Shown here: positions 1 to 64,000 of the stretch, in pieces
Position numbering within the stretch: the first letter of the stretch is position 1
Layout of the letters: each line of letters starts with the position of its first letter
From: Candidatus Peregrinibacteria bacterium GW2011_GWA2_33_10
GTDB lineage: Bacteria; Patescibacteriota; Gracilibacteria; UBA1369; GWC2-33-13
Assembly: GCA_000989565.1 (NCBI GenBank)
Contig: LBOO01000003.1
Location: forward strand, 22,832 to 86,831
Reading direction: 5' to 3'
DNA length: 64,000 nucleotides
The notes under the pieces: generated by a model
What the model saw: only the letters and a program-made list of their open reading frames with translations
The model's database searches: none
Told to the model about the DNA's origin: nothing
Translations under genes and position numbers: made by a program

Positions 1-3000
1 AACGAAGAGTTTTTTTGGTATTTTTGTTTTTTAAAATTACTTGTTTTTCATGAATTTCTTCACCCGGTTCCACAACGGGTATAAAATCGCCGGGAATATC
101 ATAGGTAATATCAACAGGTCCGTCACTGGTAATATAAATTTCTTGTTGTTTTCCTTTTTTTATAATTTTAACAATACCATCTATTTCGCTTAAAATTGCA
201 GGAGATTTTGGGGTTCTGGCTTCAAATAATTCTTCAACTCTGGTTAAACCTTGTGTAATATCGCTTCCTTCAGCAACGCCTCCCATGTGGAAAGTACGCA
301 TGGTAAGTTGAGTTCCGGGTTCTCCGATACTTTGCGCGGCAATAATGCCTACAGCGGTGCCTATTTTAACTATTTTATTGGTTCCTAAGTCTTTTCCGTA
401 ACATCTTTGGCAAATGCCATTTTTTGTCTTACAGGTCATAATTGATCGAATCTGTACTTCGTTAACTTCACGTTCTTTAATAATTTTCAATTCATTATTT
501 CCAATATCTTTTTCTTTTTGCACAAGGATTTCTCCTGTTTTAGGATCAATTATGTCAGTTGCCAATATTCGACCGAATATTCTGTTTTCAAAAGCTTCTC
601 CGATTTGTTCGCTTTCTTTACGTGTTACAGTATTCATGTCCTCGGATCCGCAATCGTTTTCTTTGATAATAATATCTTGTACGGCATCAACCAATCTTCG
701 GGTCAAATATCCGGCTTCAGCTGTTTTTAAAGCTGTATCTGATTTTCCCTTGCGTCCTCCATGAGTGGCAATAAAGTATTCTAAAATGCTAAATCCTTCT
801 TTTAAATTTGATTTAATCGGAAGTTCGATTGTTTTACCTGCAGGATTAGCCACTAATCCTTTCATTCCGCATAATTGAGTAATTTGACCCCAGTTTCCGC
901 GGGCGCCTGAGCTGATCATATAAGCAATATCGTTTTGATCATCTATGGAATTTATCATTACAGTAGTAACTTTTGATTTTGTTTCACTCCAGATTTTAAT
1001 GGCATGCACATATTTTTCGTGTTCTGTCATTAAACCATTCATGTATTGATTGGTTATTTCTTTAACAACTTCAGAAGCATCATTAATGATTTTATTTTTT
1101 TCATCGGGTATAATCATATCAGAAGCGGAAATCGTAATTCCTGATTTTGTCGCGTAAATAAATCCGATTTTTTTAATCTCATCGCATAATTTTGCGGTAA
1201 TGTCTTCTTTGCCAAAGTATTCGTAGCAATCTGAAATTATATTTTTTAATACTTTTTTATCAGTTGTAATATTGTAGTATCCAAGTTCATTTGGAATGAT
1301 CTCATTGAATAAAATTCTGCCGACGGATGTTTCAGTTAATTCATTGTTGATTCGGCATTTAATTTTTTCCTGTAAATGGATTGCGCCAATGTCATAATGG
1401 TAAATCGCTTCATGGGCATCTTTAAAGCATTTGTAGGGTTCTTTTGTTTTGTCGTTAATTTTAGTTAAATAATAGCAGCCCAAAATCATATCCTGGGCAG
1501 GTATTGTGATTGGTTCACCGGCTGAAGGTTTTAATAAATTGTTTGAGGAAAGCATTATTTCTTGAGCTTCTTTTTGAGCTTGAGCTGATAGGGGAACATG
1601 CACAGCCATTTGGTCTCCATCAAAGTCCGCATTGAAAGCGGCACATACCAATGGGTGAATTTGAATAGCTTTACCTTCCACAAGTATGGGCTGAAATGCT
1701 TGAATTCCTAAGCGATGCAGCGTTGGAGCGCGATTTAAAAGTACGTGGTATCTTTTTGTCACATCTTCCAAAATATCCCAAATTTCTTTTCTGTTGGAGT
1801 TAATCAGTTTTTCTGCGTTTTTCAAGTTGTGAGCATATCCTTCTTTGATCAGTCTTCCTAAAACGAATGGTTTAAATAATTCTAAAGCCATGATTTTAGG
1901 CAAGCCACATTGATGAAGTTTTAACTGTGGTCCGACTACGATTACCGATCTGCCTGAGTAATCGACACGTTTTCCCAATAAGTTTTGACGGAATCGACCT
2001 TGTTTTCCTTTTAACATGTCTGATAATGATCGTAATTTTCTTTTATCTCCGGCCGTAAATACGGTTTTTCCTTGCCTGGCGCTATTATTCAATAAAGTAT
2101 CCACGGCTTCTTGCAGCATTCTTTTTTCATTTCTGCAAATAACTTCGGGTGCGCCAATTTCCATTAATCTTTTTAAACGATTGTTTCTATTGATTACACG
2201 TCTGTATAAATCATTTAAATCTGAAGCAGCGAAGCGACCTCCGTCAAGTTGTACCATTGGACGCAAATCAGGCGGGATTACAGGTAGAATTGTCAAGACC
2301 ATCCATTCAGGGTGAATGTTCGCTTTTAGAAAGCTTCCGGCCAGTTTCATTCTTTTGATTATTTTTTTCTGCTTTTGGCCGGTGGATTTTTTAAATTCTT
2401 CTTTTAAATCTTCAATAAGTTTGGCCAGATCCATATTTTCTATAATTCTGCGAATGGATTCAGCGCCTGTGCCGGCTTGGAAGATATGGCCGAATTTCAT
2501 GGATAAATCGCGGTATTCCAATTCGGATACAACTTTGCTGATGCTTATTAATGCTAAATCTTCTTCTGCTTGGCGCAATTGCTGTTCCAATTCTTCTATT
2601 TTTTGAGAGTAATCTTTTTCCAATTCTTGCACTTTTTCTTCTCTATTTTCCAAATTTTGTTTTTTTATTTCCTGTAAGTCGTTTTCATAATCTTTTTTAA
2701 TTTTGGCTCTGAGAACCTGATGTTCTTCAATTAATTGTTTAAAAGCTTCTTTTTTTGCTTCCTTATCAACGTTTGTAATGATGTACGCAGCAAAATATAC
2801 CACTTGTTCAATGGTTTTTATCGGCAGATCAAGCAATAAACCGATTCTGCTTGGAGTTGAGCGCAAATACCAGATGTGTGTAACCGGTACCGCCAATTTA
2901 ATATGTCCCATTCTCTCGCGGCGGACAATTGATCTGGTAACTTCGACTCCGCATTTTTCACAAATAATTCCTTTATAGCGAATTCTTTTATATTTTCCGC

Positions 3001-3211
3001 AATAACATTCCCAATTTTTTGTCGGCCCAAATATTTTTTCACAGAATAATCCTTCGCGTTCAGGTTTTTGAGTGCGATAGTTTATTGTTTCCGGTTTTTT
3101 TACTTCTCCATGCGACCAATCCAGCATTTCTTCGGGAGAAGCAATGGATATGGCTATGGCATCAAAATCGTGTCTTTTTAAATTGTTGTTAGCAGTATTA
3201 TTATTTGACAT
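1..3211 (-). CDS. rpoC: DNA-directed RNA polymerase subunit beta' (first ~1070 codons; 3' end lies beyond the window start)
   Basis: Not in the ORF track because there is no stop in the window. My translation of the minus strand from ATG 3211..3209 gives [91 protein letters not shown], the beta' N-terminal zinc-finger region. The minus strand of 1598..1642 reads [15 protein letters not shown], the universal catalytic NADFDGD motif. Confidence 0.93.
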
Positions 3212-3323
3212 GAAATATTGAGGTTTAAGATATTATTATTTAAAGTGCTTTCGATAATGTTGACGAATTTTGTAAATTAAGTTTTTTCACTATCGGCAGC
3301 ACTTTAGTATGGAATAAATTTTT

Positions 3324-3356
3324 CGGCCCGTATTTATTTTTATTAAATACGGACCG
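3324..3356. other. Hairpin in the ssb-rpoC spacer (CCGTATTTA / TAAATACGG core, extended by CGG/CCG)
   Basis: Inverted repeat read directly. A T-run follows it only on the + strand (gatttgtttttt), so it is not a canonical terminator for the minus-strand genes. Confidence 0.3.
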
Positions 3357-3371
3357 GATTTGTTTTTTAAT

Positions 3372-3863
3372 TTAAAGTCCTAAATCTCTATCGATAAGGC
3401 TGCCTCCTTTTGTTGTTTTTTGATTTTGAAATTCTTCATCATCGATAGGCAAGACATTTAGATCTTCTGTATCGATTTCTTCCTGATGTTCATCGGTTTC
3501 AATAATCGGCAAGTTTTCATCATCCGTTTTTGCTCTTTTTTCCAAGATAATCATATCCTGAATAATAACTTCGGTTTTGAATTTTTTTATTCCTTCAGGA
3601 GTTTCCCAGCTGCGAGTTTTTAAATATCCTTCAACGTAAATAAGTTTTCCTTTTTTTAGATATTGCTGGCATATTTCCGCTAATTTAGCCCACGCTACCA
3701 GATCATGAAATTCAGTTGAACTTTTTCTTTCCCCATTTGCTGTTATCCATTCACGGTTTGTGGCAATTCCAAATGTGGTAACTGCTTGGCCACTTGGCGC
3801 ACTTCTCATTACTGGATCTCGTGTTAGATTTCCAATGAGAATTACTTTGTTTACACTTCTCAT
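3372..3863 (-). CDS. ssb: Single-stranded DNA-binding protein
   Basis: 163-aa ORF. The N-terminus MRSVNKVILIGNLTRDPVMR...TEFHDLVAWAKLAEICQQYLKKGKLIYVEGYLKTRSWE has the bacterial SSB OB-fold pattern. The C-terminal half is acidic. Confidence 0.9.
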   Translation of the reverse strand: MRSVNKVILIGNLTRDPVMRSAPSGQAVTTFGIATNREWITANGERKSSTEFHDLVAWAKLAEICQQYLKKGKLIYVEGYLKTRSWETPEGIKKFKTEVIIQDMIILEKRAKTDDENLPIIETDEHQEEIDTEDLNVLPIDDEEFQNQKTTKGGSLIDRDLGL

Positions 3864-3893
3864 TTTTAGTTTGTTATGTGTTAAAAATAATTT

Positions 3894-6800
3894 TTATTCT
3901 TCTGTATATTTTTTTTCTTCTTCGTCTTCAAGAGGTGCTTCTTCAAAAAGTTCCATATCCGATGGGATTTCCTCTCCTTCATCCAAATCGAGATCATTAT
4001 CCGTAATAATACTGTCTTCCGTTTTTATATCAGCAACTTCATGGCCTAAATTTTTTTGTATTTGACGATCTTCAGAGTCTCCGGAAAATAAAGGACTGTC
4101 TTCGTGTTCGGATTCTAAAATTTCATCTTCGGTTATAACAACATCATCTTCTGAATTCATCAATTTTACTGATAATCCCAAGCTTTGTAACTCTTTAACC
4201 AATACATTAAAGCTTTCAGGAGTGCGTGGTTTTTTTATTGATTCGCCTTTTACGATTGATTCATAAGCTTTTGCTCTGCCATAAACATCATCTGATTTGA
4301 TAGTCAACATTTCTTGTAATATATGAGCGGCTCCGTAAGCTTCCAATGCCCATACTTCCATTTCTCCAAATCTTTGTCCTCCATGTTGCGCTTTTCCTCC
4401 TAATGGCTGCTGGGTTACCAAAGAGTATGGACCAACAGAGCGGGCATGTATTTTATCTTCAATTAAATGGCTTAATTTAAGAATATATGTAATTCCGACC
4501 GTAGTTTTTTTGTCGAATGGTTCGCCTGAACGGCCATCATATAATTGGATTTTTCCATCTTCAGGAAGGCCGGCTTCTTTCAATAGATCAACTATTTCAT
4601 CATTTGTTATTCCATTAAGCGCGGGACTTGCAATTTTGAATCCGAGTTTTTCGGCGGCCCATCCTAAATGAGTTTCCAAAATTTGACCAATATTCATACG
4701 GCTGGATACTCCAAGCGGATTTAAGATGATATCTACCGGTGTTCCATCCGGAAGATAAGGCATATCTTCTTCAGGAACTATGATTGAGATTACACCTTTG
4801 TTTCCATGTCTTCCCGCTACTTTATCGCCAATGGCAATTTTTCTTGTCTGAGCAACGCTAACTTTTATTTGTTTGTTTACTCCGGTGGACAATTCGTCGC
4901 CTGCTTCACGAGTGAAAATCTGTACTCCAACCACTTTCCCGCCTTCTCCTCCGGGTAGGCGCAATGATGTGTCTTTTACATCGCGGGCTTTGTCTCCGAA
5001 TATCGCCCTTAGAAGTCTTTCTTCAGCAGTTAATTCGGTTTCGCCTTTTGGAGTGATTTTTCCCACCAAAATATCTCCTTCACGGACAGTTGCTCCGATT
5101 CGGACTATTCCATCTTCATTCAAGTCTTTTAATCTGGCTTCTCCAACATTCGGTATATCTCTCGTAATAATCTCAGGTCCGAGCTTTGTGTCTCTCACAT
5201 CCATTGTGAAAACTTCTATATGTACTGAACTATAGTAACCTTTTTGAACAATACGGTCTGAAATAATAACAGCATCTTCAAGGTTGTATCCTCCCCAAAC
5301 CATATAAGCCACCAATAAATTTTGACCTAATGCCAGTTCTCCATGATCGGTTGCCGCGCCGTCTGCAATAAGATCACCTTTTTTTACAATATCACCTTTG
5401 TTTAATCTAACTCTTTGGTGGACGCATGTTGCTTGATTTGATCTTTCGTAAATATATAGATCGTAAGTCACTTTTTTACCTGAATCGTACAGAATTGTAA
5501 CACTTGAAGCATCAGCGTTTTGTACTTTTCCATTGTCTTGCGCCAAAAGTACTTGACCTGAACTTTTTGCGGCGACTTCTTCAACTCCGGTGCCGACAAC
5601 AGGAGAGGAAGGTACGATTAAAGGAACAGCTTGTCTTTGCATGTTTGAACCCATTGATGCCCTTGTGTTATCATCATGCTCCAAGAAGGGGATTAAAGAC
5701 GTGGTAACAGATATAATTTGTCTGGAAGAAACATCCATGTGAGTTATTTCTTCAGTTAGCGCTAAAAGTGCCTCATGAGCTTTTCTCGCGGGAATTCTGC
5801 TCTCAATAAATTGTTTTTTTTCATCAAGAAGAGAATTCGCCTGCGCAATTGTAATGTTTTTTTCTTCGTCCGCGTCCATGTATGAATATTCCTCAGTAGC
5901 ATAAGCTCTCACTTTAATAATAGGTTTATCTTTTTTAAGTTTCTGTAATTCTGTGATTTTTTCAGCTGTGATTATCTCACCTGCTGAAATAATATTTTTT
6001 TTGGATTTCGGATTTTCAATATTTTCCGCGCAAGTTCTTCCTTCCAACTCTTTCGGATCATTTTCAACTTCATGTTTTACTTTAAAGAAAGGAGTTTCGA
6101 TAAAACCATATTGATTGATTTTTGCGTAAGTGGCCAAATGCACAACCAAACCGATATTCGGTCCTTCAGGTGTAGCGATAGGACAAATACGTCCGTAATG
6201 AGACGGATGCACGTCGCGAACATCAAACGAAGCTCTTTCTCTTGAAAGTCCGCCCGGACCCATGGCTGATAATCTTCTTTTGTGTGCCAATTCAGATAAT
6301 GGATTGGTCTGGTCCATAAATTGAGATAATTGAGAGCTGGCGAAAAATTCTCGAAGAGCCGCAGTGATCGGGCGTGAGTTGATTAATTGTGTTGGAGTTA
6401 CTGTTTCCATATCCATAACAGTCATTCTGTCTTTAGCTATTCTGTCTGTTCTCATAAGTCCAACGCGGAATTTGTTTTGAACAAGTTCGCCAACAGCGCG
6501 TATCCGCCTGTTTGATAGATGATCTATATCGTCATATCCTTCCTCTTTATTATTTATTTTCAGTAAATGTTTGAGAATACATATTAAATCTTTAATTTGG
6601 AAAGTGTGATATTTCTTATCGTTTGGAGTGTCCAGTTTAAATCTTTTATTTAATTTATAGCGAGAAACATTGCCCATGTCATATTTTCGATAATCAAAGA
6701 ACATTGAATTAATCAAAGCTTTCGCATTTTCAGGGGTTGCCAAGTCTCCGGGGCGGATTTTTCTGTATATTGCTTTGTAAGCTTCATCAATGGTTTTCGC

Positions 6801-7517
6801 TGTATCTTTTTCCAAAGTTGCTAAAATGTAATCCATGTTGGGATTAATGTTTACATCTTCAAATAATTCCAAAATTTCTTTATCTTTAGCATATCCGAAT
6901 ATGCGAAGAAGGCTTGTTACGTATATTTTCCTCTTACGGTCTATTTTAACCGTAATGACACCTTTTTTATCGGTTTCGATTTCCAGCCACGCGCCTCTTT
7001 TTGGAATGATTTTTGCGGCTCCCATCCCAGGAGCTGCGGGATTTTCCGAGAAGAAAACTCCCGGAGAACGTACGATTTGGCTGACTATTACTCTTTCGAT
7101 CCCATTTACTATGAAAGTTCCATTAACGGTCATCAAAGGGATGCCTCCAAGGAAAATGTCTTGTTCTTTGATTTCTCCGCTTTCTTTGTTGATTAATTGG
7201 ACATGTACTTTTAAAGGCGCTTCATAGGTCATGTTTTTTAATTTGCATGTTCGAGCGTTATATTTCGGTTCTCCTATCGCATGATCCAGGAAGTGCAATT
7301 CAAGTTTTTTTCCTGAGAAATCAGTGATGGGTGAGATTTCATCCAGTAATTCTTTTAAGCCTTCCTTTAAAAACCAATCATAGGAATTGGTTTGTACTTC
7401 AATGAGGTTTGGAATGGGGAAGTTTTTTTGATTCTCGTTCAGAAATATTCTTTTATTTCCGGTGTTTTTAGTTTTAATTATTTGTTTTTTATCTTTTGAA
7501 GCAGTTTTTGTGGGCAT
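3894..7517 (-). CDS. rpoB: DNA-directed RNA polymerase subunit beta
   Basis: 1207-aa ORF. It contains the rifampicin-cluster region FFASSQLSQFMDQTNPLSELAHKRRLSAMGPGGL and the C-terminal motifs GGQRFGEMEVWALEAYGAAHILQEMLT. Confidence 0.97.
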   Translation of the reverse strand: MPTKTASKDKKQIIKTKNTGNKRIFLNENQKNFPIPNLIEVQTNSYDWFLKEGLKELLDEISPITDFSGKKLELHFLDHAIGEPKYNARTCKLKNMTYEAPLKVHVQLINKESGEIKEQDIFLGGIPLMTVNGTFIVNGIERVIVSQIVRSPGVFFSENPAAPGMGAAKIIPKRGAWLEIETDKKGVITVKIDRKRKIYVTSLLRIFGYAKDKEILELFEDVNINPNMDYILATLEKDTAKTIDEAYKAIYRKIRPGDLATPENAKALINSMFFDYRKYDMGNVSRYKLNKRFKLDTPNDKKYHTFQIKDLICILKHLLKINNKEEGYDDIDHLSNRRIRAVGELVQNKFRVGLMRTDRIAKDRMTVMDMETVTPTQLINSRPITAALREFFASSQLSQFMDQTNPLSELAHKRRLSAMGPGGLSRERASFDVRDVHPSHYGRICPIATPEGPNIGLVVHLATYAKINQYGFIETPFFKVKHEVENDPKELEGRTCAENIENPKSKKNIISAGEIITAEKITELQKLKKDKPIIKVRAYATEEYSYMDADEEKNITIAQANSLLDEKKQFIESRIPARKAHEALLALTEEITHMDVSSRQIISVTTSLIPFLEHDDNTRASMGSNMQRQAVPLIVPSSPVVGTGVEEVAAKSSGQVLLAQDNGKVQNADASSVTILYDSGKKVTYDLYIYERSNQATCVHQRVRLNKGDIVKKGDLIADGAATDHGELALGQNLLVAYMVWGGYNLEDAVIISDRIVQKGYYSSVHIEVFTMDVRDTKLGPEIITRDIPNVGEARLKDLNEDGIVRIGATVREGDILVGKITPKGETELTAEERLLRAIFGDKARDVKDTSLRLPGGEGGKVVGVQIFTREAGDELSTGVNKQIKVSVAQTRKIAIGDKVAGRHGNKGVISIIVPEEDMPYLPDGTPVDIILNPLGVSSRMNIGQILETHLGWAAEKLGFKIASPALNGITNDEIVDLLKEAGLPEDGKIQLYDGRSGEPFDKKTTVGITYILKLSHLIEDKIHARSVGPYSLVTQQPLGGKAQHGGQRFGEMEVWALEAYGAAHILQEMLTIKSDDVYGRAKAYESIVKGESIKKPRTPESFNVLVKELQSLGLSVKLMNSEDDVVITEDEILESEHEDSPLFSGDSEDRQIQKNLGHEVADIKTEDSIITDNDLDLDEGEEIPSDMELFEEAPLEDEEEKKYTEE

Positions 7518-7641
7518 AATAAAAATGAGGATAATTAAGTTACTTTATTTAAATTGAGTTTTCAATCTTATAAATAGATTAGAAACTTTTGAAGCGGCTT
7601 TTTTCCTCTACGCATTCAAGTTAAGCCTAGATGTGTAATTT

Positions 7642-7669
7642 ATACTATAGAGTATTTTTTCTTTGTCAA
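7642..7669 (-). promoter_or_regulatory. Candidate sigma70-type promoter for rpoB (TTGACA-16 nt-TAGTAT)
   Basis: The minus strand reads cTTGACAaagaaaaaatactctaTAGTATaa, about 125 nt upstream of the rpoB ATG. AT-rich background makes chance matches likely. Confidence 0.35.
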
Positions 7670-7682
7670 GAGAAAAATTAGC

Positions 7683-7710
7683 GATCAGGAATTAGCAATT
7701 AGGGATCAAT
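7683..7710. repeat. Heptanucleotide tandem array GATCAGG AATTAGC AATTAGG GATCAAT
   Basis: 7-bp periodicity read directly on the + strand. It abuts or overlaps the stop codon of the permease gene. Confidence 0.6.
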
Positions 7711-8962
7711 TTTTCTTTAAATTAACCATTGGATTAATCCGGGCGGCTTGAATGGATGGGGTTAAGGCTGAAATAAAGCTGATTAAAAAGCTTAGAATTA
7801 ATATTGTCAGGACATTTGAGATGTTGATATTTAAATTTGGGAAATAGTTTTCTATGAGGAAATTTGAAGTGTTTTTTGTGTAAATGTTGATAATGGAGAT
7901 ATTCAAGAATCCTATGGCTAAACCGGACAATGAACCAATTAAGCCAATAACCGACACTTGTGTCATTATAAATGTATAGATGTTTTTTTTAGATGCGCCT
8001 AATATTTTGATTATGCTTATTTGGGATTTTTGTTCATTTACTAAGCTTAAAAAGCTACTTGTAATCGTAATTATTGTGATAAAACTGATTAGAATTCCGA
8101 TAATCAACAAAGTATATTTTAGGTAAGCTAAATTTTGATTGATTTCAGATAATGTTTTTTGAAGATATTCGGTTTGAAGATCGATTTTTTCAATTTTTTT
8201 CGCTGTTTGACTGGTAAACTCCGAATTGTCCACTTTTACTATTAATTCGCTTGCTTTAGGATTTTTTTCGAAATTTAATGTTTTAATTATTTCTTCCGGT
8301 ATCGCTATGCCTGTAATATTGATAATATCGGAAAATCCTACAACTCTAGCGTTCAAAGTTTTGGTGGGTGAGTCATTTAATTCCGGCAAAAGACTGGAAT
8401 AATTTAGGTGAATTTTAATTTGTTTGTTTAATAGGTAGTCTTCTTTCATATTAGGTAAGCCGTGATTTGGTCCTAAAGATAAATTGTATAGTTCTATTAT
8501 TTTTTTTGGAATAATTACCGGAATGCTTTTTTCATTTGTAACCCATGAGTCTTTAATTTTTATGTCTTTTTCAATAAGTTTGAAAGGTACGCCAAAAAGC
8601 AAACTGTCGGAGATTAATTTTTGATTAAACAATGATGCTTCCAAGGAAACCGGATTATTATATCGAATTATTGGATAAATTTCTGAAACATGATCTATGT
8701 TTTTAATTTCATTTATTTTCTCAGCGGTAATATTTGAGGTATTTTGGCCGATTTTACTAAAATTTAAAGTCACGGATGTGGGAAAAACATTGATTTGATT
8801 AAGCGGTGTTTTTTTAGAGCTTTCTTTCTGAACAGAACTTTGAACGGAATTATTAAAAGTTAAAAATGTAAATATGCTCGAAATACAGATGGTGATTGTG
8901 ATCAGGATTAAGATGAAACGGGGAAGGTAGTTTCGAATGTTTTTGAGGGCGAGGTAGAGCAT
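7706..8962 (-). CDS. ABC transporter permease, FtsX/MacB-like
   Basis: 418 aa. N-terminal TM (LPRFILILITITICISSIF), a ~250-aa extracytoplasmic region, then three C-terminal TM helices. It lies directly downstream of a matching ABC ATPase. Confidence 0.8.
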   Translation of the reverse strand: MLYLALKNIRNYLPRFILILITITICISSIFTFLTFNNSVQSSVQKESSKKTPLNQINVFPTSVTLNFSKIGQNTSNITAEKINEIKNIDHVSEIYPIIRYNNPVSLEASLFNQKLISDSLLFGVPFKLIEKDIKIKDSWVTNEKSIPVIIPKKIIELYNLSLGPNHGLPNMKEDYLLNKQIKIHLNYSSLLPELNDSPTKTLNARVVGFSDIINITGIAIPEEIIKTLNFEKNPKASELIVKVDNSEFTSQTAKKIEKIDLQTEYLQKTLSEINQNLAYLKYTLLIIGILISFITIITITSSFLSLVNEQKSQISIIKILGASKKNIYTFIMTQVSVIGLIGSLSGLAIGFLNISIINIYTKNTSNFLIENYFPNLNINISNVLTILILSFLISFISALTPSIQAARINPMVNLKKN

Positions 8963-8970
8963 GGGGTAGG

Positions 8971-8998
8971 AGTGAGTGATCAGTAATCAGGAATTACT
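8971..8998. repeat. Heptanucleotide tandem array AGTGAGT GATCAGT AATCAGG AATTACT
   Basis: 7-bp periodicity on the + strand between the ATPase stop and the permease start. Closely resembles the array at 58073..58107. Confidence 0.55.
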
Positions 8999-9587
8999 GA
9001 TTTTTTAGGTTTATAATTTTATCTGCGATTTTGGCGATTTTTTGGTCGTGGGTGGCGATTATCATTGTGAAGTTTTTTTCTTTGTGGAGTTTTTGAAGTA
9101 GTTGGATTATGCTTTTTGCGGTTTTTTCGTCCAAATTTCCGGTTGGTTCGTCGGCGAGGAGTAGTTTTGGGCGAGTGATTAAGGCGCGGCAAATGGCTGC
9201 TCTTTGTTTTTCACCTCCGGAAGTAAATGCAGGTTTGTGATTGCGGCGATGATTTAAGCCGGTTTCGTCAATGATTTGGAAATAAGGATCTTTGATTTTA
9301 TTGAATTTTAATGGCAGAAAAATGTTTTCTTCAAGAGTTAAAAAAGGCAATAATAAAAAATCTTGAAAGATAAAACCAATGCCGGAATTTTGAAAAGAAA
9401 TTATTTTTCCGCTTGTTGGTTTTTCAAAGCCGGCAATCAGATTGAGTAAAGTGGTTTTTCCGGAGCCGGACGCTCCAAAAACAGCAATAATTTCGCCTTC
9501 TTTAATATCAAGATTGATATTTTTTAAGGCAAAAAATTTTTGTTTATTATAAATATAGCTTTTACTTAAGTTCCTTATTTCCAACAC
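8994..9587 (-). CDS. ABC transporter ATP-binding protein (LolD/MacB-type)
   Basis: Walker [10 protein letters not shown], signature SGGEKQR, Walker B LLLADEPT and H-loop ATHD are all present in the 197-aa ORF. Confidence 0.9.
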
Positions 9588-9661
9588 AAAAAAAGTTAAT
9601 TTATTTTTATTTTACCTAAGTTTTGTTTTTGAAAAAAGAGGATAAATCAGAATCAGTATGA

Positions 9662-10408
9662 TTAACTGTTTATAAAATATTTTTCATAGAATTTTTTGAT
9701 GTCCTTTAGATTTGTTTTTGCTTTTTCTGCGTCCTCGGCTTCTATATGTTTTGGATTTACTTTTATGGAGATCGCTCCTTTGTAGTTTTCTTGTTTTAAT
9801 TTTGCCAGAAAGCTTTCCATTGGAAGTACGCCTGTTTGAGGCAAATAATAGCTTTTATTTCGATACATGTTGGATAAGTGGATGTGTACCAAATAATCTT
9901 TCAAAACCGTATAAACACGGATTAGGTCTTCTTTACGCTGGGCGACTCTGGTCGTATCCAGACAAGCATGTTTAAAATTTTTTAATTCATTTAAATTATT
10001 CATTGTATATTCAGGAATAAAGCCAAGATAAGTCTTATTCGGGGCGTTTTCCAAAGCTATTGAAATACTTTCTTTCTTACGGATTAAAGGAACTTTTTTC
10101 TTTAGCCATGAGGCATATTTATGATTTAAAAGTTTTGGAGGCTGGACAATTATGATTCGGCAATTTATTTTCTTAGCCAATTCAATGGCGCTTAAAACAG
10201 TATTTATTGAAGAAACCGAGGGGGTTTGAATGGAGGTTATCGGTAGTTTATATTTTTCTTTCAGTTCAATCAAATAATCAGCGGATAGGGTATCATATTG
10301 TTTTAAATCAATCGCTAAATCAATTCCGTCAATTTCCAATTCCTTCGCGAAACGAAAAATTCTGTCTAAGCTGTATCCTTTTAAGGTGTCTGTGGATAGT
10401 GTTAACAC
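9662..10408 (-). CDS. Sugar phosphate isomerase/epimerase-like TIM-barrel protein (xylose isomerase-like fold)
   Basis: 248 aa. The overall pattern (LDRIFRFAKELEIDGIDLAI..., alternating beta/alpha segments, HIHLSN near the C-terminus) resembles the AP_endonuc_2 family. This is a by-eye call. Confidence 0.6.
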   Translation of the reverse strand: MLTLSTDTLKGYSLDRIFRFAKELEIDGIDLAIDLKQYDTLSADYLIELKEKYKLPITSIQTPSVSSINTVLSAIELAKKINCRIIIVQPPKLLNHKYASWLKKKVPLIRKKESISIALENAPNKTYLGFIPEYTMNNLNELKNFKHACLDTTRVAQRKEDLIRVYTVLKDYLVHIHLSNMYRNKSYYLPQTGVLPMESFLAKLKQENYKGAISIKVNPKHIEAEDAEKAKTNLKDIKKFYEKYFINS

Positions 10409-10481
10409 AAAGATAATTTAATTAATAAATTAAAATCTTTATATTTTATCAGATTTTTAAGGTATTTACAATAATAGTGCC

Positions 10482-11759
10482 TTATTTTATCTTAATTGTA
10501 TCTCTTCCTCCCAGATATGGTCTTAATATTTCCGGGATTGTTATGGAATTGTCTTTGTTCTGATAGTTTTCGATGATGGCGATTAAGGTTCGTCCTACGG
10601 CGCAGGCGGTGCCGTTCAGGGTGTGCACAAAGACGTTTTGACCGTTTTTGTCTCGGAAGCGGATATTGGCGCGGCGGGCTTGATAATCGGTGCAGTTTGA
10701 GCAGCTGGTTAATTCTCGGAATTTGTTTTGAGTTGGGATCCAAGCTTCAATGTCATATTTTTTGGCTGCGGGAGCGCCTAAATCTCCGGAGCAGATGTTC
10801 ACGACTTGGTAATGAAATCCTAAGTCCTGCATGATTTCTTCTTCTATGCTTAAAATAAATTCGTGTTCTTTTTCGGAGTTTTCAGGATGGCAGAAACTGT
10901 ACATCTCAATTTTGTCGAATTGATGAACGCGTAAGATCCCCGAGGTGTCTTTACCATAACTTCCGGCTTCGCGGCGGAAACACGTGGAAAAACCGCAATA
11001 GTGCATTGGAAGGAGTTTTTCGTCTTCTATAATTGAATCTGCGTGAAGCATTGTTAATGGAACTTCTGATGTTCCGACCAAATAAAGTTGGTCTTCTTCA
11101 GGATTCACTTTGTAAATTTCGTTTTTATCCGCAGGAAAAAAACCTGTAGCCCACATTGCTTCTTCTTTGACCAAAACCGGAGGAATTACCGGTGTAAAGC
11201 CTTTGCTTACCAATTTGTTAATTATGTGTTGTACAAGTGCCAATTCTAGCAATACAGCTTCGTTTTTTAAATAATAAAACCTTGAGCCGGACATTTTAAC
11301 AGCTGTTTCAATGTCAATGATATTCAATTTTTTTCCGAGTTCCGCGTGATCCAATGGAGAAAAGTCGAATTCAGGTTTTGAACCGATAATTTTTAAAGGT
11401 TTATTTTCGCTATCATCCTTGCCCACTATTACGGAGGAGAGAGGAGGATTGGGGACGCGGCTTAACAAATCATTAAATTCTTCTTCTATTGTATTTAAAA
11501 TTGGCTGGAGCTCTTTTTCTTTTAGCCCGATTTCTTGCATTTTTTTGATGGCAGATTCTTTTTCAGTTCCTTTTAGAGAGGCAATTATTTCTGATGCTTT
11601 GTTTTTTTCGGATTTTATTTCTTCAATTTTTTGTATTGTTTCTCTGCGGCGTTTATCCAAATCCAAAATTTTATCTATTATTTCGGGGTTATGCTGTTTT
11701 TTTACCATGCCTTGTTTATAATGTTCGGGATTTTCGCGAATTAATTTTATGTCGATCAT
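10482..11759 (-). CDS. serS: Seryl-tRNA synthetase
   Basis: 425 aa. N-terminal coiled-coil arm MIDIKLIRENPE..., and class II motifs FRREAGSYGKDTSGILRVHQFDKIE and GTACAVGRTLIAIIENYQ. Confidence 0.95.
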   Translation of the reverse strand: MIDIKLIRENPEHYKQGMVKKQHNPEIIDKILDLDKRRRETIQKIEEIKSEKNKASEIIASLKGTEKESAIKKMQEIGLKEKELQPILNTIEEEFNDLLSRVPNPPLSSVIVGKDDSENKPLKIIGSKPEFDFSPLDHAELGKKLNIIDIETAVKMSGSRFYYLKNEAVLLELALVQHIINKLVSKGFTPVIPPVLVKEEAMWATGFFPADKNEIYKVNPEEDQLYLVGTSEVPLTMLHADSIIEDEKLLPMHYCGFSTCFRREAGSYGKDTSGILRVHQFDKIEMYSFCHPENSEKEHEFILSIEEEIMQDLGFHYQVVNICSGDLGAPAAKKYDIEAWIPTQNKFRELTSCSNCTDYQARRANIRFRDKNGQNVFVHTLNGTACAVGRTLIAIIENYQNKDNSITIPEILRPYLGGRDTIKIK

Positions 11760-11824
11760 AAAAGAAGATAAATTTTAAAATCGTGTTTATCTTAAGGGTA
11801 ATATTATTTGTTGTAAAGGATACC

Positions 11825-12217
11825 TTAAATATCAGATTCAACCACTTCAAATATTTGTTCTTTTTTGATTTCTTTGATACTTTTATGTTTTCTTTCTTTA
11901 TGGTTTATTTCTCCGCGTATTTTTTCTTTTTGCTTTTTTAGTTGAACAATTAATTTGTCGCTGAGAATGTCGAGAGGTTTGTTTATTTCATGAGAAGAAT
12001 CTTCTGCGTGCAATGTGCTGAAAGGTAAATCAAGTTGGACTTTTGCTGTATAACAGTTGTGTTTTTTGTGATATTCGAGAGTTAAATGGCAAATGCCGAT
12101 TTCCTGATCTTCGGAAGAGATAAATTTAGAAACTTTTTTTATTTTTTTTTCAAGGTATTTCTGTGCATTTTCTTTGTCCTTCTCTGTTAGATTTTTGAAA
12201 AAATAATTAAATTTCAT
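11825..12217 (-). CDS. Ribosome hibernation factor-like protein (HPF/RaiA family, tentative)
   Basis: 130 aa. The pattern FKNLTEKDKENAQKYLEKKIKKVSKF ... HAEDSSHEINKPLDILSDKLIVQLKKQKEK matches the alpha-beta layout and the A-I-D...KL..Q..K signature of HPF/YfiA by eye. Confidence 0.55.
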   Translation of the reverse strand: MKFNYFFKNLTEKDKENAQKYLEKKIKKVSKFISSEDQEIGICHLTLEYHKKHNCYTAKVQLDLPFSTLHAEDSSHEINKPLDILSDKLIVQLKKQKEKIRGEINHKERKHKSIKEIKKEQIFEVVESDI

Positions 12218-12277
12218 AAAAACCTTTGGTTACATTTTTTTACATGATAGGTCTCTTAATTTTTTAATGCAAGTTTT

Positions 12278-13549
12278 TTAACTTTCCAATTTTTTTTGTA
12301 GTATAATTAATTGTTTTTTTAATCTTTTAAATAAATTTAAATATCTTTTTTGACGTTCCAGCATCTCTAAAATTTCTTTGTGTTCAGCTTGTAGTCCTAT
12401 TAATCTTTCTCTTTCTATTTGCGCTTCTTCAGTATTTGCTTTTTTTAATCGGCCAATTTCAGTTGTTAAATTTGTCATTATTGTGATTTTTTGAGAAATT
12501 TTTTCCGGAACTTCAATATAAATATTTATTTTTTCTTGAATTATTTCCTTCCAGTAAATAATTAATAATTTTATTGTTTCTACTACGGTTTCTTGTAGAT
12601 TTTGGTCATTTACAGCTTCTATCAGCTGTAATTTTGTTTCTTCAAAAAGTTTTTTAATTTTTTCCAGTTCTTGTAGTCCAATTTCGGCTTCTGTTGGCTT
12701 AGAGGTCGCTATCATATCAATACTTTCTCTTATATTATTTGTATTTTTTTCTTCAGGTGATTTATAAGACGGTACAATATCCATAATTTGCGGAATTTCT
12801 GAATTATCTTTTTTTGTAATAAGATTTTTCGGTGATTCCGCTGTTTCAATTTCCTTAATTTTATCAAGATCTTTTTGATCTTTATTGCCTTGAATAAAAT
12901 CAATAATGTCTTGCAGCAATTTTTTTATTGATGAGATTTTGTTTTGATCTATATTCGTGGTATTAAGCTGATTGGAAATAAATTTAATTTTTGAGGAAAT
13001 TTCTTGTATTTGTTTTGGGATTTCTTCAGTTTGTTTTTCCGCATCTTGATTTTCCGAATATGAATTTCTAAGAAGAAATTTGATTTCGTTAATCATTTTA
13101 TGGAACGGGGGATAAATTTGTCTTTCAATACTTATATTTTTGATTTCAGAGGCAAATTGGCACTGGAAATTTAGTATTGTTTCCAGTTTTTGCTCGTATT
13201 CTATTGAATTTTGATTTTTCGATCCTTCAGTAATTTTTTTTTCGGACGATGAGGATGGTTTTTCAATAATTGAAGGTTTGCCTGATAAGCTTGCGAAAAT
13301 AGTGTCTAAAGTTATTTCTTGATCTGCTTTGTGTTGATTTTTGAATGTTCGAAATTTTTCAATTTCCTCTAAGAGAGGTGAGTTCTGTGGTTCTTCTTTT
13401 TGTATTTCGTCAGTTTTTAAACTTAGATCGGCAACTAAAGATTCGAATGTATTTTTGGATATTGGTGGAATGAATTTTAATTTTCCTTTTTTAGTTCGTT
13501 TCACTATTTTTGGGGCTTGATAACCTTTTTCGTCCTTTTCTTTAGTCAT
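12278..13549 (-). CDS. Hypothetical K/E/Q-rich, probably coiled-coil protein
   Basis: 423-aa uninterrupted ORF with no TM segment or signal peptide. Heptad-like charged repeats occur throughout. I recognise no family. Confidence 0.6.
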   Translation of the reverse strand: MTKEKDEKGYQAPKIVKRTKKGKLKFIPPISKNTFESLVADLSLKTDEIQKEEPQNSPLLEEIEKFRTFKNQHKADQEITLDTIFASLSGKPSIIEKPSSSSEKKITEGSKNQNSIEYEQKLETILNFQCQFASEIKNISIERQIYPPFHKMINEIKFLLRNSYSENQDAEKQTEEIPKQIQEISSKIKFISNQLNTTNIDQNKISSIKKLLQDIIDFIQGNKDQKDLDKIKEIETAESPKNLITKKDNSEIPQIMDIVPSYKSPEEKNTNNIRESIDMIATSKPTEAEIGLQELEKIKKLFEETKLQLIEAVNDQNLQETVVETIKLLIIYWKEIIQEKINIYIEVPEKISQKITIMTNLTTEIGRLKKANTEEAQIERERLIGLQAEHKEILEMLERQKRYLNLFKRLKKQLIILQKKLES

Positions 13550-13659
13550 AATAGAGATTGTAAAATTTTAGATTTTAAATTATAAAATGTTTTAAATAAA
13601 AATCAATAGTATTTTTTCTTTATTCCTATTAAATATAATTGTATTTTTAATTTTTTATT

Positions 13660-14307
13660 ATGAAATTTACAGTTTTAACTTTATTTCCGGATATGTTTAA
13701 GTCCTATTTGGGGGATTCGATTTTAAAAAGGGCTATTTTGAAGAAATTAATTAAAATTGAAATTTTGAATATTCGGGATTTTGCTAAAGATAAACATAAA
13801 CAAGTTGATGATACGCCATACGGGGGTGGTGCCGGAATGCTTCTTTCTTGTTCGCCGATTTTTGATGCTGTAGAACATGCGAAAAAAACCAATAACGGCA
13901 AAGTTATATTTTTTTCTCCTCACGGAAAGCTGTTGAATCAAGCAAAGGCACGAAAGTTAGCGAAAAAAGATGAAGATTTTATTTTGCTTTGCGGGAGATA
14001 TGAGGGGGTGGATCAAAGAGTTGTTGATGCTTTAGTTGATGAGGAAATCTCGATTGGAAATTATGTTTTGACAGGAGGCGAGCTTGCCGCGATGGTGTTT
14101 GTTGATGTTCTTTCCAGGCTAAAGCAGGGTGTTTTAGGGGATAAGGCATCTTTTGAGGAAGATTCTTTTTCTTTAAATTTAAACGGTAAAAAAGAATATC
14201 CGCAATATACGAAACCTGCTGTATTTAGAGGCATGAAGGTTCCGGAAGTGCTTCTTTCCGGTAATCATGCGGAAATTGAGAAATGGAAGAAGCGGAATTT
14301 GAAATAA
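13660..14307 (+). CDS. trmD: tRNA (guanine37-N1)-methyltransferase
   Basis: 215 aa. MKFTVLTLFPDMF..., DDTPYGGGAGM and GRYEGVDQRV are the TrmD SPOUT-knot motifs. Confidence 0.93.
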   Translation: MKFTVLTLFPDMFKSYLGDSILKRAILKKLIKIEILNIRDFAKDKHKQVDDTPYGGGAGMLLSCSPIFDAVEHAKKTNNGKVIFFSPHGKLLNQAKARKLAKKDEDFILLCGRYEGVDQRVVDALVDEEISIGNYVLTGGELAAMVFVDVLSRLKQGVLGDKASFEEDSFSLNLNGKKEYPQYTKPAVFRGMKVPEVLLSGNHAEIEKWKKRNLK

Positions 14308-14413
14308 TTTTTATTGCAGATAATTTGATTATAATCTATTTTTAAATGCGTACTTATGTTCTCTAAAAAAGAATAATATAATTTAAAAGATTGAGCAGTA
14401 TATTTAATTTTTT

Positions 14414-15508
14414 ATGAATAAGAAGGCTTTTACTTTATTGGAAATAATTATCGTTTTAGGAATTTTAGGAATATTTTTAGGTGCGGGTACTTTTTTTTCT
14501 GCGGGATTTATAAGTAGAGAGTATTTGCGGACCGATACTGAAAATTTAATTTTTGTTTTGCGTGAAGCCAGAAGTAGGGCTCAAAGCGGATATGAAAATG
14601 ATTCGTGGTCAATAAAATTTTTATTGAGTGAGGGAAAATATGTTTTATTTAAAGGTAATGATTATGAAACTCGGGAAATAGCTTTTGATCGCGAGTATTT
14701 TTTGAATAAAACATTAAGTTTCAAGCAAATAGTTTTTGATGGGGGAGATGATATTATGACTTTTTTTAAAAATGATGGATATAGTAAAGAAAATGGAGAA
14801 ATAATTTTGCAAAATGTGAAAGGCGCGAGTGAAAGTGTGTTTGTCAATTATTTTGGGATTATTTCATTAGATCAGAGTAATCCGGCTTATACAGGCGAAA
14901 TTCCGATTATTCCGGATGATACGCTTGAAAAGCAGACGTATAATGTGTTTGTGCCGGTGCTGCAAGATACTTATATTGATAAGGGAGATGAGGATGTCAG
15001 TTTCGGTTCTGAAAACAATATATGGGTGCAATCAAGATTTGTTCTTTGGCATAAACGGGGACTTTTGCGTTTTGATCTAACTGCAATTCCAAATGATGCG
15101 CAAATTGTAAGCGCAAAATTGAAATTATATGTGGTGGATAAGAAAGGAAGCAGTAGGAGTTATGGGATTTATAAAATTATTCAAAATCCTGATCGAGATT
15201 GGATTGAAAATGAGGCTACGTGGTATAGATATAAAATCGGTCAATTATGGACCGGCGGAGGAGGGGATTATGTTGAAACACTTTCCAATACTTTTAATGT
15301 AAGTGCTTTTGATGGTACTCCTTTTTCGGTTCAGATTGATTTGACATCCGATATTGGCGATTTAATCAAAACTCCATTGGATAATTATGGCTGGTTAATA
15401 AAAGATATGGAAGAGGCTGCGACTTTTCAATATTATGTTCAATTCGCTTCCAAAGAACATTCGCAAACCGGTTATAGGCCGTCTTTGAATATCGTTTATG
15501 AATATTGA
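14414..15508 (+). CDS. Prepilin-type (GspH/FimT-like) pseudopilin fused to a DNRLRE/CBM96-like beta-sandwich module
   Basis: N-terminus MNKKAFTLLEIIIVLGILGIF is a class III signal (A|FTLLE, Glu at +5). LREARSRAQS is GspH/FimT-like. The C-terminus DTYIDKGDEDVSFGSEN..RGLLRFDLTAIPNDAQIVSAKLKLYV...WIENEATW fits the DNRLRE-domain pattern. Confidence 0.75.
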   Translation: MNKKAFTLLEIIIVLGILGIFLGAGTFFSAGFISREYLRTDTENLIFVLREARSRAQSGYENDSWSIKFLLSEGKYVLFKGNDYETREIAFDREYFLNKTLSFKQIVFDGGDDIMTFFKNDGYSKENGEIILQNVKGASESVFVNYFGIISLDQSNPAYTGEIPIIPDDTLEKQTYNVFVPVLQDTYIDKGDEDVSFGSENNIWVQSRFVLWHKRGLLRFDLTAIPNDAQIVSAKLKLYVVDKKGSSRSYGIYKIIQNPDRDWIENEATWYRYKIGQLWTGGGGDYVETLSNTFNVSAFDGTPFSVQIDLTSDIGDLIKTPLDNYGWLIKDMEEAATFQYYVQFASKEHSQTGYRPSLNIVYEY

Positions 15509-15587
15509 GAGAGTGCTTCCTGAAGTGCCAGATGTGGCTTTTCTTTGGAAAAAAGGCCGCATATGGCACTTCAAGAAGCGCTCTCTC
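15507..15587. terminator. Very long imperfect hairpin (~36-bp stem) between the convergent pilin-like gene and dnaK; probable bidirectional terminator
   Basis: Base-by-base pairing of GAGAGAGTGCTTCCTGAAGTGCCAGATGTGGCTTTT with AAAAGGCCGCATATGGCACTTCAAGAAGCGCTCTCTC gives 2 mismatches, 2 G.U pairs and 1 bulge. It is followed by GTTTTTATT on the + strand. Confidence 0.6.
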
Positions 15588-15604
15588 GTTTTTATTAAAT
15601 TTTT

Positions 15605-17548
15605 TTATTCTTTGTCTTTTTTCTCTTCATCAACTACTTCGCCTTCCACGATATCTTCATCTTTTTTTTCTTCTTTGTCTTTTTCGTAGACACGGACATT
15701 TTCGTCTTCCTGATTTTGACCGGTTCCTTGAGCTTGTTGGTACATTGCGGCTCCGATTTTTTGAATTTCTTGTGATAAATTTTCTGTTTCTTTTTTAATT
15801 TCTTCAGTATTCGCGTCCTTATTTTCCAATAGTTTTTTGAGAAAGTCGACTTTTTCCTGTACTTGGGTTTTTAAAGATGCATCAACTTTATCTCCCGCGT
15901 CGCGCAATGTTTTTTCCGTTTGATATATTAATGATTCTGCCTGATTTTTGGTTTCAATTTCTTGTTTTTTCTGTTTATCCTCTTCCGCGAATTTTTCAGC
16001 TTCTTTTTTCATGCGTTCGACTTCTTCATCACTCATTCCTGAACTTCCTGTAATAGTGATGTGTTGTTGCTTGCTTGTTGCTTTATCGGTAGCTTTTACA
16101 TTCAATATACCATTAGCGTCGATATCGAAAGTTACTTCGACTTGAGGTATACCGCGAGGTGCCGGAGGAATGCCGTCTAAAATAAATTTGCCTAATGATT
16201 TATTATAAGATGCCATTTCTCTTTCTCCTTGCAAAACGTGAATTTCTACTGAAGGTTGATTGTCCGCCGCTGTTGAGAAGGTTTGAGATTTTGAAGTTGG
16301 GATTGTGGTATTTCTTTCAATTAATTTTGTGAACACGCCGCCCAAGGTTTCAATTCCAAGTGATAAAGGGGTAACATCCAGAAGTAAAACATCTTTTACG
16401 TCTCCTTGCAGTACAGCTCCTTGAATCGCGGCTCCCATAGCCACTACTTCATCAGGATTAATTCCACGATGAGGTTCGCGACCAAAAATTTCTTTTACTT
16501 TTTCTTGAACCGCAGGGATTCTTGTACTTCCTCCAACTAAAATTACTTCATCAATATCCGAAGTGTAAATTTTTGCATCGTCCATTGCTTTGCGGCAAGG
16601 ACTTACGGTTTTTTCAATTAAATCAGCTATTAAATCTTCGAATTTGGCTCTGGTTAATTTGATATTTAAATGTTTTGAATTGCCGCCTGAATCAGCAGTT
16701 ATGAATGGTTCGTTGATTTCTGTTTCATGGCTGGAAGATAATTCAATTTTTGCTTTTTCAGCAGATTGTTTCAGTCTTTGTAAAGCCAATCTGTCTTTTG
16801 ATAAATCAATACCTTCTTCTTTTTTGAATTCACTGATAATCCAATGAATCAAAAATTCATCAATGTCATCGCCACCAAGCTGGGTATCTCCGTTTGTTGA
16901 AAGAACTTCAAATTGTTTTTCGCCTTCTACTGTCGCCAATTCCAATATTGAAACATCAAATGTGCCGCCTCCAAAATCGAAAACCGCAATTTTTTTGTCC
17001 TGGCCTTTTTTGTCCAGTCCATAAGCAAGTGCTGCAGCGGTTGGTTCATTAATAATTCTTTTTACTTCGAGTCCGGCGATTTTTCCTGCATCTTTTGTGG
17101 CTTGTCTTTGAGAATCATTGAAATAAGCAGGGACTGTAATTACCGCTTCTTTTACCTCGAAACCCAAATAGCTTTCAGCATCCGCCTTTAATTTTTGTAA
17201 AACCATGGCAGAAATTTCCGCGGGTCGATGCTGTTTATCTTGAATCATGATTTCCGCTTCGCCTTTTTTGCCTTTCGTTACTTTGAATGGCATTTTTTCA
17301 GCAATATTTTTTATTTCATCATAAGTTCGTCCAATAAGTCTTTTCGCGGAGTAAACAGTGTTTTCGTAATTGGTTATAGCTTGTCTTTTCGCGGGAATTC
17401 CGACTAAGCGTTCTTTTCCCTTGAAAGCTACAATCGAAGGAGTGGTGCGCGCTCCTTCAGAGCTGGGAATTATAACAGGTTCCGTACCTTCCATTACGGA
17501 AACTACTGAATTGGTTGTACCTAGATCAATACCTATAATTTTGCTCAT
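15605..17548 (-). CDS. dnaK: Molecular chaperone DnaK (Hsp70)
   Basis: 647 aa. [18 protein letters not shown] and [11 protein letters not shown] are Hsp70 signatures. Confidence 0.98.
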
Positions 17549-17579
17549 GAATAAAAGGTTAAGTTATTATAAATCAAAT

Positions 17580-17606
17580 TTGGCACTCATAATTATAGAG
17601 TGCCAA
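17580..17606 (-). promoter_or_regulatory. CIRCE operator (HrcA binding site) TTGGCACTC-N9-GAGTGCCAA
   Basis: A perfect 9-bp inverted repeat with a 9-nt spacer. It matches the consensus TTAGCACTC-N9-GAGTGCTAA at 8/9 positions per arm. It lies 32 nt upstream of the dnaK ATG. Confidence 0.85.
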
Positions 17607-17621
17607 TAGGTTTTTGGTCAA
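17592..17621 (-). promoter_or_regulatory. Candidate dnaK promoter TTGACC-18 nt-TATAAT, with the -10 box inside the CIRCE spacer
   Basis: The minus strand reads ctcTTGACCaaaaacctattggcactcTATAATtatgagtgccaa. Confidence 0.55.
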
Positions 17622-17635
17622 GAGTTTTTTTAATC

Positions 17636-18208
17636 TTATTTTCCGTTACCTACTTTTACTTTTGCCGGTCTTAGAATTTTGTCTCCAAGGGTGTAGCCTT
17701 TTTCAAATTCTTCTATTACTACATCTTTTTCTCCCGGACCTTCCATTAATGTTTCATGCAGGTTTGTATCCAAATGTTCGCCCAAAGCTTTTATTGGTTT
17801 TACTCCGGCTTTTTCGAGTGTCGTATATAGTCCTTTTTCTATATGAATTATTCCTTTGATAAAGTCAGTGTTTTTTAAATCTTCAGGAATATTTTTGAAC
17901 GCCCGTTCAAAATTGTCCAGAGTTGTAAGTATTTCAAGAATTAAATTAGCATTCGCATATTGCACAAAAACTTTTTTTTCTTCTTCTGAGCGTTTTTTAT
18001 AATTTTGTAAATCAGCAAGCGCTCTTTTGGAAGTTTCCGTTAACATGTCATTAAGTTTTTTTACTTCTTCGAGTTCTTGAAGGACTTTTTCCATCTCTTT
18101 GTTTCCAATTTCTTTTTTTTCTTGATTTTCTTTCTCTTCGGTTTCTTTTTGTACTTGCTTTAATTTTTCCAATAAAGGATCGTTTTGATTGGTGTTTTGA
18201 TCTGTCAT
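17636..18208 (-). CDS. grpE: Nucleotide exchange factor GrpE
   Basis: 190 aa. Long N-terminal helix, RALADLQNYKKR motif, C-terminal beta domain ...GYTLGDKILRPAKVKV. Confidence 0.93.
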   Translation of the reverse strand: MTDQNTNQNDPLLEKLKQVQKETEEKENQEKKEIGNKEMEKVLQELEEVKKLNDMLTETSKRALADLQNYKKRSEEEKKVFVQYANANLILEILTTLDNFERAFKNIPEDLKNTDFIKGIIHIEKGLYTTLEKAGVKPIKALGEHLDTNLHETLMEGPGEKDVVIEEFEKGYTLGDKILRPAKVKVGNGK

Positions 18209-18233
18209 TATTTGAAAAGTTTAAGTTATATAA

Positions 18234-18953
18234 TTATTCTTTCTCTTCCAATATGTTTTTTGATTCTTCCACCAAGGCGGAATTTAAAGGATAATCCATT
18301 CTTTTAGGTCCGAGAATGCCAATATATCCTTCGTACCCTTTAAGATTATATTTTGTTACTATGATGCTGCAGCTATTAATTTGAGGTATAATATTTTCTT
18401 CTCCGATAAATATTTTAACTTTGTAATCAATATCCGCATTTTTTAATGCTGACATGAAATTGGTTTCTTCTTCCAATATTTCGATTATTTGGCTGGCTTT
18501 ATAAGGTTGTTTTTGGAATTCGGGTTTTTTTAAAATATTGGAAATGCCGATATAAAACGTTCGGTTATTTTCCGGAATTGTGGCGAAGCAAATGTTATCT
18601 GTAGCTCTGGCCAATATAGAAACCATCTCAAATATTTTTTGTTTAATTTTTTCTTTTTGATATTCTTTTTTGATGTCATGAAAAAATTGTTTGGCAAGTA
18701 TTTTCGCATTTTCAAAATCCGCTAATTCCTCCAAATAAAATCTATATCCGAGTTCAGTTGGAATTCTACCCGCTGATGTGTGCGGTTGTACAATCAATCC
18801 ATCTTTTTCCAACTTTACCATTTCATTACGAATTGTCGCAGGGCTGAATTGAAGATGATAACTTATGATTAGAGATTTTGAACCAACCGGTTCGGCGGTT
18901 TCTATGAATTGTTCAATTATTGCTTGAAGTATTTTTTGTTTTCTATTATCCAT
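18234..18953 (-). CDS. hrcA: Heat-inducible transcription repressor HrcA (short, 239 aa)
   Basis: The N-terminal winged helix RKQKILQAIIEQFIETAEPVGSKSLI...FSPATIRNEMVKLEKDGLI.QPHTSAGRIPT is the HrcA signature. It sits at the head of hrcA-grpE-dnaK. Confidence 0.85.
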   Translation of the reverse strand: MDNRKQKILQAIIEQFIETAEPVGSKSLIISYHLQFSPATIRNEMVKLEKDGLIVQPHTSAGRIPTELGYRFYLEELADFENAKILAKQFFHDIKKEYQKEKIKQKIFEMVSILARATDNICFATIPENNRTFYIGISNILKKPEFQKQPYKASQIIEILEEETNFMSALKNADIDYKVKIFIGEENIIPQINSCSIIVTKYNLKGYEGYIGILGPKRMDYPLNSALVEESKNILEEKE

Positions 18954-18986
18954 TTTAAAAAGTCATTTTAAATTGCTGCAATTAGA

Positions 18987-19015
18987 ATTATATGTCTATT
19001 TGGCGTGTTTGACAA
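18987..19015 (-). promoter_or_regulatory. Candidate hrcA promoter TTGTCA-17 nt-TATAAT
   Basis: The minus strand reads gTTGTCAaacacgccaaatagacaTATAATtctAATTGCAGCAATTtaaaatg... A 6+1+6 palindrome follows the -10 box. Confidence 0.5.
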
Positions 19016-19090
19016 CATTAGCGATGATAGTCACTCACTGAGGTTTAATGACAATCAGAAAGAGAGCAATTACTAATCGTTGCTGATAAC

Positions 19091-20104
19091 TTACAGTCTT
19101 TTTCCAATATATTCAGATAATTCAACCATTCTTGTGGAATAGGCCCATTCATTGTCGTACCATGATAGAACTTTTAGCATTTTTTCGCCGATCATACAGG
19201 TGCAAAGGCCATCTATTATTGAGGAATTCGGATTGTGTTTAAAGTCAATTGATACCAGTTCTTTATCGCAATATTCCAAAATTCCTTTCATTTTGTCTTC
19301 TGAAGCTTTTTTTAAAACTGCGTTAACTTCCTCCACGGTTGTTGATTTGTTTAATTCGCAAACCAAATCAACCAATGAAACTGTCGGAGTTGGTACACGT
19401 ACTGCCAATCCGTGCATTTTGCCTTTTAAATGAGGGAGTACTTCTCCTATTGCTTTTGCTGCTCCTGTTGATGTTGGTATCATCGATAAAGCCGCTGATC
19501 TTGCTCGGCGCAAGTCTTTATGTGATGAATCAAGTAATTGCTGGTCTCCGGTATAAGAATGAACTGTTGTCATTAATCCTTTTACAATACCAAAATTTTC
19601 ATCAATTATTTTGGCCAGAGGGGCTAGGCAATTAGTGGTACAGGAGGCGTTGGAAACTACATCATGTTTTGCGGGATCATAAGTTTCTTCATTGACTCCC
19701 ATAACTATGGTTTTTTCAACTCCGTTTTTTGCCGGTGCTGAAATAATTACTTTTTTTGCTCCTCCTTTTAAATGTCTGGCAGCACCTTCGTAATCACAGA
19801 AAAATCCGGTACATTCCAATACGATATCTACTCCGGCGTCTTTCCATGGAATTTCTTCAGGATTTCTGACAGTAAAATTTTTCACTTTTATGTCATTTAC
19901 TGAAAAATCATCTTCGCCAATAACTTTTACGTTGTCTTTAATTGTTCCATAAGCAGAATCATATTTGAGCAAATGCACCGCTGTTTCACAGGTTGATAAA
20001 TCGTTGATCGCAACGATGTCTATTAAATCCGAAACAAGATTGCTGCGAAAAATACAGCGTCCAATGCGGCCAAAGCCGTTGATGCCAACGCGTGGTTTTG
20101 ACAT
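19091..20104 (-). CDS. gap: Glyceraldehyde-3-phosphate dehydrogenase, type I
   Basis: 337 aa. GINGFGRIGR NAD-binding motif and the active-site motif SNASCTTNCLAP. Confidence 0.97.
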   Translation of the reverse strand: MSKPRVGINGFGRIGRCIFRSNLVSDLIDIVAINDLSTCETAVHLLKYDSAYGTIKDNVKVIGEDDFSVNDIKVKNFTVRNPEEIPWKDAGVDIVLECTGFFCDYEGAARHLKGGAKKVIISAPAKNGVEKTIVMGVNEETYDPAKHDVVSNASCTTNCLAPLAKIIDENFGIVKGLMTTVHSYTGDQQLLDSSHKDLRRARSAALSMIPTSTGAAKAIGEVLPHLKGKMHGLAVRVPTPTVSLVDLVCELNKSTTVEEVNAVLKKASEDKMKGILEYCDKELVSIDFKHNPNSSIIDGLCTCMIGEKMLKVLSWYDNEWAYSTRMVELSEYIGKRL

Positions 20105-20171
20105 AAGTTGAGGGGTTATTTTTTTGCTTATAAATGATACGAGGGGAGAATAAAAAATGCAAGTATATCAA

Positions 20172-22046
20172 TTATAATTTTTCTAAAATATTATATTTTT
20201 CATTTTTAAAAACTGTTTTTACTTGTGATTCCAGAAACTTTTTCATATTATCATAATCTCTTCCCGTATTTATGTCTGTTGCGTAAATCAAATAATTTAT
20301 TTGATAAAAATCAAGCATATTTTTAAATTTTGGTATATCGCGAAAATATAATTTTTTTTGGTTAATTTGGTGGTTGATGTTGAAAGGGATATCTGATTCA
20401 AAAAAAGTATATATATAATCTTTTCTAAAATATTTATAAAAGACAGTCATATTTTCAAAAAGTAGAAATTGATCGAGCTTTTCCGGCCTTTTTGCAATTG
20501 ATTCCTCTAAAGGATAGGCGTTAAGGTAGATAAATCTATTGTTTTTTTTGTTTTTTTCAAACCATTTTACAGCTTCCATGAAAGATGCTTCGGGCAGTCG
20601 GGCGTAACTGATTTTTTTTATAAAATGTATACTGTTAAAGAAAAAAATAATAACTAAAACAGTTATTATTATTTTCGATAGGGGTTTATAGTTTATTAAT
20701 TTGTAGAGGATAAAACCGCTGATTATGATAATAAATATATAATTGGCATATAAACCTCTTATTCCTCCAAAATTACTTAGTCCTATTTTTTGTGTTTGAG
20801 GAATTATGTCAATAAATAATAGGAATATGGGAATTAAAATTAAGATTAAATATTTTTCAAGCTTAGTTCGCAAAATAGAAAAAAATAAAACACCAAACAT
20901 CCCAAATAACGCCAGAAGATTTGTAATTATTGATATATTTCTCCATGTATCTGAGCTTAGATAGGAATGGAAAAGTTTAAATGTCAAGCTCCACCGTGAT
21001 GGCTCAAATTCTTTTTTTGGAAAAAAATAGATTTCTTTTGTTAAGAGAAAAATATCTATTATTACAACATTTATTAAAACAAAAGCTAAAATTGCAAAAG
21101 GTAAATTTATTTTATATTTAAACCAGAATTTTTTTAAAAATATGTTTTTAAATTTGAAAAGTGTTTTAATTGTTTTCGATTTTCGGCTAAATTTGAATTT
21201 GTCCCAGTAAAATCTGAGTGAGAACATAATCAGGCATATGTATATAAATAGAAAAAATCCTTTGTACATATATTCGATTAATTCAGGGCTTGATCTTTGG
21301 AGTCCGCCTAAGAACCAAAATACGCGTTTGAAACCTTTTAAATAATCCGGAAACACACTGCTTGTTAAGGCGAATCCTGTTATTAGGCTTAAAATAACCA
21401 TTAAAAAGTAATTTGCTGTTTTTTTTATTAAAAATTTATTTTGTTTTTTTATGGCTGATAATTCAAGAAAAAACATATAAATACTTATTATTCCCAAATA
21501 TATAAAAAAAATTTGAGAATATATGTTTAGACCTGCTACAAAGGTTAGAAGCAAAAGGAAGAAGCTTGTTTTTCCTTTTAAATATTTTATTAAGATTAAA
21601 AATAAAAAAGCGATAAAAGTTAAACTAAAATAAATTATTGAATTAACTTGACTAATCAAAAGAACCGCGGAGAAAAGAGAGCAGGAAATTAAAGCAATAT
21701 TTCTTTTGCCGAATAATTCCAGAGATAATAAGTAAGTTAAAAGAAAACCTAAAATAGGGCTTATGATCGTATTTAAAATAAAAGTTTCAGTTGTGGATAC
21801 TCCTGTTGTGATTTTAAATATGGCCGCCAGATATGCTTCAAACGGTCTTGTAATTGTCAGAATATTATAGTCGTTGTTTCTAATTATCCATTGTGTATGC
21901 TCCATGATCGTAGAAGTGTCATTGCCCGGCGCAATATAGCTTTTTTTGTGGATGATTAAATAAATTTTATATAAAAGTCCGAAAAATGAGCTGATCGCGA
22001 TTAATAAAAAGTAAATAGATGTTTTTTCTTTGTGCGTTTTATTCAT
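20172..22046 (-). CDS. Polytopic membrane protein with a C-terminal soluble domain (possible GT-C-fold glycosyltransferase; function uncertain)
   Basis: 624 aa. About 12-14 hydrophobic helices over the first ~470 residues, then a ~150-aa hydrophilic tail. The layout resembles PMT/ArnT-like enzymes, but I could verify no catalytic motif. Confidence 0.6.
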   Translation of the reverse strand: MNKTHKEKTSIYFLLIAISSFFGLLYKIYLIIHKKSYIAPGNDTSTIMEHTQWIIRNNDYNILTITRPFEAYLAAIFKITTGVSTTETFILNTIISPILGFLLTYLLSLELFGKRNIALISCSLFSAVLLISQVNSIIYFSLTFIAFLFLILIKYLKGKTSFFLLLLTFVAGLNIYSQIFFIYLGIISIYMFFLELSAIKKQNKFLIKKTANYFLMVILSLITGFALTSSVFPDYLKGFKRVFWFLGGLQRSSPELIEYMYKGFFLFIYICLIMFSLRFYWDKFKFSRKSKTIKTLFKFKNIFLKKFWFKYKINLPFAILAFVLINVVIIDIFLLTKEIYFFPKKEFEPSRWSLTFKLFHSYLSSDTWRNISIITNLLALFGMFGVLFFSILRTKLEKYLILILIPIFLLFIDIIPQTQKIGLSNFGGIRGLYANYIFIIIISGFILYKLINYKPLSKIIITVLVIIFFFNSIHFIKKISYARLPEASFMEAVKWFEKNKKNNRFIYLNAYPLEESIAKRPEKLDQFLLFENMTVFYKYFRKDYIYTFFESDIPFNINHQINQKKLYFRDIPKFKNMLDFYQINYLIYATDINTGRDYDNMKKFLESQVKTVFKNEKYNILEKL

Positions 22047-22410
22047 TTGTTTTTTTATATGAAAAATTCAGAAGTAGTATCAGTATGCCCAAAACGCATA
22101 TGCCGACAGGAATCAACATGGTGTTTTCAAAGGTCAATTTAAGGCCCGCCGCATTGGTAATCAGTGCGCTAAAAGGAACCAGTATAATAGATAAAGCTAT
22201 GCTATAAGTTATTATTTCAATAATATTTAAAAATTTTTTTTCGAAAAATATGAAAGTCCAAATAAATCCAGGGAGGAAGATTATATGAACAGTGCCGAAT
22301 ATTATTCGTAGAGATTGAGAATATGAAATCCAAGTTGATAAAACAAGAGAGCCAATAATCATGATTAAGAACAAAATTCCAAGTATTGTTAATATTTGTT
22401 TATTTGTCAT
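22039..22410 (-). CDS. Small 4-TM membrane protein, translationally coupled to the downstream polytopic protein
   Basis: 123 aa with four hydrophobic segments. Its 3' end overlaps the start of the 20172..22046 gene by 8 nt. Confidence 0.55.
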   Translation of the reverse strand: MTNKQILTILGILFLIMIIGSLVLSTWISYSQSLRIIFGTVHIIFLPGFIWTFIFFEKKFLNIIEIITYSIALSIILVPFSALITNAAGLKLTFENTMLIPVGICVLGILILLLNFSYKKTNE

Positions 22411-22545
22411 TTTTTTTAAAATTTTAATTTAAAAATTCGACTATTAGACTAAATTTAACTTTATAACTAAGAAAATTCAATATTAATTGATATTGACTTC
22501 AGTTAAGAAAATAGAGATAAATATTGATCGAATTTAAAAATTTTT

Positions 22546-23157
22546 ATGAAGATAATAAAAATAAATCGAGAAATAGTTGACGCGGATGTCGTGAAGTTGG
22601 TCACGGATATTTTACGTAATGGCGGAGTTGTCGTTCATCCGACAGATACTTGCTATGGTCTTGCCGCTGATGTTTTTAATAAAGCGGCTGTGGATAAAGT
22701 TGCGGGAATAAAGCAAATGGCTAAAGAAAAGCCGATTAGTGTGATTGCGGGTGATTTGAATAATTTACATAAGTTTGTTTATATTGATGAATCAACGCAA
22801 AAAATAATTGATCAATATTGGCCGGGTGCTCTTACAATAGTTTTTAAAAGGAAAAAAGTTTTTCCTTTATTTTATAATAATGGAAATGAAACCATTGGTA
22901 TAAGATATCCTAAATGCGGGTATTCATTGGCATTCGCAAAAAGTTTGAGTGGTTTCATTACTACTACGAGTGCAAATGTGACGGGATCTCAAAATCCGTA
23001 TAGTTTGCACGATATTTTAAGAGAATTTGACGCCCAAAAATTAAAACCGGATTTGGTTTTGGACGCAGGATTGTTGCCTGAAATTAAACCTTCAACAATT
23101 GTAAAAGTGGAAAATGATAAGATTGAAATTCTAAGGCGAGGAGAGTTGGAGTTATAA
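22546..23157 (+). CDS. tsaC: L-threonylcarbamoyladenylate synthase (YrdC/TsaC family)
   Basis: 203 aa. VVHPTDTCYGLAADV, KPISVIAGD and TTTSANVTG fit the YrdC-domain motifs. Confidence 0.85.
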   Translation: MKIIKINREIVDADVVKLVTDILRNGGVVVHPTDTCYGLAADVFNKAAVDKVAGIKQMAKEKPISVIAGDLNNLHKFVYIDESTQKIIDQYWPGALTIVFKRKKVFPLFYNNGNETIGIRYPKCGYSLAFAKSLSGFITTTSANVTGSQNPYSLHDILREFDAQKLKPDLVLDAGLLPEIKPSTIVKVENDKIEILRRGELEL

Positions 23158-23233
23158 TAACCGCAAATTCATATTGACTTTTTTATAAAAGAATCTAAGT
23201 TTAAATTTACAAAATTAATAACTTAATATTGGG

Positions 23234-23704
23234 TTGGAACATTATTTTTGGACTTTCTTTTTATCTATGTTTCCTTTTACTGAATTGCGTGTCGCGATTC
23301 CTTTAGCGATTCAAAAGTTTGGGATGAGTCCTTATGAAGCATATTTTTTTGGTGTTTTAGGTAATATTTTTCCCAATCTTTTTATCTTGTACGCGCTTGA
23401 CCCTGTTTCGAAATTTTTAATGAAACATTCAAAATTTTTTAATGTTTTTTTTTCTAAATTATTTGATAAAACCAGGACTAAACATTCTAAAAAGTTTCAA
23501 GAATATGGTGCTTTGTTTTTAGTTTTATTTATTGCCATCCCTTTGCCCGGAAGCGGTAGCTGGACAGGTTCTTTAATAGCTTTTTTATTTGGAGTCGCTT
23601 ATTGGCGCGCTTTATTTTTAGTGTCTTTAGGTGTCATGATTGCCGGTTTGATTATTACTTTGGGTTTTACCGGAGCTATTAAGTTTTTTGAATGGGTTAT
23701 TTGA
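23234..23704 (+). CDS. Small membrane protein of the putative small multidrug export family (COG2426-like)
   Basis: 156 aa with a TTG start in the track. FTELRVAIPLAI and IAIPLPGSGSWTGSLIA match that family's two signature segments. Confidence 0.7.
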   Translation: MEHYFWTFFLSMFPFTELRVAIPLAIQKFGMSPYEAYFFGVLGNIFPNLFILYALDPVSKFLMKHSKFFNVFFSKLFDKTRTKHSKKFQEYGALFLVLFIAIPLPGSGSWTGSLIAFLFGVAYWRALFLVSLGVMIAGLIITLGFTGAIKFFEWVI

Positions 23705-23719
23705 AACAATAATTGTTTC

Positions 23720-23821
23720 GTAATCCGTAATTCGTAATCCGTAATTCGTAAATGGAATAGATTAATATTAAAATTTTTCAATTTACGAATTACGAATTAC
23801 GGGTTACGAATTACGGATTGC
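23720..23821. repeat. Long inverted repeat built from GTAATYC heptads (28-bp stem, ~42-nt loop)
   Basis: Left arm 23722..23749 is AATCCGT AATTCGT AATCCGT AATTCGT. It pairs with right arm 23792..23819 (ACGAATT ACGGGTT ACGAATT ACGGATT) with one U.G position. The right arm has one extra heptad. Confidence 0.85.
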
Positions 23822-23980
23822 TAAAATAACGTCAAGTTAATTTAGTATTTAATCTGATTTTTTTGTTTGACTTTTTTTTGTATAAGAGATAAAAAAATAA
23901 TACAGACGTTGGATAAAAAAATTATACGCATTCAAGGACAAAATTTTAGTTTAATATTATAGAATTACATATTTATTAAG

Positions 23981-24916
23981 ATGAAGATAAAGCATATTCC
24001 GGTTTTGAAAGTTGAAGTTATTGATTATTTGAATTTGGATAATGGCAAAATTATTGTTGATGGGACTTTGGGATTAGGCGGGCATTCGGAAGCGATATTG
24101 AAAAAAATCGGAAGAGGCGGGAAATTGATTGGTTTGGATAAAGATATTGATAATTTGGAAAGTGCTAAATTAAGATTGGGAGAGGGAAGGAAGAATGTTT
24201 ATTTATTTAATAAAGGTTTTGAAGATTTGATTGAAGTTCTTTCAAATTTAAAGATTAAGAAGGCGGATGGGGTATTATTGGATTTGGGTTTGAGTTCCGT
24301 GCATGTGGACAGTTCAGAAAAAGGGTTTTCTTTCAGAGCCGAGGGGCCGTTGGATATGAGATTTAACCGTTCAGATATAGAATCAATGACTGCAGCCGAT
24401 TTATTGAATTCATATAGTGAAAAAGAGTTAATGAGAGTTTTAAAATATTACGCAGAGGAGAAAAAATTTGTTCAAATATCCCGAAAAATTGTTGAAATAA
24501 GAAAGATTAAGTTATTTCGATCAACAAAAGATTTAAAGGATATAATAGAGATTTTTTATCCGCAGCAAAGAAATAATCATCATCATTTAGCTAGAATTTT
24601 TCAGAGTATCAGGATTGAAGTAAACAATGAATTGGAAGTTTTAAAAAAAGGATTGGATCAGGCTTTTCAGGCTTTAAGGAAAGGGGGAAGAATGGTTGTA
24701 ATATCTTATCATTCATTGGAAGATCGGATCGTAAAAAATTATTTTAGGGAGAAATTCAGGGCGTGTATCTGCCCGTCTCAGAAAATAATATGTGATTGTG
24801 GCAAAAAAAGAGAATTAAAAATTTTGACAAAAAAGCCGGTTATTCCCAATAACGAAGAAATATTCCAAAATCCTCGAAGTAGAAGCGCAAAATTAAGGGC
24901 GATTGAGAAAATATAA
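23981..24916 (+). CDS. rsmH: 16S rRNA (cytosine1402-N4)-methyltransferase
   Basis: 311 aa. HIPVL, DGTLGLGGHS, DLGLSS and ISYHSLEDRIVK are RsmH/MraW motifs. Confidence 0.95.
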   Translation: MKIKHIPVLKVEVIDYLNLDNGKIIVDGTLGLGGHSEAILKKIGRGGKLIGLDKDIDNLESAKLRLGEGRKNVYLFNKGFEDLIEVLSNLKIKKADGVLLDLGLSSVHVDSSEKGFSFRAEGPLDMRFNRSDIESMTAADLLNSYSEKELMRVLKYYAEEKKFVQISRKIVEIRKIKLFRSTKDLKDIIEIFYPQQRNNHHHLARIFQSIRIEVNNELEVLKKGLDQAFQALRKGGRMVVISYHSLEDRIVKNYFREKFRACICPSQKIICDCGKKRELKILTKKPVIPNNEEIFQNPRSRSAKLRAIEKI

Positions 24917-24948
24917 TTAATAATAATTTTAATTTTAATAATAAAATA

Positions 24949-25305
24949 ATGCAGCTAGTCATTCCTAAAAGTAGCGGATATCCGGGTATAAGAAAAAGGA
25001 CTTTATCTCAGCAGGTGAAGATCGGAACATTTTCTTTAATTATAATGATAGTTCTTTTATGCGCTTCAATGGCTGTTTTGTTTTTACTTAGATTTAACAG
25101 TATTTCGACTAAAGGTTATGTTTTAAGGAAATTAGAATCGGAAAGACTTCAGTTGGTGAAAGAAATCGAGAGAAAGGAAATGGAGATATCCAATGTAAGA
25201 ACTTTGGAGTTTATTTTAAATTCAGAAAAAGTTAAAAGAATGGTTCAGTTAAATCAGGATAGAATTGTGTATTTGAACAAGGATGATGGTTTGGCGAAGA
25301 AATAA
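24949..25305 (+). CDS. FtsL-like single-pass membrane protein (septum-formation type)
   Basis: 118 aa with one TM (FSLIIMIVLLCASMAVLFLL) followed by a coiled coil. The position immediately after rsmH is the canonical ftsL slot. Confidence 0.55.
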   Translation: MQLVIPKSSGYPGIRKRTLSQQVKIGTFSLIIMIVLLCASMAVLFLLRFNSISTKGYVLRKLESERLQLVKEIERKEMEISNVRTLEFILNSEKVKRMVQLNQDRIVYLNKDDGLAKK

Positions 25306-25391
25306 AGATCAGATTGATTTCTCCAGATTGACTCAATTGACTCTATACTGTATTTTTTTAGTGTTTTTTTATAATATTTAATTTTAAATAT

Positions 25392-26441
25392 ATGACTTTA
25401 ATCCCTGAAATAAAAGCTTATTCGAGGGAAAATAATCCTTATGTTAAAATGTTTGAAAACGGTTATACTTTGAAGAATTTTAAGGAGCTTTTAAAAGTCG
25501 CGAAAGAAAATAAATTTGGTGTTGTTGCTATTAATGCAAGGCATAAAAGTATTGTTGAAGCAACTCTTGAAGCCGCGTGGCAGGAAAAATCACCTGTGAT
25601 TGTGGAAATTGCGGAGAGCGAACAATCATATTGCGCGATGGAACCTGAAAGATTGGGTGAAATAATGGAAGAATTAATTGCAAAAATGTTGAATAAATAT
25701 AATTATTCTGTGCCTGTTGCTTTGCATATGGATCATGTACAAAAGGATATTTCTTTGATTGACAGGGCTGTTAAGTCAGGATTTTCATCTGTGGAAGCGG
25801 ATTTTTCAAAATTTCCTTTAAATGAAAATATCGAAAAATCCAAGGAGGTTGTACAAAAATTACATCCCTTGGGAGTTTCCGTTGAATTGGAAGAAGGAGA
25901 AATCGGTTCTACATCGGCTTTGGTTGATCCGGATATTGATTCTAATATTGAAAATTATTACACTAAAGTTGAAGATGCGAAAGAATTAGCCGCACAGTGC
26001 AGACCTGACGCGCTTGCGATTTTTGTAGGGAATGGACATGGAAAATATTTAAAAGAACCTAAAATCGGGATTGAGAGAATAAGAGAAATTGCGCAAGCAG
26101 TACAAGAATATGATTGTCCAATCGTCCTTCACGGAGGTAGTTATTTGAGTAATGATGTGTTTAACGCAGCTATTGACGCAGGTGTAGCTAAAATCAATTA
26201 TGCGACCGCTGTTTCCGATATTATGTTTGATAATTTGCCTGCGGATTTAATTAAGGAAATGGAGGAGAAAGGCAAGGAATTAAATAAACCTTTACGTAAA
26301 GTTTTGTATTTGTTTTTGGATAAATTGGAACAGTTGGATGATAGTGTTTGGCAAAAAACCATTAATGCAATGGTGAGTCATATTAGAGATGTGATGAAAA
26401 ACGGGTTTAGAAGTTCGGGCATGGCCGGAAAATATCAGTGA
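25392..26441 (+). CDS. fba: Class II fructose-bisphosphate aldolase
   Basis: 349 aa. The class II aldolase metal-site pattern is present: ALHMDH, ELEEGEIG, VGNGHG, VLHGGS. Confidence 0.9.
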   Translation: MTLIPEIKAYSRENNPYVKMFENGYTLKNFKELLKVAKENKFGVVAINARHKSIVEATLEAAWQEKSPVIVEIAESEQSYCAMEPERLGEIMEELIAKMLNKYNYSVPVALHMDHVQKDISLIDRAVKSGFSSVEADFSKFPLNENIEKSKEVVQKLHPLGVSVELEEGEIGSTSALVDPDIDSNIENYYTKVEDAKELAAQCRPDALAIFVGNGHGKYLKEPKIGIERIREIAQAVQEYDCPIVLHGGSYLSNDVFNAAIDAGVAKINYATAVSDIMFDNLPADLIKEMEEKGKELNKPLRKVLYLFLDKLEQLDDSVWQKTINAMVSHIRDVMKNGFRSSGMAGKYQ

Positions 26442-26467
26442 TTAGGAATTAGAGATTAGTTATCAGG
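26433..26467. repeat. Heptanucleotide tandem array TATCAGT GATTAGG AATTAGA GATTAGT TATCAGG (5 units)
   Basis: Read directly. It overlaps the fba TGA stop and fills most of the fba-fbp spacer. Confidence 0.7.
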
Positions 26468-26495
26468 AAAAAATAACAATTATTAATTTTTTTAT

Positions 26496-27389
26496 ATGAA
26501 TTTAAGAGACTATTTGCATTCTTGTTATATTTCGGAGGATTTGACTTCTGTAATTATGTCTATTCTGAAGGCCGGAAAAGAGATTTCGGAGAAAATTAAA
26601 AATGTTGATATAGGTACGGCAGGTACGGAAAATATATATGGGGAAGAGCAAATGGCTTTAGATGTTTTATCAGATAAAATTTTTCAGCAAGAATTAAAAA
26701 GTAATCGGAACGTAGGTCTTATCGCGTCTGAAGAATTGCACGATGAGATCAAAATCGGTGATGGAAACTACGCGGTTTGCTATGATCCCTTGGATGGATC
26801 TTCTTTAATTGATACCAATCTTTCAGTAGGAAGCATTTTTAGCATATATGAATCTTCATCTTTTATCGGAGTTGCCGGGAAAGATCAATTGGTGGCCGGA
26901 TTTATTGTTTACGGACCGAGATTGACTTTGATTATTTCTGTTTCTCATGGGACGATTGAATGTTCTTATAAAGATAATGAATGGTTAGTTACAAAAGATA
27001 ATTTAATTGTTTCTGAGGGGAAAATGTTCGCGCCCGGTAATTTGCGGATAATTTCCGAGAGGGATGATTATATGAAATTAATGGAGTTTTGGATGAAAAA
27101 TGGTTATACGTTGAGGTATTCAGGGGGAATGGTGCCGGATATTAATCAGATTTTTTTGAAAGGAAAAGGAATTTTTATTTATCCGGGCTGTCCTTCAAAG
27201 CCTGAGGGAAAGCTGCGGTTGCTTTTTGAATGCGCTCCAATGGCTTTTTTAATGGAACAAGCAAAAGGTATTGCAACTGACGGTAATGCAAGAATTTTAG
27301 ATAAAGTTATTCAAAGTATTGATCAAAAGTCTCCTATTTATCTTGGAAGTATTGAGGAGGTAAAGAGAGTACAGACTTATTTATCTTGA
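26496..27389 (+). CDS. fbp: Fructose-1,6-bisphosphatase, class 1
   Basis: 297 aa. The metal-binding motif CYDPLDGSS, plus EEQMALDV and LRYSGGMV, fit class 1 FBPase. Confidence 0.88.
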   Translation: MNLRDYLHSCYISEDLTSVIMSILKAGKEISEKIKNVDIGTAGTENIYGEEQMALDVLSDKIFQQELKSNRNVGLIASEELHDEIKIGDGNYAVCYDPLDGSSLIDTNLSVGSIFSIYESSSFIGVAGKDQLVAGFIVYGPRLTLIISVSHGTIECSYKDNEWLVTKDNLIVSEGKMFAPGNLRIISERDDYMKLMEFWMKNGYTLRYSGGMVPDINQIFLKGKGIFIYPGCPSKPEGKLRLLFECAPMAFLMEQAKGIATDGNARILDKVIQSIDQKSPIYLGSIEEVKRVQTYLS

Positions 27390-27437
27390 ATATCGAAAGG
27401 TTTTCGCATATATTAAGTTACACTTTGATTTTATTTT

Positions 27438-28022
27438 ATGAATGAGACTTTTAAAGATAAGTTGACACTTGAGAAAAAAATCGATTATTTAGTGGAAAAG
27501 TGTCAGGAGGAAGATCAACAAGCTTTTTCACAATTATATGATTTATTGATTGATAAGGTTTATCGATATGTTTATTTTAAAGCAGTTCCCTCAGAGGTTG
27601 ATGATTTAGTCGCTATTTCATTTGTAAAAATTTGGACAAATATTAAAAAATATAAAAAACAAAAAGTGTCTTTCAGTGCTTGGGTTTTTAAAGTAGTTCG
27701 TAATGTGATCATTGATCATCATCGTTTTCATAGAAGCGTGGATGTTTTAGAGGATAATATTAAAGATGAAAGAAGCGAGGCAAATCCAAGGCATTTTACT
27801 GATCTTCAGATGAATTCTCATGTTTTGAAAAGGGCTTTATCTGAATTGAAAGAAAATTATCAACAAATTTTGGTTATGAAATATTTGAATGACATGTCGA
27901 ATGATGAAATAGCTTATGCTTTAAATAAGAGCAGATCTACTGTCAGGGTTCTTCAATTCAGGGCTCTTTCCGCCTTAAGGAAAATTTTGAGAAAAAAGCA
28001 AATTAGATTTTCGGATTTTTAG
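27438..28022 (+). CDS. ECF-type sigma-70 family RNA polymerase sigma factor
   Basis: 194 aa. Region 2 (FSQLYDLLIDKVYRYVYF ... FSAWVFKVVRNVIIDHHR) and the region 4 HTH (MSNDEIAYALNKSRSTVRVLQFRAL). Confidence 0.85.
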   Translation: MNETFKDKLTLEKKIDYLVEKCQEEDQQAFSQLYDLLIDKVYRYVYFKAVPSEVDDLVAISFVKIWTNIKKYKKQKVSFSAWVFKVVRNVIIDHHRFHRSVDVLEDNIKDERSEANPRHFTDLQMNSHVLKRALSELKENYQQILVMKYLNDMSNDEIAYALNKSRSTVRVLQFRALSALRKILRKKQIRFSDF

Positions 28023-28078
28023 AAACGTATTCCCATGTTTATACGTTTAAATTAATAGAAGGGAAGTATAATTAAATT

Positions 28079-30322
28079 ATGTTTGAATATAAAAAAGGAA
28101 AAATGCGTTTTGAAGAAAATTTACAAAATATGAAAATATATAATTGTCATAATATTTCAACGGAAGTTAAAATTAAAATTAAAGAAAAAGTTTTCGCGCA
28201 AATTTCCGAAACGCAAAATTCTTTTGAAAATGATTTTAATGAAAGCGGAAGTTATATCAATGTTTTTAATTTGTTTTCAAACGCAAAATTGGAAAAATTA
28301 ATTTACGCGCGTAAAAAGTCCATCATAAAATATCGAGTTTTGGAAAAAATTGAGAATTCAGGGTATTTTGTAAATATTTTTGATTTTTTGTTCAAAAAAA
28401 GAACTTGGGTAAAAATGTCAATAGCGGCTATACTTTTGAGCATGATTTCTCCTTTTTCCATAGATGATTTCACAATTTATGCGGCAAAACAAAATTTTTT
28501 AAAAATAGAAACCGGAGTAGTCAAATTATATAGAAATAATCAGGAAGTTAATATTAATGATAATTTATTTGTAATAGAAGAAGGCGATAAAATAATTACC
28601 GGTGAGGATGGACGGGCAGAGCTTAGATTCGCCATAAATGGAATTGGCAGGCTGGATAGTTCAACTTCCGTGCAAGTCAATCAATTGTCTGATTTTAATC
28701 AGGAGAACGATATGGGAAAAGTGGTTAATATTGCCATTGAAAAGGGCAGGATATGGGGAAAAACAATGAATACCCCCAAAACTTCGGCAAAACTTATTGT
28801 AACTCCTCAAGACAGTTTATATATAAGCGCTAAAGATAAGTCTACTTTTGATATAAATGTTAAACAGAATGAAATAGAAATCAAAGCATTGGAAAATATT
28901 GTGGATGTGCATATCTCGCCTTCAGAGGAAAAATTTTTAAAGAAAACCGTTTTGGAAGGGTATAAAGTTGAATTAAAAAATACTGAAGATAATGACGAAA
29001 GTAATATTAACAAGAGTTCTATGATCGGATCTGATCATTCCAAAGTTGTTAAGGTGACAATTATGGAGATAGTTGACGATGATCCATGGGTTAGTATGAA
29101 TAGAGAAAAAGATAAATTATTAGCTCTGGAAATGAGAGAAAATTTGGGGATGGAGATAAAAAATAAAGTCGGAATTTTACCTGATGAAGCTTTGTATTCA
29201 GTGAAAAAGCTGGGAGATCAGGCAAAACTTTCTTTGACTTTTGACGAAAAGGCAAAAGAAATTTATGAGATTGAGATTATTTTGAGAGAGATCAATGAGC
29301 TTTTTGCTATAAGTTTTGATAGTGAAAAAGACATTAGTGAGCCTTTAAATTTGAATATTAAAAAATTAGAAGAAAAGATGGAAAAGATTAAAGAGGAAAA
29401 AATTTATAAGGAATTTATCGCGAGCACAAAAATAGAAATTGCTGCTATAAAAAGTACTTTAGCGGATATTTTGCCAAGTCAGAAATATTATCAGGTGAAA
29501 TATGATTTGGATAAAATCGCTTTTGATCTTGAGATTGATCCTTTAGAAAAAATCAAATTAGAATTGGATTCATCACTTGAAGAATTGATGGTAATCAAAA
29601 ATTTATCGACAGAGTTGTCGGATTCTCAGATTGAGGGTTTAATCACTTCTTATGAAAATAATTTATTACAGATTTCAAAAGACACGGAAAGTTTAAACAA
29701 GGATGATAGGGAAAGCATATCAAAATTATTTTTGGAATATCAACTTTCCAATTTGGAAACTTTAAAAATTATAGAAAATAAAGTAAAAAATGTTGATACA
29801 GCAAAAAAGATACATTTAGTAAGCGAGGATATAATTGAAAAATTCATTAAAAATGTCGATGAAATAAGTGATACAAACAAAGAAAGCAAAGAGGATGCGG
29901 TAAAAGAGGAAAACATTATGAGAGAGAAAAGCAATAATGAAAAAAATGTTGTTCCTGAAAAGGGAATTGATCCAATTGAAAATCCTTTTGATAATGGAAG
30001 TAACAATTTGGAAAAAATAATTCCTGAAGCAGACAATCAAAACTTTGATGAATTTAAAGTGGAGATTGTAAAAGCCGATGATTCCCAAAAACTCAGTAAT
30101 TCAACTGAAAAGAAACAGAATGAGAGAAAAGCGGATAAAGTTAAAAAATTAATGGATAAGAAAGAAGATTTGCCTTTGGAAGTTATTGAAAAAGTTGAAG
30201 AGGTTGAATCTTTGTATAGAGAGGAAAAAGTTGTTGAAGTTCACATTGATAAACAAAATCTGATTAAACTGGATAATCGAAAGAAAATTCCTGATTTGAT
30301 CAAGTTAACGCCTGCGACTTAA
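28079..30322 (+). CDS. Single-pass membrane protein with a FecR-like domain and a long helical/acidic extracytoplasmic region (putative anti-sigma/sensor partner)
   Basis: 747 aa. TM near residues 107-127 (WVKMSIAAILLSMISPFSI). FecR-like segment ITGEDGRAELRFAINGIGRLDSSTSVQV. It lies immediately downstream of the ECF sigma gene. Confidence 0.6.
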   Translation: MFEYKKGKMRFEENLQNMKIYNCHNISTEVKIKIKEKVFAQISETQNSFENDFNESGSYINVFNLFSNAKLEKLIYARKKSIIKYRVLEKIENSGYFVNIFDFLFKKRTWVKMSIAAILLSMISPFSIDDFTIYAAKQNFLKIETGVVKLYRNNQEVNINDNLFVIEEGDKIITGEDGRAELRFAINGIGRLDSSTSVQVNQLSDFNQENDMGKVVNIAIEKGRIWGKTMNTPKTSAKLIVTPQDSLYISAKDKSTFDINVKQNEIEIKALENIVDVHISPSEEKFLKKTVLEGYKVELKNTEDNDESNINKSSMIGSDHSKVVKVTIMEIVDDDPWVSMNREKDKLLALEMRENLGMEIKNKVGILPDEALYSVKKLGDQAKLSLTFDEKAKEIYEIEIILREINELFAISFDSEKDISEPLNLNIKKLEEKMEKIKEEKIYKEFIASTKIEIAAIKSTLADILPSQKYYQVKYDLDKIAFDLEIDPLEKIKLELDSSLEELMVIKNLSTELSDSQIEGLITSYENNLLQISKDTESLNKDDRESISKLFLEYQLSNLETLKIIENKVKNVDTAKKIHLVSEDIIEKFIKNVDEISDTNKESKEDAVKEENIMREKSNNEKNVVPEKGIDPIENPFDNGSNNLEKIIPEADNQNFDEFKVEIVKADDSQKLSNSTEKKQNERKADKVKKLMDKKEDLPLEVIEKVEEVESLYREEKVVEVHIDKQNLIKLDNRKKIPDLIKLTPAT

Positions 30323-31383
30323 ATCGAAACTAAGCCTAAGATTAAACCTATAATGGAAAATACGGTGCTGATGATCCAAAATCGCATGGTTATTTGTGAT
30401 TCCGGCCATCCTATTTTCTCAAAATGATGGTGCAGCGGGGCGATATGAAATACTTTGCGTTTAAAGAATTTTTTTGAAAATAGTTGGATGAGCACTGACA
30501 AGGTTTCTACAACAAAAACTATTCCCACTATTGGTAAAATCAAAACAGAATCTGTCATTAAGGCAATCACTCCCAATGTACCTCCCAAAGCTAAAGAACC
30601 CGTATCTCCCATGTAAAATTTTGCCGGATGAATATTATACCAGAGAAAAGCCAATAAAGCTCCAATAATTACAGCGCAAAGCGCGCTTAATATGAATAAT
30701 CCTTTGAAGTATGATAATACTGTAAATACAGCGAAGCAGTTGATTAAAATACCTCCCGCAAGTCCATCGAGTCCGTCAGTTATATTTACAGCGTTTGAAG
30801 TGGACAACAATACTAAAATAAATAAGGGGATATACCAGATTCCAATATGTAGATCTCCAAGAAACGGGATGTGTATTTGATTGTATTCCAATTTAAAGTA
30901 AAACCATAAGCTGCCTAAAATAGCAAAAATCATGAGCCAGATAAACTTGGGTTTGACATTAATTCCTTTTGTTTTGCCTATGCCTTTGATATTAAAATAG
31001 TCGTCGAACGCACCCAGTAAAGCCATTGTAATCAATGTAAAAATAGCCAGATATGTTTCTTTTCTATTTATCAATGAATGTTCAATTATTCCGGCATAAG
31101 AAAGAATTCTGGAGATGATGACCACCAATAGAACAGTCCCCCAAATCAATATTCCACCCATTGTGGGAGTACCTTTTTTTCTAAAATGTAATTCATTGAA
31201 AATTGTAGCTTTTAGTCCATCTACACTATCTTCACGGATATTTTTGCCGAGTTTATATTTTTTTAGAATTTCGATAAATGGGGGAGCGAAAATTATGGCT
31301 AGAATAAACGCATAAAGGAATGAGCCGAAAATGAGAATCAAGTGGCGGTAGGTTTCCATGTGAAGGGAGTAAATTGCAGCCAT
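30319..31383 (-). CDS. mraY: Phospho-N-acetylmuramoyl-pentapeptide transferase
   Basis: 354 aa, polytopic. KKGTPTMGG, NAVNITDGLDGLA, MGDTGSLALGG and APLHHHFE are MraY motifs. Confidence 0.95.
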   Translation of the reverse strand: MAAIYSLHMETYRHLILIFGSFLYAFILAIIFAPPFIEILKKYKLGKNIREDSVDGLKATIFNELHFRKKGTPTMGGILIWGTVLLVVIISRILSYAGIIEHSLINRKETYLAIFTLITMALLGAFDDYFNIKGIGKTKGINVKPKFIWLMIFAILGSLWFYFKLEYNQIHIPFLGDLHIGIWYIPLFILVLLSTSNAVNITDGLDGLAGGILINCFAVFTVLSYFKGLFILSALCAVIIGALLAFLWYNIHPAKFYMGDTGSLALGGTLGVIALMTDSVLILPIVGIVFVVETLSVLIQLFSKKFFKRKVFHIAPLHHHFEKIGWPESQITMRFWIISTVFSIIGLILGLVSI

Positions 31384-32306
31384 TATGGCCAGATGTAATT
31401 ATCTATTATCCATTTACTTAGTGTTTTTGTTTCTGTAAAACGAGCAGGGCTATTCAATACTATACTGACAAATTCATGATTTTCTGTGTTTTGTATTAAT
31501 CCGATAAAGCACAAACCGGCATTTTCAGTATTTCCTGTTTTTAGACCTTTTACGATTATATCAGAATCTGTGAGCAGTTTATTGGTTGAAGATAATTCAT
31601 GTTTAATTTTTCCATTTTCAGAAATAACTTCAGTGTGAGAAATTTTAACAGTGTCTCTAATAAATTTCTTTTTTAAAGCATATTTTGATAATGTGACCAA
31701 ATCTTCAGCTGTTGAGTAATTCTCAGGATCGTCAAATCCCATGGGATTAGCGAAATGAGAATTTTTTAATCCTAAAATTTGCCCTTTTTGATTCATTTTT
31801 TGAACAAACAGATTGATTGAACCGGAATTGTGTATTGCTAAAGCGTGAGCAGCATCATTACCTGAAGGTATTAATGCTCCTCTCAACAGATTGGCGATTG
31901 TGATTTTTTCTCCGGTATAAAGCCATATTTTAACACCGCCTATTTGAGTGGATTCTTGTTTGATTGTCGCGATTTCGTTTAAATCGTTTTCTTCCAAAAT
32001 TATAATCGCGGTCATTAATTTTGTGATACTGGCTATTGGTTGTTTAGTGTCAATATTTTTTTGATATAAAATAACTCCGGAATTTAAATCATATACAAGC
32101 GCTGAGGATGCTTGGATTAGTGGAGCATCAGCAGCTTTTTTTTTCAAACCGGGCGGTAGGGTTATATCCAAAACCTTTTTTTTTAATTGTTCTTCAATTA
32201 CCATTTGTTTTCCTGTCAACAAGATGTTAGTTTCGGTATTTGCCGGTAAATTGTTTGATATGGCAGTTCCTGACAGTAATATTAATGATAATAGGGCTTT
32301 TAGCAT
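31383..32306 (-). CDS. Serine-type D-Ala-D-Ala carboxypeptidase (PBP5/DacB-like)
   Basis: 307 aa with a signal peptide. SxxK (ASITKLMT), SxN (PSGND) and KTG (LKTGNT) boxes are present. Confidence 0.88.
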   Translation of the reverse strand: MLKALLSLILLSGTAISNNLPANTETNILLTGKQMVIEEQLKKKVLDITLPPGLKKKAADAPLIQASSALVYDLNSGVILYQKNIDTKQPIASITKLMTAIIILEENDLNEIATIKQESTQIGGVKIWLYTGEKITIANLLRGALIPSGNDAAHALAIHNSGSINLFVQKMNQKGQILGLKNSHFANPMGFDDPENYSTAEDLVTLSKYALKKKFIRDTVKISHTEVISENGKIKHELSSTNKLLTDSDIIVKGLKTGNTENAGLCFIGLIQNTENHEFVSIVLNSPARFTETKTLSKWIIDNYIWP

Positions 32307-32315
32307 AATGGTTTT

Positions 32316-33002
32316 TTATAATACTTCGTTTGGATTTATAATTTTGTAACTTCCTTTTTTTAAATTTTCTAATTTGATTTTTCCGATTCTAATGCGTTTT
32401 AATGAAACTACAGGAAGAGAAAAGTGTTTAAAAATTTTTCGTATTTGTCTTTTTTGTCCTTCTTTAATGATCATTGAGACTTTAGCTGTATTTTTATTTT
32501 GATTTAGAATTTTTATTTTCGCCGGTTTGGTGATTATATCTAAGAATGTACCTCCTTCAGCGATTTTTTTTAAGATTAAGTCATTTATTTCTCCCCTGAT
32601 TTCAATAATATACTCTTTTTCTTTTCGGTTTCCGGGGTGGGATATTTTTTGTGCGAATTCGCCATCGTTTGTGAGTAAAATCAGTCCTTCGCTATCTTTA
32701 TCCAGTCTGCCGATTGAAAATAGTCTGGTTTTAAAAGGCAAGTAGTCATTAATTATTTTTCTGTCATGAGTATCTTTGTTTGTAGATAAAACTCCTTTAG
32801 GTTTATTAAACGCAATATATATTTTTTCTTCAGGAATCAGAGTTTTTCCGTCTATTTCAACGATATTTATTAATGGATCAACTTTCGCGCCCAAATCCGT
32901 AATAAGTTTATGATCAATTTTTATTCTGCCTTCCAAAATCAATTCATCGGCTTTTCTGCGCGAGCAAATGCCGCAGGACGCTATATATTTATTTAATCGC
33001 AT
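32316..33002 (-). CDS. Pseudouridine synthase, RsuA/RluB family
   Basis: 228 aa. N-terminal S4 domain (MRLNKYIASCGICSRRKADELI) and the catalytic motif GRLDKDSEGLILLTNDG. Confidence 0.88.
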   Translation of the reverse strand: MRLNKYIASCGICSRRKADELILEGRIKIDHKLITDLGAKVDPLINIVEIDGKTLIPEEKIYIAFNKPKGVLSTNKDTHDRKIINDYLPFKTRLFSIGRLDKDSEGLILLTNDGEFAQKISHPGNRKEKEYIIEIRGEINDLILKKIAEGGTFLDIITKPAKIKILNQNKNTAKVSMIIKEGQKRQIRKIFKHFSLPVVSLKRIRIGKIKLENLKKGSYKIINPNEVL

Positions 33003-34387
33003 TAATAAAATGATGATGGATTTGATTTGTAATAGCTTGCGAAGTCTTGGCCCAAAACTATGATTATATCTCCTCCGTTAATTGGTATGTCAACAGGTAT
33101 TTCTTTTTTTATTTCTCCGGGAATGAATTCCAGTAATGGAACCAGTGATTTTTCTTTAATTGTTTCATTGTTTAAATAAATTGTTGTCCTCTGTATGTTT
33201 TTGACCGGTGCATTGCCGAATTTGATTATGTCAAATCCGTTTCGAGCGAGCATCATTTTTGTATAATAAGCCATGCTGCTTTGGCGCGTGCCATTAAGAA
33301 TTTCAATAGTAACATTTTTTTGGAATAAAGCAGTATTATAATGATAATAATTATTAAATTTTTTAATTTCTTGATAATTGCTTAACGTTTTATAACTGCC
33401 ACCATTCGGGATTAATACAAACGCGTTTCCAAAATATGCGCGGTCAGGAACATATAAAAATCCTCCCAATTCCAAAGGGTTGTTATGAATTGTTTGGGTA
33501 AGTATGTTTTCTTTTGGTATGTCTTTGGCAATACCGGCTAATATTGCTATTTCATCCCACGATAAATTTGTAGAAACATTATTGGAAAAAGATTGGTATA
33601 AACTTTTTAGTTTGCTCGGGCTTGTTCCACTTCCCAATTTCATTGCTTTTTCTTTAACTAGAGTCATTACTTGTTGTTGTCTTCGGCTGCGATCAAAATC
33701 ACTGGTTGAATGTCTTGACCTTACATATTTAAGCGCTGTTTTGCCGTTCAGGTGCTGATTGCCCGCATCAAGATGAAATGTTTCATAATCAAAGGTTCCT
33801 TGTTTAGGATAAGCTTTGTCTGTAAACGGTTTGTCCAGATAAATATCGATTCCTCCCAATGTGTCTATTGCTTCAATAAATCCTTTAAAATCAATATTTA
33901 TATAATAGTGGATCGGTAAACCGGTTATATTTTCAGTGACTTTTTTTAATTCTTGCATGGCCAAGTTTTTATCTTCATATTTTTGCAGGGCGAATTCGTA
34001 AATATTGTTAATTTTTGTTTTTCCAATTTGCGAATTGACAAATAGGTCTCGAGGGAGGGAAAGCATTGTTACCATTTTATCTTTATGATTTAGAGAAGCA
34101 ACGATGATAGTATCAGTTAAATTTTCACCGCTATGGCCTTCGCCGCCTATTCCCGTGAGTAAAAAATTAGTGTGTTTTTTGTCATCAACATTTACATTGA
34201 AAGTAGGCAAAATTTCTTTGAAATTCAATTTGCCTATGACAATTTTAATACCTTTAGTAAAAAGCAGACCTACAATAATTATTGAAAGGCTGATTATTAA
34301 AATGCCGGTCAGATGTTTGTGAATAAATCCGGTTTGTTTTTTATGTAATTTTTGACTAAGTTTTTTATTTATAAATTTTTTTTCCAT
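33002..34387 (-). CDS. LytR-CpsA-Psr (LCP) family cell-envelope phosphotransferase
   Basis: 461 aa. N-terminal TM; TDTIIVASLN...MLSLPRDL and KYVRSRHSTSDFDRSRRQQQV are LCP signatures. A C-terminal LytR_C-like domain is present. Confidence 0.85.
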   Translation of the reverse strand: MEKKFINKKLSQKLHKKQTGFIHKHLTGILIISLSIIIVGLLFTKGIKIVIGKLNFKEILPTFNVNVDDKKHTNFLLTGIGGEGHSGENLTDTIIVASLNHKDKMVTMLSLPRDLFVNSQIGKTKINNIYEFALQKYEDKNLAMQELKKVTENITGLPIHYYINIDFKGFIEAIDTLGGIDIYLDKPFTDKAYPKQGTFDYETFHLDAGNQHLNGKTALKYVRSRHSTSDFDRSRRQQQVMTLVKEKAMKLGSGTSPSKLKSLYQSFSNNVSTNLSWDEIAILAGIAKDIPKENILTQTIHNNPLELGGFLYVPDRAYFGNAFVLIPNGGSYKTLSNYQEIKKFNNYYHYNTALFQKNVTIEILNGTRQSSMAYYTKMMLARNGFDIIKFGNAPVKNIQRTTIYLNNETIKEKSLVPLLEFIPGEIKKEIPVDIPINGGDIIIVLGQDFASYYKSNPSSFY

Positions 34388-34522
34388 AAATATTTAAATA
34401 TACAAATTTTTAAATCAACGTTAATCAATTTACCAAAATTTTTAATGAAATTTAATAAATTTTTTATAATTTTTTAATTTTTTTTTGGTAAAAATGAGTC
34501 GTTAATATACTTTTTTTATAAA

Positions 34523-35842
34523 ATGACGCGATTAAATCCAATTACATTTTTATTTTTATCCTTTATTGCAGGCATTTTTATTCATTTTGGAATTGCTTGC
34601 GCATTTTTTTTGCTACTACTAATATTTCTTATTTTTTCATTAAATGAAAGCAGAAATTATATTTTAGCTTTGTTTTTAATCGGTTTTTTTGTTTTTGGCG
34701 TGTTTCGGCTTAATCTTTGGGAAAATAAGGAAAAGAGGTTGTGGTACTATCAATTAAATCATGAAAAGCTTTTAATTCAGGGGCAAATAAAAAAGAAGTT
34801 TTCTTCTTTGGATAATCAGAGTAAGTATATTTTTCAAGTTGAGTTGATCGAAAATGAAGAGATTGAAGAGAATATTTTATTATATATGAAGAGGTATCCT
34901 GAATTGGAAACAGGAGATCGTTTGAAGATGACCGGGCAATTGAGAGAGCCCGCCAGTCGATATCAAAATTATTTGAAAATTTATGATGTTCGTTTTGTGG
35001 TTTTTGATGCGGAAATTTTATATGTTGAGAAATGCGGGAATGGTTTTAAATATGCACTTAGTAAAGTCAGATTAAAAATTTTGGATATTATAAAAGTTAT
35101 TTTTCCGGAACCATATTCCGGTTTTATGAATGGAATTTTTTTGGGAGAAAAAAATGATTTGCCTGAAGAGTTAAATCAAAAAATGCGTTTGGCAGGATTG
35201 AGCCATATTTTGGTTGTTTCAGGCTATAATATTACTTTAATCGCGATATGTTCGAATTATTTATTCAGCTTTTTAGGGAGAAAAATCAGGATTGTTTTAA
35301 CCGGAATAATGATTCTTTTTTTTATGTTTTTAGCCGGTTTTGATTCGTCAATATTAAGAGCGGGCATAATGGGGGTTTTGTCTCTTTTTGCTTTGTGGTG
35401 CGGGAGAATTTATGAAGTTTTTACAGGTATTTTTTTTGCCGCTTTTTTAATGTGTTTGTTAAATCCAATGCTTATTTTTTACGATGATGGTTTCAAATTA
35501 TCATTTTTGGCCACTATGGGAATTGCTTTAGGAGCAGAGCATTTTAAAATTTTAGGAAATAATTTAAAATTGAATTCAGTGATAAATGATTTGTTGTCTG
35601 TTACTTTTAGCGCTCAATTAGCTGTTTTGCCGATATTAGTATTTAAATATCATCAATTTACTTTTTTTAGTTTTATTTCAAATTTACTGGTGGTGCCGCT
35701 TATTCCTTGGACAATGTTATTGGGAGCCATTAGTTTTGGATTTTATTTTCTATATTTTGATTTGTCTCTGGTTTTTGGTTATTTGGCTTGGGGATTGATT
35801 GAGTTGATATTTCGGATTGCTGATTTGTTTTATAATTTATGA
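34523..35842 (+). CDS. comEC: ComEC/Rec2-family DNA internalisation channel protein (competence domain only)
   Basis: 439 aa, polytopic. An N-terminal OB-like insert and the motif GLSHILVVSGYNITLI are typical of the ComEC competence domain. No metallo-beta-lactamase domain is present. Confidence 0.85.
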   Translation: MTRLNPITFLFLSFIAGIFIHFGIACAFFLLLLIFLIFSLNESRNYILALFLIGFFVFGVFRLNLWENKEKRLWYYQLNHEKLLIQGQIKKKFSSLDNQSKYIFQVELIENEEIEENILLYMKRYPELETGDRLKMTGQLREPASRYQNYLKIYDVRFVVFDAEILYVEKCGNGFKYALSKVRLKILDIIKVIFPEPYSGFMNGIFLGEKNDLPEELNQKMRLAGLSHILVVSGYNITLIAICSNYLFSFLGRKIRIVLTGIMILFFMFLAGFDSSILRAGIMGVLSLFALWCGRIYEVFTGIFFAAFLMCLLNPMLIFYDDGFKLSFLATMGIALGAEHFKILGNNLKLNSVINDLLSVTFSAQLAVLPILVFKYHQFTFFSFISNLLVVPLIPWTMLLGAISFGFYFLYFDLSLVFGYLAWGLIELIFRIADLFYNL

Positions 35843-36677
35843 CATTGGTTTGAGTGAATTTTTTTAGTTGAATTTTTGAATATATTTTTTTTGCTGTAAA
35901 TATGGTAATAAGTATAGCAATGAAGATTAAAATCGGATATTTGTATTGTGTCCATAAATCAATAACTTTGGATTTTTTTTCCGGAAGCGGGGCGGGTTTG
36001 ATATTTTCGGGTGCTTTTAATTTTTTATCGGATTGGATTTTATTTGTTTTTACAGGTGTTCGTACTTTTGGTTTTGTGATGGATTTTTGTTCATCGGCAA
36101 ATAGAATTTGAGGTTCAGATTGCGTGGTTTTCAGTATTGACGTGAAATCGTTTTCATAATTTTTACAATCATTTTGGGCGCAGCTTAATTTGTATGATAA
36201 TAAAAAATCTTTATTATATTCAATAGCGTTAAATATTAAAATATTATTTTCAAAATGCGAAAAAAAACCGTTTATTTCAATAGATGATTGAGGTTCAAAA
36301 TTTTTATCTTCTTTGATTTGAAAATCAGGGAAATAAGTTTTTATTTCTTCAATGTATTTTTTTGTATAATTTTTTTTGAATGATGTAAAGTTCGGATAAT
36401 AGTTCGGTTCAACCGAGATGCTGAAATTATTGCGGAATGTTGAGCTTGAGTTCGGTAAAATAAATTGGCTTAGTATTTGTGTTGAATTAATTTGATTTAA
36501 TTTTAAATTTTTATTTTCGTTTAATAACTTCCATGAAGAGGGGATTGAAATTTCCAGTTTAAATTCAGGATATATTAATTTTTGACCATTGGCGCTCAGT
36601 AAATTCGGAATATTTAAAAGAAACATTAGAGCAAAAATAAGATATAAACGACATTTCATATTACATTTTATAAACAA
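35730..36677 (-). CDS. Hypothetical secreted protein with a C-terminal membrane anchor
   Basis: 315 aa. Signal peptide (CRLYLIFALMFLLNIPNLLSANG) and a TM near the C-terminus (YPILIFIAILITIFTA). The low-complexity tail overlaps the comEC 3' end. Confidence 0.6.
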   Translation of the reverse strand: MFIKCNMKCRLYLIFALMFLLNIPNLLSANGQKLIYPEFKLEISIPSSWKLLNENKNLKLNQINSTQILSQFILPNSSSTFRNNFSISVEPNYYPNFTSFKKNYTKKYIEEIKTYFPDFQIKEDKNFEPQSSIEINGFFSHFENNILIFNAIEYNKDFLLSYKLSCAQNDCKNYENDFTSILKTTQSEPQILFADEQKSITKPKVRTPVKTNKIQSDKKLKAPENIKPAPLPEKKSKVIDLWTQYKYPILIFIAILITIFTAKKIYSKIQLKKFTQTNVINYKTNQQSEISTQSIPKPNNQKPETNQNIENKIQN

Positions 36678-37185
36678 AAATTGGCGCGAGTCTTAATTTT
36701 TTATTTCTGGGAATGATTTTATGTGGCTTCCATGCTTTTATTTGGAACGCATAAGTAACAACGCGACTGCCTTTTTTCAATTCACTTTGTAATTTTTTCG
36801 CTACTTTTTGATTCGTTTCAGGCATTAGATAGAGTAAAACCACATCAGCATTTTTATAATTTTGATTCATGAAATTGGCAAAAATTATTTTTACTTTAGA
36901 TTGTGTTAAAATTTTCCTGATTTTGGCCATAAAATAGATGATCGGGGAAAGTTCGATGCCATATCCGTCAGCCTGATATTTTTTGACGGCCAATTCAACC
37001 AATCTGCCATCACCGCAACCAAGATCATAAACTTTTTCATTTTTTTTTATGTTTGCAGCTTTAAGCATTCTTTCAATTCCTTTTCGTGGTGTCGGGACCC
37101 ATGGAGCGCCACCAATCAATGCTCTTAAGGTGGGGATTAAGAGTATTACATAAATTATAATGGCAATTTTTGAATTAAAAATCAT
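36661..37185 (-). CDS. Class I SAM-dependent methyltransferase with an N-terminal TM helix
   Basis: 174 aa. The SAM-binding motif I VYDLGCGDGRL is preceded by a hydrophobic helix. Confidence 0.75.
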   Translation of the reverse strand: MIFNSKIAIIIYVILLIPTLRALIGGAPWVPTPRKGIERMLKAANIKKNEKVYDLGCGDGRLVELAVKKYQADGYGIELSPIIYFMAKIRKILTQSKVKIIFANFMNQNYKNADVVLLYLMPETNQKVAKKLQSELKKGSRVVTYAFQIKAWKPHKIIPRNKKLRLAPIFVYKM

Positions 37186-37187
37186 GT

Positions 37188-37671
37188 TTAAATTTTGTAT
37201 ATATAAATTATTGGGATCTTATTTTTTTTATCACGTTTAATAATTTTTAAAGGTTTTAATCCTTCAATATGAAATGTGTGTGAAACAATTATGGTTCCTT
37301 TGTGGCATTCTTTTTTTACCTTTTTAACCAGTTTTCATTGCTAAAAAATATGCGATTGGAGATAGTTCGTATCCTATGCATTTTGTATGATATTTTTTTT
37401 CGGCTGCGAATAAAAGCCGCCCATCACCGCAGCCAAGATCATAAATTGTTTGTCCTTTATGCGGTTTCGCGGTTTTTAATAAGGTTTCAATTAATCTTTT
37501 TTTGGTCGGGACATAAGGTACGCGATAAAATAAGCATACACATGCGGAAAGTACTAATATGAAAGTAAAAATTAAAGCTAAAATGGCAAATAAATTTAAA
37601 AGCATTTTTTTGTTATTAAATCCATTTATTTTACAGGAAAAAAGAGGAAAAGTATAGTGATCAGGCGTCAT
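37188..37671 (-). pseudogene. Decayed tandem paralogue of the adjacent methyltransferase (internal deletion plus frameshift)
   Basis: ORF 37324..37671 aligns to the paralogue through IYDLGCGDGRLLFAAEKKY..YELSPIAYFLA, then stops (MKTG*). My +1-frame translation of 37188..37320 gives KLVKKVKKECHKGTIIVSHTFHIEGLKPLKIIKRDKKNKIPIIYIYKI*, which aligns to the paralogue C-terminus KVAKKLQSELKKGSRVVTYAFQIKAWKPHKIIPRNKKLRLAPIFVYKM. About 40 central residues are missing. Confidence 0.7.
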
Positions 37672-37678
37672 ATTCTTC

Positions 37679-37707
37679 TTGCCTCTAAATGACTTTTTTT
37701 CTATACT
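37679..37707 (+). promoter_or_regulatory. Candidate promoter of tRNA-Glu(CUC): TTGCCT-17 nt-TATACT
   Basis: Read directly. The same architecture recurs upstream of the second tRNA-Glu. Confidence 0.5.
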
Positions 37708-37737
37708 GACCCAGAAAAAAGGAAAAAGGTTTTTTAA

Positions 37738-37812
37738 GGCGCCATCGTCTAGCGGTTAGGACATTGCCCTCTCACGGCGAAAACAGGGGTTCGATTCCCC
37801 TTGGCGCTACCA
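37738..37812 (+). tRNA. tRNA-Glu (anticodon CUC), CCA encoded
   Basis: Manual fold: acceptor GGCGCCA/UGGCGCU (G1.U72), anticodon stem UUGCC/GGCGA, loop CUCUCAC giving anticodon CUC at positions 34-36, T arm AGGGG-UUCGAUU-CCCCU, 3' ACCA. Confidence 0.92.
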
Positions 37813-37864
37813 TTGATTTATTAAAAATAATGCGCGTTTAGGTTAATTTTTTTTAAATTTCTTC

Positions 37865-37893
37865 TTGCTTTACTTATAGTTTTTTTTTATACT
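37865..37893 (+). promoter_or_regulatory. Candidate promoter of tRNA-Glu(UUC): TTGCTT-17 nt-TATACT
   Basis: Read directly. It is a paralogous copy of the 37679..37707 element. Confidence 0.5.
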
Positions 37894-37923
37894 TACCCCG
37901 TTAGAAATTTATCGGTTTTTTAA

Positions 37924-37998
37924 GGCGCCATCGTCTAGTGGTTAGGACATCAGGTTTTCATCCTGGTAACAGGGGTTCGATTCCCCTTGGCGCTACCA
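37924..37998 (+). tRNA. tRNA-Glu (anticodon UUC), CCA encoded
   Basis: Same acceptor, D and T arms as the upstream copy. Anticodon stem UCAGG/CCUGG, loop UUUUCAU giving anticodon UUC. Confidence 0.92.
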
Positions 37999-38013
37999 TG
38001 TTTTTATAAGATT

Positions 38014-38418
38014 TTAGTTTCCATTGGGTGCGGAGATGATTATTTTGTTATTTTGGTCTTTTGCTATGGTATATCCTAAATTGTGATCTTTGCAGTTTTT
38101 GTAGTATGTGCCTTCCATATTTTGGTCAAAAGGAAGGGATGTTGTGTATTTCGGGATAAGAAGTTCGCAAATATTTACTTGGCCTTTAGACGATCCCATC
38201 AGGGTAGGCGTTTCATAAATTTGTTTTATGAATTCATCGTTGTTTTCTTTGGCATAGAGATCCATTAAATCAATTAGTTCCGTAACATCGCTTTGGCGTT
38301 GGTAATTTTTTATTTTTTTTAGCTGTTCTTTCGGATTAATAGTGAAAAAAATCCCAGACCCGAATATTATTATTAGAATTGTACCGAAAATTATATGGAT
38401 GATTTTTTGATTTTGCAT
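38014..38418 (-). CDS. Pilin-like protein lacking a canonical prepilin cleavage motif
   Basis: 134 aa. An N-terminal hydrophobic helix (IIHIIFGTILIIIFGSGIFF) is followed by INPKEQLKKIKNYQRQSDVTELIDLMDLYAKENNDEF, which resembles the alpha1-C segment of Gram-positive/CPR-type pilins. Two Cys residues lie in the C-terminal half. There is no G/A|FTLxE motif. Confidence 0.55.
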   Translation of the reverse strand: MQNQKIIHIIFGTILIIIFGSGIFFTINPKEQLKKIKNYQRQSDVTELIDLMDLYAKENNDEFIKQIYETPTLMGSSKGQVNICELLIPKYTTSLPFDQNMEGTYYKNCKDHNLGYTIAKDQNNKIIISAPNGN

Positions 38419-38435
38419 TTTTTATAAATTAATGA

Positions 38436-38642
38436 TTATTCATGAAGGATTTTTTTTATTTGGTCGTATTTTTGGATATCTATTTCAGGGAGTAAATAAG
38501 GAGCTGAAGCGTTTTCTGTTTTTTCGATTTCTGAGATTTTTTTTAAATAATTTTTAAACATTAAAATACTTATTATCATCAACAAAATGATGCTTATGGC
38601 CGTTAAATTTATGAGGATGTTTTTTTTCGATTGATTTATCAT
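38436..38642 (-). CDS. Small single-pass membrane protein in the pilus operon
   Basis: 68 aa with one TM (ILINLTAISIILLMIISILMF). Packed between the PilO-like and pilin-like genes. Confidence 0.5.
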   Translation of the reverse strand: MINQSKKNILINLTAISIILLMIISILMFKNYLKKISEIEKTENASAPYLLPEIDIQKYDQIKKILHE

Positions 38643-38645
38643 TTT

Positions 38646-39182
38646 TTATTTAATGGATAGAGAAATTAGAATTTTTATATTTTGCTCGTTGTCGTCATCC
38701 ACAAAATTAAATTGCTCGAAGCCGATAAGATAAGGTAATTGATATTCAATATCTGAAAGAAATTTTACCGCTTCATTAAAATCTCCTGATAATCCCAAAT
38801 TATATTTTACATTTTTCAAATCTGTACTATCGACGGCATCTTGAGATAATTGGATAGTTAGGTTTCTATTTTTTCCCACTTCTTCCAGTTTTTCAATAAA
38901 GTTGATTATTCCTTCTTCGCTTGGACGAATTTGTTGTAGTTTGTCGAATTTATCTTTATAGCTTTTATTGAAATTTTCTAAAGTGTTTTTGTAATTGTTA
39001 ATTATAAGATCTCTTTGATAATGAATGCTTTTTAGATTGACTAAAGAAGTATTGTATTTTTTTATTTTATAAACGGAAAAAATGCAGATTGACGCGGAAA
39101 TCAATATGACAATAAGCGCTAAAACAGGTGTTTTAGTTAATCGAAGGTAATTTATTTTTTTATATATATTTTGGGTACTCAT
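38646..39182 (-). CDS. PilO-like pilus assembly protein
   Basis: 178 aa: TM, coiled coil, then a C-terminal ferredoxin-like segment (LSGDFNEAVKFLSDIEYQLPYLIGFEQFNF). 4-nt overlap with the upstream PilM/N gene. Confidence 0.6.
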   Translation of the reverse strand: MSTQNIYKKINYLRLTKTPVLALIVILISASICIFSVYKIKKYNTSLVNLKSIHYQRDLIINNYKNTLENFNKSYKDKFDKLQQIRPSEEGIINFIEKLEEVGKNRNLTIQLSQDAVDSTDLKNVKYNLGLSGDFNEAVKFLSDIEYQLPYLIGFEQFNFVDDDNEQNIKILISLSIK

Positions 39183-40690
39183 TTTTTTACGTTTTGATTA
39201 GAATTTATCATTGCATAGGGTGGCAGTTTTTGGTCATTTATGGATATTTTCGCGATAAATGAAATTTTACCTTTTTGCACCAGCGATGCTAAAGGCAGAT
39301 CAATGCTTTTTTGCAGCGGGTAGCTCTCCAAACTTTTTTTCAAGGCAATTACTGCGTTTCTATCAGGAGCAATGCCGTCTAAAAGTATTAATTGGCTATT
39401 TCTGTCAAAATTAATTTTGGTGATTTTAATGTTTTTTGGTACGTAGTCACGAAATTCTTGGAGAAAAGTTGATAAGGAATATAATGTTTTTTCAATTTTT
39501 TGTTCTGTAATTACCTCGGAATTAAATTTTTGAATATTGTCCCGTAAAGTTTGATAGTTTCCGCCTGATTCTATCCGGTCAATAGAATTTTTTGTAATCT
39601 GATAATATTTTTCCTGATAGTTTAAGTCAGCCCAAGTAATAATACTAAAATAAATTGCCAATAAGCCATAAATTATTAAAAATGAACTGATTAAATTAGT
39701 CAGTAAAACAAATTTTTGGATTAATTTTTGTTCTTTAATATTTTCAGGTATCAAATTTATATTATTTTGGTTATCTAAAGCCAAACCTATGGCTGAGGCG
39801 AAGGAAATAGCTTTTTCTTTGCTAATTTCGGGTTTTTTATTGATTCTTTCAATAATTTTAGGTTTTACATGGATTTGTGTCCAAGGATTGCCGAGCTCCA
39901 CTTCACGCGGAAAAATATTTTTTATTTGATTAAAAATTTCATTATTTGATAGAGCGCTGCCGTTCAAAATCGTTTTATTTATTTTTTCAGGAAATTTTTG
40001 GATAAAGTTTTTAATTTGTTCTAAAATATTTTCTATATCGGACAAATTTATATGCAGATAATCAGTTATTTGAATTTTTTGATTTTTGAGAATTATTAAA
40101 GAAAGAATTGTGGAATCAATGTCGCAAATTAAAACGTTATCCTGAATGTTTTTTTTCTTTTTTGACTTAAACGCATTAATAATTGCGTTATTTTTTAGAT
40201 TAAAGGTTGTTGGATTCAGATTGCAGCTTTCCAAAATTTGTAAAAATTGATCAGCTATATTTTTTTCAACGCAGGCAAACAGTACTTTTTTTTCTGCTTT
40301 GTTTTCATTAATTATTTGATAATCAAAATATAATGAAGAAATCGGAATCGGAATAATTTTTTCCGCTTCAAATAAAAGCGCGTTTTTTAAATCATTGTTG
40401 GAGATTTTAACCGGAAGATTAAAAATGTGGATAAAGGTTTTGCTTGTGGGAATTGAACAGTGAACAGTTATATCGGCCGGTATTGGTGTAGGGATAGCGG
40501 TTGTCAACAAATTTTTAATGTTTTCCGTTAAAAGTATCGAATTTATGGTTTTATTTTCATTAATAAATGGCTGAGTAAGATTAATGTTATTTATGGATAC
40601 CAGTTCTTTTCGCGAAAATGTTTTTTTGATCAATATCGCGGTGATGTTTTGTTCCTGTATGTCTAAGCCTAATGTATAAGAATTAAACAA
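39179..40690 (-). CDS. PilM-PilN fusion (actin-like pilus assembly ATPase fold + TM + PilN-like domain)
   Basis: 503 aa. The N-terminus LGLDIQEQNITAILIKK is PilM-like. TM around residues 330-352. The C-terminus ITKINFDRNSQLILLDGIAPDRNAVIALKKSLE is PilN-like. Confidence 0.7.
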   Translation of the reverse strand: MFNSYTLGLDIQEQNITAILIKKTFSRKELVSINNINLTQPFINENKTINSILLTENIKNLLTTAIPTPIPADITVHCSIPTSKTFIHIFNLPVKISNNDLKNALLFEAEKIIPIPISSLYFDYQIINENKAEKKVLFACVEKNIADQFLQILESCNLNPTTFNLKNNAIINAFKSKKKKNIQDNVLICDIDSTILSLIILKNQKIQITDYLHINLSDIENILEQIKNFIQKFPEKINKTILNGSALSNNEIFNQIKNIFPREVELGNPWTQIHVKPKIIERINKKPEISKEKAISFASAIGLALDNQNNINLIPENIKEQKLIQKFVLLTNLISSFLIIYGLLAIYFSIITWADLNYQEKYYQITKNSIDRIESGGNYQTLRDNIQKFNSEVITEQKIEKTLYSLSTFLQEFRDYVPKNIKITKINFDRNSQLILLDGIAPDRNAVIALKKSLESYPLQKSIDLPLASLVQKGKISFIAKISINDQKLPPYAMINSNQNVKK

Positions 40691-40715
40691 TGTTATTATT
40701 TAAGTTAATAGATAT

Positions 40716-41108
40716 TTATTGTTCAGTAAAATTAATGATTTTTATGCTGCGATAATTTTCATTGGTGGAAATTATTGTTTCTATAATAAGATTTTTGGTG
40801 ATTTTGTTCTCAATTATTTCGATTTCAATTGTTTTATTCGGATCTGTCCCACTGATATTGATAGTACAAGTTTGATTGTTATAATTCAAGGTTCCACCTA
40901 TATATGTCGCGGAATTTTTTAATCTGAATAAAGCTTCTTCGGCACAAGTATTTGAATAAATGGAGCTTAAATTCGATTTGTTTATAATATGGCTTTTTTG
41001 GAGATTAATAATATTTATTTTGGCTATAGTGCCGGTGATAAGTACTAAGAAAGCCGTAAAAATCAGGACAGTCAAGAGCATTATGCCGGCTTTTTTGTGA
41101 TTTACCAT
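40716..41108 (-). CDS. PilX-like minor pilin/pseudopilin
   Basis: 130 aa. KKAG|IMLLTVLIFTAFLVLITG N-terminal helix with no Glu at +5, as is typical of PilX_N. Confidence 0.55.
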   Translation of the reverse strand: MVNHKKAGIMLLTVLIFTAFLVLITGTIAKINIINLQKSHIINKSNLSSIYSNTCAEEALFRLKNSATYIGGTLNYNNQTCTINISGTDPNKTIEIEIIENKITKNLIIETIISTNENYRSIKIINFTEQ

Positions 41109-41608
41109 ATTCTTTGGGTGAAGATTTGTTTAAAGGTTTCGATTTCTTTACCTTTATGCAATGTTAATTGAATTTGGATGCTGTTTGGTTCATTTGGGGT
41201 ATTCAATCGATGAAAAGTAAGGCCGGAAACTTCAATGTCGCTGCTGTTTAAAGTTATTTCATCATTTGTTCCGGTTATCAGAAACAGATTTTTGTTTTCA
41301 ATAAGAAATCTTGTTGGATTTTTTGTTGTGTCGTTCATGATTAAGATTAATGCGCCGGGATTTGTGTCAAAAATCGAGGTGCTTTCGTTTATTGTTTTTG
41401 CCGAGTGGATTTGACGGCCTATTTCATTCAGAATCAAATGTCCGTTTTCGTGGATGCTTTCTTTTATAAAATTATCTTTTTTATGCATCATGCTGTTGAT
41501 TGTGATTTGAAAGATTATAGTGAGTATTACGGAAATGATGCCGAGGTAAATGAGGGTTTCGGGGAGGGTGAAGGCTTTGGAGTCCGTAATTTGATTGTTT
41601 TTATTCAT
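41102..41608 (-). CDS. Prepilin-type N-terminal cleavage/methylation domain protein (minor pilin)
   Basis: 168 aa. SKA|FTLPETLIYLGIISVILTIIF is a class III signal with Glu at +5. Confidence 0.7.
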   Translation of the reverse strand: MNKNNQITDSKAFTLPETLIYLGIISVILTIIFQITINSMMHKKDNFIKESIHENGHLILNEIGRQIHSAKTINESTSIFDTNPGALILIMNDTTKNPTRFLIENKNLFLITGTNDEITLNSSDIEVSGLTFHRLNTPNEPNSIQIQLTLHKGKEIETFKQIFTQRIW

Positions 41609-41610
41609 TT

Positions 41611-43491
41611 TTAATTGTTGCGGAAGTTGAATTGAAGTTCGTTTAAGATAGGAGAACTATTGGAATCTCCCGTGAAATAAGCTCGATATTGGAAATATCT
41701 TGGAGTGGTTGGAGTTCCGGGAAGAAGGATTTTTGTAAACGGATTTGTGTAATAGGATGTATTTGTCGCATCAGGTCCGATAAATTCTGTGGATAAAAGG
41801 TCTGTATATGAATTCGCGGTTCGAATTTGGAATTTCAGATTGCCTCCCGGAGAGTTTAAATAACTGACAAATAAATTGTAATAAACAGTAGTTAGTGAAC
41901 CTGTATCAAAAATTCTTGAAGTGAAATCTCCGGATACGGCGAATTCTTCAACGGGCGGACCTATAATCACGAATCCTCGATTGGAATTGGTGGTGGCCAT
42001 ATAAATATATTCTCCGGCCGCGATAAAACCTCGTCCTTTGCCTTGAATATCTTGAGCAAATAAAAAATCAGGATTTAAATCGTCTTCACTTTTATCAAGG
42101 ATGGCTATTCCGGCATTATTTTTATCTGTAGAAACAAATATAAAATCACCAAAAACATCGACTCTGAATCCTGCGGCTTCGATATCTATGGAGCGGATAT
42201 ATTGTGGATTAGCGAGTTCGTTAAGACTTATTACCGCCAAGCCGTTAGTATTATTATCAACCGCCATGTAGGCTTTATTGTCGCTTAAAGTGATTCCTTT
42301 GCCTTTTCCGTAAATAAAGTCGACATCAATAGATTCAGGATTATCCGGATCCGAAATATCATATGTCATTAAACCGGTTAGCATATGTTCATTAGCCAGA
42401 TAAGCGTAATTGTCGCGAACAGCAATGCTGTTGACACTGCCAAGAGTCAATGCCTCTCCTCTTTTTTGGGGATTTAAAGGATCGGATATATCCATGATTA
42501 TCATGCCTCGAAGCATATTTTCCACAGCTAAATAAGCAAAGTTGTCTTTTATACTGATGTCGTTAATTGTGGCGCCGAGATTGATAGTTTTTATTATTTG
42601 CGGATTAAGAGGGTCAGCGATATTCACGATCACTAAACTTTTAGATGCTTGTTTTGTGCCTATAAACGCGTAATTGTCTTTTATGTCAATGCAGGCGCCT
42701 CTAGTTTGAATATTTAAACTTTTTACCAGAGAAGGATTTTGTGGATCGCTGATGTCCACGACTTGAAATCCTTTTGTATTACTATCAACAGCAATGAATG
42801 CGTAATTACTTTGAACTTCGACATCATTCGCGGCTGCTTCAAGTTTTACCGATGATGTAAATCCTGAAGGGGAAAAAATTACACTTAAAGTTATGGCTCC
42901 ATTATTTTCCGGTGGCGTTTCACTGTTTATTATTTCCACACTATTTAAAGTTCCTTGGTTAAATTCCGTAGTTAAGTTGTCGCCCAGAGTATTATTTTGC
43001 CAATTTGTCAGGATTGATTGTGAATTAATTTGACGCGGGGGTAAATGAGCGGGTTTCCAGGAAATTTCACAAATGGCTTTTTTGCTATGAAGATCAAGAG
43101 TTCCCGTGTCAGCGATATTTAAGTCATTATCACGGAAAATATCTGAAATTGTAATTGCGCGGGTATATTTGTTATCAATGATTTCATTTCCGGCAACCAG
43201 ATTTATATTTCCCGATGAAAAGTTTAATCCGAAAGTTCCGTTTTGTAATAGAGAAAAATCCGTATCCCTGACATGCCTTACTGCTTCAAAACATTCTCGC
43301 AAGAGTGAGTACGCGGCATTTTGTTCAAATCGTCTTTGTTGGGCTTGAATAGAATAAAAAAGTAAATTAATCGCTGCCAGAGTAATTATTGAAAAAATTA
43401 ACACAGCGAGCAGTACTTCAAGGAGAACTTGACCTTTTTTTTGAAAAATTAATTTGATTCGATCAGCCAAGCGCTGAGCTGGAAATTTCAT
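41611..43491 (-). CDS. Large PilV-like prepilin carrying seven LVIVD-type repeats (candidate beta-propeller) and a ~110-aa C-terminal domain
   Basis: 626 aa. KKG|QVLLEVLLAVLIFSIITLA is a class III signal. Residues ~215-512 hold seven repeats of the form [YF]A[YF][IL]A...G[FLM].[IV][IVM]DISDP.NP, e.g. YAFIAVDSNTKGFQVVDISDPQNP and FAYLAVENMLRGMIIMDISDPLNP. Confidence 0.8.
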   Translation of the reverse strand: MKFPAQRLADRIKLIFQKKGQVLLEVLLAVLIFSIITLAAINLLFYSIQAQQRRFEQNAAYSLLRECFEAVRHVRDTDFSLLQNGTFGLNFSSGNINLVAGNEIIDNKYTRAITISDIFRDNDLNIADTGTLDLHSKKAICEISWKPAHLPPRQINSQSILTNWQNNTLGDNLTTEFNQGTLNSVEIINSETPPENNGAITLSVIFSPSGFTSSVKLEAAANDVEVQSNYAFIAVDSNTKGFQVVDISDPQNPSLVKSLNIQTRGACIDIKDNYAFIGTKQASKSLVIVNIADPLNPQIIKTINLGATINDISIKDNFAYLAVENMLRGMIIMDISDPLNPQKRGEALTLGSVNSIAVRDNYAYLANEHMLTGLMTYDISDPDNPESIDVDFIYGKGKGITLSDNKAYMAVDNNTNGLAVISLNELANPQYIRSIDIEAAGFRVDVFGDFIFVSTDKNNAGIAILDKSEDDLNPDFLFAQDIQGKGRGFIAAGEYIYMATTNSNRGFVIIGPPVEEFAVSGDFTSRIFDTGSLTTVYYNLFVSYLNSPGGNLKFQIRTANSYTDLLSTEFIGPDATNTSYYTNPFTKILLPGTPTTPRYFQYRAYFTGDSNSSPILNELQFNFRNN

Positions 43492-44677
43492 AAATTGGTG
43501 CGATAATGGCTACTGCCAGACCTCCGACAGATACGCCCATGATTAATAAAAGTATGGGTTCCAAAAGAGTGGATAGATTTTTTGTGGCTTGAGAAACTTC
43601 TTTTTCATATAATTTTGCCAAATGGGATGAAGTTTTTGATAAATTGCCGATCTGTTCGCCTACAGCGATCATTTTCGATACCATTGGAGGGAATAATTTT
43701 TTGTGTGATCCAAGAGCTTCGGATAAAGAGCCTCCTTGTTGGATTTTTTCTCCTGCTTCTCTAATTACTTTTTGATATTGGTAATTACTCAGAGTGTCAG
43801 CTGTGATATTAATTGCTTCAACTATCGGCGTGCCGCTTTGAATCAATGAAGAAAATGTGCGTGAAAACAGACTGATATTTGTTTTTTTCAATAGATTTCC
43901 GAAAATCGGAAGTTTAAGATAAAGCAAATGAATAATAGGTCTGATTGTTTTTGTTTTTATGGAGATTCTAAAGCCTGTGATTAAACCAAAAACCCCGATT
44001 ATAATAAGTAAATAATGAGCGCGAATAAATTCACTGATATTCATGACTATTTGAGTCGATCTTGGAAGTTTTGTGTCAAATGTGCTTAAAATATCCATTA
44101 TTTTAGGCATGGTGAAAGTCATTAAAAATAAGATCAATAATACTGTCATGGATAATAAAATAGCCGGATAAATAAAAGCACCGATTAATTTTTTACGCGT
44201 TTCATATGTTTTTTCCATTTGTCTTGTGAGATATGTTAAAGAGTCGCTTAAGGTTCCCGAGCTTTCTCCGATTCGGATCATGCTTAACGCCATTGTTGAA
44301 AATACGCTTGGATAACAGGCAAATGTGGCAAATAACGATAAACCGCTTTTTAAATTCGCATGAGCTTCTTTTAATATTTTACTGAAATTTTTGTTTTCTG
44401 TTTGATCGCTCAATGTTTCAATGCTTTCAGAGATGGTTAATCCGGCGTCTAACATTGATGATAAGTGTTTGAAAAAAATCACTTTTTCGAGCATTGCCAC
44501 TTTTACGTCAAAATGAAAGAATTTTTTAAACCATGTTTTTCTTTCTTCATTGATGTTGAGGACAATTAAAGATAGTTTCTGCAATTCTTGAATCGCTTTT
44601 CCTTTATCTTCGGAAACTATATTGTCTTCAACAATTTTTCCGGTTAGTGTTGATGCTTTGTAGTGAAAAGTTGGCAA
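43463..44677 (-). CDS. pilC: Type IV pilus platform protein PilC (GspF family)
   Basis: 404 aa. Two T2SSF-type repeats, each followed by TM helices (LSSMLDAGLTISESIETL and FSSLIQSGTPIVEAINI). Confidence 0.9.
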   Translation of the reverse strand: MPTFHYKASTLTGKIVEDNIVSEDKGKAIQELQKLSLIVLNINEERKTWFKKFFHFDVKVAMLEKVIFFKHLSSMLDAGLTISESIETLSDQTENKNFSKILKEAHANLKSGLSLFATFACYPSVFSTMALSMIRIGESSGTLSDSLTYLTRQMEKTYETRKKLIGAFIYPAILLSMTVLLILFLMTFTMPKIMDILSTFDTKLPRSTQIVMNISEFIRAHYLLIIIGVFGLITGFRISIKTKTIRPIIHLLYLKLPIFGNLLKKTNISLFSRTFSSLIQSGTPIVEAINITADTLSNYQYQKVIREAGEKIQQGGSLSEALGSHKKLFPPMVSKMIAVGEQIGNLSKTSSHLAKLYEKEVSQATKNLSTLLEPILLLIMGVSVGGLAVAIIAPIYEISSSALG

Positions 44678-44704
44678 GGTAATTTGTTAATTTTAATTAT
44701 TTAT

Positions 44705-46414
44705 TTATTCTCGAATCACTCTGAGGATTTCTTCCAGGGAGGTGCTACCGTTGAGGGCTTTTTCAATTCCGTCTTCAAACATGCTTTGAAATCCGTTTTG
44801 TTCAGCGCTTAACGCTATTTCTTCGGGTGTTTTGTTGTGCATGATCAGGTCTTTGATAATATCGTTTATGACAATTACTTCCGAAATACATGTTCTGCCT
44901 TTGTATCCCGTATTATTGCAAAGTTTGCATCCATATGCTTTGTAAAAATAGATTTCTTCAATATTGACTGCTTTTTTTTTGAATATGTTATGTAATAATT
45001 CGATTGAACTGACATTAAGTTTTAAACTTTCAGCCAGTTTTACCAATTCTTTTTTGTTCAGCATGTATTTTTCTTTGCACCCGTCGCAGATTTTTCTGAT
45101 TAATCTTTGAGCGATTGTCATAATTACTGTGGAACTGACTAAAAAAGGCTCTACTCCCATTTCTATTAAACGAACCAAAGTAGATGCCGCATTGTTGGTA
45201 TGTAAAGTGGCTAGAACCAAATGTCCGGTTAGGGCTGCGTTTACGGCTATTGTGGCAGTTTCGTTGTCGCGGATTTCTCCGACCATTATGATGTCCGGAT
45301 CTTGGCGCAATAAAGATCTTAAACCGGCGGAAAAGGTTAAACGGGTTTCAGTATTTACTTGAATTTGATTAACACCTTCCAAACGATATTCAATTGGATC
45401 TTCAATTGTGGCTATGTTTACTTCTCTGCTATTTAATTCGCGGAGAATGGCATATAAAGCCGTGGTTTTTCCGGATCCGGTAGGGCCGGTTACCAGAATC
45501 ATGCCGTGAGTTTTACGAATATTATCTTCAATTCGCAGAAGATTAAATTTATTGTAACCTAAATCTTCCAATGTTAGGGTTTTATTTTGAGGAGCAAGAA
45601 GGCGAAGAACTATTTTTTCTCCGTCATAAATCGGAACTATGGAAACTCTAAGAGTTAAATCATCATTATCGATTTCAATTTTGAATCTGCCGTCTTGAGG
45701 AGCGCGGTGCTCATCGGTGTGCAGATTGGACAATACTTTGATACGCGTGGTGATTAATTCTTGTACTTCTTTCGGTAAATTTATAATGTCGTGAAGAAGA
45801 CCATCCATGCGAAAGCGCACTAGAACACTTTTTTTCTGAGGTTCAATATGAATGTCCGATGCTTTGCCTTCGTAAGCCAAAATAATGAGCGAGTCCAAAA
45901 GTTTGGAAACATCTTTTAAAGACTCAATTTCATCAGGATTTTTAAGAATGTTTTTCAATAATTTATCGAAACGGTCATGTATGTCTTTGTTGTAAGCTTT
46001 TAATTGATTTTTAATTTCCGAGGGAGTGGTGTAGTAAATAATAATTTTTAGTCCTGTTTTTTGTTGAATGAAAGAAAAACCTTCTTGGTTTTCCGGGTTT
46101 GAGGTAGCTATAAAAAGTTTATCTTTATTTTTGTCGAAAGCTATAATTTGTTGATTTTGAGCAACAGAAAAAGGGATTTCCAGTAAAATGTTTTCCGGAA
46201 TTACTCGATTTGATAAGTTAATGAATTTTGTTTTAAAAAGATCAGCGATTAAGGTTCCTAATTTTTCTTCAGATAAGATGTTGTGCTCAATGATTTTTTC
46301 TTCCAAAGATTTATGGTCTTCCGCGATCTCTTTTAAACAGGTATCTAATTGAGCTTTAACAATTAAATTGTTTTCAAGTAAATAAGCGCTAAGTTTTTTG
46401 GTTTCGACAGACAT
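44705..46414 (-). CDS. pilB: Type IV pilus assembly ATPase PilB (GspE family)
   Basis: 569 aa. N-terminal T2SSE_N-like domain, Walker A GPTGSGKTT, Asp box, Walker B IMVGEIRD, His box ATLHTN, and a tetracysteine motif CDGC...CKLC. Confidence 0.93.
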   Translation of the reverse strand: MSVETKKLSAYLLENNLIVKAQLDTCLKEIAEDHKSLEEKIIEHNILSEEKLGTLIADLFKTKFINLSNRVIPENILLEIPFSVAQNQQIIAFDKNKDKLFIATSNPENQEGFSFIQQKTGLKIIIYYTTPSEIKNQLKAYNKDIHDRFDKLLKNILKNPDEIESLKDVSKLLDSLIILAYEGKASDIHIEPQKKSVLVRFRMDGLLHDIINLPKEVQELITTRIKVLSNLHTDEHRAPQDGRFKIEIDNDDLTLRVSIVPIYDGEKIVLRLLAPQNKTLTLEDLGYNKFNLLRIEDNIRKTHGMILVTGPTGSGKTTALYAILRELNSREVNIATIEDPIEYRLEGVNQIQVNTETRLTFSAGLRSLLRQDPDIIMVGEIRDNETATIAVNAALTGHLVLATLHTNNAASTLVRLIEMGVEPFLVSSTVIMTIAQRLIRKICDGCKEKYMLNKKELVKLAESLKLNVSSIELLHNIFKKKAVNIEEIYFYKAYGCKLCNNTGYKGRTCISEVIVINDIIKDLIMHNKTPEEIALSAEQNGFQSMFEDGIEKALNGSTSLEEILRVIRE

Positions 46415-46534
46415 TTTGATTTTTTTGTTTTTGTTTTATATATTTTAGCATGAAATAGATGATTTTTAAAGGGAATCAGTGGTAATTCACTCATTATAAT
46501 CAGAAGGAGAATAGTGTCATTACTATCCCTCCCC

Positions 46535-46563
46535 TTGACTTTTCCCAAAATAAAAATTACTAT
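46535..46563 (+). promoter_or_regulatory. Candidate promoter of the rpmH operon: TTGACT-17 nt-TACTAT
   Basis: Read directly, about 45 nt upstream of the rpmH ATG. Confidence 0.35.
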
Positions 46564-46607
46564 CACAAAGCAAAAAAACAACAAATATAATTTAAATAAT
46601 AACTGAA

Positions 46608-46745
46608 ATGCAAAGCAAAAGATCAAATGTTCGCCGCCAACGCCGTCATGGATTCTTAAAAAGAATGAGTACCAAAAACGGTCGTCGTGTGCTTGCTTCT
46701 CGCCGAAGAAAAGGACGAGCGCAATTAACACCAACATATAATTAA
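46608..46745 (+). CDS. rpmH: 50S ribosomal protein L34
   Basis: Below the ORF-track size cut-off. My translation is [45 protein letters not shown], which contains the L34 signature ..HGF..RM.TKNGR.VL..RR.KGR. The canonical rpmH-rnpA-yidC-jag order follows. Confidence 0.92.
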
Positions 46746-46746
46746 T

Positions 46747-47097
46747 GTGCTACCAAAAAAAAATCGATTTTCAAATAAAGATCGAATAAATGTCTTATTA
46801 AAACAAAAAAACTCCACTAAAAATGGATTTTTTGTTGTTAAAAGTATAAATAATAAAGACAAAGAACATAAATTTTGTATAATAATCAGCGGAAAATTTA
46901 AAATTAAAGCAGTTGAAAGAAATTTATTAAGGCGTAGAATCTACGATATAATCAGATTGAATTTACACGCGCTGCCTAAAATGCCTGCCAAAGATTTCGC
47001 TATAATAATTAGAAGCTGTAGTTTTAATGCCGAGTATGACGTATTGTCAAAAATGCTCATGCCCTTAATAATAAATCAATTTAATCAAACATTTTAA
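46747..47097 (+). CDS. rnpA: Ribonuclease P protein component
   Basis: 116 aa with a GTG start one nucleotide after the rpmH stop. Basic protein with an RNR-like motif (AVERNLLRRRIYD). Confidence 0.85.
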   Translation: MLPKKNRFSNKDRINVLLKQKNSTKNGFFVVKSINNKDKEHKFCIIISGKFKIKAVERNLLRRRIYDIIRLNLHALPKMPAKDFAIIIRSCSFNAEYDVLSKMLMPLIINQFNQTF

Positions 47098-47111
47098 AAT
47101 TTTTTCATTTT

Positions 47112-48344
47112 ATGCGTAAAAACTTTATTCTCATATTATTTGTTGTCCTTATTACCAGCCTTTTAATAAAAGGATTCTCCGGTGAAAAAACACAAATTCC
47201 TCAAAACTCTGAAAATAAAATAATTTTATTGACTGATAAAACTTCATACTCTCAGGGAAAAAGTATTAAAATCAACATTGTCAACCAATCCGATAAAAAA
47301 GCCGAATTAAATATTAATTGCCAAGAGCCGGGCGTAGATATTTTTCAACTTCAGGGGAACACATGGAGTCTAAAAAATACAAAAGTCGAAGCAGAAAAAC
47401 CCTGCAACCTGGAAATCCCGGCATCATCACAAAAACAAATTGATTTAAGTAATTGGAGATACCGTTTATTTTCCGAAGTCGGACAATATCAGGTAAAAAG
47501 CACAGCCTTGTTGAATAACGAAACCATTGAATTGAATTCCAATATATTCACAATTACAAAACCATCAATTTTCTCATTATTATGGAACAATTTATTATAC
47601 CGTCCGATTTATAACACCCTGATTTCTCTTGTGGCATATCTTCCGGGCCACAGCCTGGGTCTTGCTATCATACTTATTACGATTTTAATCCGTTTCATTT
47701 TATATTTCCCTTCACAAAAAGCTTTAAGATCGCAAAAAAATCTCCAAAAAATCCAGCCCAAATTAAAAGAAATTCAAAATAAATATAAAGGTAATCAGGA
47801 AAAAATCGCTTTGGAAACAATGAAATTATGGAAAGAGAATAAAGTCAATCCTTTTGGCAGCTGCCTGCCTTTAATTATTCAAATGCCGATTCTGATTGCT
47901 TTATTTTATGTGGTTCAAGGTGGCTTAAATCCCGACAATACTTTTCTCCTCTATTCTCCTTTGAAGAATATCAATATTCCAAATATAAATCATATTTTTT
48001 TGGGAATTTTGGATTTAAGTAAAAGCAACAAAGTGGTACTTCCATTAATCATTGCCGGACTTCAGTTTACACAAATGAAGCTGTCCTTAGCTTCTTCAAA
48101 TAAGAAAAATAAAGAAAAACAAAAAGATAATGACAAAAAACAGGTAGATGAAATGCAAATGATGAACAGTATGATGGTTTATTTTATGCCGATCATGATA
48201 GCTTTTTTTACAGCGAGCTTGCCTGCCGGTGTCGGTTTGTATTGGGGAGTTTCCACGCTTTTCGGAATTGTTCAGCAGTTAATCATTAACCGAGAAAAAG
48301 ATAAAAACGAGCCTGAAGTCAAAGTGATTGGAAAAAAAATATAA
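47112..48344 (+). CDS. yidC: Membrane protein insertase YidC with an N-terminal extracytoplasmic domain
   Basis: 410 aa. YRPIYNTL...GLAIILITILIRFILYFPSQKALRSQKNLQKIQPKLKEIQNKYK...NPFGSCLPLIIQMPILIALF is the YidC/Oxa1 core. Confidence 0.9.
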   Translation: MRKNFILILFVVLITSLLIKGFSGEKTQIPQNSENKIILLTDKTSYSQGKSIKINIVNQSDKKAELNINCQEPGVDIFQLQGNTWSLKNTKVEAEKPCNLEIPASSQKQIDLSNWRYRLFSEVGQYQVKSTALLNNETIELNSNIFTITKPSIFSLLWNNLLYRPIYNTLISLVAYLPGHSLGLAIILITILIRFILYFPSQKALRSQKNLQKIQPKLKEIQNKYKGNQEKIALETMKLWKENKVNPFGSCLPLIIQMPILIALFYVVQGGLNPDNTFLLYSPLKNINIPNINHIFLGILDLSKSNKVVLPLIIAGLQFTQMKLSLASSNKKNKEKQKDNDKKQVDEMQMMNSMMVYFMPIMIAFFTASLPAGVGLYWGVSTLFGIVQQLIINREKDKNEPEVKVIGKKI

Positions 48345-48380
48345 AAAATTAATAATTTACATTTCTTTACCATATAAATT

Positions 48381-48839
48381 ATGGAAAATTTAATTGAAGT
48401 CACTCTCCAAAATTTACTGCAAAAAATTTCAATCGATTATAGTAAAATTGAAATTGAAAAAATTGATGAAGCCAGATACAAAATTAATATTAACAGCACT
48501 GATTCAAGTCTTTTGATAGGTTATAACGGAGCCAGCTTAAATGCTTTGGAGCATTTATTGAATATATTGATAAAAAAAATATCCCGAAAAGATGATATAT
48601 ATATCAAAGTTGACGTAGATAGTTATCGTCATCGGCAAGAAGAAAGAATCAAAAATCTTGCGTTAAGAAAAGCGGAAATCTGTAAGAACACTGACCAGCC
48701 GCAAATTCTCGCACCTATGTCTTCTTATTATCGACGCATAATTCATCTTTATATTTCAGAAAATTTTCCAAATCTTATTACAGAGAGCATAGGAGAAGGA
48801 GAAAGACGTCAAATAGTTATCAAACTTAAAGACAGTTGA
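48381..48839 (+). CDS. jag: Jag/KhpB-type RNA-binding protein (KH + R3H)
   Basis: 152 aa. A KH-like segment (LLIGYNGASLNALEHLLN) and the R3H motif (YYRRIIHLYISE). Located after yidC. Confidence 0.85.
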   Translation: MENLIEVTLQNLLQKISIDYSKIEIEKIDEARYKININSTDSSLLIGYNGASLNALEHLLNILIKKISRKDDIYIKVDVDSYRHRQEERIKNLALRKAEICKNTDQPQILAPMSSYYRRIIHLYISENFPNLITESIGEGERRQIVIKLKDS

Positions 48840-48922
48840 TCTCAAATTTCCAGATAAGCAAAGGCAACCTTTGAAAATTGTTGCGGTAAATATTCCAGTT
48901 TTGAAAGATTAATTTTATTACT

Positions 48923-49948
48923 ATGAAAATTATGAAAAAAATATTAATTTTTACAATAAGCGTGATATTGATCATTAATTCATTTAATGCCACAAAATCA
49001 GCCAAAGCCGATTTTGAGCTGCCTTTTACTGATCTGCCAACAGAACATTCTGATTACGAAGCTATAAAATATTTATACGATAGAAATATAATTCAAGGCT
49101 ATTCTGATAATACTTTTCGGCCTGAACAAACGGTTAATAGAGCTGAAGCTTTAAAAATAATACTTATGAGTTCCAATTATCATTTTTCTGAAACCGATGA
49201 GCAAATACAACTTGTTAATGCTGAAAATGCTACTCCTGAAGTGTCAATTAACTCTGAAATAAGTGCTTTTTTGGATATCTCAGCCAAAGATTGGTATTAT
49301 CCGTACATAAAAAAAGCCAATGAAATGGATATTATTCATGGATATCCCAATGGATTTTTCTATCCGGAAAAAAGTATAAATTTATCTGAAGCTTTAAAAA
49401 TAATTTTGCTTTCATTCAGCGCGGAAATTACTCAAACTATGGTTGATAATCCATATAATGATGTTGCCGTGGAAACCTGGTATGCGCCATATTTTTCAGT
49501 ATTTCAAAACTACAAATTATTGGAAACCGATACTGATAATAATATCTATCCTAATCGGCCTGTAAGCAGAGCAATGCTGTCGAGTCTGATTTATCGTTAT
49601 ATCAAAAGGGATGAAATTAAAATTATAAATGAAAAAAAACAAGAACAAATCGAATATATTTATGGCAAGGCTACTTTTTATGGTGAAGGAGATGGATTTG
49701 ACGGCAATCATACCGCGAACGGAGAAGTATTTGATAAAAATCAATTTACCGGGGCCTCAAGAACCCTCCCTTTCAACACAAAAATTCGTGTTTACAACTT
49801 GGAGACAAATGATTATGTTGATGTTAGGATAAATGATCGCGGGCCTTATGATTATCGTTTTATTTTAGACTTGTCTGCTGAAGCGTTCAAACGTTTGGCA
49901 CCTATTTCTCGCGGATATATTCCTATTAAATATGAAATTCTAAAATGA
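48923..49948 (+). CDS. Secreted protein with three SLH-like repeats and a C-terminal RlpA-like double-psi beta-barrel
   Basis: 341 aa with a signal peptide. The repeats are FTDLPTEHSDYEAIKYLYDRNIIQGYSDNTFRPEQTVNRAEALKIIL, FLDISAKDWYYPYIKKANEMDIIHGY... and a third copy. The C-terminus GKATFYGEGDGFDGNHTANGEVFD...VRINDRGPY is RlpA/DPBB-like. Confidence 0.8.
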   Translation: MKIMKKILIFTISVILIINSFNATKSAKADFELPFTDLPTEHSDYEAIKYLYDRNIIQGYSDNTFRPEQTVNRAEALKIILMSSNYHFSETDEQIQLVNAENATPEVSINSEISAFLDISAKDWYYPYIKKANEMDIIHGYPNGFFYPEKSINLSEALKIILLSFSAEITQTMVDNPYNDVAVETWYAPYFSVFQNYKLLETDTDNNIYPNRPVSRAMLSSLIYRYIKRDEIKIINEKKQEQIEYIYGKATFYGEGDGFDGNHTANGEVFDKNQFTGASRTLPFNTKIRVYNLETNDYVDVRINDRGPYDYRFILDLSAEAFKRLAPISRGYIPIKYEILK

Positions 49949-49955
49949 TTAAGTA

Positions 49956-50309
49956 ATGTATTTAAGAAAAGCTAAAAATGTATTCAAATACCGAAAAACC
50001 ACTTTGTCTGCGCAAGTGGAAAAGAGTTCCAGAATTTTAATTATCGCGACTTTTACGATTCTTTCCTTTTTGGCGGCAATTCACCTCTATATTGGCAGTC
50101 ATACCAATGCCAAAGGTTATGTTCTGAAAGAATTGCAGGAAAAAAATGATTTGCTTTATCAACAAAGCAAAATATTGGAAAAAAAGATTATCGAAGCGAA
50201 AACTTTTACCACGATAGAAGAAAACAAAAAAACTGAAAAAATGGATAATAAGGAGCTAAAAGACGTAACGTATGTAAAGAATAATAATGTCGCGACAACG
50301 AAAAGGTGA
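49956..50309 (+). CDS. Second FtsL-like single-pass membrane protein
   Basis: 117 aa with a TM (ILIIATFTILSFLAAIHLYI). It shares the post-TM motif KGYVL[RK].L[EQ] and a coiled coil with the 24949..25305 product. Confidence 0.5.
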   Translation: MYLRKAKNVFKYRKTTLSAQVEKSSRILIIATFTILSFLAAIHLYIGSHTNAKGYVLKELQEKNDLLYQQSKILEKKIIEAKTFTTIEENKKTEKMDNKELKDVTYVKNNNVATTKR

Positions 50310-50369
50310 CTTGCGGCCGGGATTTTTAATTTTTTCAGGTTGCAGATGACTATCTATGATTGTAAGTTA

Positions 50370-50978
50370 TTACGATAGGTTGTAAGTTGGCAGTGAGAGA
50401 AAATTTTTTAGTATTTTTTTTCCTTGGGGTGTTCCGATTGATTCGGGGTGAAATTGGATGCCGAAAATGGGGTGGATTTTGTGTTGTACTGCCATTATTA
50501 TCCCGTCATCTTTGGTTTCAGCTGATATTTTTAGGTCTTTTGGAAAGTTTTCTTTTGAGCCTATTAGAGAATGATAGCGCATGGCGGGAAAAGGATTTTC
50601 AATGTTTTTAAAAATTCCGTTTTCATTATGTTTTATGAAGCTTGTTTGGCCATGCATTATTTTTGGGGCTTTTATGATTTGACCTTTAAAAGCATGAATT
50701 ATGCCTTGATGTCCCAGACAAACGCCCAGAAGTGGAATTTTCGGACCTAATTTTAAAATTACATCCAGACAAATTCCAAAGAATAATGGATTTTCAGGAT
50801 TGCCGGGACCCGGAGAAATAACTATGTGAGACGGATTTATTTTTTCAATTTCCGGAATTGTAATTTTATTGTTTTTGAAGATTTCAGGATTCGCATTTAA
50901 TTCTCCTAAATATTGATATAGGTTATATGTGAATGAATCGTAATTGTCGAGGATAAGTGTTTTCATTATTGATCTCAA
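50370..50978 (-). CDS. Class I glutamine amidotransferase, anthranilate/aminodeoxychorismate synthase component II type (TrpG/PabA)
   Basis: 202 aa. LILDNYDSFTYNL, the nucleophile elbow GVCLGHQ and the HE pair in GIQFHPES. The likely true start is the MKTLIL Met, 4 codons into the ORF. Confidence 0.88.
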   Translation of the reverse strand: MRSIMKTLILDNYDSFTYNLYQYLGELNANPEIFKNNKITIPEIEKINPSHIVISPGPGNPENPLFFGICLDVILKLGPKIPLLGVCLGHQGIIHAFKGQIIKAPKIMHGQTSFIKHNENGIFKNIENPFPAMRYHSLIGSKENFPKDLKISAETKDDGIIMAVQHKIHPIFGIQFHPESIGTPQGKKILKNFLSLPTYNLS

Positions 50979-51084
50979 AAAAATGGCAAGCTTTTGTTGA
51001 CTTTCAATGTTAGAATATATATTCTACGAATTGCCGAACCAAATTAATTTTAGTTATTTTTTAAGTTATTTCAACTTATAATTT

Positions 51085-53016
51085 ATGTCATTAGTAGAAA
51101 ATTTTGAGCAAATTATTTTAGGAAAAGATGAAGAAGGCTTTGCTTTCACTCAAGTTTACGATTATGTCGAATCTGTTGGTCAGAAAAATGAAGGAAGAAT
51201 TTTTTTTACTTTGGAGATGCCAAATAATCCATTATTGGCGGAGGAAATAGCTAAAGATATTTTTGACTGTTTAAAAGAAAATTTTTATTTGGAAATGGAT
51301 AGGGATCCTTATCTTCGATTTGAGGATTCATTAAAAAAAATCAATGAGGTTGTTTTAAAAAAGGAAAAAGAAAAAGAATTTAAATTCATTTCAAATTTAA
51401 GTATTGCGATCGGCGTTATTGCCAGAGATAATTTGTATTTAACGCAAGCCGGAGATGCGGAAGTTTATTTGGTGAGAGGAAAATATGTGAGTGTGATTAC
51501 AGAGGGGTTATCCGAAGATGATGCGGCAAATGAATTGTTCAGCAATGTCGCTAGCGGTGCTTTGGAAGATTCAGATACTGTAATTTTGAGTTCCACAAAA
51601 CTTCTTCGATATTTGACGGAAATTGATTTAAGTAAACTTTTTTCCAATTATAATCTTCCTGAAGCCTTAAAAGAACTTCGATCTTTGTTGAAGAGGGAAG
51701 TTTCCAATAAAGTGGCGATTTTAGGAATTGAAGTAAAAGAAAAAGAAATTTTGAATGAGGAGGAAAAAATTGAAACTGCCGGAATTCCCAGAGTGTCCGA
51801 TAATCGCCGGATTTTGATGAAATTAAGTTCTGTTTTGCCTGCTTTAAAAGCTAAAATTGCGAATTTAAACAGATTTGATAAACAAAAATTTCAAGATTTT
51901 TTCTTGTTTTTTAAAGGTAAAAAGAATGCAATTTTATTACTTTCCATAATAATGTTTTTAACGTTAAGTGTCAGTGTTTATAGTTTGCAGGTTAGAAGTC
52001 GCGAGAAAAAAGAGAGTACAACATATGCCGCTGATTTGCTTCACGCAAAAGAAAATGTTGATTTGGCAAAGCAAAGGTCTTACGATAAAGAAAAAGCTGG
52101 AGTATTGTTGGACGCGGCGGAGAAAAACACTTTAAAGGTTTTGCAGTCCGGATATTTAAAAGCTGAGGCTATCAAAAATTTAGAAACAATTAAGTCGCAA
52201 AGGGATATGCTTGATAACGTTATAAGGATATCTTCTGATAAATTGCGCTTGGTAGCTGATTTGAGCGGGAAAAGAAGCAATGTAAATGCTATCGGGCTAT
52301 TGTCTTATCAGGACACTTTATATGCTTTTGAATATAATGCTCTTTATAAATTACTTTTAGACAGTGCTTCCGAGCCTTTAACAATTGATGATAATGAATT
52401 TGTTGTAAGAGGAACGTATTTTGAAGATAGAGATTCTTTGGTTTTCTTAACAAAATCCGGCCAGATTATTGAATTTAAAGATGGTGTTTTTACTTTCATG
52501 GATACTGAAGATAAGGCTTGGCATTCAGGAATGGATGTTGCCGCGTATTCAGATAAATTATATGTTTTGGATGCGGAGAATAATCAGATTTGGAAATATA
52601 AAAGAAGAAGAGATAAATATAGCGTGCCGGAAAAATTTGTTTCCGAAAGTGATTTAACCGGAGCAGTTTCGATTTCAATTGACGGAAGTGTTTATTTGTT
52701 GAAATCAAATGGAATCATTGAAAATTATTATGTTGGGAAAAAGCAGGACATCACTATTGACAATCAGCCGATTGTGCCTATGGAAAAGCCGAAAGCTCTT
52801 TATACGGAAAAAGATATGGATCAAGTTTATGTATTGGAACCGGAAAAAAAGAGAGTGCTTTTGTACAATAAAGTGCCGGGGAAATTTGATTTAATTTATA
52901 ATTCTCAATATATTTTTGAAGATGTAAAGGAAGAGATTAAAGATTTTTATATAGATAAAAAAGCGCGCAAGATGTATTTACTGACTGCGGCAAAGGTTTA
53001 TGAAATGGCGATGTAA
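51085..53016 (+). CDS. Hypothetical bitopic membrane protein: degenerate PP2C-like N-domain, TM, helical linker, six C-terminal repeats
   Basis: 643 aa. LSIAIGVIARDNLYLTQAGDAEVYLVRGKY resembles the PP2C motif around GDSR, but the DGMGG site reads LEMPNN. TM at residues 281-301. There are six repeats of the type D.LY.L....Q[IV]..[YF]. Confidence 0.6.
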   Translation: MSLVENFEQIILGKDEEGFAFTQVYDYVESVGQKNEGRIFFTLEMPNNPLLAEEIAKDIFDCLKENFYLEMDRDPYLRFEDSLKKINEVVLKKEKEKEFKFISNLSIAIGVIARDNLYLTQAGDAEVYLVRGKYVSVITEGLSEDDAANELFSNVASGALEDSDTVILSSTKLLRYLTEIDLSKLFSNYNLPEALKELRSLLKREVSNKVAILGIEVKEKEILNEEEKIETAGIPRVSDNRRILMKLSSVLPALKAKIANLNRFDKQKFQDFFLFFKGKKNAILLLSIIMFLTLSVSVYSLQVRSREKKESTTYAADLLHAKENVDLAKQRSYDKEKAGVLLDAAEKNTLKVLQSGYLKAEAIKNLETIKSQRDMLDNVIRISSDKLRLVADLSGKRSNVNAIGLLSYQDTLYAFEYNALYKLLLDSASEPLTIDDNEFVVRGTYFEDRDSLVFLTKSGQIIEFKDGVFTFMDTEDKAWHSGMDVAAYSDKLYVLDAENNQIWKYKRRRDKYSVPEKFVSESDLTGAVSISIDGSVYLLKSNGIIENYYVGKKQDITIDNQPIVPMEKPKALYTEKDMDQVYVLEPEKKRVLLYNKVPGKFDLIYNSQYIFEDVKEEIKDFYIDKKARKMYLLTAAKVYEMAM

Positions 53017-53035
53017 ATCAGTTTTTTAAGAATAT

Positions 53036-53362
53036 TCAGTATTCAAGAGTGAGATCCGGATTATAAAAAAGTTCTCTTGGATTAATTCCTTTTTCACGAT
53101 AAATTAACAAGATTTTTTCTCTTATTTGATTTGCGATATGAAGTTTTTCGTCAGCTTCTTTTGAATATGCGTTATAATATTTCTTAAATTCCCAGCTAAA
53201 TTGTTTTTTAGTTTTATGTCTTCCGCCTTCGTTTTCTAAGATTTTGTCGGAAATTTGTCTTGAGATAGTAAATATCTTTTTTAAAGATTCCGGATCAGCA
53301 TTATCTTCAAGATAAGCAAAGTTAAAGTCTGTGATATTATCTTCTGATAATTCCAGTGTCAT
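53036..53362 (-). CDS. Hypothetical protein
   Basis: 108-aa ORF, hydrophilic and helical. I recognise no family. Confidence 0.45.
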   Translation of the reverse strand: MTLELSEDNITDFNFAYLEDNADPESLKKIFTISRQISDKILENEGGRHKTKKQFSWEFKKYYNAYSKEADEKLHIANQIREKILLIYREKGINPRELFYNPDLTLEY

Positions 53363-53438
53363 AGTTTTTTGTTTAAAATAAAGAAATTATTACTAAAATA
53401 TATTTTTTTATTTTTTTGTCAAGAAATTTTTGGGATTT

Positions 53439-54296
53439 TTAAATTAACCATGGATAAGCGCGGCGGATTTCTTCAATCAGGGATTCGGATTTGAATACTC
53501 CCAATTCTGTAATTATTCCCGTCATGAGGTCAGGTGAAACCGGTTCAAAGGCCGGATTGTGAATAATAATATTTTTTAGGGGATTTTCCCAAACTTCATT
53601 TGTATTTCTTTGTTCGATTTCTTCTTCAGCTCCGAATACTGTTTCAGGGTTGAATTTCCACGAATTGGTGCAGGAATAGGTAAGTACATTGTATTTGTTG
53701 GCGAATTCCAGGAGCATGTTTGTGCCAATTTTGTTGATTATTCGACCTTCGCTTGTGATCGCGTCGCAGCCGAATAAGAATAAATCAGCTTGTTTCATAG
53801 CTACTCTTCCCGCGCTATCCACAAAATGATGTACTTCGATTCCTTCATTTGCTAATTCTTCCGCGGTAATTCTACCTTGAAATTTCGGGCGGGTTTCTGT
53901 GTTGTTAACTTTAAAATTTTTTCCTTGTTTTTTTGCTTCGATAATTATTCCTGTAACCGTCGATGAATGGCAATGTGTTTGGACTATCATATTATTTTCA
54001 ATTTTTTTGGCGCCGTATTCAATAATTTTTTTTTGTGAATTTTTAAAGTATTCTATTACTTTTTCAGCGATATTTTTTTCAGTTTGATAATTTTTCAAGC
54101 AATATCTAAGCGAGTTGCGAAGTGCCGGTTCCGTGGCTCTGGCATTGGCAAGATCGACAACAGATTTTTCCAATTCTTCTTGTGATGCTTTTTCTTCCAA
54201 TTTAATTTTAAAAGCTTCAACCGCGGCAACCGCTATTTTTTGCGCGCCTTGGATTTTCAGATCTTTGATATTTTGTAAAATTTGTTGGAAAGTCAT
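53439..54296 (-). CDS. Ribose-1,5-bisphosphate isomerase (eIF-2B alpha/beta/delta-like, E2b2 type)
   Basis: 285 aa. GAQKIAVAA, THCHSSTV, ETRP..QG and FGCDAITSEGRIINKIGT match the IF-2B family core. AMP phosphorylase lies nearby. Confidence 0.75.
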   Translation of the reverse strand: MTFQQILQNIKDLKIQGAQKIAVAAVEAFKIKLEEKASQEELEKSVVDLANARATEPALRNSLRYCLKNYQTEKNIAEKVIEYFKNSQKKIIEYGAKKIENNMIVQTHCHSSTVTGIIIEAKKQGKNFKVNNTETRPKFQGRITAEELANEGIEVHHFVDSAGRVAMKQADLFLFGCDAITSEGRIINKIGTNMLLEFANKYNVLTYSCTNSWKFNPETVFGAEEEIEQRNTNEVWENPLKNIIIHNPAFEPVSPDLMTGIITELGVFKSESLIEEIRRAYPWLI

Positions 54297-54318
54297 TGTT
54301 GAAGATTAAAATTTAAAT

Positions 54319-55140
54319 TTATTTGATTTTGGATTTCGCGAATTGAAGCATGGATTTCAGTTTGTTTTCGTTGTCAGCATTAAACTCATTTTTGCCGGAA
54401 AATATCAGATTTACATTTATAATCAAGTTATTGTCCTGATGAATCAGAAAATAACCTTCTTGTTTAATTTTGTCTTCTTCAAAATTAGTAAATTTAAAAT
54501 ATACGTTTTTGGAATCTTCGGAAAGAGTTTCTGTTTTAATCAACTCTAAATTGGGGATTATTTTTCCCGGATATTCATTTGTCAATTTGTTCAGTTGTGA
54601 TATGGCTTCCATATTATTTTGATGCAGGGCATTTTCAATATTACCTATGAGATTATTATTGGCAAAATAATAGTTTTTCACTATGGCCAGTTTTTTTGTC
54701 GGATGATCAGTTAAAGCAGGTTGTGTTGTTTTGATGAAGTTATCGGCTTTAAAAACGTTTGTATTTATTTCTTCCTGACTTATAATCTCGATTGTTTTGT
54801 ATTTTGTTGTAGGTTCAATAGAAATAGTTTTTTCTTTATTTTCTTTCTCTGCAGCCTTTTTGCTTTCCTCTTTTGATGAAAATTCATTTTTGGTTAAATT
54901 TTTCTGTTTTTCATTCGAAATATTTTCATCGGATATTATATTAGAAGATTTTTCGTTTTTTTTAGGATCTTCTATAGCGGTAGATCCTTTGGAGTTTTTT
55001 TCATTTTTTGATACAGTTTCATCTTTTGTTTTTTTCTCAATTTGAAGAGATTTGCTGTAATTGGATGGATTGATGCTACAGGATGTTAGAAAAATTATTC
55101 CTAGAATTAACAGAGAGTATTTTTTTATGCTAAATGGCAT
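54319..55140 (-). CDS. Hypothetical lipoprotein with a K/E/N/S-rich linker
   Basis: 273 aa. Lipobox LTSC after a signal peptide, then a low-complexity N-terminal third and a folded C-terminal domain. Confidence 0.6.
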   Translation of the reverse strand: MPFSIKKYSLLILGIIFLTSCSINPSNYSKSLQIEKKTKDETVSKNEKNSKGSTAIEDPKKNEKSSNIISDENISNEKQKNLTKNEFSSKEESKKAAEKENKEKTISIEPTTKYKTIEIISQEEINTNVFKADNFIKTTQPALTDHPTKKLAIVKNYYFANNNLIGNIENALHQNNMEAISQLNKLTNEYPGKIIPNLELIKTETLSEDSKNVYFKFTNFEEDKIKQEGYFLIHQDNNLIINVNLIFSGKNEFNADNENKLKSMLQFAKSKIK

Positions 55141-55145
55141 TTTTA

Positions 55146-56618
55146 TTATTTTATAGTATATGCGGAATCTTCTTTGGCAAATTTGGAAGCATAATCCAGA
55201 AGCTGTTTGCTGGATGAATAAATTCTGAATAGTATTTCTCCTTTTTTAACTTTATCGCCTGTTTTTTTGTATAAATAAACTCCACCCTGAATGTCTTTCG
55301 GGGCGCCGGCAACACGGCAGACTCGGGATATTTTTTTGTTATGGATTTCAATTACTTTTCCGCTTTTTTCGGCTTTTATGTCTATAAAAATAGAAGATAG
55401 TTTTGGAATTTTTTTCTCGCCTTGTTCTTTTATTATTTCTTGCATTTTTTTCCATGCCGCACCTGATTCCAGTAATTCTTTAGCCATATTCAATCCCTGT
55501 CCTTTGTGGGCTTTTTTTGTCAGTTCCAATAAAATCGCGACTAATTTGATGCATTTGTTTTTCAAATCTTGAGGCGCATCTTTTTCATTTTTTAGAACTT
55601 TTATTACATCAATGGCTTCAAGAAGAGGTCCTACTCCATTGCCAATAGGTTCTTTCCCGTCAGTAATTATTACTTCGGCTTTCATTCCTAATAATTTAGC
55701 GATTTTTAGGAATCTTTGTCTTAAATGTTGGGCTTGTTTCATATTGGATATTTTTACGGTTTTTCCGATTGGAATATCAATAAGAACATGATTTGCTCCG
55801 ACTGAATGTTTTTTGGCCATGATTGAAGCTAAAAGCATGCCTTCGGGATCCAAGCTTAAAGGATGTCTTACGCGGATTAAGCGATCGTCAGCCGCCGCCA
55901 AATCAACGCCACCGCCCCAAGTAATAAATCCGCCGACTTTATTGGCTATTTTCATGAGTTTTGGAGCTTGATTTGTGACATTAGCGAGAACCTCCATTGT
56001 GTCAGCGGTTCCTGCGGGGCTGGTAATTGATCGAGAAGAAGTTTTTGGCATTTTTAAGCCTGCAGCGGTAAGCATTGGTACAACTATCATTGTTGTTCTA
56101 TTGCCGGGTACTCCACCTATACAGTGTTTGTCCACAATAATTTTATCTTTGAATTTAAGTTTATTTCCGTTAGCGACTATCGATCTTGTAAGATCCGCGG
56201 TTTCTTGGTCGTTTAATCCATGAATATAACATGCTGAAACAAAATATGTCATTTCAATGTCAGTAAGGTCGTCTTCTACTATGTCTTTTACGATTTCGTT
56301 AATTTTGGCTTTTGTTAAAGCGATTCCGTTGAGCTTTTCTTTTATGTACATGGTTGAGATGGGTTTTTCGGCCATTTCTACTGTAATTTTATCTCCTTTT
56401 TTTGCTTCCAATAAGTCCCAAGCTTCAGTAAAAAGTTTAATATGATCTTTACGCATGGTAGGAGTGGTGTCGAGAAGAGCGCGAATTACATTTTTTTTGT
56501 TCTTTAAAATAATTCTGTCGCCGGCATGCAAATCAAACATTCTGGCTGTATCTTCATGCAAAACTGCAATATATTTATTGCCGGTTTTAATATCGACTTT
56601 TTCTGGAATGAGTTTCAT
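55146..56618 (-). CDS. AMP phosphorylase (thymidine phosphorylase family with the extra N-terminal domain)
   Basis: 490 aa. The glycosyl-transferase family 3 core is present (DKHCIGGVPGNRTT, SSRSITSPAGTADT). An ~85-aa N-terminal extension (MKLIPEKVDIKTGNKYIAVLHEDTARMFDLHAGDRI) is characteristic of archaeal-type AMP phosphorylases. Confidence 0.75.
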   Translation of the reverse strand: MKLIPEKVDIKTGNKYIAVLHEDTARMFDLHAGDRIILKNKKNVIRALLDTTPTMRKDHIKLFTEAWDLLEAKKGDKITVEMAEKPISTMYIKEKLNGIALTKAKINEIVKDIVEDDLTDIEMTYFVSACYIHGLNDQETADLTRSIVANGNKLKFKDKIIVDKHCIGGVPGNRTTMIVVPMLTAAGLKMPKTSSRSITSPAGTADTMEVLANVTNQAPKLMKIANKVGGFITWGGGVDLAAADDRLIRVRHPLSLDPEGMLLASIMAKKHSVGANHVLIDIPIGKTVKISNMKQAQHLRQRFLKIAKLLGMKAEVIITDGKEPIGNGVGPLLEAIDVIKVLKNEKDAPQDLKNKCIKLVAILLELTKKAHKGQGLNMAKELLESGAAWKKMQEIIKEQGEKKIPKLSSIFIDIKAEKSGKVIEIHNKKISRVCRVAGAPKDIQGGVYLYKKTGDKVKKGEILFRIYSSSKQLLDYASKFAKEDSAYTIK

Positions 56619-56727
56619 TTTGTTTTAGTTAATTTTTATTTTGATTTTTAAAATCTTATAATTATAGCGGTAAAAACTATGTTAGGCAATCTTTTTGAGT
56701 TTTTATAGCCAAAATATTAATATTTTA

Positions 56728-56756
56728 TTGGTAATAATATAAAAATGTGTTATAAT
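56728..56756 (+). promoter_or_regulatory. Candidate promoter with an extended -10: TTGGTA-17 nt-(TGt)TATAAT
   Basis: Read directly, 38 nt upstream of the 56794 ATG. Confidence 0.35.
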
Positions 56757-56793
56757 TTTTAGATTTTAAACAAATTAATTTAACTAATTTTTT

Positions 56794-58071
56794 ATGAAGA
56801 ACATTCCTTTTAGACCAAATTTTAATTATTTTATTAATTTTGAGAATAGAGCTGTATTTGAAGATCCGCAGAATAATCAATTTGCCGGACAAATGGGAGG
56901 AGGGATGCAAAAAGACCCTAAAGCCGCGGCTTTAATGTCAGGAGATATCGATCAGGTTTTTACAGCATTTAATTTGGCTGCGGGATTTCTGAATCGTAGA
57001 CAATTTTTGGCTGCTCATCCTGAGATAATTGAGTATATTAATTCAATGACACAAGGAGAACCTCCGATTATGAGTAATAGTGATGGTTATCGTGGAACAA
57101 GCGCGCAAAATGGAGCTTATATTCAATATTTTAAAGATCATGCCGACAAAATTGAAAAAATGAGAACACAGGGAGGCGGTTTTTCTCCTCAGGTTCAGGG
57201 AAATGTAATTATGCAACAACAGACTCCTCAAGCAGTACCTCAACCTCAATTAAATGTAATTCCACCACAGCTTCCAAAACAGCAAGAATCTCAGCTTTCT
57301 ACAGCGCAAACCCCGTTACAAAACGAAAACATGAATATTCCGGTGCAACCACAAACTATGAATCAAGAAGCAACAAGCCAAAAACCAAATGTTTCGCAAT
57401 TTGAAGAAGATCCGAATTTGGGTAAAAATATGGATGTGCCAACAATTACCAATGAAGTCAAACAGGAAGAACCAAAGAAAATTCCGGATTTTCAAGGGGC
57501 TGATTTTTCCAAAACCGCTGTAGATGATGTAGAAATCAAAAATGAAGAACCTATTTTTTCTCCAACCGTACCAAAAGGAGCGGGAACAATTTCCTCTCAG
57601 GAACAAGCCATTAATGTAGAAGAAGCGCAAGATTCCGAATTAAAACCTGATGAAAGTATAGGAATATTTCAAAAAGGAGATAAAGGTCAAACGGAAGCTA
57701 CAGATCAGATTATAGAAGAGCAGCCGGAAAATTTGGAAGAAGAATATGAAAAAGAATCTTCGATCGGCCAAGAGATTAAAGAAACCGAGAAAAAAGAGAC
57801 ATTACAATTCAGCAGTTTGTATGATTTGGAGAGTTTTGACTGGTGGCCTGTGGACGATATAAATTTGGATATAAAAGATGATCATCATGCTTTAATGGAA
57901 ATTGTAAGCGGTTCAGGTTTTTTAAAAAGATCAGTAATGTGGACTTTATCTTTATTGGATAATGGGAAAGTATGGATGTTTACAGCTGATGAGACTTTAC
58001 CATCCAATGAACGGGAGCAAATTTTGGATTTTGAGGATTTTAAAGAGTTGATTGAGAGTTCGTATATGTAG
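56794..58071 (+). CDS. Hypothetical protein with a Q/P/E-rich disordered centre
   Basis: 425-aa ORF with no signal peptide or TM. A folded-looking N-terminal ~120 aa and C-terminal ~100 aa flank about 200 aa of Q/P/E/N-rich sequence. Confidence 0.55.
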   Translation: MKNIPFRPNFNYFINFENRAVFEDPQNNQFAGQMGGGMQKDPKAAALMSGDIDQVFTAFNLAAGFLNRRQFLAAHPEIIEYINSMTQGEPPIMSNSDGYRGTSAQNGAYIQYFKDHADKIEKMRTQGGGFSPQVQGNVIMQQQTPQAVPQPQLNVIPPQLPKQQESQLSTAQTPLQNENMNIPVQPQTMNQEATSQKPNVSQFEEDPNLGKNMDVPTITNEVKQEEPKKIPDFQGADFSKTAVDDVEIKNEEPIFSPTVPKGAGTISSQEQAINVEEAQDSELKPDESIGIFQKGDKGQTEATDQIIEEQPENLEEEYEKESSIGQEIKETEKKETLQFSSLYDLESFDWWPVDDINLDIKDDHHALMEIVSGSGFLKRSVMWTLSLLDNGKVWMFTADETLPSNEREQILDFEDFKELIESSYM

Positions 58072-58072
58072 G

Positions 58073-58107
58073 GTGGAGTGATCAGAAATCAGTGATCAGG
58101 AATAATG
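58073..58107. repeat. Heptanucleotide tandem array GTGGAGT GATCAGA AATCAGT GATCAGG AATAATG
   Basis: Read directly. It starts 2 nt after the TAG stop of the preceding gene. Confidence 0.6.
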
Positions 58108-58144
58108 CCGATCACAATGAATATAAAATTACTAATAATTATTC

Positions 58145-59341
58145 ATGTATATTTTAGTCTTCAATGGGGGGTCGTCGTCGTTAAAGGTTACTCTTTATGA
58201 TTATTTAAATTTGAAAAGTCATTATAAAGCTCATGTGGATGGGATTTCTTTAGATAGTTGTAAGTTTAAGCAGCATATTTTAAGAGGGGAAGATTATGAA
58301 GTTGTAAACAAGAAAGTGATATGTAAAAATCATGATCAAGCTTTTAAAATGGTTTTAAAAGGTTTAATTGATAGCAAAATTTTAAAAAAATTCAGTGAAA
58401 TTAAGGTTATAGGGCATAGAGTTGTTCATGGAGGTGAAAAATTAATTGAACCTACTTTTGTTAATCCTTTAGTGAAAAGAGAAATTAAAAAAAATTTTAT
58501 TCTTGCGCCGTTGCATAATCCCGCTAATTACAAAATTATCACTGCAAGTCAAAAATACTTAAAAAGCATTCCTGATGTCGCGGTTTTTGATACGGCTTTT
58601 TATCAGACCTTACCAAGAAAAGCATATTTATATGCGCTGCCTATGAAACTTTATAGGAATTATCATATCAGGAAATATGGTTTTCATGGTATTTCTCACG
58701 AATATGTAAGTTCACAAACACTTAAATTATTAAAGAAGAACAAATCTAAAATTATAACTTGCCATTTGGGAAATGGCGTGAGTATAAGCGCGATTAAAGA
58801 TGGAAAGTGCGTTGATACAAGTATGGGTTTTACGCCTATGACCGGGGCAATGATGGGGACGAGAATAGGGGATTTTGATCCTTCAATTATAAGATTATTG
58901 TTGAAAAAGGGTTATACTTTTGATAATTTGGAGAAGATTTTTAATTATGATTCCGGACTGAAAGGTGTTTCCGGTATTACTTCGGATGTGAGAATTTTAA
59001 GGGATAAATGGTTTAAGGAAAAAGATGTGAGGGCTAAATTAGCTTTGGATTTATATTGTTATGATATAGCCAAGTATATTGGTAGTTATATTTTGGTTCT
59101 GGGAGGTTTTGATGCGATTACTTTTACTGCCGGTGTTGGACAGAATGCATGGTATGTAAGAAAGTGGATTTGTGATTATTTGAAATTTTCAGGTTTATCT
59201 TTGGATGATCGAAAAAATAAAAAGAATGATTTGGAAATTCATGATAAAAAAAGCAAAATTAAAGTTTTTGTTATCACGACAAAGGAAGGACTGCAGATAG
59301 CGAAGGTAGTGAAAAACTTGATTAGTCAATCACCGCTGTGA
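58145..59341 (+). CDS. ackA: Acetate kinase
   Basis: 398 aa. ILVFNGGSSSLK, GHRVVHGG and FHGISH are acetate/propionate kinase signatures. Confidence 0.93.
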   Translation: MYILVFNGGSSSLKVTLYDYLNLKSHYKAHVDGISLDSCKFKQHILRGEDYEVVNKKVICKNHDQAFKMVLKGLIDSKILKKFSEIKVIGHRVVHGGEKLIEPTFVNPLVKREIKKNFILAPLHNPANYKIITASQKYLKSIPDVAVFDTAFYQTLPRKAYLYALPMKLYRNYHIRKYGFHGISHEYVSSQTLKLLKKNKSKIITCHLGNGVSISAIKDGKCVDTSMGFTPMTGAMMGTRIGDFDPSIIRLLLKKGYTFDNLEKIFNYDSGLKGVSGITSDVRILRDKWFKEKDVRAKLALDLYCYDIAKYIGSYILVLGGFDAITFTAGVGQNAWYVRKWICDYLKFSGLSLDDRKNKKNDLEIHDKKSKIKVFVITTKEGLQIAKVVKNLISQSPL

Positions 59342-60299
59342 TCGCTGTCAAGTTTACTATGTCTTCGGCATCACAACCGCGCGATAAATCATTGATCGGT
59401 TTTTTCAGGCCTTGGAGAATTGGACCTATGGCTTCGGCTTTTGCAAGTCTTTGGACTAATTTATAGGCTATATTGGCAGAATTGAGGTCCGGAAAAATAA
59501 GTATATTGGCATCTCCTTGAATTTTTGAATTTGGAAATTTTTGGGCGCACACTTCTTTATTTAAAGCAGCATCAACTTGCATTTCTCCTTCTATGATCAG
59601 TTTTGGCGCTTTTTCTTTTGCAATTAAAGTGGCTTCGCGCATTTTATCTACTGTAGGATGATCTCCTGAACCATTAGTTGAAAAAGAAAGCATGGCAATT
59701 TTCGGTTCAATGCCCATTTTTTTAGCTGTTTTTGCCGTGTCGATGGCTATTTCCGCTAAATCATGTGAATTTGGATCTGTCATGACTGCGCAATCTGCAA
59801 AAAATATTAATTTTTTTTCCATCATCATAATAAATAATCCTGAAACTTTATGAAATTTTTCTTTGGTTTTAATTATTTGTAAAGCAGGAAGAATAGTTTT
59901 GTTCGTAGGAGATAGGTTTCCTGAAATCATGGCATCAGCATAAGCTTCATTGATCATCATGGTGCCGAAATAATTGGGGTCTTTGAGTAAATTTTGCGCT
60001 TCCATTAAATTTTTAATTTTTCCGTTTCTGATTTTGAATAATTTTTTAGCATAATGATCAATAAAATCATTGTCCAAATGATTGATAATTTGGATTTTTT
60101 GCAGGTTTAATTTTAAGCGATGTTTGCGGAGAATTTCTTTTATATTATCTAAATTTCCCAATAAAATAGGACGGCATAAATTTTGATTTATTATTTCTTT
60201 AATTGCAGAAAGTACTCGAATATCTTCACTTTCAGCGAAAACTATTGTTTTTTGATTCTTTTTTGCTTTATTTTTAAGTTTTTTTAGGAATTTTTTCAT
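59322..60299 (-). CDS. pta: Phosphate acetyltransferase (PTA_PTB domain only)
   Basis: 325 aa. IVFAESEDIRVL, FFADCAVMTDP and SFSTNGSG fit the PTA catalytic domain. Convergent with ackA, with a 20-nt overlap. Confidence 0.9.
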   Translation of the reverse strand: MKKFLKKLKNKAKKNQKTIVFAESEDIRVLSAIKEIINQNLCRPILLGNLDNIKEILRKHRLKLNLQKIQIINHLDNDFIDHYAKKLFKIRNGKIKNLMEAQNLLKDPNYFGTMMINEAYADAMISGNLSPTNKTILPALQIIKTKEKFHKVSGLFIMMMEKKLIFFADCAVMTDPNSHDLAEIAIDTAKTAKKMGIEPKIAMLSFSTNGSGDHPTVDKMREATLIAKEKAPKLIIEGEMQVDAALNKEVCAQKFPNSKIQGDANILIFPDLNSANIAYKLVQRLAKAEAIGPILQGLKKPINDLSRGCDAEDIVNLTAITAVID

Positions 60300-60367
60300 A
60301 ATGTTACGAGGGTTTTTACTGGAGTATATCTTTCAGTAAAAACTGATCATTTAAATAGTTAGTTAAT

Positions 60368-60592
60368 TTATTCAAAAACTTCCTGTACATCGTTAGTAGC
60401 TTTTGTAACGCTATTTGTTGCTTCTTCTACATCCGAAATTGTTTCGTTTACTTTGTTTTTTGTTTCTTCATAGGTATTTACTGTTGAATCAATTGTTTCA
60501 GTAGCCGTATTTTTTACATTTTCAAAACTATCACCGAGGGAGCAACTTGAGAGGGTGAGAAGAAATGCGAGGAGAAGGATTTTTTGAGGCAT
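60368..60592 (-). CDS. Small lipoprotein
   Basis: 74 aa. The signal peptide has the lipobox LSSC. The mature part is T/N/E/V-rich and helical. Confidence 0.5.
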   Translation of the reverse strand: MPQKILLLAFLLTLSSCSLGDSFENVKNTATETIDSTVNTYEETKNKVNETISDVEEATNSVTKATNDVQEVFE

Positions 60593-60619
60593 GGATAGAA
60601 TAGTAAGTGATAGATGGCT

Positions 60620-60710
60620 CGTAATTTGTAATATGTAATCTGTAATTCGTGAATTGAATTTTTTAAATATTTTCCTTTTACGAATTACGGATTACGTATT
60701 ACAAATTACG
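60620..60710. repeat. Long inverted repeat built from GTAATNY heptads (31-bp stem, ~25-nt loop)
   Basis: Left arm CGTAATTTGTAATATGTAATCTGTAATTCGT pairs with right arm ACGAATTACGGATTACGTATTACAAATTACG. The only imperfections are two positions that are U.G on the + strand. Confidence 0.85.
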
Positions 60711-60747
60711 AAAAATTATATATTAACACTAAAAGTTATTTTTTGCT

Positions 60748-61077
60748 TTACCTTATAAACTTGCTTATATCCTCATTTTTTAATTCTTTCAGAAAATTAT
60801 GCATATCCAGAACGTCGTTTTTCGTAACAGGATTTTTGTTGATGGATACTATTTTAATTTCTATATCCATATTAATATCCGTAATTGCCATGTGGGGCAG
60901 GAAGACATTAATCATTAATTTGTTTTTGCATGATTCGCAATCAATGAAAAAAGCGCCGTCAAATCTGTTAGTGCCAAGTATGTGAATTTCTTTGTTTGAA
61001 AAAATTTTTTGGCAGTGCGGGCAGGTAATTTTCTTTTTGATTTCCTTTAATATGTAGTTAATTTCAGATAAATTCAT
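60748..61077 (-). CDS. Hypothetical zinc-ribbon protein
   Basis: 109 aa with CPHC...CESC (CxxC-N25-CxxC). Confidence 0.5.
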   Translation of the reverse strand: MNLSEINYILKEIKKKITCPHCQKIFSNKEIHILGTNRFDGAFFIDCESCKNKLMINVFLPHMAITDINMDIEIKIVSINKNPVTKNDVLDMHNFLKELKNEDISKFIR

Positions 61078-61161
61078 TGGAAGTGCTGTTTAAAGATTGA
61101 TTATATCGTATTCTTATATTATTATTTTTGAATTTTTTTGCAAGGTTTAAGATTAAAAAAT

Positions 61162-61189
61162 TTGACAATTTAAATATTTATATTAATAT
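61162..61189 (+). promoter_or_regulatory. Candidate promoter TTGACA-16 nt-TAATAT
   Basis: Read directly, 32 nt upstream of the ATG at 61221. It lies inside the TTG-started ORF extension, which argues for the shorter gene model. Confidence 0.45.
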
Positions 61190-61220
61190 TTGGACGAAAA
61201 ATTTATTTTTAAAAAAAATT

Positions 61221-61718
61221 ATGGAAGAAATCACTATAAGGCAGGATAAATTAACTCAAGATAATCAAAGTATTACACAGATTGATTTGACTATGGACGG
61301 AGACAGATTAATTAATGAAATTTACCGTGGTGATCATATTATGACAACTAGAACTGATAGAGACTATACAGATAGAGAAGACACTGTTCTCCAGTCTGAA
61401 ATTGATGAATTGTCAGGTAAAATTCGCGAGAAGTTGGGAAAGATAAACCCTCCGGAAGGTGATAAAATGGTATATGTTGATGTTTTCATGACCCATGATG
61501 GTAACTATTTTTCAACTGATAGAATTAATAAGTATGAACTTGCTTTAGATAGATTGAAAGAAGAGATAAGTGAACGGTTAAATAGAATTTTTCCAGATAA
61601 CATAATAATTGGTTTACGGACAAAAGAGCAAAAAATAGAAATTAAGATGCCGTCTGATAAAATTAAGGGAGTTTCGCAAGAGATTTCGAGTGACTCAAAA
61701 AATGATTGGGCTGAATAA
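61221..61718 (+). CDS. Hypothetical acidic protein
   Basis: The track ORF 61128..61718 begins at a TTG. I prefer the ATG at 61221 (MEEITIRQDK...) because the upstream 31 codons are AT-rich filler that contains a good promoter match. Confidence 0.5.
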   Translation: MEEITIRQDKLTQDNQSITQIDLTMDGDRLINEIYRGDHIMTTRTDRDYTDREDTVLQSEIDELSGKIREKLGKINPPEGDKMVYVDVFMTHDGNYFSTDRINKYELALDRLKEEISERLNRIFPDNIIIGLRTKEQKIEIKMPSDKIKGVSQEISSDSKNDWAE

Positions 61719-61729
61719 TTTAAAATTAT

Positions 61730-63229
61730 TTAACTGATTTTTTCTATCCCATTCCTAATCCTTTTCAAGCTATTTTCTTTTCCTAAAACCCTGAGGAGTT
61801 CGAAGACGCCGGGGGAGAATTCGCGGCCGGTTAGGGTTGTTCTGATCGGCCATAGAACTTGGCCGTTTTTGACGTTCATTTCTGTTATTACTTGCATTAG
61901 GGTTTCTTTTGTTGTTTCTTCGTTATCGAAATTGTCATGTTTTTCCAATGCTTTTAATGATTTTTCCAAAGCTTCTTTGGCTATTGCTTCATCTACTTTC
62001 ATTTTTTCATTTAGAAATATTTTTTTGTCGTATTCAGGTTGTTCCGTGAAGAATATTTCCAGCATGGGGATGCTGTCAGGGAAAGTTTTTATTCTGCTTT
62101 GTTCCAGTTTTATGCATTCTTGAAGATATTTTATGTCTTTTGATAAAGGACTTTTTGTAAACCATTCTTGTTTTTGCAGGTAAGGGAGGATTTGTTCCGT
62201 TAATTTTTCTATGTCCATTTGGCGGATATATAAGCCGTTCATCCAGTCCAGTTTTTCAATATTGAAAATAGCGCCGGCTTTTTGAACTTTATTTAAATCG
62301 AATTTTTCTATTAATTCATTTAAAGTGAAAATTTCCTGTGTTTCTCCTGATCCCGGATTCCAGCCGAGCATAGCCACAAAATTGAGGAGTGCTTCTTCAA
62401 GATACCCTTTATTTAAGTAATCTTCACATGCCACGTCGCCTTGGCGTTTTGATAATTTTGTTTTGTCGGGATTGAGAAGCAGCGGTAAATGCGCGAATTC
62501 CGGCTGTTTCCAATCGAACGCTTGATATAAAATTATATGTTTTGGGGTTGAGGGAAGCCATTCTTCGCCCCTGATCACGTGTGAGATTTGCATGTAATGG
62601 TCATCTACCACATTCGCCAAATGATAAGTCGGAAAACCGTCTGATTTGATCAGTACTTGATCATCGATAGTATTTGTTAATACTTCGATTTTGCCTCGAA
62701 TCAAATCATTATAAATAATTTTTTGATTTTCCGGAACTTTGAGTCTGATTACATGAGGTGTATTTTTTTCAAGTTTTTGTTTAATCTCTTCTGATGATAA
62801 AAAGCGGCATCTTTTGTCATACATAGGCGGTTTTTTTAGTCTTTGCTGTTCTTCGCGCATTTTATCCAAATCTTCTTTTGTACAGAAACAGCGGTAGGCT
62901 GCGTTTTTTTTCAAGAGATTTTCTGCTTCATTAATATGCAATTCGCGTCGTTCGGATTGAATATATGGTCCAAATTCACCTCCGACATCAGGTCCTTCAT
63001 CAAATTTTAAATTAAACAGATTAAGTATCTTTATTAAATTTTCCGTTGCGCCTTCAACCAATCTTTCTTGATCTGTATCTTCGATGCGAAGAATAAATTT
63101 ACCGTTATGTTTTTTAGCATATAGGAATGAATATAAAGCGGTTCTTAAACCGCCAACATGGAGATAGCCGGTTGGAGAAGGAGCAAAGCGGGTGCGGATC
63201 ATGCGAGGATTGTTAGAATTTATAGACAT
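61730..63229 (-). CDS. gltX: Glutamyl-tRNA synthetase
   Basis: 499 aa. RFAPSPTGYLHVGG (HIGH motif) and KLSKR (KMSKS motif). Confidence 0.95.
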   Translation of the reverse strand: MSINSNNPRMIRTRFAPSPTGYLHVGGLRTALYSFLYAKKHNGKFILRIEDTDQERLVEGATENLIKILNLFNLKFDEGPDVGGEFGPYIQSERRELHINEAENLLKKNAAYRCFCTKEDLDKMREEQQRLKKPPMYDKRCRFLSSEEIKQKLEKNTPHVIRLKVPENQKIIYNDLIRGKIEVLTNTIDDQVLIKSDGFPTYHLANVVDDHYMQISHVIRGEEWLPSTPKHIILYQAFDWKQPEFAHLPLLLNPDKTKLSKRQGDVACEDYLNKGYLEEALLNFVAMLGWNPGSGETQEIFTLNELIEKFDLNKVQKAGAIFNIEKLDWMNGLYIRQMDIEKLTEQILPYLQKQEWFTKSPLSKDIKYLQECIKLEQSRIKTFPDSIPMLEIFFTEQPEYDKKIFLNEKMKVDEAIAKEALEKSLKALEKHDNFDNEETTKETLMQVITEMNVKNGQVLWPIRTTLTGREFSPGVFELLRVLGKENSLKRIRNGIEKIS

Positions 63230-63289
63230 TTATTTCGCATTTTATTATAGTGCTATTAGTATTTTATACAAGAATCTTAGCTAGAAAAA

Positions 63290-64000
63290 ATGAAAAGAAA
63301 AGTTCGAAGAAAAAAACTCGCTTCAAAAACCAAAGTTGTGAGAAGGAGAAGGGAATTTGATTTTTCAATTGATAGTAGTATCGCGAAAGAAATTTGGGCT
63401 GTTTTTTATTTGGCTTTGGCAGGTCTTACTTATCTTAGTTATGAAGGTAATTTGGGGCCTTTGGGCGCGATTTGGAAGGGATTTATTTCTCCTGTTTTTG
63501 GCTATGGAATTTATTTATTGCCGATAATTTTCGTCAGTATCGCTCTTTCATTATTTTTTATAAAACAGGTGGAATATAATTTGTCGCGAATTTTTGGTCT
63601 TATTCTTTTTATCATTTCTTCCCTTTCAATTGTACATTTGTCTGTGCCTTTGATGGATTTTTATGATACAGCGAAAGAAGGAAATTTTGGCGGTTTGACG
63701 GGATTTGCCGGAGCGTTTATTTTATTTCATATTTTTGGTAAATCCGGCGCGTATGTGATAGCGATATCACTTTTTTTAATTTCAATTTTGCTTTCTTTTC
63801 AATTTTCTTTGGCTTCGATAATTACTTTGTTTGTTAAATTGTTTTTGCCGAAAAGAGCTGTAAAAGTTGATAGAAAATCATCGGATTCTTCAGAAAATAA
63901 AGAAGAAGTCGAGAAAAAAGATCTGAATATTATTAAGCCTGAGCATTTGAAAAGGGGCGGGAGTATGGTTGGCGCTTTGAAAGATTCTTTAAGTCAGGAT
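63290..64000 (+). CDS. ftsK: DNA translocase FtsK/SpoIIIE, N-terminal membrane domain (partial; continues beyond the window end)
   Basis: My translation from ATG 63290 gives MKRKVRRKKLASKTKVVRRRREFDFSIDSSIAKEIWAVFYLALAGLTYLS...GNFGGLTGFAGAFILFHIFGKSGAYVIAISLFLISILL..., a basic N-terminus followed by four TM helices as in FtsK_4TM. It is open to the window edge. The motor domain is not visible. Confidence 0.6.
   Translation, partial: MKRKVRRKKLASKTKVVRRRREFDFSIDSSIAKEIWAVFYLALAGLTYLSYEGNLGPLGAIWKGFISPVFGYGIYLLPIIFVSIALSLFFIKQVEYNLSRIFGLILFIISSLSIVHLSVPLMDFYDTAKEGNFGGLTGFAGAFILFHIFGKSGAYVIAISLFLISILLSFQFSLASIITLFVKLFLPKRAVKVDRKSSDSSENKEEVEKKDLNIIKPEHLKRGGSMVGALKDSLSQD

Follow-up and report, generated by a model that had tools for sequence, protein, structure and literature searches.

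By what means does an ultrasmall bacterium recognise the cell to which it clings? Members of the Patescibacteria (CPR) live attached to other microbes and what governs their choice of host is largely obscure. Type IV pili are the one attachment device shown to matter, in the case of TM7x. The window analysed here, 64 kb of a Patescibacteria (CPR) chromosome, raises the question in a specific form, for within its type IV pilus operon there is a gene for a 626-aa prepilin with seven tandem LVIVD-type repeats. What is a repeat of that type doing in a pilin? Our answer, to which we assign a probability of about 0.65, is that the product is a modular core minor pilin belonging to a CPR type IV pilus, which would be processed by prepilin peptidase, be located at the tip and carry a propeller as ligand-binding head. 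The propeller is probably a pilus-tip binding module of this ultrasmall (CPR) bacterium, and we infer a plausible role for the protein as tip adhesin in host attachment.

The locus and its gene order

The order of genes is pilB-pilC-626-aa pilin-p168-p130-pilMN-pilO. These and two further pilin-related genes are as follows, with coordinates in the window and the slash marking the putative site of cleavage.

44705..46414, (-) strand: PilB assembly ATPase (T2SSE and MshEN; Pfam E=1e-129)
43463..44677, (-) strand: PilC platform protein (T2SSF; Pfam E=4e-60)
41611..43491 including the stop codon, (-) strand: modular minor pilin gene (prepilin, 626 aa; open reading frame list, LVIVD E=9e-23, 17 full-length homologues and AF2 models)
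41102..41608, (-) strand: 168-aa minor pilin, third core minor pilin, SKA/FTLPE with Glu+5 (HMMs and synteny)
40716..41108, (-) strand: 130-aa minor pilin, fourth core minor pilin, KKAG/IMLLT, without Glu+5 (HMMs and synteny)
39179..40690, (-) strand: PilM-PilN fusion, 503 aa (Pfam PilM_2 E=9e-15, PilN E=8e-4)
38646..39182, (-) strand: PilO, 178 aa (Pfam PilO E=3e-5)
38014..38418, (-) strand: 134-aa homologue of the operon's major-pilin-like gene, without Gly-1 and Glu+5 (A6 alignment)
14414..15508, (+) strand: relocated first core minor pilin, p150 type, 364 aa, MNKKA/FTLLE (Pfam and A7 profile)

Related CPR loci were gathered with PilB as bait, its best match in GTDB species genomes having 52% identity, and 47 loci were scanned. 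The order pilB-pilC-(p150)-scaffold-p168-p130-pilMN-pilO, with 'scaffold' denoting the counterpart of the 626-aa pilin gene, is present in L001, L002, L004, L053 and L054 and in about 35 of the 47. The gene, with its Glu+5, is always second in the four-gene block p150-scaffold-p168-p130, and the second slot of that minor pilin block is the GspI/PilV/ComGE position. In most CPR loci the 168-aa pilin gene is directly downstream of the scaffold gene. The 130-aa minor pilin bears a conserved Cys pair and is likely the cap, like GspK, PilX or ComGG; since the 626-aa pilin keeps the Glu+5 that this neighbour lacks, it is more likely to be a member of the tip complex than the capping subunit. The relocated p150-type pilin, which matches p150 profile A7 with E=7e-20 (profile positions 1-128 of 150) and scores 24.3 bits with Pfam N_methyl, is to judge from its other Pfam matches itself modular, with CBM96 (E=1e-14) and a disaggregatase-related repeat (Disaggr_repeat, E=2e-9).

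Three neighbouring minor pilins had been counted in the first-pass annotation. They are the 168-aa protein with its Glu+5, the 130-aa protein without Glu+5, and the 134-aa pilin homologue, which has lost the cleavage motif. The latter scores 223 bits with the A6 profile, which itself includes the 134-aa sequence, and its upstream DNA is too short for a longer N-terminus. The loss of the cleavage motif from this major-pilin homologue bears on which filament the operon builds, and is a point against our reading of the locus. ComEC (Competence and DUF4131) is encoded at 34523..35842, about 2 kb from the pilus operon.

Leader and class III signal

The gene and its product divide into a leader and four further segments.

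43432..43491, (-) strand: leader peptide, residues 1-20, with KKG at its end (sequence; residue -1 is Gly or Ala in 17 of 17 homologues)
42997..43431, (-) strand: predicted pilin module, residues 21-165 (AF2 models with pLDDT ~90, A2 profile, weak HMM and Foldseek matches)
42877..42996, (-) strand: split beta domain, first half, residues 166-205 (model confidence, locus scan, insert-less relatives)
41935..42876, (-) strand: inserted LVIVD beta-propeller, predicted to be seven-bladed, approximately residues 206-519 (Pfam, repeats, AF2, Foldseek)
41614..41934, (-) strand: split beta domain, second half, residues 520-626 (A3 alignment)

The N-terminus is MKFPAQRLADRIKLIFQKKG/QVLLEVLLAVLIFSIITLAAINLLF: residue -1 is Gly, residue +5 is Glu, and a stretch of about 20 hydrophobic residues comes next. 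The class III cleavage motif proposed earlier, KKG/QVLLE (that is, KKG/QVLLEVLLAVLIFSIITLAAINLLF), with the characteristic pairing of Gly or Ala at -1 and Glu at +5, is borne out by alignment with 17 full-length homologues (26-38% identity, 97% coverage), in all of which E25, the Glu+5, is invariant and residue -1 is Gly or Ala. A class-III-like motif is also present in 140 of the best 150 scaffold representatives. Pfam N_methyl (PF07963/IPR012902) nevertheless gives the 626-aa pilin 13.3 bits against a gathering score of 21.2, probably on account of a Gln at +1, where Phe or Met is usual; syntenic relatives in the scaffold family reach the threshold, with 28.0 (L052), 23.3 (L021) and 28.5 bits (L008). 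No prepilin peptidase (PilD) was found in the window by a crude scan for the motif GxGD[VAIFLM][KR].

The start codon is ambiguous, ATG at 43491 or TTG at 43470, and the choice alters leader length alone (13 aa with TTG). The leader-coding DNA overlaps the 3' end of pilC. Phase variation via an A8 tract within it (43435-43442) was considered and rejected because the window holds 60 tracts of eight or more A or T. Promoter and terminator scans gave no enrichment over shuffled sequence.

The pilin module

Residues 21-165 are predicted to comprise a hydrophobic alpha1N containing E25, a long alpha1 that ends at residue 77, and six strands forming an antiparallel sheet (85-162). In both AF2 models, one of the full-length protein and one of the N-terminal module alone, the alpha1 helix (H5-77) and strands 85-162 have pLDDT of about 90, and the presence of a pilin fold is thus confidently predicted. 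About 36 of the 47 CPR loci match the A2 profile (positions 1-157) in their syntenic gene. Equivalog HMMs score weakly and over residues 17-79 only: ComGE 23.7 bits (cut-off 49), PilV 22.5 (52.2) and GspI 15.9 (44.35). When the separate model of the N-terminal module was submitted to Foldseek the best E was 0.13, with EpsI (2ret_A) at a non-significant probability of 0.54, and as nothing matched at E<0.1 the GspI/PilV assignment rests on gene order together with the weak HMM matches. PDB sequence searches with the pilin module, the propeller and the C-terminal domain found nothing significant, the sole pilin-related matches being alpha1N of solved pilins at E 0.07-1.6. The sub-threshold N_methyl score, Gln at +1, the lack of a PilD motif hit in the window and that of a significant pilin match by Foldseek are to be set against our reading.

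The first-pass annotation had assigned some 190 aa to a pilin-like head; about 145 aa of this (21-165) stands as pilin module, and the remaining 40-50 aa belongs with the C-terminal domain.

A propeller set into a split beta domain

The tandem repeats, at residues 216-259, 260-303, 304-347, 348-391, 392-435, 436-480 and 481-526, have a period of 44-46 aa, with [DN]I[SA]DPxNP kept in repeats 1-4 and repeats 5-7 degenerate. They had been counted as seven at the outset and placed roughly between residues 215 and 512, which map, as stated there, to nt 42847-42849 and 41956-41958. Pfam LVIVD (PF08309) recognises them with 79.7 bits (E=9.3e-23, cut-off 20.2), and at the level of sequence their assignment is far beyond chance; of the two Pfam families that had been named for the protein, LVIVD was found and N_methyl fell short. 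The full-length AF2 model has a mean pLDDT of 86.9 and 28 strands, seven blades of four, with blade pLDDT of 88-96. By Foldseek it matches 7-bladed WD40 propellers with E ~1e-11 and TM-scores of 0.6-0.72, the top matches being generic WD40 scaffolds of 8-14% identity. The LVIVD repeats are accordingly predicted to form a closed seven-bladed propeller, and the model, in displaying alpha1 and a beta-sheet as well as the blades, has the two parts earlier envisaged, propeller and pilin N-domain. A PDB sequence search found no solved LVIVD structure related by sequence. The propeller is acidic (pI 4.4, net charge -15), as is the mature 626-aa pilin overall (pI 4.6), and its loop with D481 and G484 is nearly invariant. 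No function is known for LVIVD repeats (PMC2447325, PMC10210494), a point against our reading.

How is the propeller joined to the rest? That it is covalently part of a minor pilin, as first suggested, is upheld by the LVIVD HMM, AF2, the 7-bladed Foldseek matches, the class III motif and conserved synteny. The C-terminal domain, originally put at about 110 aa, is beta and has 107 aa (520-626), with FQIRTA and GPDGT..YY as conserved motifs in the A3 alignment; it has no Pfam or PDB sequence match, and 104 of the best 150 scaffold representatives end in it. Segment 166-205 belongs with it. Among the 47 loci scanned the segment matches only those with the C-terminal domain, its AF2 confidence drops once the C-terminus is removed, and in insert-less relatives (294-314 aa) it abuts the C-terminal half directly. 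Because these relatives join both halves, and because 166-205 co-occurs with the C-terminal domain, the propeller (approximately 206-519) is an insertion into one loop of a beta domain that consists of 166-205 and 520-626, a detail new here.

A scaffold with alternative modules

The family defined by the pilin module is very large: at E<=1e-30 it counts 498 cluster representatives. Among close relatives the commonest module is the LVIVD propeller, and at the same gene position elsewhere there are Laminin_G_3 lectin, BNR propeller, H_lectin, CBM_4_9, SpaA and CarboxypepD_reg modules. Many relatives are module-free (144-280 aa), and the syntenic scaffold is also found in loci labelled Saccharibacteria or Saccharimonadales (L025, L031, L050). 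The lectin, BNR, CBM_4_9 and other modules at the same position suggest that the propeller too is a binding module.

The sequence of events that we envisage is one in which prepilin peptidase would cleave after Gly20, and alpha1 would dock with the three other core minor pilins, namely the 168-aa one, the 130-aa one (probably the cap) and the relocated p150-type pilin of 364 aa. Joined in this way, the four would make up a priming complex destined for the pilus tip, where alone the extra ~50 kDa of propeller and beta domain could be accommodated. Propeller and beta domain would there act as a ligand-binding head with which the bacterium fastens itself to a surface or a partner cell, and pilus retraction or tethering would then bring cells together.

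Other possible roles

The propeller may instead serve pilus biogenesis or dynamics in the manner of PilY1, priming assembly, countering retraction or sensing force, rather than being a specific adhesin. The gene is inside the core minor-pilin block, and in other type IV systems it is this block that primes assembly (Treuner-Lange 2020, as cited in PMC11623550); PilY1 likewise has a 7-bladed propeller. We nevertheless think this unlikely: with so many scaffold relatives module-free or bearing unrelated modules, the propeller cannot be needed for priming, there is no PilY1 Pfam domain in the protein, and TM7x without pilX2 still makes pili (PMC11623550).

To a pilus for competence, with the module capturing DNA at the tip like Thermus ComZ or the ComG minor-pilin complex, we give little credence. 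The adjoining ComEC fits a DNA-uptake pilus and so counts against our preferred reading; there are weak N-terminal matches to ComGE, ComGF and ComGG, and CPR bacteria are thought to scavenge DNA. The strong acidity of the propeller is, however, a poor fit to DNA binding and weakens the idea of a DNA receptor, sister modules at the same position are of lectin or carbohydrate-binding types, and TM7x T4P-2 mutants are without competence defect (PMC11623550).

The chance that the propeller is a pilus-borne enzyme, for instance a glycosidase or an esterase that works on the envelope of the partner, and not a passive binder seems slim. Foldseek ranks the 7-bladed phosphotriesterase Sb-PTE (5hrm) third, modules of sialidase, BNR or GH115_C type occur in some relatives of the scaffold, and peptidase-bearing modular pilins were noted by Raynaud et al. 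(PMC8179133); but Pfam and NCBIfam detect no catalytic family in the 626-aa pilin, nor was any conserved motif for metal binding or catalysis identified in it, and the leading structural matches are the generic WD40 scaffolds.

That the protein is no pilin, being a surface protein with an uncleaved N-terminal signal anchor, is very improbable, for while the N_methyl shortfall with Gln at +1 and the failure of the crude scan to find PilD in the window would suit it, as does the lack of predicted PilD signals in TM7x PilX1 and PilX2 (PMC12206443), it has to contend with the constancy of Glu+5 and of Gly or Ala at -1 across the family, the AF2-predicted pilin fold, homologues that exceed the N_methyl threshold and a position among the minor pilins that stays fixed across many CPR lineages in their type IV pilus operons.

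Comparison with known systems

The first-pass annotation knew of no characterised example of such a protein, which is outdated, and its call for the same fusion elsewhere is answered by the 17 full-length homologues and by the literature. Raynaud et al. (PNAS 2021, PMC8179133) defined modular type IV pilins, in which a class III signal and a pilin module at the N-terminus precede a grafted module, as in the 626-aa pilin; their Dataset S1 has 30 N_methyl plus LVIVD proteins (architecture IPR012902 with IPR013211, the LVIVD repeat) with 1-13 repeats, and their text mentions an 860-aa Candidatus Falkowbacteria protein with 12 LVIVD copies. These were catalogued from sequence alone. The LVIVD motif is there described as 'of unknown function', and the propeller, the operon position and the nested insertion are absent from the description. 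With its sub-threshold N_methyl score, the 626-aa pilin escapes an IPR012902-based search.

The counterpart that has been studied is PilX2 of Nanosynbacter lyticus TM7x (Saccharibacteria), which promotes host binding (Grossman et al., ISME J 2025, PMC12206443). On deletion of pilX2 host binding falls from 10.6% to 4.6% (PMC11623550, PMC12206443), with the cells still piliated (PMC11623550). From its description PilX2 is akin to the 626-aa pilin in being a CPR minor pilin with a seven-bladed propeller, a non-canonical signal peptide (PilD signals are not predicted for PilX1 or PilX2; PMC12206443) and a proposed role as tip adhesin. Its propeller, however, is of RCC1 repeats in contrast to LVIVD, a Pfam scan finding no RCC1 family in the 626-aa pilin, and pilX2 is in a pilin-only locus for the thin T4P-2 whereas the gene considered here directly follows pilB-pilC. 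TM7x PilX1, which is the largest pilin in the main locus for type IV pilus machinery, has a pilin-plus-beta-domain plan that by architecture resembles the insert-less scaffold and, unlike the 626-aa pilin, has no propeller.

PilY1/PilC tip proteins of Pseudomonas, Neisseria and Myxococcus also place a seven-bladed propeller at the pilus tip, via the core minor-pilin complex, for adhesion and priming. PilY1 is a non-pilin without class III signal or alpha1 helix, though, and its propeller is of a different family (IPR008707). A relationship to PilY1 was considered and rejected in favour of analogy only, there being no PilY1 Pfam domain at E<=1 and no PilY1 structure among the 50 Foldseek matches listed. 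Tip-located minor pilins enlarged by a functional domain include Streptococcus sanguinis PilB (vWA) and PilC (lectin), CofB, ComZ and GspK, of which S. sanguinis PilB is a tip-exposed modular pilin adhesin (PMC8179133), and ComZ and GspK provide precedent for domain insertion within a pilin-associated fold. Their modules are vWA, ConA-like lectin, beta-repeat, beta-solenoid and alpha-domain; none is a propeller.

Significance

The N_methyl plus LVIVD architecture is already in InterPro-based surveys and has a studied propeller-pilin counterpart, so that the 626-aa pilin adds one member. The gain from it is modest: a clearer domain map, with the propeller nested in a beta domain. Is there a more general scheme? 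One that we put forward tentatively, and regard as possible rather than probable, is that CPR type IV pili have in their second core minor pilin a conserved 'socket' (pilin module and split beta domain) with one loop that takes interchangeable binding modules, among them single or double LVIVD propellers, ConA-like lectins, BNR propellers and DUF4082, and that, here together with a second modular pilin (the p150 type with CBM96), swappable heads set which host cell the episymbiont recognises. If that were true, the heads would be comparable to the receptor-binding-protein cassettes of phages. A scaffold family with alternative modules offers, in any event, a concrete set of candidate host-recognition proteins.

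A pilin with a built-in propeller

41611..43491, minus strand: ORF encoding the 626-aa LVIVD pilin, its start sharing the last 29 nt of pilC

The first-pass annotation read this ORF as a prepilin with seven LVIVD repeats, and the ORF, the class III signal and the repeats are all real. The N-terminus runs ...KKG/QVLLEVLLAVLIFSIITLAAINLLF (slash, cleavage site), with Gly at −1, Glu at +5 and then a hydrophobic stretch; the leader is 20 or 13 aa since a TTG at 43470, overlapping the pilC stop codon, is an alternative start. Of the two Pfam families expected, LVIVD (PF08309) was found at 79.7 bits (E=9.3e-23) and N_methyl, at 13.3 bits, fell short of its cut-off of 21.2, probably owing to the Gln at +1, while NCBIfam gave weak N-terminal matches to ComGE, PilV, ComGG and GspI, all below cut-offs. 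A protein search returned ~17 full-length homologues (608–627 aa; 26–38% identity over 97% of length), some with N_methyl in their precomputed Pfam annotation, and also versions of ~940–980 aa, one labelled 'Patescibacteria group bacterium'. When the full-length homologues are aligned, E25 (+5) shows no variation and every sequence has G or A at −1; the signal consensus is KAFSLxEVLLAI.

The repeats lie in residues 216–526: seven of 44–46 aa each, with [DN]I[SA]DPxNP in repeats 1–4 and repeats 5–7 degenerate; the coordinates of the first-pass annotation hold. An HMM built from the family's repeats also gives seven units in this protein and its orthologues. The AF2 model (full-length homologue alignment as input; mean pLDDT 86.9) has a helix at 5–77, a sheet at 85–162, extra strands at 167–215, 28 strands forming seven four-stranded blades at 221–517, and a C-terminal beta domain. 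Together with the gene's place in a minor-pilin block, helix, sheet and blades support the earlier suggestion that a propeller is covalently built into a minor pilin. The model's Foldseek matches in the PDB are generic propellers with seven blades (beta-TrCP, TLE at TM-score 0.72 and the phosphotriesterase Sb-PTE), 8–14% identical to it, with no PilY1 structure among the 50 matches listed; PDB searches found no solved structure related in sequence to propeller, pilin module or C-terminal domain. Residues 1–215 modelled alone reached pLDDT ~90 for 1–165 and only 35–60 for 166–215, and Foldseek on that model gave nothing significant, the likeliest pilin match being EpsI (GspI) 2ret_A with probability 0.54.

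A split beta domain around the propeller

In related loci the pilin module (profile positions 1–157) is widespread, and the segment equivalent to residues 166–215 matches only where the C-terminal domain, present in 104 of the 150 best pilin-module representatives and always at the extreme C-terminus, also occurs. Six short members (294–314 aa) join the two halves directly: in P0129, one such cluster representative, '...DNGSVELELF' passes straight into 'TEGYLISQALNTG...'. Residues 166–205 and 520–626 therefore form one domain, and the propeller (~206–519) is inserted into a loop of it. In double-propeller forms the same frame of pilin and C-terminal domain holds 13–14 repeats. Relatives of ~930–980 aa with 13–14 LVIVD repeats (P0012, P0021, P0022, P0026, P0139 and positions 11137–14052 of locus L007) presumably carry two propellers; P0162 (1676 aa) has 13 repeats and further sequence.

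Operon position and neighbourhood

The window is chromosomal and of low GC (~32%), with rpoB, dnaK, serS, gltX, rnpA and yidC present. The operon order is pilB, pilC, LVIVD pilin, 168-aa pilin (with Glu+5), 130-aa pilin (without it, like GspK, PilX and ComGG), pilMN fusion, pilO, 68-aa protein and 134-aa pilin homologue. Homologue-bearing contigs have the same order plus an extra ~150-aa pilin (p150) between pilC and the LVIVD gene; p150 is absent from the operon here and in the window's closest relative, L053.

Features of the window
12278..13549, minus strand: 423-aa ORF, unmatched in Pfam at the thresholds applied
14414..15508, plus strand: second modular pilin, 364 aa, MNKKA/FTLLE, N_methyl above threshold, CBM96 and disaggregatase-related repeat
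20172..22046, minus strand: 624-aa ORF, unmatched in Pfam at the thresholds applied
34523..35842, plus strand: ComEC-like DNA-uptake channel (Competence PF03772 and DUF4131), ~2 kb beyond the pilus operon
35730..36677, minus strand: 315-aa ORF, unmatched in Pfam at the thresholds applied
36661..37185 and 37324..37671: methyltransferase-like ORFs, between the ComEC-like gene and the pilus operon
37738–37809 and 37924–37995: two tRNA genes, also between these
38014..38418, minus strand: 134-aa homologue of the operon's major-pilin-like gene, 27–32% identical to relatives
39179..40690, minus strand: PilM-PilN fusion, 503 aa; such fusions (517–555 aa) occur in related CPR loci
48923..49948, plus strand: protein with SLH domains and DPBB (RlpA-like lytic transglycosylase), after rnpA-yidC-jag; this neighbourhood also flanks the pilus operon of a relative on contig L054
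51085..53016, plus strand: 643-aa ORF, unmatched in Pfam at the thresholds applied

The 134-aa homologue starts MQNQKIIHIIFG, without Gly−1 or Glu+5, where relatives start KKG/FTLIEVLL, and the DNA upstream could not accommodate an N-terminal extension. The pilin module of the 364-aa protein is matched throughout by the p150 profile (E=7e-20), a family usually encoded between pilC and the LVIVD pilin; it is therefore the first core minor pilin, relocated and enlarged, and of this genome's four core minor pilins two are thus modular.

With PilB as bait, GTDB species genomes yielded 47 loci, mostly labelled Patescibacteria (Saccharibacteria, Parcubacteria, Peregrinibacteria, Gracilibacteria, Uhrbacteria and others), with PilB at most 52% identical to that of the window. 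In ~35 of them the block p150, scaffold (the pilin-module family of the LVIVD pilin, with or without inserted modules), p168, p130 recurs, the scaffold always second. An H-I-J-K order is common to type IV filament systems, and the second place in it, which the scaffold holds, is that of GspI/PilV/ComGE.

Variety of modules

Across the 47 loci the scaffold gene encodes 144–972 aa, with LVIVD in ~12, Laminin_G_3, SpaA_2 and CarboxypepD_reg/PEGA in single loci each, and no recognisable extra module in the remainder. The pilin-module profile, searched against 1.84 billion cluster representatives, gave 498 matches at E<=1e-30 and 4,696 at E<=1e-10 (156–2116 aa). Pfam on 141 top representatives found LVIVD in 58, N_methyl in 41, DUF4082 in seven, Laminin_G_3 in six, BNR-type propellers in five, and H_lectin, CBM_4_9, MAM and sialidase-related domains in single cases. 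With nine family members already known (150 in all), the window's own architecture, seven LVIVD repeats followed by the C-terminal domain, forms the largest single class (39), a ranking biased towards LVIVD because LVIVD-bearing proteins were the source of the profile. Third or fourth core minor pilins (p168/p130 type) are enlarged, to 340–875 aa, at L011, L031, L032 and L043, so module grafting is not confined to the scaffold gene.

What the propeller may do

The LVIVD pilin is a member of the core minor-pilin block and combines a pilin module bearing a class III motif with a predicted nested propeller. As in the established GspHIJK, FimU-PilVWX and ComGD-GG complexes, the prepilin, cleaved after Gly20, would join the other minor pilins in a priming complex and so reach the pilus tip, where its ~50 kDa head, which would not fit the filament body, would be displayed and bind an external ligand. 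Modular pilins, as defined by Raynaud et al. 2021 (PMC8179133), are a further basis for this scheme. The 130-aa pilin is more likely the cap, with the LVIVD pilin just beneath, because the former lacks Glu+5 and the latter keeps it. Could the propeller capture DNA? The nearby ComEC would suit that, but the acidity of the module, with a pI of 4.4 and a net charge of −15, speaks against it. Nor is the propeller needed for priming, since many scaffold relatives have no module at all. A binding role is favoured because lectin-type modules occupy the same position in other genomes, and the adhesin role first proposed is a plausible candidate.

LVIVD repeats are functionally uncharacterised (PMC2447325). 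No paper in the searched literature connects them with pilins beyond the catalogue in Dataset S1 of Raynaud et al. 2021, with 30 proteins combining IPR012902 and IPR013211 (the LVIVD repeat), the text mentioning a Falkowbacteria protein with 12 motif copies 'of unknown function' (PMC8179133). A studied counterpart is TM7x PilX2, likewise a CPR minor pilin with a seven-bladed propeller, whose repeats are RCC1 rather than LVIVD and whose signal is non-canonical; its deletion lowers host binding from 10.6% to 4.6% with pili still made, and it is proposed as a tip adhesin, PilX1 bearing a beta-jelly-roll domain (Grossman et al., ISME J 2025). A propeller-bearing modular minor pilin in CPR is thus already known and the LVIVD architecture already listed; what is added is a domain map in which the propeller interrupts a conserved beta domain, the constant place of the gene in its operon, the extent of the scaffold family and the range of modules it carries, and the other modular minor pilin that this genome encodes.
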